Counted from the first letter of the stretch, positions 1 to 46,426 are shown. The stretch is DNA of 46,426 nt from Pseudomonadota bacterium (GCA_018241565.1 JAFEDO010000009.1:1-46426); one strand, 5' to 3'. Notes: a model not told the origin generated them from the letters alone. A program made the numbers and translations.

Positions 1-1
1 A

Positions 2-1141
2 GCTTATGCGTATACGTCAGGTATAGAACCACTCGTCGATGGTATTTTGGAAGAAATTGGATTTGTTCGAGATCCTAAGACAACGTGGTGGGAAGTAACG
101 GATGCTTTATTTATTACAGGGTTTGTTCATGAAGCTACGTTAGCGCAGCGATATGCGATGCCACTTCTAGCCGATGCTGCATCTGTATGTCGTAGTTCTT
201 CGATTGAAGATCTTTATGGAAAAATCGTAGCACCTACGGGTGAAACGTTGATTGAAGCATTTTCACGAATGGTTTCAAGTGCAGTGCGTGAATACCCCAT
301 CTTATCTCGTGTGACGAGTTTTGATTTAGGTGAAGCAAAAGTTGTGTCATTAGATTTAGATGAAGTAGCAAAGAGTGGTGGAGACGCGGCTGATCGACAA
401 ACAGCAGTCATGTATATGTTGGCTCGTTACATTCTGGCCAGAAATTATTATTTCACAGAAGATAATTTAGCCGATATGCCAGAACAATATCGCGATTATC
501 ACCGAACGCGTATTGCAGAAATTCGCGAAGATCCAAAACGAATTATTTACGATGAATTTCATCGTACGTCGAAATCTCAAGCCGTTCGCGATCAAGTGAT
601 CATTGATATGCGAGAAGGTAGAAAGTGGAAAGTACAAACTGCTTTGATTTCTCAATCGGTCGAGGATTTTGATGCCATCATGATCGAGTTTGCAACATCC
701 ATTTATATTATGGATGCAGGACCTGCTCAAGCCATTGAAAATACTACAACCATTTTTGGATTATCTGAAACAGCAAAAGTAGCTTTATCGACTCGTGTAC
801 ATGGCCCACAAGCAGGAGGCTCTACTTTCCTCGCACAATATGCCACGAAATCAGGTATCAATACGCAATTATTAACACTCACCTTAGGCCCCATTGAACT
901 CTGGGCATTTAGTACTACCGCAGAAGATGCCAATATTCGTAATCAATTATATAAACGTATTGGCCCCGCCGAAGCTCGCCGCTTACTTGCAGCGCAATAT
1001 CCTTCAGGAACCATTACCAAACATCTCGAAGCACGACTCAGTGAAGTTCGAGAAAGGACTGGCGTTATTGAGGAAGAAGCCCGTAGCAGTGTCCTCGATC
1101 AAATCCTAGAAGAGTTGCTAGATATTTATTACAAACGGTAA
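2..1141 (+). CDS. icmB: Dot/Icm type IVB secretion ATPase IcmB/DotO, C-terminal ~380 aa; 5' end lies outside the window
   Basis: The frame is open from base 2; the track ORF merely starts at an internal TTG at 47. It carries VirB4/TraC-class ATPase C-terminal signatures: Walker B-like 'RIIYDEFHRT' followed by 'REGRKWKVQTALISQS'. The Dot/Icm assignment rests on the icmH/icmF pair at 24.9-28.9 kb and the Legionellales-like context. Confidence 0.7.
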   Translation, partial: AYAYTSGIEPLVDGILEEIGFVRDPKTTWWEVTDALFITGFVHEATLAQRYAMPLLADAASVCRSSSIEDLYGKIVAPTGETLIEAFSRMVSSAVREYPILSRVTSFDLGEAKVVSLDLDEVAKSGGDAADRQTAVMYMLARYILARNYYFTEDNLADMPEQYRDYHRTRIAEIREDPKRIIYDEFHRTSKSQAVRDQVIIDMREGRKWKVQTALISQSVEDFDAIMIEFATSIYIMDAGPAQAIENTTTIFGLSETAKVALSTRVHGPQAGGSTFLAQYATKSGINTQLLTLTLGPIELWAFSTTAEDANIRNQLYKRIGPAEARRLLAAQYPSGTITKHLEARLSEVRERTGVIEEEARSSVLDQILEELLDIYYKR

Positions 1142-1194
1142 GTAAATCTTCTGTTAGGATTTTAAAGTTAATCATAATTTTTTATTAAAAGGCT

Positions 1195-1641
1195 TTATTC
1201 AAAAAAACAGAAAGTGCATAACCAAAAAAATAAGAAAGTAAGCGTCAATGATAAAACAGACAATCCAATCACTTTCCAGATAGAATGTTTTTCCCAATGA
1301 TTATTAAGACTTATCACAATATTTTTTTGCTGATATATACGGAAAAATGCAAAAATAACAACAGTGTATGAAAGCGGAATAAAAAAATTAATTTTACTTA
1401 AGATATCTTCTGGAACAAAAAGAAGAAATCCAAATAGAATAAGTGTCCCAAATACCCCTATTGTAAATGCTTTATCCGCCCAATTTTTTTGTCCAAATGC
1501 TTCAAAGTTTTTCGAAAGGAGATAGCAAGCAACTAAAGGACCACCGATAAAAGAGCTGATTAATATCGAATTTTCCGTATAGAGTTTTTCTTCTGTAGAT
1601 ATAATACGGGAAGGTTTTTGAATTAAATGCAAATGACTCAT
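1195..1641 (-). CDS. small integral membrane protein, function unknown
   Basis: 148-aa ORF with about four hydrophobic helices ('ILISSFIGGPLVACYLL', 'FTIGVFGTLILFGFLLFV', 'VIGLSVLSLTLTFLFFWLC'). No catalytic motif recognised. Convergent with icmB. Confidence 0.5.
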   Translation of the reverse strand: MSHLHLIQKPSRIISTEEKLYTENSILISSFIGGPLVACYLLSKNFEAFGQKNWADKAFTIGVFGTLILFGFLLFVPEDILSKINFFIPLSYTVVIFAFFRIYQQKNIVISLNNHWEKHSIWKVIGLSVLSLTLTFLFFWLCTFCFFE

Positions 1642-1793
1642 CTGATGTTCCTCATTAAATGTTCTAATAAAATTTAAGCTAAAGACACTTTATTTAAAAA
1701 CAAGTCATGAATGAAATATATGGGTAGTTCTACCCATTGTGATATTTGGAGGAATTTGATAAATATAAATTCATGTAGTTAGGAAAATTCCTC

Positions 1794-3176
1794 TTGAAAA
1801 ATCGTTGTATTAAACACTGGGTAAAAGATTATCGTGATTATTTTCAACCAAAAATGGTTGCGATTTTCTTTTGGGCTTTTGCCAGCGGTATTCCCCTTTT
1901 TTTGGTTGCTACCACGTTATCAGCGCGTCTATTGCAAGAAGGGTTTTCACTAGAGAAAATTGGATTTTTCTCATTGGCGGCGCTTCCTTATACATTAAAA
2001 TTTATTGGCAGTCCTTTTATAGAGCGTTTTTCGATACCGGTATTAACACGATATGTAGGCCATGCGCGTGCTTGGATGTTAGTTGCTATGAGTGGCACGA
2101 TATTGAGTTTGATTGTAGTTGCCAATATTGATATTCACGGTGGTAAAAATGTATATGAACTTTTTTCTGCAGTTTTTTGCGCTATGCTTTTTTGTGCCAT
2201 CAATGACATTGCAGAACCAGAGTTGAGAATAGGTTTATTAGATTCTCATGAATTAGCATTAGGAACGGCTTGTTACACGAATGGTTATTGTTTAGGTGAA
2301 TTGATGGGTAGCGGTGGCGCTCTTATGTTAGCGGGTCTTTATGGCTGGGAATCGGCTTACTTAATGATCACTAGTTTAATGTTCCTCGGAATAATCAGTA
2401 TTAGTCTCAAAAAACATAATGCAAGATTAGCAATATCAAACGATGCTGCAGATGATCAAAAAGAATTATTTAGTTTTAGAAGCATCAAGAATTTGTTCGA
2501 GAGCATAGTCAAGGCAGTTAAATCTTTACTGGAGTTTCCCGCATTTTATTGGATTTTTTCAACAGTCATTTTATATTATGCGAGTTATTACATAAGCTTC
2601 ATGATGCAAAATCCATTTTATATTCAAGCTGGATTTTCGATTACACAAATTGGTGCATTGAAAGGAATTCCGGGAGGTTGTTTGCTTATTCTGGGAGGGA
2701 TATTGGGTGGCCCACTCTGTAAGCGTTATGGAGTAACAAAAATTCTTTTTATATGCGCCATTTTTTATATGATGAATATTTTCTTACAAGCGGAATTGGC
2801 TTCTCTGGCAAACGGTCATGATTTCCAACACCGTAAAAAAATTATGGAGTTCATATTTGGGTTTACAATCTTATTCAATAGTTTTATGGATGGATTATCG
2901 GTTGTAGGTTATGTAACAATTATTGCATCACTTTCTAACTCATCTTATGTAACGACGCAATATGCACTGTTAACTTCTTTACTAGCGCTTTCAAGAATCT
3001 TATTTTCGTCCATTGGGGGATACTTAGCAGAATTATTAAAGTGGATTCAATTTTTTATATTGAATGGATTGTTTATGATCCCAGTATTATTTTTAATTAT
3101 AAAGATTCATAAAATGAATCCAAATTTTAAAAGAGAAGAGACTTCCTATGAAGATAATTCCAGTTTTGTTGGGTAA
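1794..3176 (+). CDS. ampG: AmpG-family MFS permease (muropeptide permease-like)
   Basis: 460 aa and polytopic. 'FASGIPLFLVATTLSARLL..IGFFSLAALPYTLKFIGSPFIERF' and 'TQYALLTSLLALSRILFSSIGGYLAE' align by eye with E. coli AmpG ('GFASGLPLALTSGTLQAW..IGFFSLVGQAYVFKFLWSPLMDRY', 'TQFALLSALSAVGRV'). The track start is TTG; an ATG at 1854 is an alternative start. Confidence 0.8.
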   Translation: MKNRCIKHWVKDYRDYFQPKMVAIFFWAFASGIPLFLVATTLSARLLQEGFSLEKIGFFSLAALPYTLKFIGSPFIERFSIPVLTRYVGHARAWMLVAMSGTILSLIVVANIDIHGGKNVYELFSAVFCAMLFCAINDIAEPELRIGLLDSHELALGTACYTNGYCLGELMGSGGALMLAGLYGWESAYLMITSLMFLGIISISLKKHNARLAISNDAADDQKELFSFRSIKNLFESIVKAVKSLLEFPAFYWIFSTVILYYASYYISFMMQNPFYIQAGFSITQIGALKGIPGGCLLILGGILGGPLCKRYGVTKILFICAIFYMMNIFLQAELASLANGHDFQHRKKIMEFIFGFTILFNSFMDGLSVVGYVTIIASLSNSSYVTTQYALLTSLLALSRILFSSIGGYLAELLKWIQFFILNGLFMIPVLFLIIKIHKMNPNFKREETSYEDNSSFVG

Positions 3177-3990
3177 AACCTTACCTAAAAATCATATTTC
3201 AATTACGGCGGCTCAACATATGTTGGAGCTGTCTAAAGAATTATTTCAGCGTTATGGCATAACCGGATTTGTCCATGCAAGGCTCTATAATGATTCTTCA
3301 AGATTTACATTAACTACGTGTCCTGAATGGTATTCACATTTTATTGAACAAGGTTATTTTAACTATTCACGTTTAGATCGCCATGCTAGTTGTTATGAAT
3401 CGGGATATTTTCTTTGGGATGCGTGGGATAAAAATTGCCCCGGTTATCAAATCGTTGTAAAAGATGCGGAAGAAAATTTTGATGGAGGGAGAGGTATCAG
3501 TGTCATCAAAAAATCAGATGAGTGGGTCGATAAATATGAATTCTCTTCTGGTAAGTTTAATTATTCGATCAATCAGTTTTTTCTGAGCAATATTAATTTA
3601 CTCGAAGATTTTATTGATTTCTACAAAGAGAAAGCAGCAAAATTAATAGAAGAAGCGCACAAAAATAGAAATTACTTACCCTATAAAATTGATGTGTACT
3701 CTGAATATTCTGATACACTGTTGCCGGTCAATATTATTGGTGCAGCAGCAGGTGTTGATACTGCCATTGATAAACAAAATCCTATTTTTACTAAGCGAGA
3801 ATTAGAGTGTATCCATTGGTTATCAAAAGGAAAAACAATCCCTGAGCTTGCGGCTATTCTGGGAAGATCAAGTCGTACTTGCGAAAAATTCATCTTAAAT
3901 ATCAAAGAAAAATTAAATTGTTGTACTTTTTTCCAGCTCGGTATGAAAGTTTCAGAAATTGGTCTTACCAAATTACTTGGTAATCTCTAA
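3148..3990 (+). CDS. LuxR-family transcriptional regulator (GerE/LuxR C-terminal HTH, N-terminal ligand-binding-like domain)
   Basis: The C-terminal 'FTKRELECIHWLSKGKTIPELAAILGRSSRTCEKFILNIKEKL' is a canonical LuxR/GerE HTH. The N-terminal ~170 aa ('CPEWYSHFIEQGYFNYSRLDRH..GYFLWDAW..GGRGISV') only loosely resemble an autoinducer-binding domain. The gene overlaps the ampG 3' end by 29 nt; an ATG at 3220 is an alternative start. Confidence 0.75.
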   Translation: MKIIPVLLGKTLPKNHISITAAQHMLELSKELFQRYGITGFVHARLYNDSSRFTLTTCPEWYSHFIEQGYFNYSRLDRHASCYESGYFLWDAWDKNCPGYQIVVKDAEENFDGGRGISVIKKSDEWVDKYEFSSGKFNYSINQFFLSNINLLEDFIDFYKEKAAKLIEEAHKNRNYLPYKIDVYSEYSDTLLPVNIIGAAAGVDTAIDKQNPIFTKRELECIHWLSKGKTIPELAAILGRSSRTCEKFILNIKEKLNCCTFFQLGMKVSEIGLTKLLGNL

Positions 3991-4092
3991 TTAAGTAAAT
4001 TACTATGAGGCAGCTGGGATTAATACAAAAGTATTGTGAATAAGAATGTGTTTGATATAGTTAGACTAATTTACTCGATATAAGGATTCATC

Positions 4093-4863
4093 ATGGAAAC
4101 AATAACAAAAATAAAAGCGCCTGGCTTAGTTCTTGCTGTTAGATTGTTGTGGATTGGATTAATTTTAAGTTTTTTTACTTGGATAGTTGGTGTCAGTCAA
4201 AATGAGGTGACGCCTCGAGTTGTTATCTTTTCTGCGATTTTTGGTGTCATCACTTTGTCTATCACGGCATGGATAATCATAAAAATTTCAGCTCGTCGAA
4301 ATTGGGCTCGGATTTTGTATTTAAGTCTTTCTGTTATTGGCGCCCCATTTTCATTACTTGCTATGTTGGCCAATCCTCATCCTTTTCAGGTTATTTTGCT
4401 TGCCATACAATTTATTTTAGTTTTAACGGTGTTGTATTTAATATTCTTAGGCACTGGTGCCACTGAATTTGAAAAATTCAGCTTAAAATCAACAAAATCA
4501 AAAGTCCTTTTTTTGGCATTTATTGTTGTAACACTTATTGTATGGGCAGGGCCATTCTGGAATTCAGGATCAAAAAAAGACAAGTGGGTTGCAGGAGTGA
4601 AGCTGCAGATGCCTGCGGCAATTTGTAATACCTTTGTAAATAATCATACAGTGTCAGCTGCACTAAAAGAAAAAAATATTTCTTATGAAAAATGCGTTTC
4701 TCTCATTTCTAGTAATCTTGTAGATGGATGTATCCAAAAATACTATTCTGAGTTACCTGACAAACTCAGCATTGTAACTGGCGGTACTTGGGGTGAAAAA
4801 ATTGGGCGTTGTGTCGGAGAAGAGTTTTACGATAAGTATCTCGTGGACACAAACAAAAAATAA
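4093..4863 (+). CDS. membrane protein, function unknown (N-terminal TM bundle, Cys-containing C-terminal domain)
   Basis: 256-aa ORF with 4-5 hydrophobic helices in the first ~150 aa, then a soluble segment with four Cys ('AAICNTF', 'EKCVSL', 'DGCIQKY', 'GRCVGEEF'). No family recognised. Confidence 0.5.
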   Translation: METITKIKAPGLVLAVRLLWIGLILSFFTWIVGVSQNEVTPRVVIFSAIFGVITLSITAWIIIKISARRNWARILYLSLSVIGAPFSLLAMLANPHPFQVILLAIQFILVLTVLYLIFLGTGATEFEKFSLKSTKSKVLFLAFIVVTLIVWAGPFWNSGSKKDKWVAGVKLQMPAAICNTFVNNHTVSAALKEKNISYEKCVSLISSNLVDGCIQKYYSELPDKLSIVTGGTWGEKIGRCVGEEFYDKYLVDTNKK

Positions 4864-4937
4864 TTTATTCAAGAGGTATTGACGACGGATCATAAACTCT
4901 GTAGAAATCGCGGTACTTTCTACTAGGGTATTCACCC

Positions 4938-7900
4938 ATGAACATTCGCACAAAATTATATGCATTATACTCTCGAGTCAGTCATCGAGTATCTTTATTA
5001 TTAAATAGAATTTTTTCATTTATTCAAAGTATTATCGGCAAAATTCAATGGACGCAGCCGCAGTGGTTAGGGAAAGCAAAACAGCTCGCCTGTGTTGGTA
5101 TGTCAAAGGCAGAAGCTAATCCTAAACGATTCGTGATTTTAATCGTGGTTATATTAAGCGCTGTGGTTGGGTTGGCTGCACTGAAGCATTGGTATGACCA
5201 TCGCCCACAGCCTGTGTTTGTGACTGCGCAATTTGAAGATTTTCAAATCCCAGCGCCATCTGATGAAGCGCAGGAACCCCTAAATTTATCCCTGAAATTT
5301 GTGACAGAAGGTGGAAATTCTCCGCAATCAGTAGCACCCTTACAAACGAAATTTGATCAGCCATTAACTCATGAAGAAGTAGAAATTTCTCCAGAGATGA
5401 CGGGTGATTGGATGTGGTCGAACGACAGTAGTTTATATTTCAAACCAAAAACAGACTGGAAAGCAGGGCAAAAATATACGATTCGTTTCAAGCCTGAAGC
5501 TTTTAGTCAACAAGCGAAATTTAAAAAGTATCAATATGTTTTCACCACACCAAAACTAAAACCCGAAATCAAGAATTTTCAATTTTATCAAGATCCAAGA
5601 GACCCTGCTCAGCAATCATTAGTGGCTACTATTCAATTTAATTATTCTATTGACCAAGAAAGTCTTTCTAAATATTTAATCATTGCACCACAAAATGAGA
5701 GTAGGAAAAAATCACCATTTACTGTCACTTATGCAAAACAAGATAGAGTAGCATATATCAAAACAACTCAAATTAAACTACCAGAAGAACCTGAGTATTA
5801 CGTATTAACAATTGCTAAGGGATTAGAAGCAAAAAATAGTAAAAATGCATTAGCGGAAGATGTATCTACTAAATTATTACTACCTAATGCAGGTAGTATG
5901 ATGAAAGTGAAAGAATTAAATGTTGAAATTGTACGTAATCAGAAAGGAACTCCAGAGCAAGTCATCACCGTAGTCACAAGTTTAGGTGTTAAAACAGAAG
6001 AATTGGAATCAGTGATTCGTGCTTATGAACTTCCAAAAGATTATCCAGCACATGATGTAGAAAATGTAAAAAAAGATTATCAATGGCGTAGTCCCAATGA
6101 AGTCACATCAGATATTTTACAACAACATGCAGAAGGAATTTTTCTAACAGCGATTCCTGCCGCACATGATCATGCGACTTTGCATGGTTTTAATTTTCAT
6201 GCAAAACCTGGTCGATATATTTATGTCACTATTGCGAATCAATTGAAAGGTGATGGTGGATATAAACTCAAAGATAGTTACGAAACAATTCTGCAAGCGC
6301 CGGAATATCCTAAAGAAACTCGGTTTATGCATAAAGGTTCATTATTAGCATTAGGCAGTGAACACAAGCTATCTCTACAAGTGCAAGGCTTATCGACTGT
6401 TAAATATGAAGTGGGTCGCGTTTTACAAAAAGAAATTAATCATCTGATTACACAGACTTATGGAAATTACGATAATCCAGAATTTCTGACGGAGTCATTT
6501 AATAAAAATGATTTGAGTGAAGTGTTCACTGCATTCGAAAGTTTTAATAATGCTGATCCTGCTAAACCTCAATATACCGCTATCGATTTAGATAAATACT
6601 TAAAGCCTAATGCTGGTAATTCAAAACCATTGGGTTTATTTTTATTAAAAGTACAAGGTTGGGAAAAGAAGCAAAGTAACGAATCAAATGACGAAAATAG
6701 TGTAGATGATGATAATGAGAGTAACAGTGATAGCGATGCGAATGGTTCTGCCATAGAAGGTACGATGAGTTCCCGATTAATTTTAATCACTGATATGGCA
6801 TTGGTTGTTAAAAAGAATCAAGATAATTCTCGTGATGTATTTATCTCATCCATTACCGAAGCAAAACCCGTATCTGGTAGTAAGGTTTCAATTTTAGGAA
6901 GAAATGGATCGCCATTAGTTTCTGGTATTAGCGATGCAACTGGTCATGTTACTTTCTCTGCATTAGACCCTGATAAGTACTCTCAAGATCGTGAGCCTGT
7001 TGTGATTGTGGCTACGCATGACAATGATATTTCATTTATTCCTTATAATAGAGCGGATAGAGAAATCAATTATTCACGATTTGATGTCGGTGGTATTGAT
7101 GATTCTGATACAGGAAATCTTGCTGCTTTTATTTTTTCAGATCGAGGCATTTATCGTCCAGGAGAATTAGCGCATTTAGGGTTTATTATTAAGAAAGCTT
7201 ATGCACAACAAGCAGAAGCAGGTATTCCGATAGAAATAGTTATTACTGATCCACAAGGTAATACGGTAAAAGACCAAATAGTTTCGCTTCCTCCCAATGG
7301 ATATTTCACTCAGGACTTTTTGACACAAGAAAAATCTTTAACAGGTACTTATAATATTTATGCGTATATTGTGAAAGATAATCAGCGTGGAAATTATTTA
7401 GGTGACGCACAAATTTTAGTTCGAGATTTCTTACCAGACACGATGAAAATCGGTGCGGAATTTTCAGTGCCAACGTCAGAAGGTTGGATTTCTCCGGAAA
7501 AACTCGCAGCAACAGTTAAACTTGCGAATCTTTATGGAACGCCTAGCGCTAGCCACAAAGTCACAGGAAAAATCACTTTAGATCCCCGTCAATTTTCATT
7601 TGCGCAGTATGCTAAGTACCATTTTAATAATCCTTTATATAATAAAGACAAACCACTGCGAACTGTGACAGAAGATTTACCTGAAGTTATCACGGATGCG
7701 AATGGTATTGCCCAATTCAATTTAGATTTGACACGTTTCGATAAAGCAACTTATGCATTACGTTTTTATGCACAAGGGTTTGCTAAAGATAGTGGTAGAA
7801 GTGTGAGTACAGAAATTTCTGCCTTAGTATCACCGCTGACTTATTTAGTCGGATACAAAACAGATGGCGACTATAGTTACATCCCCAAAAATTCTAAGAA

Positions 7901-10811
7901 CCGCATTAGTTTATTAGCGATTAATCCACAATTAAAATCGATTCCGCTTGATAAATTACAAACAGTGCTTATTCAAGAAAATACAGTGGCTTCCCTCGTT
8001 GAAAAAGAAAGCGGTATTTACCAATATCAAACCATCACCCAAGAAAAAGTTTTGAAAACTGAATCGCTAAAACTCCCTGAAGGTGGTATGGAATATATTT
8101 TACCGACGGATCAAGTCGGCCATTATATTTTAGCTATCAAATCAGAAGAAGGCTTAACGTTAGCTCGTATTCCATTTAATGTGGTTGGTGGAAGTGCTGA
8201 GATCGTTCAAAAGAATACTGAGCTTACGGTAACTTCAGACAAACAAAAATATAAGCCAGGAGATGAGATACAACTGCAAATTACAGCGCCATATACGGGC
8301 AGTGGTTTGATTACCATTGAACGAGATAAGGTATATGGCTATCAATGGTTTACAGCAACGACACCTAATAGCGTACAAAAGATTAAAATTCCTGCCGATT
8401 TTGTGGGGAATGGTTACATCAACGTCACTTATATTCGAGATTGGAATTCCCCAGAAATCTTTTTAAATCCATTAAGCTACAGCGTTATTCCTTTGAATAT
8501 GGATTTGAGTCAATATAAAGTGTCTATCGATTTGAAAGCGCCTGCAGAAATTCACGCAGGAAAAAGCATATCGATCCAGTACCAAACAAATCCAGCGTCA
8601 CAAATCATTGTCTATGCGGTTGATGAAGGGATCCTGCGTGCAGGTAGTTATGAAACACCGAAACCATTGGATTACTTTTTCCAAAAACGTGCACTGAAAG
8701 TCATGACCGATCAAATCGTGGATTTAATTTTACCAAAATATATTTCCAGTCGAGAAATATCATCAGTCGGTGGTGATGGTGGCAAAAAAGAAATGTCTGC
8801 TTATCTTAATCCATTTAAACGTAAAAATACGCCCCCAGTAGCATTTTGGTCCGGTATTATGGATGCTACTGAAACACCAAAAACAGTGGAATACCAGCTT
8901 CCAGACAGTTTTAATGGCACATTACGAATTATGGCCGTGGCCGCGGATAAAAATCAGGTAGGGAGTACAGAGCAGTCTGCCCTTGTCCAAAATGATTTTA
9001 TTTTAAATCCCAATGCTCCGACATTTGCAGCTCCAGGAGATAGCTTTGATGTCGCTGTGAATGTGACTAATGCCATCAAAAAATCGACAGTAATCCCTAT
9101 TACAGTGACAGTAAAAGAAAGTGAAAATTTAGAGATCATAGGGGAACATTCTCAAATCGTTAATCTTGAAGATAAACAAGATATGACAGTGCATTTTACA
9201 GTGAGAGCAAAAGACCAATTAGGCAATGCAGAAATACAAATTAATGCGGCGAATGACAAGCTTGATAAACACAGTGCGCAAACTGTGACATTAAGTGTTC
9301 GTCCTGTGACTCCTTTCATGACGGTGCTCAACAGTGGTTACAAAAAATCAGGGACAGTTACTCTGCCAGTGAATGATAAGTTGTATGCAGAAAAGAGGTC
9401 GCAAACTATTACAGCAGGTAATAATCCTCTTATTTTTATTACAGGGCTTAGCCAGTATCTTGAGTCTTATCCTTATGGCTGTACGGAGCAATTAGCCAGC
9501 CGTGGATTTGCTAATCTTATTTTGCAAAATATTGCGGAACTGAATGTCCCGGATGCAAAAGCACAAAGCAATTTCGAAAAAATGATGGGCTTAATTCTCT
9601 CAAGACAAAATAGTGATGGTAGTTTTAGTTATTGGCCAGGCATTACGGATGACAAATACTTATCAACAGAAAAACAATTCTCTTCCGTTTATGCGATGCA
9701 TTTATTAACAGAAGCACGCGATTACAAAAAATCAGTTTCTAAAGAAGCTTTTGAGCGTGGCATGGATTATTTAAAGAATTTAGCAGGTGCTAATACAACG
9801 GATTTAACTATGGCACGCATCCAAGCCTATGCGATTTATGTATTAACTCGCAACGAAATAGTCACTACTAACTATGTGACTAACTTACAATTATATTTAG
9901 ATAAAAATTACGAAAAATTGTGGAAGAAAGACATTTTGAGCAGTTATCTGGCGTCCGTGTACATGCTATTACATGATGAAAAAACAGCGAACGAATTAAT
10001 CACAGGTTATCATATGGGTGAAAAAGAGCCTGCTTATGAAACTTTCTATGGTAAAGACAGTCGCGATGCGCAGTATATGTATTTATTATCTAAGCATTTC
10101 CCTGCTCGAATGAACCAAATGGGTACTGCTGCAATGATTGATTTGGCTAATAACTTGAGTACAAATGAAGTTTCAACTACAACAGCAGCATTTGATATCT
10201 TAGCTTTATCAAATCCAGCAACTTTCACTTCTAAAGGACCGATGAATATTGAGGTTTTTACGAATAAAGGACAGATGACTGAATTCAAAAATGAAAACCC
10301 GTCGAAATCATTTCCATTGGCTAATGATATTCAAAAGCTAGTATTAGGTTACCCTGATCGTTCAGGATTCTTTTATCAATTCTCACAAAGCGGATTTGCA
10401 ACTAACTTACCAACAAAAGAATTGCGCGATGGCATTGAGATTACGCATGATTATACCGATGATCAAAATCATTCCATTCAACAACTAAAACTCGGACAAG
10501 AAGTCACGGTCCATATTAAGATACGTTCTTTAACCAGCGATTCATATCCACATATTGCAATTGTTGATTTATTGCCAGGTGGGTTTGATGTCGTTCCTAA
10601 TTCTTTTAATGGTAACTACCTGTATTATGAAGCACGCGAAGATAGAGTTTTATTTTTCGGATATGTACCCAACAATGATTTATTAGAATTAACGTATCGC
10701 ATTAAAGCCGCAGCACCTGGTGAATTTATTCAGCCACCAGCTTATGCGGAAGATATGTATAATTCACGTATTCGTGCTATGTCGAAATCAGGTAAAATTA
10801 CGATTCAATAA
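4938..10811 (+). CDS. bacterial alpha-2-macroglobulin family protein with intact thioester motif (YfhM/ECAM-like)
   Basis: 1957 aa with thioester motif 'YPYGCTEQLASRG' (CTEQ codons at 9480-9491). A 1-nt TAATG overlap joins it to pbpC, the conserved partner of thioester A2Ms. The N-terminus has a hydrophobic anchor 'FVILIVVILSAVVGLAAL' and no obvious lipobox. An ATG at 5100 ('MSKAEAN') is an alternative start. Confidence 0.9.
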   Translation: MNIRTKLYALYSRVSHRVSLLLNRIFSFIQSIIGKIQWTQPQWLGKAKQLACVGMSKAEANPKRFVILIVVILSAVVGLAALKHWYDHRPQPVFVTAQFEDFQIPAPSDEAQEPLNLSLKFVTEGGNSPQSVAPLQTKFDQPLTHEEVEISPEMTGDWMWSNDSSLYFKPKTDWKAGQKYTIRFKPEAFSQQAKFKKYQYVFTTPKLKPEIKNFQFYQDPRDPAQQSLVATIQFNYSIDQESLSKYLIIAPQNESRKKSPFTVTYAKQDRVAYIKTTQIKLPEEPEYYVLTIAKGLEAKNSKNALAEDVSTKLLLPNAGSMMKVKELNVEIVRNQKGTPEQVITVVTSLGVKTEELESVIRAYELPKDYPAHDVENVKKDYQWRSPNEVTSDILQQHAEGIFLTAIPAAHDHATLHGFNFHAKPGRYIYVTIANQLKGDGGYKLKDSYETILQAPEYPKETRFMHKGSLLALGSEHKLSLQVQGLSTVKYEVGRVLQKEINHLITQTYGNYDNPEFLTESFNKNDLSEVFTAFESFNNADPAKPQYTAIDLDKYLKPNAGNSKPLGLFLLKVQGWEKKQSNESNDENSVDDDNESNSDSDANGSAIEGTMSSRLILITDMALVVKKNQDNSRDVFISSITEAKPVSGSKVSILGRNGSPLVSGISDATGHVTFSALDPDKYSQDREPVVIVATHDNDISFIPYNRADREINYSRFDVGGIDDSDTGNLAAFIFSDRGIYRPGELAHLGFIIKKAYAQQAEAGIPIEIVITDPQGNTVKDQIVSLPPNGYFTQDFLTQEKSLTGTYNIYAYIVKDNQRGNYLGDAQILVRDFLPDTMKIGAEFSVPTSEGWISPEKLAATVKLANLYGTPSASHKVTGKITLDPRQFSFAQYAKYHFNNPLYNKDKPLRTVTEDLPEVITDANGIAQFNLDLTRFDKATYALRFYAQGFAKDSGRSVSTEISALVSPLTYLVGYKTDGDYSYIPKNSKNRISLLAINPQLKSIPLDKLQTVLIQENTVASLVEKESGIYQYQTITQEKVLKTESLKLPEGGMEYILPTDQVGHYILAIKSEEGLTLARIPFNVVGGSAEIVQKNTELTVTSDKQKYKPGDEIQLQITAPYTGSGLITIERDKVYGYQWFTATTPNSVQKIKIPADFVGNGYINVTYIRDWNSPEIFLNPLSYSVIPLNMDLSQYKVSIDLKAPAEIHAGKSISIQYQTNPASQIIVYAVDEGILRAGSYETPKPLDYFFQKRALKVMTDQIVDLILPKYISSREISSVGGDGGKKEMSAYLNPFKRKNTPPVAFWSGIMDATETPKTVEYQLPDSFNGTLRIMAVAADKNQVGSTEQSALVQNDFILNPNAPTFAAPGDSFDVAVNVTNAIKKSTVIPITVTVKESENLEIIGEHSQIVNLEDKQDMTVHFTVRAKDQLGNAEIQINAANDKLDKHSAQTVTLSVRPVTPFMTVLNSGYKKSGTVTLPVNDKLYAEKRSQTITAGNNPLIFITGLSQYLESYPYGCTEQLASRGFANLILQNIAELNVPDAKAQSNFEKMMGLILSRQNSDGSFSYWPGITDDKYLSTEKQFSSVYAMHLLTEARDYKKSVSKEAFERGMDYLKNLAGANTTDLTMARIQAYAIYVLTRNEIVTTNYVTNLQLYLDKNYEKLWKKDILSSYLASVYMLLHDEKTANELITGYHMGEKEPAYETFYGKDSRDAQYMYLLSKHFPARMNQMGTAAMIDLANNLSTNEVSTTTAAFDILALSNPATFTSKGPMNIEVFTNKGQMTEFKNENPSKSFPLANDIQKLVLGYPDRSGFFYQFSQSGFATNLPTKELRDGIEITHDYTDDQNHSIQQLKLGQEVTVHIKIRSLTSDSYPHIAIVDLLPGGFDVVPNSFNGNYLYYEAREDRVLFFGYVPNNDLLELTYRIKAAAPGEFIQPPAYAEDMYNSRIRAMSKSGKITIQ

Positions 10812-13108
10812 TGAAAATCAAAATGCTGTTAAAGTGGTTTTTAGTTTTTTGCCTGGCTGTCATTATCAGCCTATTTATCTTAACTTTTTCTAAACCCCCT
10901 TTACTTGATGGCATAAATTTTTCGACATCCGTTTACGATAGTAACCACCAATTATTAAGATTAACCACAAGTACAGACCAAAAATACCGATTATTTGCAA
11001 GCTTATCTGAAATTCCACAATCCGTTATTGATGCAACACTATTAAAAGAAGATCAATATTTTTTTCAGCATCGAGGTATTAACCCTTGGTCAATGTGTCG
11101 AGCAATTAAAAATACTTACATCAAGCGTGAGAGAGTAGTAGGGGCTTCTACTATTACGATGCAAGTGGCACGTTTACGATACCACATCGATTCACATCAT
11201 GTGCTCGGCAAATTAAAACAAATTTTATATGCCATGAAACTCGAACTACATTATACTAAATCTCAAATTTTGGAAGCATATTTTAATTTAGCACCTTACG
11301 GCAATAATATTGAAGGCATTAAAGCTGCGAGCTTGATTTATTATCACCATCCATTAAACGAATTATCATTACCACAAGTATTAACACTCGTGGTTATTCC
11401 TCAAAATCCCGCAGTCAGAACTCCACAGCATATGAATAAGTTAGCTCAAGGAAGATTACATTTGTTTTCACGTTGGGTAGAACAGCATCCGAATGACCAG
11501 CAATATGCATCACTGTTCCAATTACCATTGGCATTGCATACGATTAAGGAGCTTCCTTTTGTTGCGCCCCATTTTGTTGATCATGTTTTAAAAACACATC
11601 CTTCAACTTCACTCATTCAAACCACACTAGATAGTAATCTTCAAAATATGGTTTCTAGTAAAATACGTCAATACATTAGCCATAAAAGTAATTTAGGTAT
11701 GCAAAATGCCGCCGCACTACTCGTTGATACGCGTGATATGTCCGTCAAAGCTATGGTGGGATCAGGAGACTTTTTTAATCAATCCATCAGTGGTCAAATT
11801 AATGGAACCACCATCGCACGTTCACCAGGGTCCTCTTTAAAACCGTTTATCTATGCGCTCGCATTAGATCAAGGGATTATTCATCCTGCGACTGTTTTAA
11901 AAGATACGCCTATGCATTTTGGTTCCTACGATCCTGAAAATTTTGATTATCATTTCTTAGGGCCATTGAAAGCTAAAGATGCATTAATATTAAGTCGAAA
12001 TATCCCAGCGATTTATCTCACCAATATTATCAAAAATCCTTCTTTCTATGAGTTTTTACAGAAAGCAGATATTCCGTTACGTTCAGAAAAAGAATATGGA
12101 TTAGCGTTAATTTTAGGAGATGCAGAAATCAGCATGGTGAAATTAGTGAGCTTATATGCCATGTTGGCTAATCAAGGGATATATCGTGAAGTTCGATTTT
12201 GGAAAGAGCAGCCACAAAGTAAAAGCAAACGGCTACTCAGTCCTGAAGCGAGTTTTTTAACGCTAGATATGTTGAAAGACAATCTACGACCGAATCAATT
12301 ATTTAGAGAAAGTAATAGCTTGCCAATTTCTTGGAAAACAGGGACTTCTTCAAGATTTCGAGATGGGTGGAGCGTTGGCGTTTTTGGTCCTTATGTTTTA
12401 GCTGTCTGGATTGGGAATTTTGACAATAGTGGCAATGCTTCTTTTGTTGGGCAAACAGCGGCAGCCCCTTTGTTCTTTTCTATTATTGATAGTATCGTAG
12501 CGAACCAAAACATAAAACCACTGTCATATGATTTATCAAAATTACATTTAACACGATTAAAAGTATGTAATGCGTCAGGGTTATTAGAAACACATGCCTG
12601 TCCAGGTACTTACGAAACTTGGTTTATTCCCGGCAAATCACCGATTCGAAAAGATACTGTTTTTCGAGAAGTGATGATAAATCCAGACACAGGAAAACGA
12701 ACTTGTCATATTGATCCAAAAAACACATTTGAAATTTATGAATTCTGGCCATCGGATGTTTTAAGGTTATTTCGTGAAGCAGGCATATCACGACGTATTC
12801 CACCTGAAGTGGACTCAAGCTGTGAATTTAAACATGCACATGAAAATGGACTATCACCCAGTATCACTTCACCACGGAATACTTTTATTTACACCATCAT
12901 AAAAGATTTCGGAAGCATTCCCCTAATCGCAAATGTTGATGCTGACGTAGAAGAACTCTTTTGGTTTTCCAATTCCACGTTCATCGGAAAATCAAAACGT
13001 GACCAACCACTCCTATGGCATCCACATCCTGGCCAGTATGTCATACGTGCGATTAATAATTTTGGACGATCAGATTCCATATCAATCTCCGTCCGAGAAG
13101 TTCATTGA
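10811..13108 (+). CDS. pbpC: penicillin-binding protein 1C (bifunctional glycosyltransferase/transpeptidase-like)
   Basis: 765 aa with an N-terminal signal anchor. GT51 motifs 'EDQYFFQHRGINPWS' and 'GASTITMQVAR'. Transpeptidase motifs 'SPGSSLKPF' (SxxK), 'SRN' (SxN) and 'KTGTS' (KTG). It also has a C-terminal PBP1C-type extension and sits directly after the A2M gene. Confidence 0.92.
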   Translation: MKIKMLLKWFLVFCLAVIISLFILTFSKPPLLDGINFSTSVYDSNHQLLRLTTSTDQKYRLFASLSEIPQSVIDATLLKEDQYFFQHRGINPWSMCRAIKNTYIKRERVVGASTITMQVARLRYHIDSHHVLGKLKQILYAMKLELHYTKSQILEAYFNLAPYGNNIEGIKAASLIYYHHPLNELSLPQVLTLVVIPQNPAVRTPQHMNKLAQGRLHLFSRWVEQHPNDQQYASLFQLPLALHTIKELPFVAPHFVDHVLKTHPSTSLIQTTLDSNLQNMVSSKIRQYISHKSNLGMQNAAALLVDTRDMSVKAMVGSGDFFNQSISGQINGTTIARSPGSSLKPFIYALALDQGIIHPATVLKDTPMHFGSYDPENFDYHFLGPLKAKDALILSRNIPAIYLTNIIKNPSFYEFLQKADIPLRSEKEYGLALILGDAEISMVKLVSLYAMLANQGIYREVRFWKEQPQSKSKRLLSPEASFLTLDMLKDNLRPNQLFRESNSLPISWKTGTSSRFRDGWSVGVFGPYVLAVWIGNFDNSGNASFVGQTAAAPLFFSIIDSIVANQNIKPLSYDLSKLHLTRLKVCNASGLLETHACPGTYETWFIPGKSPIRKDTVFREVMINPDTGKRTCHIDPKNTFEIYEFWPSDVLRLFREAGISRRIPPEVDSSCEFKHAHENGLSPSITSPRNTFIYTIIKDFGSIPLIANVDADVEELFWFSNSTFIGKSKRDQPLLWHPHPGQYVIRAINNFGRSDSISISVREVH

Positions 13109-13120
13109 AGATAAAGTTGT

Positions 13121-13450
13121 TTATTCATTGGAACAGGGATTAATAGAAAGTTGAAATCCAAGCGCTTTGAAAAGTATGCCAAGAGTTTGTAGTTTCGGAT
13201 TACCTTTACTCGATAATGTTTTGTAAAGACTCTCACGATTCAAATGAGTTTTACGAGACAATTGACCAAGGCCACCTTGAGCTTCAGCGACATGTCGTAT
13301 AGCTAATAGTAAAACTTCCGTATTTCCATCTTTTTGATATTCGTCTAAAGCAACTTGTAAATAAGCAGCAGCTTCTTTTTTATCCCGCAAGGAATTAATG
13401 AGCCACTCATCATAGCTAGTCGTCATTTTTTGAATTTTGTGTTTAGTCAT
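13121..13450 (-). CDS. higA: HigA-family addiction-module antidote protein (HTH antitoxin)
   Basis: 109 aa from the ATG at 13450: 'MTKHKIQKMTTSYDEWL..AAAYLQVALDE..LLLAIRHVAEAQGGLGQLSRKTHLNRESLYKTLSSKGNPKLQTLGILFKALGFQLSI'. This matches the antidote family pattern (..AAYL.AALEE..ARARGMSQLA..GLSREGLYKALS..GNP.F.T..KVL.ALGL.L). Its start overlaps the toxin stop by 8 nt. I trimmed the longer track ORF (to 13528). Confidence 0.88.
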   Translation of the reverse strand: MTKHKIQKMTTSYDEWLINSLRDKKEAAAYLQVALDEYQKDGNTEVLLLAIRHVAEAQGGLGQLSRKTHLNRESLYKTLSSKGNPKLQTLGILFKALGFQLSINPCSNE

Positions 13451-13772
13451 AACATCGCTCCCGAAATTCATCCCAATATTGCTTCGCTTTTTTGATGTCA
13501 CTTTTTTGAGTTTTTTTACTGCCGCCAATTAATAATAAAATAATCGTTTTTTCTTGCTCTACAAAATAGATCCTATAGCCAGCGCCATAATGGATTCTGA
13601 GTTCATAAACGGCGTTACCCACAGGTTCACAATCACCATAGTTTCCAAGTGAAGCTCGATTGAGGCGGTTTTTCACTTGTGCTCTTGTTATTCTGTCTTT
13701 AATTGAAGAGAACCAGTCACTAAATGGCTCTTTCCCTGTTCTCGTACGATAGATTCGCAGTTCTTTTTTCAT
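13443..13772 (-). CDS. higB: HigB/RelE-superfamily addiction-module killer protein (toxin)
   Basis: 109 aa from the ATG at 13772: 'MKKELRIYRTRTGKEPFSDWFSSIKDRITRAQVKNRLNRASLGNYGDCEPVGNAVYELRIHYGAGYRIYFVEQEKTIILLLIGGSKKTQKSDIKKAK'. This matches the killer-protein family pattern (..RI.RL..GN.GD.KPVG.GV.ELRI.YGPGYRVYF...G..IVLLL.GGDKS.Q..DI..AK). The toxin-upstream gene order is HigBA-like. I rejected the 190-aa track ORF extension. Confidence 0.88.
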   Translation of the reverse strand: MKKELRIYRTRTGKEPFSDWFSSIKDRITRAQVKNRLNRASLGNYGDCEPVGNAVYELRIHYGAGYRIYFVEQEKTIILLLIGGSKKTQKSDIKKAKQYWDEFRERCYD

Positions 13773-13795
13773 ATAATTTTCCACTGCCAAAAGAA

Positions 13796-13815
13796 TTGTA
13801 GCATATAAACTACAA
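13796..13815 (-). promoter_or_regulatory. inverted repeat TTGTAG-N8-CTACAA in the higBA upstream region (candidate operator)
   Basis: This 6-bp inverted repeat lies 24-43 nt upstream of the higB ATG. On the coding strand it overlaps a TACAAT -10-like hexamer. TA operons are typically autoregulated through such palindromes. Confidence 0.35.
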
Positions 13816-13945
13816 ACTAGGAGAATTTTTGAACGATGAATAGTAGCCTTAATTTTTAGCAGTGTATATATTTTGCAATTATTTTTGTTATGTAGATTAT
13901 CCTCAAAACGGCAATGTTGGGTTGATGCAGAGTGTAAGCATTGAA

Positions 13946-14146
13946 AGTATTGCCTTAATCGGAAATGTGGATGCCGATGTAGAAGAACTCGTTTGGTTTT
14001 CCGATCCACGTTCATCGGAAAATCAAAACGCGACCAACCACTCCTATGGCATCCACATTCTGGTCAATACGTCATACGTGCGATTGATAATTTTGGACGT
14101 TCAGATTCCATATCAATCTCTGTTCGGAAAGTTCAGTGAAGATAAA
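13946..14146 (+). pseudogene. displaced, frameshifted second copy of the pbpC 3' end (~200 nt)
   Basis: Same orientation as pbpC 12912-13116 and roughly 90% identical by eye. It would encode 'IALIGNVDADVEELVWFS' (PbpC has 'IPLIANVDADVEELFWFS'). A 1-nt deletion near 14003 shifts the frame. The ancestral stop position is retained at 14137-14139. Confidence 0.85.
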
Positions 14147-14178
14147 TTTATGTATCTATGTAGAAGTGCAATATCTGG

Positions 14179-17100
14179 CTATGGTGTTGATGGGCCCGTG
14201 GCCGCGAAGACAGGAGAATCTTCTTTAGCGGAGTGTAATGCTTGCAAAAATTGTAGGATATTAGTTTGTAAGAGACCTGACTGTTCAAAAGTAACCGTAA
14301 AAGCTTGAAAATCAGGTGACGCTATTACTTTGGCAGTTGTACCTGACGTAAGTTCACGGAGCCAAGTCATCCTAGCATTAGAGAGTGATTGATCAGGGTT
14401 TGTGCTTGAGAAATCGAGATTAGAATCGAAGCGGATAGTAACAGAATTCTCAGTTGCAGCTGCTTGGTAATTTGATGGTGGAGGATTGCTGCTATTAGCA
14501 GCGACGTAAGGTGGTGCAAACAACAAATGTCGTGCCTTATGAGCTGAAGCTAAGGTTGGAACGCTAATAGTACTAGTAGGGATATTCAATGGGACTATTA
14601 ATTCTTTTTCGAGCATGGAATGGATAAGAACGTATATCCAAACCATAAATCGACTACTGTTACCCATGTTTTGAAACAGACTTTCTAGTGTGTTGCTAAT
14701 TCCAATGGGGATTTTGCCATTATTAACCTTAAAAACTGGATGGTTTTCATTTAAAATGGCGCAAGCAGTAGCGTATCTCTGTTTAAGGCTTAAATAAGCC
14801 TCATTCCAATTGCCTTTGTTTTCGGCTTTACTACGCGTATCCGTAGTGACAGAAAAGTGGGTTTTGAACACCGAAGACTTCCCCGTACCGAGGTTTGATT
14901 GAATAGCGGATAAAAGTTCAAACAAGTTACTGCGTGTATAGGGCATGAGAATTTGATTTTTTAACGCAGAATTTTTTTCCAATTCTTGCAATAAATCCAC
15001 TGGCATACCGATGGACCCAGACATTACATATGATAGTCCATCAGTATTAGGTAAAAAACCTAGTTCTAATTTATAAAATTCAAGGCGTGCTAACTCAATA
15101 TCTTGAAGATATGAATTTTTATGTCTCTGTTTAGATCCAACTTTATATTTCTGTGTATCTTCGATAAGGTGTAATTCTTGATATATTTTTTCTGCTAAAT
15201 CAAAATCACGGATATAAATGGCTAAAATAGCCATGTAACGTAAAGTTAAGAGAGTACGATCGATAGGTGAGTTAATTCTTTGTCGAATTTCAATGATAGA
15301 ACGTAAATATTGAATAGTTTTTCTAATATAAAATTCATGTGGAGAAACCCAAGTTCTATTTCCTGGTAGAAATTTTTGATGTGCAAGTAGCCAAGCCTGT
15401 TGTGCCAGTGTTTGGAAAATTATATAAGCATTTTGCAAATAAAAGATGCTTTGTTTTTCATCGCAAATAGCAAGATGAAGGTATATTTTAGTCATTAATG
15501 TATAGGGAATGAGGGGTCTTTTTTGCGATTTTGAATTTTCTTCGAGAGCTGTATATCTATATTTTAATGCGTTTAAAATAGTTGCCGTTTCTGATAAGTG
15601 AAAAATTGAAGCTTTAAAGAAATTAGTTTCTTTATTAGCTTTAAGCAAATTTGGAATAACGTAATCTCTACTTGATAACAGTGTTTGATTAGAGGGTGTC
15701 ATTTTCTCTTTAAATACAGAATTATAATTAACACTTAAAATGAAAAGTTGTATGCGAGCCAAAATTTCAAAATGAGGGTTTTCTAAAGAAGTGGCGATTT
15801 TTTGCATTAAAATTAAAGTCTTAAATAATGGATAGATTTCTTTAAAGAGGTCAGTTGCTTTTGATGAATCATTTAAAATAGAAAAATGGATTTTTGCTTT
15901 AAATTTTAAGAGCTTTAAATGTTGTGGATGTTGATATACAAAATGTGATTCAGCTATGGCAAGTGCGGTATCAATGTGCTGTACTGCTTTAATAAAATCC
16001 TCAGAATTTTTGTTAAGAGCAGATTTTAGATAGGCATAGCTTGTTTCATAATGATGTGTAATTTGATACATAATATTAGTAGATAAATCTTCTAGTACAT
16101 TTGATGAATCTAGTAAAGATCGCATACCAAGACCATACTGATATGATGAAACTGCTAATTGGTGATCTGCTAATATTTTTTCTGCAGGAGAAAAGTATAT
16201 CGAAGAAGATTCAGCGAGGTTTGAGTTAATGCCGGAATTAGAGCGTTGTAAAATGGTACTTCTTGCAAGCAGTTTAAGTTTTGAAATATCAGGCGTGTGG
16301 TTATTAGGTTTAGTATTTATTAAATCAGAACCAGAGTGATTTAACAGCTGCTTAATAGATCGAGCTGCTTCAAAAATATTTTGGCGTTCCCCTAGAATGC
16401 AGTAGATTTCAAGTCTAGCTAGTTCTATATGCAGTGTGAAAAATGGGGCAATTTGTTTCAGAGCAGTTTCAGATTTTTTTAAGTGCTCTAGAGCCGCTAA
16501 CAGTTTTCCGTGCTTAATGCACGTTATTGCGGAGAGGTAATCATTGAATCCAGTTTCGAATGGATTAATGCTTGCTAAAGCGAATGCCTCGGTTGCCTTC
16601 AGTGGGTCTCCCTGCATCAGAATAAGCCCATTTAATCGTTGAAATTGAGAAGTTGACGAAGCATTTGGATAAATAGATACTCTAGTTTGATTAAAAGTTG
16701 AAATCCATTGTTCGGCGTTATCAAATGATTGAAAAATAAAAAATTCCCAGCTTTTTTGTAAATGCCTCATATGAGCTTCTAAATATTCAACTGTGATTTC
16801 TTTATCCGTATCCAAATTGAAGCTTTGAAAATCTGTAGAAAAATGCAGATATAGTAATATGATTGTGCGGATAATTTTTTTTAAATTTTTAAAATCACTG
16901 GGACTTAAACGATAAATATCGTGGGATGAATCAAATCTATATTTATATCTATTAAACTTCTGTGGTAAATTTTCATGATAAACAAAAATTGCTCCTGATT
17001 TTTCTATAAGCTGAACCCGAATTTTTAATTGATGTAGCGCGTTGATCGAAAATTCTAATTCTGTAAAAAGAGCTTCTGATAATGTTTTTGAATAATCAGT

Positions 17101-20100
17101 TAGAATTTTTGCCGTTTTTTGGAATAACACGGCTTTTTCTAGGGTAGATTCATTTTGCCCTTGGTTTTTTTTGTTGGCTTTAATAAGATCTTCAGCAGTT
17201 TTTAAAAGTGTCTGCGCCGTAGATGTAAGACTAATTGACAAAGGAGTAGTTTTAGAATCCTTTTGTAATCTCAATATAGTGGTTAATGTGCCCGAATATC
17301 CGATATCACTTTGCAATCCCCACAGATAGATTATTAATTGTAAAAAAGAATAAAATGAAGAATTCAAATCGAATAATGGAATTTTTTTAGGTTGAGATAA
17401 GTCTAATTCAAAATTCAAAATAGAACGTCGGATTAATTGTTCAAAAAAATCATTCCCAAGACGTTTTTTTAACAAAATTGGATCGCTTACCCATTGAAGA
17501 GGATTTTTAAATGCGTCGGCATGATTTCCAACAACTCCATGTGCAGTGCATGCTGCAGGTAATCTTGCTATCAGAGGCAACTCGCGAAATTGGTGAGGCT
17601 CAGACATGATTAAAGAAGTTTCATCATCAAGAGGTACTGTGACAATAGTTTTATTTGTACATAGCCCAAGATGGGTAAATGCTAAAGTGATGTTCCCTAC
17701 AGATAAAATAAAAGGATGTTCGCCAAAAGTGATTGCAATTTTCAAAAGAAAATAACGCAAGAGCTTTTCGTAAGGATTTTCTTTTGGTGAATTTGTTTTA
17801 GATGTCGGAAATATTATTCCTATCTCAACAGGTTCGTAAGGAAGAGTAAGATTGAATATTAAAATTTGATATGGAGGAATTAGAGTGTCAACTATATCTT
17901 TTCTCATACATCGAGTTATCAGGCTTGCTACTAAACTTTGTATACCTTCAATAAAATTCCTTGAAGATTTTAGTGAAATTCTTTCTAAGAGCTGTTGTCT
18001 AAATTGCATCAATGATGAGTTATCTTTCACAGCTGTTTTCGGGCGTTGTTGGTGTGAAAATTTCTGTCCGTTGCAAAATTCATTTTCAATGAGGACTAGT
18101 TGGTGCGCAAAATATCGGTAAGTAGTTTCACAAGCTAAAGAGTTTTTTAGATTAAAATAACGCGCACCTACCCAACAAATTTCAGCAGCACTATGAAAAT
18201 CAGAATTAGCTAAATATTTTCTTAATTGTTCTTTTAAATTATCAAAAATATTTTTTTCAGTAACAGTTAAAAGTTCAAAGGAAATATTTTTTTCAGTAAC
18301 AGTTAAAAGTTCAAAGGGTGTTAAAGCATTTTTACCTTGTGAATTGAATACACTCATTGTTCTATTTCGAGTTGGGAAACTTAGTGGAGCGAGAATAGGA
18401 CCGATAGGTGTTACATCCATTCTCTGAGGAACGCTAGGAATTACCATTGGTTTTTGGCCTGGATTAAGAGCTATAGAAAGTCTTAAATTAGTGCTAGCGG
18501 CTAATTCTGGTTGAGGGATCACTACTAATAAATCAGGATCTGAAATAATGGTACGAATGGTTAAGTTAGCAGAGGTTTTAAACGAAAGTAGCAATTCCAA
18601 ATATTCTGTGTTTTGAAGCAGATATTCTAGTACGGGCCCGTTTCCACGCTCTGCGGCCAAATGTGCTGGAGTTTCTCCTCCTGGATGAGTTACCGCTAAT
18701 GGTGGATCAATACAAACTCCTAAATGATGTAGAGTAGTAACTACATCTAGGTAGTTTGTTCCGGTATGAATGAGTTGGAGTCCTGCTGCATTTCGTTTTT
18801 GATATAATGACAATAAGTATAGGATGTTACAGCGAAGGCTATTAATGGGTAAATCTTCTGTTTTTATTTTTGAAGGTTGTGGCACACGTAAAACTGCTTG
18901 TAATTTGGCGGGGATATTAAGAATGACTTTAGGAAGAATATGTGACAGTGCAATTCGAATAGGAGGAGTGGGAATTTCCTGTCCTTCCATAATAATATAT
19001 AAAGTATCTTTATTGGTTGAAGTTGTTATTATCCCCGGTAAGCTTTCGAAATTAATAGGAATAGTTCCAGACATAGGAAGAGTTTTGGATTCTAATCCTT
19101 GTTCAGTATTCACCGTAAGAGTGGCATTTATCGTAATTTGTAACAGAGCGGTATTTTCCGAGGGTTGAATAATTTCAATTTTTAAACCTTTGAAAAGCAT
19201 GCTTTCGATCATTACCTGTAGTGCCGACGCATTACCAAGATCTGCTGCGATATGTAAGACTGAATTCCCTTCGGGAGTTATTAGTCCAGGTAGTGCACCA
19301 TGATCCACAAGTAATTTAGTTACGTTAATATTTGGGGTAGTCACACTCTGCATGAGTGGTGTTCTGTCGGCTTTATTAAACTCATCTGGATCTGCTAAAT
19401 GATGAGTTAGTAAATATTTAACTACTGCGGCAATAATTTCGGGAGGGTGAGCGTCGACATAATCTTTTTGAGTTAATAAATGTAGGACAGTATTTTTTCT
19501 ACTATCAACGCCTGTAAATTTTGCACCAAGAGCAGCTAAAAATTTTAATGCATCTACACTGGGGCTGTTTTTTAAAACAGCAAATACTGGATTTGAAGTT
19601 GGAAAATCATTTTCTTCAGCACTTTTTGAACTGGATTTTTTGAATACGATGGGAGTGCCGTTTTTTAAGACAATAGTCAATGAATTTGTAAAATTAGCAA
19701 GTTTAATCCATTCTGCTAGCGTCAGAATTCCATCGTCAGAAATAGTTAATTCAAGGTTAGGCCTATTGGTCACTAAGTCACATAAATCTGCAAAAGATAA
19801 GTCGCAATATAACAGCGTAATATTGATTAACTGCTTTAAGTTTATCGCTAATTGATGTATCGGAGTATGAGGATCATTGTGAAACTTTTTCCCCAATTGT
19901 AAACAATGACGAAATTCTAATTTTTGAATAAAGGGTAACTGAAAAATTCTTTGTAATATTAGATGCACTGTTTCAGTAGGGAGTAATTGATAATCAAATT
20001 CTTCAAGTAGTTCTGATATTGCTTCTGTGATTGTTTGCGTTCTATCTGCAGGATCATCATAGAATGAAAATGCTCTGTATTTCATTAATTCTTCATGAAT

Positions 20101-28068: not shown

Positions 28069-28913
28069 AAATCATGATTCACTTGTTGTACTTGTTTGAC
28101 AATTTTATTCAATTTTTCTGAAAATGGTTTTGAATTCAAGTCTAACAAATAATTAAATTGGGTATAAACACTAACAATAATCGTAAAAGCAAAAGTAATC
28201 ATTAAAAGTAAGGGGAGAGGCTTTTCTAAAAGCTTATGTTTTTTATTGATCACATTGGCAATAAATACATCCTTTTTGAAATCTCCACGATGAGTTCGTA
28301 TTAATTGATACAAATGATCTATTTTTTCATCGAGATACATTTTCCCGTGGGGCATAGTTTGGTAATTACCGGAAAACCCACTGATTAATAGCATATATAT
28401 TAATTCTAAAGAATCGATATGATTAGTTGGGTCCTTGCTGAGTTTATCTAGAATTGCAAAAAAAGGATCATCTTCTTGTGAGAAAGAAGGCGCATTCGCA
28501 AATAATTGTTTACAGGACCAAAATAACTGATAAGAGTTAGGTTTGCTTCTTAAAATTTCATCTAGCAAACAACAAATTAAATAGCGGGCGATAAATAAAG
28601 TTTCTGCTGGGTAGCCTGACATTCTTCCTCGAGATTCAAAAACTTTAAATTCGTGAGCTAAATGATATTGTAGTAATTGTAAATCAGGCAGAAGCTCCAT
28701 TTTTTTTAATTGTTCGCTTAATACAAAAAATGGTGCAGCGGCAGTCGTTAATAAATTAGTGCCAGTGTTAGCATTAAATAATCGAGAGCGATAATAAACA
28801 TTTGTAGAATCTTGTTCGGACCCTACTACCACTTCATCTTGTGAGTGATAAGGAGGGTCTATTAAAAAATCTTTTTGTGTTAATGAAACGGAGTCATTTA
28901 ACATGTTGTCCAC
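28065..28913 (-). CDS. icmH: IcmH/DotU (TssL-like) protein
   Basis: 282 aa. DotU-family core motifs 'ARYLICCLLDEILRS' and 'ELIYMLLISGFSGNY'. Single C-terminal TM 'LPLLLMITFAFTIIVSVY'. The track start is GTG at 28913; the ATG at 28904 is an alternative. Either start overlaps the purD 3' end. Confidence 0.8.
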   Translation of the reverse strand: MDNMLNDSVSLTQKDFLIDPPYHSQDEVVVGSEQDSTNVYYRSRLFNANTGTNLLTTAAAPFFVLSEQLKKMELLPDLQLLQYHLAHEFKVFESRGRMSGYPAETLFIARYLICCLLDEILRSKPNSYQLFWSCKQLFANAPSFSQEDDPFFAILDKLSKDPTNHIDSLELIYMLLISGFSGNYQTMPHGKMYLDEKIDHLYQLIRTHRGDFKKDVFIANVINKKHKLLEKPLPLLLMITFAFTIIVSVYTQFNYLLDLNSKPFSEKLNKIVKQVQQVNHDL

Positions 28914-30183
28914 TCAGTATTTCGCGGCGAACTGCACGATGCCCAATATCACTTCGATAAAATAATGCGTCGGCATTTATTTCACGGATGATTTGGTAAG
29001 CTTTAGCTTGAGCATCTGCAATCGTTTCACCTAAAGTTGTAATACAAAGTACTCGGCCACCATCCGTGACGATTTGATTTCCTTCTAATCGAGTGCCCGC
29101 GTGAAAAATTTTACCGTCTTTCAAATGATGTTGCTGTAATCCTGGAATGGGAATTCCTTTTTGATATTGTTCGGGATAGCCTTTTGATGCCAGTACAACT
29201 CCTAACGCGGGCCTAGGATCCCACTCAATGGACATAGTTTGCAAGCTTTTTTCGAGGGTTTTTTCACATAATTTAACGAGGTCGGAACGCATGCGTAGGA
29301 GAATGGGTTGGGTTTCTGGATCGCCAAATCGACAGTTAAATTCCAATACTTTGGGTTCTCCCTTCGGAGTAATCATGAGCCCTGCATATAAAAATCCTAC
29401 AAAAGGATGCCCTTCTTTTGCCATGCCTTCTAGGGTGGGTTGAATAATGGATTCCATGACAATTTTTTGTAATTCGGGTGTCACAATAGGTGCTGGTGAA
29501 TAAGCACCCATCCCACCTGTGTTCGGGCCTTTATCTCCATCATCTCTCGTTTTGTGATCCTGAGAAGTCGCCAGTGGGATGGCATGCACACCATCTGTAA
29601 TGACAATAAAACTGGCTTCTTCACCGGTGATAAATTCTTCAACGACAATTTTAGCGCCGGGTTGGTTTAGCATCATTTTTGCGGCGTCCAATGCTTGTTC
29701 ATGTGTTTCTGCTATCACAACGCCTTTTCCTGCTGCTAATCCATCGGCTTTAATCACCAATGGTGCAGAGTGTTGATTAATATAGTTTTTTGCAGCAGTG
29801 AAATCTTCAAAGCAAGCATAGCGTGCGGTCGGTATTTGGTAGCGTTGCATAAAGTCTTTACTAAAGCTCTTAGATGCTTCTAATTGTGCCGCAGCCGCCG
29901 AAGGACCAAAACATGCGAGCTGTTTTTTCTGAAAAGCGTCAACAATACCGGCTGATAGCGGCGCTTCAGGACCGACAATGGTTAAATCAATTGAATTTTC
30001 TTCGGCAAACTGTAAGAGTTTTTCTATATCCAATGCTTGAATAGGAACATTTTGAGTTTTAGGTTCTAGCGCAGTCCCCGCATTCCCAGGTGCTACGAAG
30101 ACTTGAGTGACTTCAGGAGATTGAGCGACTTTCCAAGCTAAAGCGTGTTCGCGCCCACCATTACCAATAATAAGTATTTTCAT
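28894..30183 (-). CDS. purD: phosphoribosylamine-glycine ligase
   Basis: 429 aa with hallmark N-terminus 'MKILIIGNGGREHALAWK' and ATP-grasp core 'VIKADGLAAGKGV', 'EFNCRFGDPE'. Confidence 0.95.
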   Translation of the reverse strand: MKILIIGNGGREHALAWKVAQSPEVTQVFVAPGNAGTALEPKTQNVPIQALDIEKLLQFAEENSIDLTIVGPEAPLSAGIVDAFQKKQLACFGPSAAAAQLEASKSFSKDFMQRYQIPTARYACFEDFTAAKNYINQHSAPLVIKADGLAAGKGVVIAETHEQALDAAKMMLNQPGAKIVVEEFITGEEASFIVITDGVHAIPLATSQDHKTRDDGDKGPNTGGMGAYSPAPIVTPELQKIVMESIIQPTLEGMAKEGHPFVGFLYAGLMITPKGEPKVLEFNCRFGDPETQPILLRMRSDLVKLCEKTLEKSLQTMSIEWDPRPALGVVLASKGYPEQYQKGIPIPGLQQHHLKDGKIFHAGTRLEGNQIVTDGGRVLCITTLGETIADAQAKAYQIIREINADALFYRSDIGHRAVRREILSGQHVK

Positions 30184-30240
30184 CAGAGTACCTTGTTGAT
30201 TTTGAAGCGCCGTATTCTACCGTAGAAAGGTAGGGGTATA

Positions 30241-30327
30241 TCAATGTTTAAAATGCCGAATTCCTGTAAACATCATCGCGAGATTGTGTTCATTGGCAGC
30301 TTGAACGATTGCTTCATCTCGAAGGAA
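30241..30327 (-). pseudogene. displaced copy of the purH 3' end (last ~27 codons plus stop)
   Basis: It encodes '..[26 protein letters not shown]'; authentic PurH ends '..[26 protein letters not shown]' (30932-31018). About 90% nt identity by eye over ~86 nt, then similarity stops. The 60-aa track ORF (30241-30423) is a chimera containing this tail. Confidence 0.85.
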
Positions 30328-30432
30328 GTTTATCACGCACTGGACGACGCGTTTGTAGGTGAGTAGCGACTGTGCTTTGCCTGGTTGGTGCCAATGTGGT
30401 CTGCAACGATACCCTAGCTGCATCGCTACTCT

Positions 30433-30891
30433 CTATTTATTGCCCTCTTTTTTAAGTTCCAATTGGTATTCATATTTCGCCGCTTGTGCAGCGTTTATCA
30501 TAGCTTGCTCCTTGCAGCTTTCTATGTCGGGCACTATCTGGTCACCGTTTTCTTTTATCTGTTTGTCTCCCATCGTATATTGGATAGGAAACCAATCACA
30601 GTGTACTTCTGACTCGTAAACATACGCTTGAAAGGTTGATTCGTTTATTGCCTTGCAGTCTGCGATGCTGTTTAGTGTATATCCCCCAATGGCGTGTGTT
30701 ACTGCTGCGATAAATGTTGGATCCATTCCTTGCAACGAACCGGGTTTTAATGTCTTTGCTATACGACATTCATCATGCGCTGTCGCACCCTTAGCATACC
30801 CTGGGCTTTGAGTGATCATGATCGTTACAATAAGTGCTGACATTTGGAGTATTAAACTAAAACTTCGTACAAGACTACTTTGTTTATCCAT
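30433..30891 (-). CDS. small secreted Cys-containing protein, function unknown (cargo inserted between purH and purD)
   Basis: 152 aa with a signal-peptide-like N-terminus ('SLILQMSALIVTIMITQSPGYA/KG') and four Cys. An SD-like 'GGAAGAAGG' precedes the ATG. It starts 40 nt downstream of the purH stop. Confidence 0.65.
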   Translation of the reverse strand: MDKQSSLVRSFSLILQMSALIVTIMITQSPGYAKGATAHDECRIAKTLKPGSLQGMDPTFIAAVTHAIGGYTLNSIADCKAINESTFQAYVYESEVHCDWFPIQYTMGDKQIKENGDQIVPDIESCKEQAMINAAQAAKYEYQLELKKEGNK

Positions 30892-30931
30892 GGGACCTTC
30901 TTCCTATGTGAATCAGTTATTTCGAAATGGA

Positions 30932-32497
30932 TTAGTGTTTAAAATGCCGAATTCCTGTGAACACCATCGCGAGATTGTGTTCATTGGCAGCTTGAATAAT
31001 TTCTTCATCTCGAATGGAACCGCCAGGTTGAATCACAGCGGTGATGCCGACGTCAGCTGCAGCATCAATACCATCTCTAAAAGGAAAGAAAGCATCAGAG
31101 GCCATGACAGAACCTTCGACTACTAATCCTTCATCGGCGGCTTTGATGCTCGCGATCTTAGCGCTATAGACACGACTCATTTGTCCTGCGCCAATGCCAA
31201 TCGTTGCTTGTTGTTTCGCATAAATAATCGCATTGGATTTCACATGCTTGACGACGCGCCATGCAAATAAAAGATCAGATAATTCTTGTGATGTTGGCGC
31301 ACGCTTTGTAACAACTTTTAAATCTTGTGGTTGAATGATATGTTGATCACGATCTTGAACTAACAATCCACCTTCAATACGTTTGTAATCTAAAGTAGGT
31401 TTTGAATTTGTTTCCCATTGTCCGGTGCGAAGCAAGCGAACATTTTGTTTTTGTTTTGCGACTTCGATAGCAGCGTTTGTAAATTCTGGTGCGATGATTA
31501 CTTCGACAAATTGTTTATCTAAAATAGTTTTTAAAAGAATATCATCAACGATTTGATTAAAAGCAATGATGCCACCAAAACTAGAAGTAGGATCTGTTGC
31601 AAATGCACGAAGATAAGAATCCATTAATGATTTTTCTAATGCAACACCGCAAGGATTCGCATGTTTCACAATCACGCACGCAGGTTGTCCTGAAAATTCT
31701 TTAACACAAGATAAGGCCGCATCAGCGTCAGCAATATTATTATAAGATAAGGGTTTTCCTTGTAATTGTTCTGCAGTAGCAAGGGATCCTACAGGAGGAT
31801 TATTCTCAACATAAAAACTCGCTTGCTGATGAGGATTTTCTCCGTAACGTAAATCTTGTTTCTTTTCGAGTGAAAGTAATAAATTTTCTGGAAACACAGG
31901 TTTATTTTCAACAAATTGATTGAGGTACGTTTGAATCGCAACATCATATTGCGCAGTATGTGCAAAAGCTTTTTGTGCTAATCGCAAACGAGTAGTTGCA
32001 TCCGTATGACCGCGCGCACTGATTTCATCGATCACAATTGCATAATCATCGCTATCTACAATGACTGTGACATGTGCGTGATTTTTTGCGGCAGATCGAA
32101 GCATCGTTGGGCCACCGATATCAATATTCTCAATCGCTGTGTCAAAATCTGTTTTAGGATCAGTAATTACTTGTTGAAAGGGATAAAGATTCACAACAAC
32201 CAAATCGATCGGCGCAATGTGATGCTCTTGCATTAATGCATCATCAATGCCACGTCTTCCTAAAATGCCGCCATGAATTTTTGGATGCAAGGTTTTCACA
32301 CGGCCATCCATAATTTCTGGCGATCCAGTATGTTCAGAAACTTGAATGACAGGAATACCATTATCTTTCAATAATTTTGCAGTACCACCCGTCGATAAAA
32401 TTTCTATACCAAGCGCATGTAACGCCTGTGCAAATGAAAGTAAACCCGCTTTATCAGAAACACTAAGTAGTGCCCGTTTAATAGTATTCGTAGTCAT
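30932..32497 (-). CDS. purH: bifunctional AICAR transformylase / IMP cyclohydrolase
   Basis: 521 aa. '[12 protein letters not shown]', 'GGTAKLL', '[14 protein letters not shown]' and the C-terminal '[23 protein letters not shown]' are PurH hallmarks. Confidence 0.95.
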
Positions 32498-32530
32498 AGA
32501 ATCCTCTTTGAAAATTCCTCGATGTTGAAA

Positions 32531-32691
32531 AGCCGAGGGGTGACGCGGGGTCCCCCCGATTTTTGCTTCGTTACTGTCATCCTGAACGTAGTGAAGGATC
32601 TCAGCGTTAACATTGAGATCCTTCGCTGACGCTCAGGATGACAAGCTACGCAAAAATGGGGGAGAGTCGCGGCAGGACCCCGAGGCCCTCC
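32531..32691. repeat. composite nested palindrome: family-A core (32576-32642) inside imperfect GC-rich outer arms
   Basis: Core: 'gtcatcctgaacgtagtgaaggatctc' - 12 nt - 'gagatccttcgctgacgctcaggatgac'. Outer arms: 'ccgaggggtgacgcggggtccccccgatttttgc' and 'gcaaaaatgggggagagtcgcggcaggaccccgagg'. It starts 9 nt after the accC stop and lies upstream of purH. Confidence 0.9.
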
Positions 32692-32699
32692 AGCATCAA

Positions 32700-34040
32700 T
32701 CACTTCATTAACTCATGTTCCAAATAATGAATATTCGTTCCGCCTTTAGCAAAATTTGAATCTCTCATGATTTTTTTATGCAAAGGAATATTCGTCTTGA
32801 TACCATCAATCACAATTTCATCTAATGCATTTTTCATTCGATTAATGGCTTCTTCTCGGGTTTTGCCATAACTGATGAGTTTTCCAATCATAGAATCATA
32901 ATAGGGTGGCACTTTATAGCTTGTGTAAATGTGACTATCGATTCGAATACCAGGCCCGCCGGGTGGATGATAAAACTTAATCGTACCAGGACATGGCATA
33001 AAAGTTTCGGGATCTTCCGCATTAATACGACATTCAATCGCATGACCTTCCATGGTGATATCTTTTTGTTTGCAAGGTAATCCTTTTCCTGCCGCGATTG
33101 CAATTTGTGCTTTAATTAAATCGACGCCAGTCACCATTTCGGTAACAGGATGTTCTACTTGGATTCGAGTATTCATTTCAATAAAATAAAATTCACCATC
33201 TTCATACAGAAATTCAAAAGTGCCTGCGCCGCGATACTTGATTGCTTTACAAGCTTTGACAACGGTCGCGCCAATTTTTTCACGTTTCTTTTCATCCAAT
33301 CCTGGTGCAGGAGATTCTTCAATCACTTTTTGATGACGACGTTGCATAGAACAATCACGTTCTCCTAGGTGGATTGCATTACCTTCACCATCTCCTAACA
33401 CTTGAAATTCAATATGACGAGGATTCTCTAAAAACTTTTCCATGTACACCATGTCATTTCCGAAAGCTGATTTTGCTTCGCTACGAGTGAGTGAAATGGC
33501 ATTTAATAAATTTGCTTCGGTGTGTACGACACGCATGCCTCGACCACCACCGCCACCCGCTGCTTTGATGATAACGGGATAACCAATTTTCTTGGCCGTT
33601 GCTAAAATTGTTTTTGGATTGTCACCGAGTGGTCCGTTAGATCCAGGCACACAAGGAACGCCAGCTTGTTTCATCGCATGAATCGCTGAAACTTTATCAC
33701 CCATCATGCGAATGGTATCCGCAGTGGGTCCAATAAAATTGAATCCACTTTTTTCAACGCGTTCCGCAAAATCTGCATTTTCAGCTAAGAATCCATATCC
33801 AGGATGAATAGCCATCGCATCTGTAATTTCTGCAGCGCTGATAATGGCAGGAATATTTAAATAACTAGAGGTGCTACTAGCAGGCCCAATACAAACTGAT
33901 TCATCAGCCAGTCGAACGTGCATCAAGTCACGGTCAGCTTCTGAATGAATAGCGACGGTTGCTATGCCCATTTCCTTACATGCACGAAGAATGCGTAACG
34001 CAATCTCCCCGCGATTAGCAATGACAATTTTATCCAACAT
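32700..34040 (-). CDS. accC: acetyl-CoA carboxylase biotin carboxylase subunit
   Basis: 446 aa. '[26 protein letters not shown]', '[10 protein letters not shown]' and '[16 protein letters not shown]' are AccC hallmarks. It follows accB. Confidence 0.96.
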
Positions 34041-34045
34041 GATTG

Positions 34046-34519
34046 TTACTCGATGATATATAAGGGTTGTCCATATTCTACCGGTTGACCATTCTCTACG
34101 AGTTGAGCGCGAATAACACCGGCTTTATCGGCTTCAATTTCATTAAACATTTTCATAGCTTCGATGATACAAAGCGTATCGCCTACTTTGACAGATTGAC
34201 CAACGGTCACAAAGTTCTTAGCTTCTGGAGAAGAAGCTAAATATAACGTGCCCACCATCGGAGATTTTACTGTATGACCACTGATGTCAGGGGTGTTTTG
34301 AGCGGGTTCTGCGGTTTGTTGTGCAGGAGCGGCTTTAACTTCATTGGCTACTTGCACCACAGGCGCATGTTGCACCATAGGTACAACATGTTGCTGAACC
34401 GATTGAGTTGAACGACTGATGCGAACAGACTCTTCGCCTTCACGGATTTCAATTTCATTGATGCCACTTTCTTCCAGTAGTTCAATGAGTTTTTTAACTT
34501 TTCTAATGTCCATAGACAC
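34046..34519 (-). CDS. accB: acetyl-CoA carboxylase biotin carboxyl carrier protein
   Basis: 157 aa with a Pro/Ala-rich linker and the biotinylation motif '[14 protein letters not shown]'. Confidence 0.95.
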
Positions 34520-34534
34520 AAAAGGACTCCTTAG

Positions 34535-34978
34535 TTAATTTTTAGTTAAATATTGTGCTGCGGCTTGTAGAGCCAGTTCATAACCAATGACACCCAGACC
34601 AAAAATAACACCAGTTGCAATATCAGATAGATAAGAATGATGTCGGAACGGTTCTCGTGATTTAATATTACTCAAATGTACTTCTATAAAAGGGATTTGA
34701 GTCGCCAAGAAGGCATCTCGCAATGCGATGCTAGTATGAGTAAATGCTGCAGGATTGACGATGATAAACGAAGTTCCCTGAAGTTTTGCTTGTTGTACCC
34801 TATCAATGAGTTCATGTTCTGCGTTAGATTGGAAGGTTGTTAGGTTGAGGTTCAGGCCTTTTGCCAGTGTTGTCAGCCTATCGTTCAATTGATCGAGGGT
34901 TGTTGCTCCATATACCTCGGGTTCTCGAGTACCGAGTAAGTTGAGGTTAGGACCGTGTAGAACGAGTATGTTTTTCAT
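34535..34978 (-). CDS. aroQ: type II 3-dehydroquinate dehydratase
   Basis: 147 aa. '[21 protein letters not shown]' and '[17 protein letters not shown]' are type II DHQase hallmarks. The aroQ-accB-accC order is classic. Confidence 0.94.
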
Positions 34979-35062
34979 AGGGGGGCGATTCTGCCTGAGT
35001 CTTTTGAGAATGTCTAGATCGATGCAGTTGAATGCAAGATGGGTGAAGTTTCTAGTAGATTT

Positions 35063-35379
35063 GGGCCCGGGGACCCGTGGCCCTCCCCTCAGTTTCTGTA
35101 GCCCGGGTAAGCGTTTTTGCTTTTCAAAACGTGTAAGCCGGGGTCGATCTTAACCCCGGGTTGCGCATCGCAAAAGCCCGATGTTTACCCGAGCTACGAA
35201 ACTTAAAAATCGGGAGGCCTGCCGCGTCACCCCTCGGTTTCCCGAGAATCGATAGTTTCCATAGCCTGGGTAAGCGTTTTTGCCGAATTTAATAGTTTGG
35301 CCAAAACGCGCAACCAGGGCTTGAGCTTAACCCCGGGTTGCGCATCGTAAAAGCTCGATGCTTACCCGGGCTACGAAAC
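35063..35379. repeat. two REP-like 'GTAG...CTAC' palindromic elements (35098-35197 and 35261-35376) with GC-rich flanking modules
   Basis: Arms: 'gtagcccgggtaagcgtttttgc' / 'gcaaaagcccgatgtttacccgagctac'. The second copy has 'tagcctgggtaagcgtttttgc' / 'gtaaaagctcgatgcttacccgggctac'. A 53-nt direct repeat at 35150-35202 and 35327-35379 has 4 mismatches. Module 'ccgcgtcacccctcgg' (35222-35237) is the exact reverse complement of 32533-32548. Confidence 0.9.
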
Positions 35380-35407
35380 GGAGTATGAGTAGAACAGAAT
35401 CTGTTTG

Positions 35408-37183
35408 CTACTCCATCGGTAAGTGTTCTAAGAATTCCTTCGCATGCATTTCTCCAACCATGGTTGCACCTGGGATTGGGTTTCCTTCTTTATCAAAGAA
35501 GAGGAAAGTTGGGGGTGCAATGACAGAGAAGTGGGCGAGTAACTCTTTGGCGTCTGCGTCATTGGATGTGACATCGACTTTTATCCAAACGAAGTTTTTC
35601 AATGCACTGAGGACGCTAGAGTTTTTGAATGTGGTTCTATCCATAGCTTTACAGGCTGTGCACCAGTCGGCATAAAAATCTAAGAACACGGGTTTTCCTG
35701 ATGCCTTTGCCTTTGTGAGTTCAATGTCGACTTTTGTTAAGGTTTTTAATGTTATCCAAGGAGCAGTACGGTTTTCAGTTGCTGGTTGTATGGATGCGGA
35801 ATTGAAACTTGATAAAGGTAGAAGAGGATCTGTGTTTCCCATGCTAGTGCCAAATAAGATAAGTACGCCGTAGGTTAAAGCAATCACACCAACGCCTTGC
35901 CATAATTGTTTCCAACCTTTAATTTCAGTTCTGTATAAGGCACCCAGATAAATCGCTGAAATGATCAAGAGGCTTCCCCATAAAAACATGGTGACTGTTG
36001 AAGGAAGAATGCGTTCTAATAAATAGATAGCGATTGCGATCAAGACCACGCCAAAGAAATTTTTGACGGCATTCATCCATGATCCAGCTTTGGGTAAAAG
36101 TTTTCCGGCAGAAGCCCCAACTAAAAGTAGCGGAGTGCCCATGCCTAAACTTAAGCAAAATAACGCGACAGCACCCAATGTGACATCTCCCGTAGATCCG
36201 ATATATCCTAAAGCACCAATCAATGGTGCGGTGATGCAAGGAGAAACCATCAAGCTAGAAAGACAACCCATGATGGCAGCACTGGCATAATGTCCACTGG
36301 ATTGATGTTTCGAAAATTTATTGAGCCAGTTTTCTAATCCAGAGGGAAGTTTCAAATCGTAAAACCCAAACATAGATAACGCTAAAATTACAAAGAGTAA
36401 ACTGAATAAAGTGATGGCAATAGGATTTTGCATCGCAGCTTGTATGTTACTACCGACTAAAGCGACGAGTACTCCTGCGAGCGTATAAGTGATCGCCATG
36501 CCAAGAACATAAGCCAGTGATAATCGAAATGCTTTCCTTGTCGTGATGTTATGTCCATGTCCGACGATAATGCCAGAAATAATAGGAACCATCGGCAACA
36601 CACAAGGTGTAAATGCCAGCAATAATCCAAAAACATAAAAGCCAAGTATTATCCAAATTAAATTGTGGCCATGTAGTAATTGTGCGGCTTTTGAAGTGCC
36701 AACTTCAGCGCTACGTTTGTAAGGTGCCATTTTAACGGATGTAATTCCTAATTCATTATCAATATTCAAGACTAGTTTTTGAGTGGTGGGAGGATAACAA
36801 AATCCTGAGTCAGAACATCCTTGATAAGTGATCTTGAAGTTAACTTCTCCTGATTTTAATCCAAGAATAGAAATTGGTAATTGTAATTGATTGAAATAGA
36901 CTTGATAATTTCCTAATTCAACATCAGATTTTTTTACTCCGATAGGGAAATTTATTTTTCCGAGTTGAGCCTGTGTTGTTTGTGATATCTTAAAATGAAA
37001 ACGGTCTCGATAAAGAAAATATCCTGGTGACATTTTCCAAGTAGCAACAAATGTATTAGGGTCAATGAGATGCGTAGAGAATTGAAAAGCTTGATTTACC
37101 GGCAAAGGCTTGTGTTCAGCTGCAAACACTAACGTGGATAAAGAAAGAAGTAATAGTAATAAAATTTTTTTCATAAGTGCCAT
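35408..37183 (-). CDS. dsbD: thiol:disulfide interchange protein DsbD
   Basis: 591 aa. N-terminal domain 'YQGCSDSGFCYPP'. Membrane Cys motifs 'FTPCVLPMVP' and 'VSPCITAPL'. C-terminal thioredoxin 'FYADWCTACKAM'. Confidence 0.94.
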   Translation of the reverse strand: MALMKKILLLLLLSLSTLVFAAEHKPLPVNQAFQFSTHLIDPNTFVATWKMSPGYFLYRDRFHFKISQTTQAQLGKINFPIGVKKSDVELGNYQVYFNQLQLPISILGLKSGEVNFKITYQGCSDSGFCYPPTTQKLVLNIDNELGITSVKMAPYKRSAEVGTSKAAQLLHGHNLIWIILGFYVFGLLLAFTPCVLPMVPIISGIIVGHGHNITTRKAFRLSLAYVLGMAITYTLAGVLVALVGSNIQAAMQNPIAITLFSLLFVILALSMFGFYDLKLPSGLENWLNKFSKHQSSGHYASAAIMGCLSSLMVSPCITAPLIGALGYIGSTGDVTLGAVALFCLSLGMGTPLLLVGASAGKLLPKAGSWMNAVKNFFGVVLIAIAIYLLERILPSTVTMFLWGSLLIISAIYLGALYRTEIKGWKQLWQGVGVIALTYGVLILFGTSMGNTDPLLPLSSFNSASIQPATENRTAPWITLKTLTKVDIELTKAKASGKPVFLDFYADWCTACKAMDRTTFKNSSVLSALKNFVWIKVDVTSNDADAKELLAHFSVIAPPTFLFFDKEGNPIPGATMVGEMHAKEFLEHLPME

Positions 37184-37261
37184 CCGTTTTTTAAGTCGAA
37201 TTTTATATTATTTATTTCTTATGCGCTCTAAAATAATTTCAATATAAGTGGTATGAATAAT

Positions 37262-37402
37262 GAGATCCTTCGCTGACGCTCAGGATGGCACAGTTCACAC
37301 TCAGGATGACAATGTACGATTATGAGCACATTATTATCCTGAGAGTGGATCGTGGCATCCTGAGTGTGCATATTGTCATCCTGAGCGTCAGCGAAGGATC
37401 TC
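37262..37402. repeat. family-A palindromic element, outward-facing arm arrangement with nested inner half-sites
   Basis: Perfect 26-nt arms 'gagatccttcgctgacgctcaggatg' (37262-37287) and 'catcctgagcgtcagcgaaggatctc' (37377-37402). The interior holds further 'ctcaggatg/catcctgag' half-sites. It lies 4 nt after the sulfatase-like gene stop and 79 nt before the dsbD start. Confidence 0.9.
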
Positions 37403-37406
37403 TTGT

Positions 37407-39458
37407 TCAGAGTGACAACTCATCGCCATAAAAAGTTTTTATGTTATTTAATAATTCAGGTAAAGGACTTTGTTTTGCCAATGGTGAAGTTAACACATCA
37501 GTCCATTCTTTAGTTTTTAAATTTACGAGTACAGGAATAGGTTTTTGTTTGCCGGGATAAAAAGCCAGCATCCAATCTTTGTAAATCACCGCACGTTGTT
37601 TGTTGGCAATTAAATGGGATAATTTGCTTTCTTTAAATTGTACCCGGCCATTAGTAGAGTTGAGCTCATACTCATCCACTCCAATTCTGACTAGAGCCGG
37701 TAATGAAGCGTGTAACATGATGCTGGAATTTGGCATAAATCCTGTTTCATTAAAGATAGGCCTAGGTTTAGAAAGTGGTATCGTGTTGTTGAAGATGTAA
37801 GGTTTTAAAGAAATACCATCATTTTTCCCTAAAGATAAATTTAAAAAATCTAAAATGGTTGGTTTTAAATCGACTAATGAAACAGTAAAAGGTAGATTTC
37901 GTGGAATATTTTTGAATGCGCCGAAACTTTTGAAGCTTAATAATACACGCGATTGAGAAGGGCTTAGTACATCAGAACCATGTCCTGCTAAAGTAGAAAC
38001 ATTTCTTTCCAATAAACTTTCTGATTTCTTTTTTTGTTCTTGATTATATAGTTGGAAAGGACCAGGAATTTTTTTAGGATCAGCAACATAAGGATTTGAA
38101 GTTAAATTATCTTCAGCACGTGCGAATGATTCACCATGATCAGATAATAAAATAACAAGACTATTTTTGAGTAATCCATTTTTTTTCAATTCGTTTAATA
38201 GGGTTTCAAATTGTTTATCAACAACTTGAATGCTTTGTTGATAAAACTGAAAAGACTTTTCAACACTTTCTGGAGGAAAACCTTCGTCAGAAGTAGACGC
38301 TGTTGCGTATGGCCAATGCGTGATACAAAAATGAATATTTAAAAATAAAGGTTTGTTGTGTTTTTCACGTAAGAAATTCTTAATGAGCGTATTAAAAGTA
38401 TTGGGTTGATACGTGATATGTGCTGCACGATTTGCGTGATTATAAGGGAATAACCAAGCGCCAAGTCGAGTGTTGATGATAAGATTCGATAATGGAAAGT
38501 CATAAAGAATCCCTAAAAAGAAATCATTAAATCCAATTTTTGGGCCTAAGATTTTATCGAATCCAAATTGCTCATCAATATTACTAAAACGTTTTTCATC
38601 AGTGATGTATACCGTTTCATATCCTGCTTTTTGTAATTGTTGTGGCAATGTATCACCTAAATGTAATTCTTTAGGGTTAAGCAAGTTATCGCGTGCGCCA
38701 TTATTTTTTGGATATTTTCCTGTCAGAATACTTGTCCATGCTGCGTAAGTACGTGCAAGTGGTGAAATGGCTTGCGTAAAATGAGTAGAGTCTTTCAGGA
38801 ATTGATCGATATGTGGTGCAAGATTTTGGCGATTTCCATAATGATTGAGTTGATCAGGACGTAACGAATCAAATCCAATGATAATAATATTCGGTTTAGT
38901 ATCTGAAACAGTATTTTTAAATTCTGAAGAAAATAAAAAATAAGATAAGCCACTGATAAAAATTACTGCCATAACAAATCGAAATTTCTTATTCAAAAAT
39001 AAAAATGCACTTAAGAGTGCGAGTAATAATTCTAAGCTGAGTAGTGTGACGCATGACAAAAGTAAAATTTTATTAAAAGTGGGGTTGATGAGTGCACTCA
39101 TGAGTTCTGCAAAAATGGACCGCGGAAAATAATATTGGTTCGTTAGAAAAATAACTAAGACGCTCAAGAACCATGTAATCATACCCAGATAAAATGTTTG
39201 ATTGTGATCAAGTTTAAAAAGGCGAGCAGTAAGTCGAGTGGTACCCCAGATTGCAAAAACCACAAAAGCCCAAAGAAATAGTTGCGCGGCAATGTACCTA
39301 GCGAAGTCTTTTATAATAGGAGTGGGGATAACGGGCAACTCATTGGAAGGGATTAGCGAAGCCAATACTTGCCAATGCATGATTTGCAACGCCATCAAGA
39401 AGGCTGTTAAAAGCACAAGAGGCCAAAATAAGAACATTTTTTGCACAGATTTATTCAT
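37407..39458 (-). CDS. membrane-anchored sulfatase-like hydrolase/transferase (alkaline phosphatase superfamily; LtaS/OpgB/EptA-like architecture)
   Basis: 683 aa. The N-terminal ~170 aa hold 5-6 TM helices. The periplasmic domain carries 'IIIIGFDSLRPDQL', 'ARTYAAWTSILTGKYPKNNG' (Thr at the sulfatase Cys/Ser position) and 'LLSDHGESF'. Confidence 0.75.
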   Translation of the reverse strand: MNKSVQKMFLFWPLVLLTAFLMALQIMHWQVLASLIPSNELPVIPTPIIKDFARYIAAQLFLWAFVVFAIWGTTRLTARLFKLDHNQTFYLGMITWFLSVLVIFLTNQYYFPRSIFAELMSALINPTFNKILLLSCVTLLSLELLLALLSAFLFLNKKFRFVMAVIFISGLSYFLFSSEFKNTVSDTKPNIIIIGFDSLRPDQLNHYGNRQNLAPHIDQFLKDSTHFTQAISPLARTYAAWTSILTGKYPKNNGARDNLLNPKELHLGDTLPQQLQKAGYETVYITDEKRFSNIDEQFGFDKILGPKIGFNDFFLGILYDFPLSNLIINTRLGAWLFPYNHANRAAHITYQPNTFNTLIKNFLREKHNKPLFLNIHFCITHWPYATASTSDEGFPPESVEKSFQFYQQSIQVVDKQFETLLNELKKNGLLKNSLVILLSDHGESFARAEDNLTSNPYVADPKKIPGPFQLYNQEQKKKSESLLERNVSTLAGHGSDVLSPSQSRVLLSFKSFGAFKNIPRNLPFTVSLVDLKPTILDFLNLSLGKNDGISLKPYIFNNTIPLSKPRPIFNETGFMPNSSIMLHASLPALVRIGVDEYELNSTNGRVQFKESKLSHLIANKQRAVIYKDWMLAFYPGKQKPIPVLVNLKTKEWTDVLTSPLAKQSPLPELLNNIKTFYGDELSL

Positions 39459-39485
39459 GTCGGTAGCATACTATATATATGGTTG

Positions 39486-39674
39486 CCCCCACCCTAACCC
39501 TCCCCCTTCGTCCGGGGGAGGGGACTTGAGTTTCGGTTCCTTCCTCCGAGGTATCGAGGGAGAGGACTTTAGCTTCAATTCCTTCCTCTGAGATATCGGG
39601 GAGGGAACTTTATTTCTCTTCGGTAAAGTCTCAATTCCCTCCCCCGGTACTCCGGGGGAGGGTTAGGGTGGGGG
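39486..39674. repeat. ~190-bp element: perfect 21-bp terminal inverted repeats enclosing 42-nt tandem repeats
   Basis: TIRs 'cccccaccctaaccctccccc' (39486-39506) and 'gggggagggttagggtggggg' (39654-39674). Internal direct repeats at 39514-39555 and 39556-39597 are ~80% identical by eye, followed by a degenerate third unit. It lies 27 nt upstream of the sulfatase-like gene ATG. Confidence 0.9.
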
Positions 39675-39732
39675 TTCAATTTATTAAAGTTGCGCAGTAT
39701 ACAGCTTTCGTTTTATTTTTTTAACTTTTCCC

Positions 39733-39760
39733 CTTGAATTGTTGACTCTCACCCCTATAT
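39733..39760 (+). promoter_or_regulatory. sigma32 (heat-shock) type promoter of groES-groEL
   Basis: 'CTTGAA' (39733-39738), a 13-nt spacer, then 'CCCCTATAT' (39752-39760). This matches the E. coli sigma32 consensus CTTGAA-N13-15-CCCCATNT. It lies 76 nt upstream of the groES ATG. Confidence 0.7.
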
Positions 39761-39768
39761 CGCTATCA

Positions 39769-39795
39769 TTGGCACTCTCGTTAAGAGAGTGCTAA
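39769..39795 (+). promoter_or_regulatory. CIRCE operator (HrcA binding site)
   Basis: 'TTGGCACTC-tcgttaaga-GAGTGCTAA' against the consensus TTAGCACTC-N9-GAGTGCTAA (1 mismatch). It is positioned at the predicted transcription start / 5' UTR of groES. Confidence 0.8.
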
Positions 39796-39835
39796 AAAGC
39801 GATTTTAGATTTCTAGACAATTTAGGAGAAAATGC

Positions 39836-40129
39836 ATGAGTAAGATTCGTCCTTTACATGATCGAGTGGTTATCCGCCGATTACCAGAAGAAACCAAGAC
39901 TGCCAGTGGAATTGTTATTCCAGATACTGCAAAAGAAAAGCCAAGCCAAGGTGTTGTTATGGCAATAGGTTCAGGCAAAGTGTTAGCAAACGGTGAAGTT
40001 TGCGCTTTAGCTGTAAAAGTAAAAGATAAAGTACTATTCGGCAAATACTCAGGAACAGAAATCAAGCTGGGTGGCGAAGAACTCGTCGTTATGCGCGAAG
40101 AAGATATCTTAGGTGTAATTGAAGCTTAA
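39836..40129 (+). CDS. groES: co-chaperonin GroES
   Basis: 97 aa, '[26 protein letters not shown]'. The AGGAGA RBS (39824-39829) lies 6 nt upstream. Confidence 0.97.
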
Positions 40130-40155
40130 TTATTTATTTTAGAGAGGAAAATACA

Positions 40156-41802
40156 ATGTCTGCTAAAGAACTCATTTATAGTAATGATGCTCGTATTAGA
40201 ATGTTAGATGGTGTGGATGGTTTGGCGAAAGCAGTTGCCGTTACACTAGGTCCAAAGGGTCGTAACGTTGTTATCGAAAAATCTTTCGGTTCACCTATCG
40301 TTACTAAAGACGGTGTGACTGTTGCGAAAGAAATTGAATTTGAAAATAAATTCAAAAACATGGGCGCTCAGATGGTTAAAGAAGTTGCGTCACAAACTTC
40401 TGACAACGCGGGCGATGGTACAACGACAGCTACTGTATTAGCTCATGCAATTATCATGGAAGGCCAAAAATCTGTAGTTGCTGGTGCAAATCCTATGGAT
40501 CTCAAACGCGGTATTGATAAAGCCGTTGAAGAATTGATTGGTGCACTGAAGAAACTTTCTAAGCCTTGCAAAGATACTAAAGCGATTGCACAAGTTGGTA
40601 CTATTTCTGCAAACTCTGATGCAACAGTTGGAAATATTATTGCTGAAGCAATGGAAAAAGTGGGTAAAGAAGGCGTTATCACTGTCGAAGAAGGCAATGG
40701 ATTGAAAGATGAATTGTCTGTTGTTGAAGGTATGCAGTTTGATCGTGGTTACATATCTCCATACTTCATCAACAACCAACAAAACATGAGCGCTGAATTA
40801 CAAGATCCTTATGTTCTGCTCGTCGACAAGAAAATTTCTAATATTCGCGAAATGTTGCCAACATTAGAAGGCGTTGCGAAAGCAGGTCGTTCACTCTTGA
40901 TCATCTCTGAAGATGTTGAAGGTGAAGCATTAGCAACTTTAGTTGTGAATAATATTCGCGGTATCGTTAAAGTTTGTGCGGTTAAAGCGCCAGGTTTTGG
41001 TGATCGTCGTAAAGCCATGTTGCAAGACATCGCTATTTTAACTTCTGCTAATGTGATTGCTGAAGAAATTGGTAAAACTTTAGAAGGTGCTGGTGTTGCC
41101 GATTTAGGAACTGCGAAACGAGTAGTAGTTACTAAAGAAAATACAACTATCATCGGTGGTTCTGGTAAAGCAAAAGATATCCAAGCACGTATCACTGAAA
41201 TTCGTGCTCAGATCGCTGATACGACTTCTGACTATGATCGTGAAAAACTCCAAGAACGCGTTGCAAAATTAGCAGGCGGTGTTGCAGTGATCAAAGTAGG
41301 TGCTGCGACTGAAATGGAAATGAAAGAAAAGAAAGCACGCGTAGAAGATGCGCTGCATGCAACTCGTGCTGCCGTAGAAGAAGGCGTGGTTCCTGGTGGT
41401 GGTGTCGCGTTGATTCGTGCACAACACGTATTAAAGACACTCACTGGTGACAATGAAGATCAAAATATTGGTATCAATATTCTTCGTCGTGCGATTGAAG
41501 CGCCATTACGTCAAATCGTTTCTAACGCTGGTGTAGAAGCTTCTGTTGTTTTAAATGAAGTGGCAAAAGGCAAAGGAAGTTTTGGTTATAACGCTGCGAC
41601 TGGTGAATTTGGTGACATGTTAGAAATGGGTATTTTGGATCCAACCAAAGTGACTCGTACTGCATTACAAAATGCAGCTTCTGTTGCCGGACTCATGTTG
41701 ACGACAGAATGCATGATTGCTGAACTTCCTAAGAAGGAACAGCAAGCACCTATGGGCGGTGGTGACATGGGTGGAATGGGAGGTATGGGCGGCATGATGT
41801 AA
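40156..41802 (+). CDS. groEL: chaperonin GroEL
   Basis: 548 aa with '[12 protein letters not shown]', '[17 protein letters not shown]'-type motifs ('[21 protein letters not shown]') and a C-terminal GGM repeat '[15 protein letters not shown]'. Confidence 0.98.
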
Positions 41803-41824
41803 TCAGCCGTTCGTTCCGAACTAC

Positions 41825-41858
41825 AAAAAACCCGCTCATGAGCGGGTTTTTTGTTTTT
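41825..41858 (+). terminator. rho-independent terminator of groESL
   Basis: 'aaaaaacccgctcatgagcgggttttttgttttt': a GC stem cccgc/gcggg with a short loop, then a T-tract. It starts 23 nt after the groEL stop. Confidence 0.85.
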
Positions 41859-41901
41859 GGTGGTGTCATTTCTATGAGCTTCTCACCAGAGCGTGAACCT
41901 T

Positions 41902-41968
41902 GTCATCCTGAGCGTTAGCGAAGGATCTCAATGGTACTACGAGATCCTTCGCTAACGCTCAGGATGAC
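41902..41968. repeat. family-A palindromic element with perfect 28-nt arms
   Basis: 'gtcatcctgagcgttagcgaaggatctc' - 11 nt - 'gagatccttcgctaacgctcaggatgac'. Confidence 0.95.
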
Positions 41969-42039
41969 AAGCTTACAGAGATGACAATGACACGCTGACT
42001 TTGCTATATTCCATCTCCAGAAAATAAGGAAGCATTCTC

Positions 42040-43323
42040 GTGGGATTATCTAAAGAAGCACAAATCACTAAGGAACTCTCCAATCGAATTGTGAATGCTC
42101 AAAAACCTATTCGTATTTTAGATGCCATTAAGTGGGATGATAGTATTAAGCGCGATTTTTTTAGTAAAAATTGCCAAGAACCTCCATCTGTTAGCTTAGA
42201 ATATTATAAAAAATATCCACTTATTTTTAATCCTGAAGAAAAAATTGAAGAATTCCGTGCGATAGAACGTGACATCACCAAGAATTTGGGTCAATTCAAT
42301 CCAGTTGGTGAAATCATGATGCGCATGTGCCGGGAATATCGAATGGTTGTTCGTATGTTAATGGCTCGAGGGACTCCAGAATTTTCTCAGCTATCACAAA
42401 ACTTATATGGTGCAGCGGATGAAGTGTTTTATCCTGGGGGACCCAGTGTTCATGATGTCGCTGAGATTTTTTCTGAAGTAACACCAAAAATTGAATCTTA
42501 TACAACCAATGAATTAGATGAGAAAAATATTGATAGCGCTAAAGCAGCTGAAATTTTAAGAGTACGATTACAAAATTATTTTACCGAGCAAGAGGAACCC
42601 ATTCAAGTTGAAGTGACTGATGAAGTGGTTGCAGATGCCGCAGCGGGTGCAGAAGTATTAAAACTTCGAAGTAATGCGATGTTCAGTGAACGACAACTTC
42701 GATTACTAGAAGTACATGAAGGATGGGTACATCTCGGAACAACACTCAATGGACGCGCCCAACCCGTCTGTACTTTTCTCAGTAAAGGTCCTCCTTCTTC
42801 AACGGTGACACAAGAAGGATTAGCCGTTCTCATGGAATTATTTACCTTCAGAGAATATCCAGAACGTTTACGTCGATTAGCGAATCGAGTCGTTACTATA
42901 TCTATGGTTGATAAAGGGGCCAATTTCTTAGATATATTTCATTACTTTCAAGAACAAGGATACGGTGATGAAAATAGCTATGAAACTTCAGTGCGTATTT
43001 TCCGCGGCAGTACACCTGATGGATTACCTTTCACGAAAGATTTATCGTACACCAAAGGTGTTGTCATGATCTTTAATTACATTCGATTAGCCATACAGCG
43101 CGGATTATTAGATCGCATTCCATTATTATTCTTAGGTAAAACAACACTTGGTGATTTGCATTCATGGTCTGATCTCATCGACAAAAAAATTGTCGTTCGC
43201 CCTAAATATGTTCCCCCTCAGTTTTTTGATATGTCTGGACTCGCCTCCTGGGTGAGTTATTCATTATTCCTCAACAAAATTAATTTGCAGAAGCTCGCCG
43301 AGAACTACAAGCAGATTTTGTAA
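42040..43323 (+). CDS. QEGLA-motif protein (DUF1704 family, putative metallopeptidase-like)
   Basis: 427 aa with a GTG start. It contains the family-defining 'TQEGLAVLMELFT' and 'LEVHEGWVHLGT'. Confidence 0.75.
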   Translation: MGLSKEAQITKELSNRIVNAQKPIRILDAIKWDDSIKRDFFSKNCQEPPSVSLEYYKKYPLIFNPEEKIEEFRAIERDITKNLGQFNPVGEIMMRMCREYRMVVRMLMARGTPEFSQLSQNLYGAADEVFYPGGPSVHDVAEIFSEVTPKIESYTTNELDEKNIDSAKAAEILRVRLQNYFTEQEEPIQVEVTDEVVADAAAGAEVLKLRSNAMFSERQLRLLEVHEGWVHLGTTLNGRAQPVCTFLSKGPPSSTVTQEGLAVLMELFTFREYPERLRRLANRVVTISMVDKGANFLDIFHYFQEQGYGDENSYETSVRIFRGSTPDGLPFTKDLSYTKGVVMIFNYIRLAIQRGLLDRIPLLFLGKTTLGDLHSWSDLIDKKIVVRPKYVPPQFFDMSGLASWVSYSLFLNKINLQKLAENYKQIL

Positions 43324-43375
43324 ACAGACTCGTGTTTTCGAGAAAGCTTTTAATAAATGACTAATACCATTTTTC

Positions 43376-43410
43376 CTGGAATATTGATGATTGGATCGCT
43401 AATATTCCAG
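43376..43410. repeat. 10-bp inverted repeat between convergent genes (possible weak bidirectional terminator or island boundary)
   Basis: 'ctggaatatt' - 15 nt - 'aatattccag'. There is no convincing U-tract on either strand. Confidence 0.3.
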
Positions 43411-43506
43411 AGAAAATAGGTTTTTGAAGTTTTTATTAAGAGGTAAAGGTATAGAACATACCGACTCTACTTGCATGGTTATTATCCATGTATACAAGTT
43501 GCAAGT

Positions 43507-44616
43507 TTATCGCTTTGGCGCAAGGCAAACAGGCCTTCCAATAAAACCTGTAAGATCATAATGGAGATGAGGTTGAGATTGTTGAGATGAAGATCCTCGC
43601 GTATTTGCTAATATCGGTGAATCTTCGGATATAAGCTTTATTGTAAGCGAGTTCTTTGTTTTCCTGCTTGGCTTTGTGCAGTCATCTTTTTTTTCTTCTT
43701 TATTAAAATTTTTGGAATAGTATTCCACTCTTAAATTAAGTTCATTGCATTCCTGCTTTCTAGATTCAAAAATTATTTTAAGTCCTTCGATATGATCATT
43801 TCCAACAATAAATGAAAAATCATTTTTTTCTGTATTGGCTTTTAAAATAAGAAAAATATTATTACAAAAAACATGATTTCTTAAATTAATTAAGATTTCA
43901 GTACTATGGATATCTTCTTCACAAGGGTTATCGAAGAAAGCCCGTAATTTGTCTGTACTCAAATTAGCATTTTGTGCAATTGTTTCGTATGTAGTCCTTA
44001 TCATTGTTAGTAATTTAGGAAGTAAAATATTTCTTAAGAATGGGTCTAACAATTTTTTAAATTCAAAGAATAATCTAAAAAAATTTAAATCAAATTTAAC
44101 TATGTCTATTTTTTCCGAAAAAAGCAATTCATCATAGATAATAAAGTGATATCCTACTATGTCTAGCAAATGATTTTCTTTTAAAACACCTGAAATGAAG
44201 TCTTTTATAGGGCTCCCAAAAGCAAGAAATAAAATTTCTTTCACATAGTCAACTATCATTTCAGTAAAATTGTGTCTAGATTGCTTTACTGATTTAATAT
44301 TTTTTTTAACTTCAGAATCTAACTGGCTTATACAATCTAAAATTTTGTTTTCTTGATCTAAATTATATAGAGCCATAAAATCTCGAATACCATGAAATGT
44401 AGTTATGTGACACTTTAAAATATCACCATAAATTGATAACAATGCATCTTCGACGCCGTAAATATAATTAGATTTTTTAAGTTCTTCAGTATTAAAATAC
44501 AAACCTTCTTGAAACAAAATTAATGTGTGCTGCTCAGCTTGATTACGGTAATTTTTTTTGCGATTCTGATCAATAAGATTATTATGCGCTTCACCATATA
44601 TTTTTAGAAGTTTCAT
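43507..44616 (-). CDS. hypothetical protein, no recognisable family; partner of the upstream P-loop/wHTH gene
   Basis: 369-aa uninterrupted ORF in very AT-rich DNA, 53 nt downstream of and co-directional with 44670-45902. Mostly helical-looking and Lys/Asn/Ile/Phe-rich. The C-terminal ~60 aa are polar and low-complexity ('KKDDCTKPSRKTKNS..RGSSSQQSQPHLH'). Confidence 0.55.
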   Translation of the reverse strand: MKLLKIYGEAHNNLIDQNRKKNYRNQAEQHTLILFQEGLYFNTEELKKSNYIYGVEDALLSIYGDILKCHITTFHGIRDFMALYNLDQENKILDCISQLDSEVKKNIKSVKQSRHNFTEMIVDYVKEILFLAFGSPIKDFISGVLKENHLLDIVGYHFIIYDELLFSEKIDIVKFDLNFFRLFFEFKKLLDPFLRNILLPKLLTMIRTTYETIAQNANLSTDKLRAFFDNPCEEDIHSTEILINLRNHVFCNNIFLILKANTEKNDFSFIVGNDHIEGLKIIFESRKQECNELNLRVEYYSKNFNKEEKKDDCTKPSRKTKNSLTIKLISEDSPILANTRGSSSQQSQPHLHYDLTGFIGRPVCLAPKR

Positions 44617-44669
44617 AAAAAGCGTCCATCATGTTGGTTACGGAAGTATAATTTCTAAAAATGTGTACA

Positions 44670-45902
44670 TCAAATATCCGAATATGCAATTGTCGCATCG
44701 AGTGACGGATAATAATATTTTAATTTTCCAGCTTGTTTAATAGTAATCAGTTGTTTTTCATGTAAGACGGAAATAACTCTGCCAACATATTGTGGGGTTT
44801 TTTTAATTATTTTAGCTACGTCATTTGGTATTGGATTTTTTAAATTGACTAATATTTTTAAGACATTTTCTTCAGCACTAGTAATATCGGTACGTTCGAC
44901 TCTATCTCTGGCTAATTTAATTAACATAGGTTTTGCTAAATCAATTGTAATTTTATTAGTTAAATCACCTACGTGTAAACTGTTCATCAAACGAGAAACT
45001 AAACCGAAAATGTAACGCAATCTACCGGAAGTGATTTGATATAGATAAGTAAATACTTCCATTTCAATCGGTATTTCTGTTTTTGGAGAGTTTCTATAAT
45101 ACTCAAATCGCTTGGTAAGCATTTCAGTAAATTCTTCTTTATTTAAAGGATTTATTTTGACTTCGTAAGAAATAATATCATCCATACGATCAACTTGCTG
45201 AGCGATAAATTTTCTAAGACCAATATCGCCAACGAATAGCCAATTTGTTCCATCAATTTGCGTGTAATCTCTTAATGCATTAAATAAATATTTCATCTCT
45301 TGTTCAGTATGAACAACGCCTACATCTAAGTTATTTAATTGTAAAAGTACGCCATGTTTGTAACCATTTTCTCTGATCAAAGCAACTAAATCTTCGATAA
45401 GATGACTTAGTGTAGCTGATGGAATGATAATAGGTTGTGTTACAACACCAGCGGTTTTTCCATAATTAATGCCAGCACCAAAAGCCTCAATGCCAAAAGA
45501 ACGATAGGTTTCAGCAATGCGTGAAGAAATAGCTTTTGCATTATGGAAACGAGGATCTTTTGTAATAGCTGAGTTATTAGCAAATAATTCTAGTTCTCTG
45601 ACAAGATGTGAAATGATCACAGCTAGTAAAGTTTCAAGCCGCCAACCTTGATCGATCTTAATTTCATTTTTTGTCGTAAAGTAATGTTTATTATTTTTTG
45701 TTGTAAACCTCAAGTAGTTGCCGAATGATGTTGTACCAACTCCTCTGGCTCCTTCTATAACAATTCTGACGTTACTACTTGTTAAGACATTTTGGCAGGT
45801 TTTTACTTCCTGACTATGGCCTGTGTAGAGTGCCAACGTTTCACTGGTAATAGGCGTAGTTTTTAAGGGGTCATCTTTAAAGCCAAGTGTTTGCCAATGC
45901 AT
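44670..45902 (-). CDS. ORC/Cdc6-like (AAA_16 / COG1373-like) P-loop NTPase with C-terminal winged-helix domain; Walker A Lys replaced by Thr
   Basis: 410 aa. P-loop 'VIEGARGVGTTSFGNYL' (nt 45726-45752). Walker B-like 'GTNWLFVGDIG'. The C-terminal 'ENVLKILVNLKNPIPNDVAKIIKKTPQYVGRVISVLHEKQLITIK' looks like a MarR/wHTH. An SD-like 'GGAGA' precedes the ATG. Confidence 0.6.
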   Translation of the reverse strand: MHWQTLGFKDDPLKTTPITSETLALYTGHSQEVKTCQNVLTSSNVRIVIEGARGVGTTSFGNYLRFTTKNNKHYFTTKNEIKIDQGWRLETLLAVIISHLVRELELFANNSAITKDPRFHNAKAISSRIAETYRSFGIEAFGAGINYGKTAGVVTQPIIIPSATLSHLIEDLVALIRENGYKHGVLLQLNNLDVGVVHTEQEMKYLFNALRDYTQIDGTNWLFVGDIGLRKFIAQQVDRMDDIISYEVKINPLNKEEFTEMLTKRFEYYRNSPKTEIPIEMEVFTYLYQITSGRLRYIFGLVSRLMNSLHVGDLTNKITIDLAKPMLIKLARDRVERTDITSAEENVLKILVNLKNPIPNDVAKIIKKTPQYVGRVISVLHEKQLITIKQAGKLKYYYPSLDATIAYSDI

Positions 45903-45921
45903 TTGTTTCTCCGTGAGTTAG

Positions 45922-45999
45922 TGAACCTATTATAACCTAAAAATAGGTTCTGAACCACTTTTTGGGTTCTGAACCTATTTTTAGGTTATAATAGGTTCA
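45922..45999. promoter_or_regulatory. 35-bp-arm near-perfect palindrome in the divergent intergenic region (candidate operator / bidirectional promoter)
   Basis: Arms 45922-45956 and 45965-45999 pair with a single mismatch (45951/45970), separated by an 8-nt spacer. Each arm is itself a hairpin (GAACCTAT..ATAGGTTC). Each arm contains TATAAT, at 45987-45992 on + and 45929-45934 on -. The pentamer GAACC/GGTTC occurs six times. Confidence 0.6.
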
Positions 46000-46012
46000 A
46001 GCTACATTTTAA

Positions 46013-46041
46013 TTGACAAAGTTTAAAGTAATTACTAATAT
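46013..46041 (+). promoter_or_regulatory. sigma70-like promoter for the AbiEi-like gene
   Basis: Perfect -35 'TTGACA' (46013-46018), a 17-nt spacer, then -10 'TAATAT' (46036-46041). It lies 35 nt upstream of the ATG at 46077. Confidence 0.5.
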
Positions 46042-46076
46042 TGTTAGTTGTTTTAATATAAAATGTCAAATAAAAT

Positions 46077-46426
46077 ATGAAATTAAAAGATTTTTTTGCT
46101 CGAAATCCTGTATTTAGGCTTGATGAGATCATTTCTTGTATGGAAAGGAACGGCCAAACCAATTCTAACACGCAGCGCGAATTGATGAGTTACCATTTAA
46201 AAGCTGGTCATATTATTCGAATACGTCGAGGGTTTTTTGCTTCTATCCCAATATCTTTTAAGCCAGAGAAATTTACAGCTGATCCCTATTTAATTGCTGG
46301 GCGAGTATGTAAAGATTCTGTGTTAGGGTATCACTCTGCATTAAGCTTTTATGGAACTGCTTATTCCATTTATCAAGATTTTTATTTTTTTACAAAACAA
46401 TCGATGCAATCTTTTTCTTATCAAGG
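46077..46426 (+). CDS. AbiEi-family (type IV toxin-antitoxin / abortive infection) antitoxin-like protein, N-terminal 116 aa; 3' end outside the window
   Basis: My own translation, open to the window edge and absent from the track: 'MKLKDFFARNPVFRLDEIISCMERNGQTNSNTQRELMSYHLKAGHIIRIRRGFFASIP..DPYLIAGRVCKDSVLGYHSALSFYGTAYS'. The pattern N-terminal 'NPVF(T/R)..E', then 'G.I.R(I/V)RRG.(Y/F)', then 'DP.LIA....DSVL.YHSAL..(H/Y)G' matches AbiEi-type proteins as I remember them. Confidence 0.55.
   Translation, partial: MKLKDFFARNPVFRLDEIISCMERNGQTNSNTQRELMSYHLKAGHIIRIRRGFFASIPISFKPEKFTADPYLIAGRVCKDSVLGYHSALSFYGTAYSIYQDFYFFTKQSMQSFSYQ

Follow-up and report, generated by a model that had tools for sequence, protein, structure and literature searches.

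A stand-alone ORC/Cdc6-like winged-helix protein and its putative operator array in AT-rich accessory DNA of a Pseudomonadota bacterium

The AT-rich end of the contig

The DNA considered here is a stretch of 46,426 nucleotides from a Pseudomonadota bacterium (GCA_018241565.1 JAFEDO010000009.1:1-46426). This stretch, referred to as the window, is an entire contig, and its end at 46426 falls inside an AbiEi gene. The features of its last 3.1 kb are as follows.

43323: stop of the QEGLA gene upstream of the islet, convergent with gene Y; TIGR02421 QEGLA / Pfam MATCAP
43345-43444, no strand: long hairpin, core stem 43371-43416
43507-44616, minus strand: gene Y, 369 aa, near-orphan
44670-45902, minus strand: gene X, 410 aa, stand-alone; AAA+ base, lid and C-terminal winged helix (AF2 and Foldseek)
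45922-45999, no strand: nested palindrome of 78 bp with eight GAACC/GGTTC-type half-sites, putative X operator
45929-45934, minus strand: -10 hexamer of X, a perfect TATAAT read from the sequence, lying between the final two half-sites of the array
46006-46076, plus strand: AbiEi promoter-like region; -35 TTGACA at 46013-46018, -10 TAATAT at 46036-46041 (promoter scan, 10/12 matches)
46077-46426, plus strand: AbiEi-type antitoxin, N-terminal 116 residues; ATG at 46077, cut by the contig end

An earlier note on this DNA had called positions 43324-46426 an AT-rich islet, and windowed GC agrees: the value is 0.311, compared with a mean of 0.368 (sd 0.03) for 3.1-kb windows of the contig, among which it is the lowest (0.2% of windows are equally low). 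Chiefly responsible are gene Y, with 0.282, and the intergenic stretches, with 0.26-0.32; gene X, at 0.333, is not below the very large ORFs in other parts of the window. Both minus-strand reading frames, with Y 53 nt downstream of X, are exactly as the note gave them, and the preceding gene, named there from its QEGLA motif, matches the corresponding profiles. Accessory DNA of deviant composition makes up this end of the contig, which finishes in a genuine AbiEi gene. To that extent the islet stands; its interpretation as a two-gene X+Y cassette is not supported.

The gap between the QEGLA/MATCAP stop and the stop of Y at 43507 holds the long hairpin, whose RNA fold reaches -34 kcal/mol (z = -4.6 against 200 shuffles). 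As its match to an Rfam miRNA precursor is sub-threshold, it is regarded as a generic hairpin, probably a bidirectional terminator that marks the left edge of the islet.

At the right edge, the divergent gene that the note had read as AbiEi-like matches the PADLOC model AbiEi PDLC02270 with an E-value of 1.5e-35 over residues 1-114 of 265 model positions, and Pfam AbiEi_4 with an E-value of 9e-4, below the cut-off. It thus encodes an AbiEi antitoxin with its N-terminal wHTH. The closest annotated relative, the AbiEi of pDESTI.01 (38.8% identity), is followed directly, with a 4-nt overlap, by an AbiEii nucleotidyltransferase. The gene here would be the leading member of an ordinary type IV toxin-antitoxin pair, AbiEi/AbiEii, with the toxin gene lying past the contig end. 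A 13-nt inverted repeat, I3 (46006-46018 / 46064-46076; 92% complementary), brackets the promoter and is separate from the X array; by analogy with published AbiEi autoregulation, it is a candidate AbiEi operator. The resemblance to the AbiE system is clear in the N-terminal domain and in the AbiEii gene that follows the best annotated relative, but only 116 residues lie in the window and nothing links AbiEi functionally to X or Y.

X has an ORC/Cdc6 fold and an altered nucleotide site

Predicted structure confirms the note's description of X as an ORC/Cdc6-like NTPase fold with a winged helix. The AF2 model (pLDDT 85, pTM 0.81) has the three domains of Orc1/Cdc6, an AAA+ alpha/beta base, a helical lid and a C-terminal wHTH, and its best Foldseek matches are full-length archaeal Orc1/Cdc6 proteins (2qby_A/B, 1w5t_A, 2v1u_A and 1fnn_A), with E-values of about 1e-8 to 2e-6 over ~430 aligned columns at 11-15% identity. 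Sequence searches reveal only the C-terminal wHTH (Penicillinase_R/TrmB, E about 1e-3). No Orc/Cdc6 profile exceeded the threshold in Pfam, where wHTH and KAP_NTPase gave sub-threshold matches, and a PDB profile search returned wHTH repressors and no Orc/Cdc6.

The nucleotide site departs from the canonical Walker A (GxxxxGK[ST]) and acidic Walker B (DE) of Orc1/Cdc6. In X, Walker A reads G51-A-R-G-V-G-T57-T-S (GARGVGTTS) and has no lysine, and Walker B is NNLD (QLNNLD). The exchange of lysine for threonine is invariant across the clade of X (56 sequences); distant relatives keep GVGKT[ST], and NNLD replaces the acidic Walker B family-wide. The wider family of 707 representatives also shares with X a sensor-2-like GxxR and an N-terminal NPF...P...FVGR-type motif. 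Lacking both the lysine and the acidic residues, X would not be able to work as a normal ATPase motor and is unlikely to be an NTP-driven sensor. Dozens of invariant residues nevertheless surround the nucleotide pocket, and homologues are 60-84% identical over their whole length. Conservation of this strength seems to exceed the need of a mere autorepressor, and a second, unseen activity of X beyond autorepression is likely.

A palindromic array overlaps the X promoter

The array ends 20 nt from the X start codon. Its arms of 35 nt are 97% complementary, and it contains three GAACC-N7-GGTT dyads (45934-45950, 45952-45969 and 45971-45987) together with an outer TGAACC and GGTTCA. Exact GAACC/GGTTC occurs six times in these 78 nt, where 0.1 would be expected (Poisson P about 1e-9), the single-strand DNA fold has z = -10.8, and all dyad matches of the 46-kb window fall within the array. 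A Shine-Dalgarno sequence, GGAGAA, lies 7 nt before the ATG of X at 45902. With the -10 box of X inside it, the array reads as an X operator.

The same architecture is found upstream of close homologues (loci L001, L004, L005, L006, L070-L073 and L075), and the -10 box in L001, L004, L071, L072 and L070 is the same AGGTTATAATAGGTTCA or a TATACT/TATGAT variant. Homologues of 76-84% identity keep the position and layout of the array, and those of 61-66% identity still have GAACC repeats. Three loci emerged from a metagenome-wide scan for this array, two of them directly upstream of X homologues.

Among relatives the half-site changes together with the recognition helix, which in X is predicted at about residues 368-382 (KTPQYVGRV...). 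Half-site counts are means per 120 nt upstream of X homologues:

QYxGR helix: GAACC, 3.9 (background 0.08; 19 loci)
QYxGK helix: AAACC, 2.6
SQxSH helix: TCAAT, 5.0
NYxSN helix: GTGTA, 3.0
SYxSN helix: TGTGA, 3.2
QAxSR helix: TGCAA, 3.5
TFxSK helix: GATAC, 3.5

Paralogues of one genome have different helices and different half-sites. This covariation is the basis for proposing operator binding and is partly confounded by the shared ancestry of gene and promoter.

X is a solo gene with many homologues

The earlier note had taken both X and Y for orphans. This holds for Y and fails for X, which has >495 homologues at E<=1e-3, all of about 410 aa, and belongs to a family without an existing name. 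Genomes carry two to three X paralogues, 44-64% identical to the X of the window. Between the window and L072, X is 81% identical, GroEL 70% and DsbD 44%; one close homologue (P0008, 80%) lies on a conjugative element, among relaxase, type IV coupling protein and toxin-antitoxin genes. On these two grounds X probably moves horizontally. Another homologue (P0003, 82%) sits between RelB/ParE and BrnA, and the GC content of X is often below that of its flanks.

X homologues have no recurrent neighbour in 56 loci. The 146 flanking proteins match 152 Pfam families, the commonest of which, AAA_14, occurs in five proteins. The gene that follows X is convergent with it in 27 of 51 loci. Ten downstream genes are close and co-directional: six are housekeeping genes (dus, EamA, dnaG, D-Ala-D-Ala dipeptidase, hsp33 and CCA/polyA polymerase), one encodes an AAA_16-type ATPase and three have no Pfam match. 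Neither Y nor AbiEi turns up at any other X locus; for Y homologues this covers 70 other loci.

Y is a near-orphan

Among 5.8 billion proteins Y has two relatives, P0122 (39% identity) and P0123. The gene for P0122, the only full-length one, immediately follows that of a TraI-like relaxase/helicase and has no X in its vicinity; this relative rides on a conjugative element. Y has no match in Pfam, NCBIfam, PADLOC or PHROG. Its AF2 model is poor (pLDDT 56), and Foldseek and PDB searches with Y gave nothing significant. The motifs GEAH, QEG, NLRN and GNDHIEG occur in this order in Y; the pattern GxxH ... E ... R ... GxxH is that of the Tiki/TraB/GumN/erythromycin-esterase superfamily, which was considered as a candidate affiliation of Y. 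A match of the poor model to EreC has an E-value of 0.5 and a probability of 0.2, with no Pfam match.

A proposed mosaic of independent units and the alternatives

We favour, at a probability of about 0.6, the reading that the AT-rich end is a mosaic in which three independent accessory units, AbiEi, Y and X, lie side by side. In this mosaic X would be a solo, autoregulated DNA-binding switch that needs no partner, and Y lineage-restricted accessory cargo rather than a conserved partner of X. The covariation suggests that the C-terminal winged helix of X reads GAACC half-sites. To judge from the geometry, several subunits would assemble on a dyad array of 60-78 bp and, as this array holds X's own -10 box, would repress X transcription. 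The AAA+ module would most likely be a ligand-binding or oligomerisation switch that sets the cooperativity of X on DNA.

It is unlikely that self-repression is only a housekeeping loop and that X is a single-gene trans-acting factor with its main task elsewhere, either as a transcription factor with a dispersed regulon or by occupying DNA sequence-specifically and so excluding or silencing incoming array-bearing elements. Conservation beyond the need of an autorepressor would suit such a role, as would the differing helices and half-sites of same-genome paralogues, which are expected of specificities that do not cross-react. Arrays also occur away from an X promoter: L004 has a second full array directly after the X stop, L048 has a copy upstream of an AAA_14/DUF4143 ATPase gene, beside hcp, and L074 has an orphan array. 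Hence X may act on further targets, or the array may have an existence apart from X. The L048 copy, however, is 97% identical over 73 nt including flanks and so resembles a recently duplicated copy more than an evolved operator; the extra copies in L045 belong to duplicated X genes, and the 46-kb window has no second site.

As its own alternative, the earlier note had suggested a replication-initiator-like protein of a decayed integrated element, for which we find little support. In its fuller form, X would be a replication initiator or control protein of integrative or conjugative elements, the array its origin-recognition site and a bacterial counterpart of the archaeal origin recognition boxes (ORB), and the chromosomal copies remnants or integrated forms; we consider this distinctly improbable. 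Archaeal orc1/cdc6 genes abut arrays of inverted repeats (ORB), and X, whose best structural matches are origin-bound Orc1/Cdc6 proteins, likewise abuts such an array, after which come 77 nt of strongly AT-rich sequence in the window (the spacer 45903-46076 has a GC content of 0.259). The mobility of X, its close homologue on a conjugative element and the two arrays that flank X in L004 also fit an initiator. An origin of the ORB type has its repeats flanking an AT-rich unwinding element, but the L072 array fills the narrow gap from the groEL terminator to the X start, with no such element adjacent and no room for one. The -10 box of X lies inside the array, as in an operator, and the ATP-site lysine is lost. 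Searches of 72,556 PLSDB plasmids (tblastn), 50,697 phage records and the viral contigs of IMG/VR returned no X homologue, and two to three intact chromosomal paralogues per genome under purifying selection are hard to square with dormant origins. An iteron-type plasmid Rep/ori module was rejected on the same PLSDB result and on the nature of the repeats, which are promoter-overlapping dyads and not direct iterons.

A bolder reading, to which we lend little credence, would make X and its dyad array a self-contained, horizontally moving ORC-plus-ORB-like unit of Legionellales-/Francisellales-like bacteria. It could serve initiation or copy control of integrative or conjugative elements, or work as a DNA-occupancy system of one protein, programmed by sequence, whose paralogues police different arrays by means of different recognition helices; in either case its lysine-less P-loop would bind a ligand other than ATP, or ATP without turnover.

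Least probable is the two-gene anti-phage or addiction cassette of the earlier note, with X as NTPase sensor and Y as effector, possibly joined by the AbiE pair. X and Y may be co-transcribed in this contig, as they share a strand across the 53-nt gap with no terminator-like hairpin between them; they lie in AT-rich accessory DNA adjoining an Abi gene, the three closest X homologues with context read have toxin-antitoxin genes close by or lie on a conjugative element, and genes of the AAA_14/DUF4143 and ATPase_2 types are recurrent around some X homologues. Against this, the pairing occurs in this contig and in none of 70 other loci, 27 of 51 loci have a monocistronic X while in the rest it lies ahead of housekeeping genes, the one Y relative of two with context read stands without X, Y has no recognisable effector domain, and X is a poor candidate for the sensor. 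A PADLOC check, which the note had proposed, places neither X nor Y in any defence system: apart from a match of X to the wHTH portion of CARF3 models (E 1e-4), no component model of PADLOC-DB v2 is matched, and distant X relatives give only weak P-loop or wHTH matches.

X compared with known systems

X shares with archaeal Orc1/Cdc6 (2qby, 2v1u, 1w5t and 1fnn) its three-domain architecture and a similar length; its lid GxxR resembles sensor 2, and its gene adjoins inverted-repeat sites that are its predicted targets. It differs in sequence (no Pfam Orc/Cdc6 match), in the threonine and NNLD of its Walker motifs, and in a site that overlaps the -10 box of the X gene itself and comes without an obligatory AT-rich unwinding element. 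Its hosts, moreover, are bacterial and presumably replicate by the usual DnaA route.

Distant X relatives score weakly on AAA_16, ATPase_2 (PF01637), KAP_NTPase and nSTAND, and like wHTH-bearing ATPases of the AAA_16/ATPase_2/STAND-like kind they carry a wHTH, but all these matches are below Pfam thresholds. BrxC of BREX is called ORC/Cdc6-like in a description given in PMC12839542. PADLOC models for BrxC/BrxD, PglY and other systems do not match X, and, in contrast to BREX and STAND-like systems, the X family has no partner genes.

The C-terminal 70 residues of X align with the winged-helix repressors BlaI/MecI, ZitR/AdcR, MepR and ArsR/SmtB, and, like the MarR/BlaI/ArsR-type autorepressors, X is predicted to bind dyads that overlap its own promoter. 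Those proteins are dimers of 100-150 aa on one dyad, whereas X places a 330-aa ORC-like module before its winged helix and has a site of 6-8 half-sites spanning 60-78 bp.

A probably mobile ORC-fold protein and its islet

The 410-aa protein X appears, from the sequence comparisons, to belong to an ORC-fold family that stands alone and moves horizontally; its P-loop is without the lysine, and its gene is preceded by a putative self-operator array whose sequence covaries with the predicted recognition helix. X and its neighbour Y lie in an AT-rich islet (43324-46426) at the end of contig JAFEDO010000009.1, all 46,426 bases of which make up the window. L-numbers and P-numbers denote loci and proteins of their relatives in other genomes and metagenomes. 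The features of the contig are as follows.

4938-10811, (+): giant ORF, 1957 aa, AT-rich part, GC about 0.33-0.37
10811-13108, (+): large ORF, 765 aa, AT-rich part, GC about 0.33-0.37
14179-24717, (-): giant ORF, 3512 aa, AT-rich part, GC about 0.33-0.37
24907-28913, (-): dotU and icmF pair (DotU; IcmF-related N, middle and C domains), adjoining purD
42040-43323, (+): QEGLA-motif gene (TIGR02421, E 2e-106; Pfam MATCAP, E 4.6e-124, whole profile)
43345-43444: strong hairpin at the left islet edge, between the convergent QEGLA/MATCAP gene and Y (-34 kcal/mol, z = -4.6)
43507-44616, (-): Y, 369 aa, 53 nt downstream of X
44670-45902, (-): X, 410 aa by ORF call
45922-45999: nested palindrome of 78 bp between X and AbiEi, arms of 35 nt, 97% complementary
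46077 (ATG), open at the contig end, divergent: AbiEi gene

The reading frames for X, Y and the divergent AbiEi gene were reproduced as the earlier note had described them, and the AT-richness that it had judged by eye is borne out by windowed GC, which is 0.311 for 43324-46426 against a mean of 0.368 (sd 0.03) for 3.1-kb windows and is the lowest of all such windows in the contig. The dip is driven by Y (0.282) and the spacers (0.26-0.32); X itself, at 0.333, is close to the giant ORFs in the rest of the sequence. The hairpin at the left edge is probably a bidirectional terminator, and it also gives a sub-threshold match to an Rfam miRNA-like model. When the exact X and Y sequences were looked up, they were matched in no other contig.

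Fold, family and nucleotide site of X

Sequence searches with X find the C-terminal winged helix alone, and that weakly (Penicillinase_R/TrmB; BlaI, 1p6r, E 9e-4). The AF2 model, made with a 56-sequence alignment, is confident (pLDDT 85, pTM 0.81), and its top PDB matches in Foldseek are full-length archaeal Orc1/Cdc6 proteins (2qby, 1w5t, 2v1u and 1fnn; E 3e-8 to 2e-6), followed by ORC subunits, CED-4/Apaf-1/NLR proteins and RFC. The previous description of X as an ORC/Cdc6-like P-loop protein with a winged helix is therefore correct at the level of fold. Since X has no sequence-level membership of the Orc/Cdc6 family and is without that family's catalytic motifs, it is not filed there. An initiator acting at an origin is a possible reading of X, but one of low probability.

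X is not the orphan that had been supposed: over 495 homologues score E<=1e-3, and the 120 best of them are all 406-433 aa long, 58-84% identical and nearly all annotated as hypothetical. Taking one genome for each GTDB species leaves 66 loci, nearly all of them in MAGs labelled Legionellales, Coxiellaceae, Francisellaceae, Thiotrichales or unclassified Gammaproteobacteria, and Cysteiniphilum halobium is a cultured carrier. Many genomes hold two or three paralogues with 44-64% identity to the X of the window. An exhaustive profile search puts the size of the family, at 50% identity, at 707 representatives. Neither Pfam nor NCBIfam has a model for it, and we found no description of an X-type family in the literature. 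Six homologues (L012, L016, L020, L029, L039 and L069) come from bins assigned to Alphaproteobacteria, Verrucomicrobia, Marinamargulisbacteria or Promethearchaeota, reflecting either mis-binning or transfer outside the Gammaproteobacteria. Two loci contain pseudogenes of X: in L045 (11144-12365) a tandem duplicate, complete with promoter, is frameshifted, and in L064 (6001-8642) about 1.3 kb of inserted DNA interrupts the gene.

The Walker A motif of the X clade reads G-x-R-G-V-G-T-T-S, with threonine in place of lysine invariant in 56 sequences. Distant relatives of about 390-545 aa have the canonical GVGKT[ST], and in a few small branches the lysine is also absent, as in the variants GIGASS and GMGSTS. 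Throughout the family, h-h-h-Q-L-N-N-L-D stands at the expected position of the acidic Walker B, the lid motif G-x-x-R resembles sensor 2 of Orc/Cdc6, and there is an N-terminal motif, W..G...NPF...P...FVGR, changed to YTGH in the clade of X. These motifs suggest that the AAA+ module of the clade is not a working ATPase motor and would more probably serve as a binding or oligomerisation switch. A Gly-rich loop (residues 137-157) was considered as a substitute P-loop and dropped because the lysine-containing relatives have a comparable loop. The distant relatives match AAA_16, ATPase_2, KAP and nSTAND models below threshold only and match no PADLOC system; for two of them the gene contexts were read, and they have no consistent partner genes.

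Neighbours and the question of a defence module

The earlier note proposed that X and Y form a two-gene NTPase/effector cassette for defence or addiction. Neither all-against-all clustering of ORFs >=80 aa across the loci nor clustering of ORFs >=45 aa within 2.5 kb of X revealed a recurrent neighbour. A Pfam census of 146 flanking proteins gave 152 families, none recurrent, the commonest being AAA_14/DUF4143 with five proteins. Y and AbiEi were found at no other X locus, and the gene downstream is convergent to X in 27 of 51 loci. The two-gene module is thus not supported. Ten close co-directional downstream genes were also examined: six are housekeeping genes (dus, an EamA transporter, dnaG, D-Ala-D-Ala dipeptidase, hsp33 and CCA/polyA polymerase), one encodes an AAA_16-type ATPase and three are without a Pfam match. 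Hence a fixed partner and a variable effector are both removed from consideration. The islet is accessory DNA with one Abi/toxin-antitoxin gene, and to that extent the earlier interpretation is partly supported, the X-Y module excepted. For annotation, the lesson is that a defence system should not be called merely because AT-rich DNA has an NTPase beside an Abi gene. X matches no defence-system component. A single-protein exclusion system is a further reading of low probability. Either it or the initiator reading would, if true, be much more interesting.

Probable mobility of X

The nearest homologues of X occupy unrelated genomic sites: after gcvT (L001), between a Glyco_hydro_3 (nagZ-like) gene and ubiD (L002 and L004), directly after groES-groEL (L072), between RelB/ParE and BrnA toxin-antitoxin genes (L071), and on a contig holding a MobA/TraI relaxase, a TrwB coupling protein and several toxin-antitoxin genes (L070). 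Between the window (40156-41802 and 44670-45902 compared) and L072, identity is 81% for X, 70% for GroEL and 44% for DsbD, and the GC of X is sometimes below that of its flanks. Horizontal spread best explains these sequence data, because X exceeds GroEL in identity, varies in position and sometimes differs from its flanks in GC; extreme constraint is a possible cause of the high identity. X had no match among PLSDB plasmids, INPHARED phages or IMG/VR viral contigs, and BFVD returned generic AAA+/RFC folds only, so a plasmid, phage or viral origin was rejected.

The palindromic array upstream of X

The 78-bp palindrome before X (single-strand fold z = -10.8) is an array of three GAACC-N7-GGTT dyads with outer TGAACC and GGTTCA half-sites. 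These 78 nt contain six copies of GAACC/GGTTC where 0.1 would be expected (P about 1e-9), and all dyad matches of the 46-kb contig fall inside 45922-45999. In the direction of X the array ends ...AGGTTATAATAGGTTCA; a perfect TATAAT lies between its last two half-sites, 26 nt before the ATG, and the ribosome-binding site is GGAGAA. Given where the -10 box lies, most of the palindrome precedes the start of transcription, and its occupancy by a protein would occlude the X promoter. As most of the array is consequently untranscribed, and Rfam gave only sub-threshold miRNA-hairpin matches, an RNA element was discarded.

A similar array, with two dyads, outer half-sites and a TATAAT, TATACT or TATGAT box, stands 20-50 nt before the start codon at nine other loci (L001, L004, L005, L006, L070, L071, L072, L073 and L075). 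At L072 it occupies the entire space between the groEL terminator and X; there, as in the window, X lies at most two genes downstream of groEL, the orientations being opposite. In L005 and L073 the X homologue is preceded by two arrays in tandem. At L004 (JASGJS010000001.1, a 1.7-Mb MAG contig) arrays at 5923-5985 and 7231-7293 flank the X homologue (79%). The downstream copy, of 63 nt and 86% identical, comes directly after the X stop and has no -10 box, and the array-X-array cassette exactly spans the gap between the stop codons of Glyco_hydro_3 and ubiD. A second array 3' of X is not a general feature, being clear only at L004, weak at L020 and absent from 51 other loci.

Arrays were also found away from X. 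The X paralogue of L048 has an array of the GATAC/TATCA type, and 5 kb away from this X there is another copy of that array (L048:11039-11111; 73 nt, 97% identical), flanked by an Hcp-like gene and a gene for an AAA_14/DUF4143 ATPase; the copy may be an additional target or have arisen by recent duplication. Scanning metagenomes for the GAACC type gave three loci, two at X homologues and one orphan (L074:9844-9905, Ga0206983_113), whose flanks of 9.8 kb and 0.45 kb contain no X; this orphan adjoins the 3' end of an ATPase fragment and lies about 100 nt upstream of a gene for a 233-aa secreted-looking protein. The reading of such extra arrays as a regulon was rejected, as those in L045 are part of X duplications and the scan yielded three loci only. 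Either X may act on targets besides itself, or gene duplication may carry the array along.

Covariation of recognition helix and half-site

At 54 loci the commonest non-AT 5-mer upstream of X was compared with the predicted recognition helix (residues 368-376), the loci being grouped by helix residues 371, 372, 374 and 375. The 5-mer changes with the helix, and off-diagonal counts are near background, in a table that is inflated by the common ancestry of each gene and its promoter.

Helix classes of X homologues and their upstream half-sites (mean count per 120 nt upstream)
Helix class; half-site; mean count
QYxGR; GAACC; 3.9 (19 loci; coding background 0.08)
QYxGK; AAACC; 2.6
SQxSH; TCAAT; 5.0
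NYxSN; GTGTA; 3.0
SYxSN; TGTGA; 3.2
QAxSR; TGCAA; 3.5
TFxSK; GATAC; 3.5
PYxSK; GTTAA; 9 (single locus)

GAACC repeats are kept upstream of homologues 61-66% identical to X (L007, L011, L015, L019 and L025), an identity at which unconstrained intergenic DNA would be randomised. The pairing of Arg-to-Lys with G-to-A at the first half-site base is a prediction of direct base read-out. Binding of X to its own upstream array by way of the winged helix thus has good computational support, and the one-to-one match (Arg with GAACC and Lys with AAACC, among others) would offer a ready-made specificity code, testable by residue swaps.

In its predicted action X resembles the winged-helix autorepressors, with the difference that the winged helix is grafted onto an ORC/Cdc6 body. 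If the model holds, X represents an unnamed and fairly large bacterial ORC/Cdc6-fold family whose members work alone, and an initiator-type AAA+ module would have been turned into a non-hydrolysing DNA-binding switch. The identity of X between hosts, higher than that of GroEL, raises the question of what benefit a mobile, partner-less, autoregulated DNA binder would bring to intracellular gammaproteobacteria.

The AbiEi gene, Y and the host

The AbiEi gene is ordinary, and its earlier assignment is upheld by the match of its 116 readable residues to PADLOC AbiEi model PDLC02270 (E 1.5e-35). Its nearest annotated relative, of 266 aa and 38.8% identity, is on Desulfomonile plasmid pDESTI.01, where an AbiEii nucleotidyltransferase follows AbiEi with a 4-nt overlap; by analogy, AbiEii may reasonably be expected just beyond the contig end at 46426. 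A promoter scan placed a separate promoter-like site (TTGACA-17-TAATAT) before the AbiEi gene; the inverted repeat that encloses this site has arms of 13 nt and is distinct from the array of X.

Y is a real gene, nearly an orphan, and unclassifiable. Single-sequence and profile searches alike found two relatives among 5.8 billion clusters; Pfam, NCBIfam, PADLOC and PHROGs gave no match, the AF2 model is poor (pLDDT 56), and neither Foldseek nor a PDB profile search gave a significant match. The motifs GEAH, QEG, NLRN and GNDHIEG, in that order, recall the Tiki/TraB/erythromycin-esterase superfamily, a lead rather than a result; EreC ranks second among the Foldseek matches, but with E 0.5. The sole full-length relative, P0122 (39% identity; L003:5429-6541), has no X close by and begins 125 nt after a TraI-type relaxase/helicase (L003:3-5303) of more than 1766 aa with AAA_30, TraI_hel_assoc_N, DUF7146 and Toprim_3 domains. 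This adjacency suggests that Y-type genes travel as cargo of conjugative elements.

Upstream of the islet, the housekeeping or secretion genes groES/EL, dsbD, aroQ, accBC, purH, purD and dotU/icmF fit a Legionellales-like host. The dotU/icmF pair is consistent with a host of Legionellales/Coxiellales type or with TssL/TssM of a T6SS. The host bacterium is probably intracellular. MATCAP is the family of microtubule-associated tyrosine carboxypeptidases, and the QEGLA gene next to the islet is a bacterial homologue of this eukaryotic tubulin-processing enzyme.
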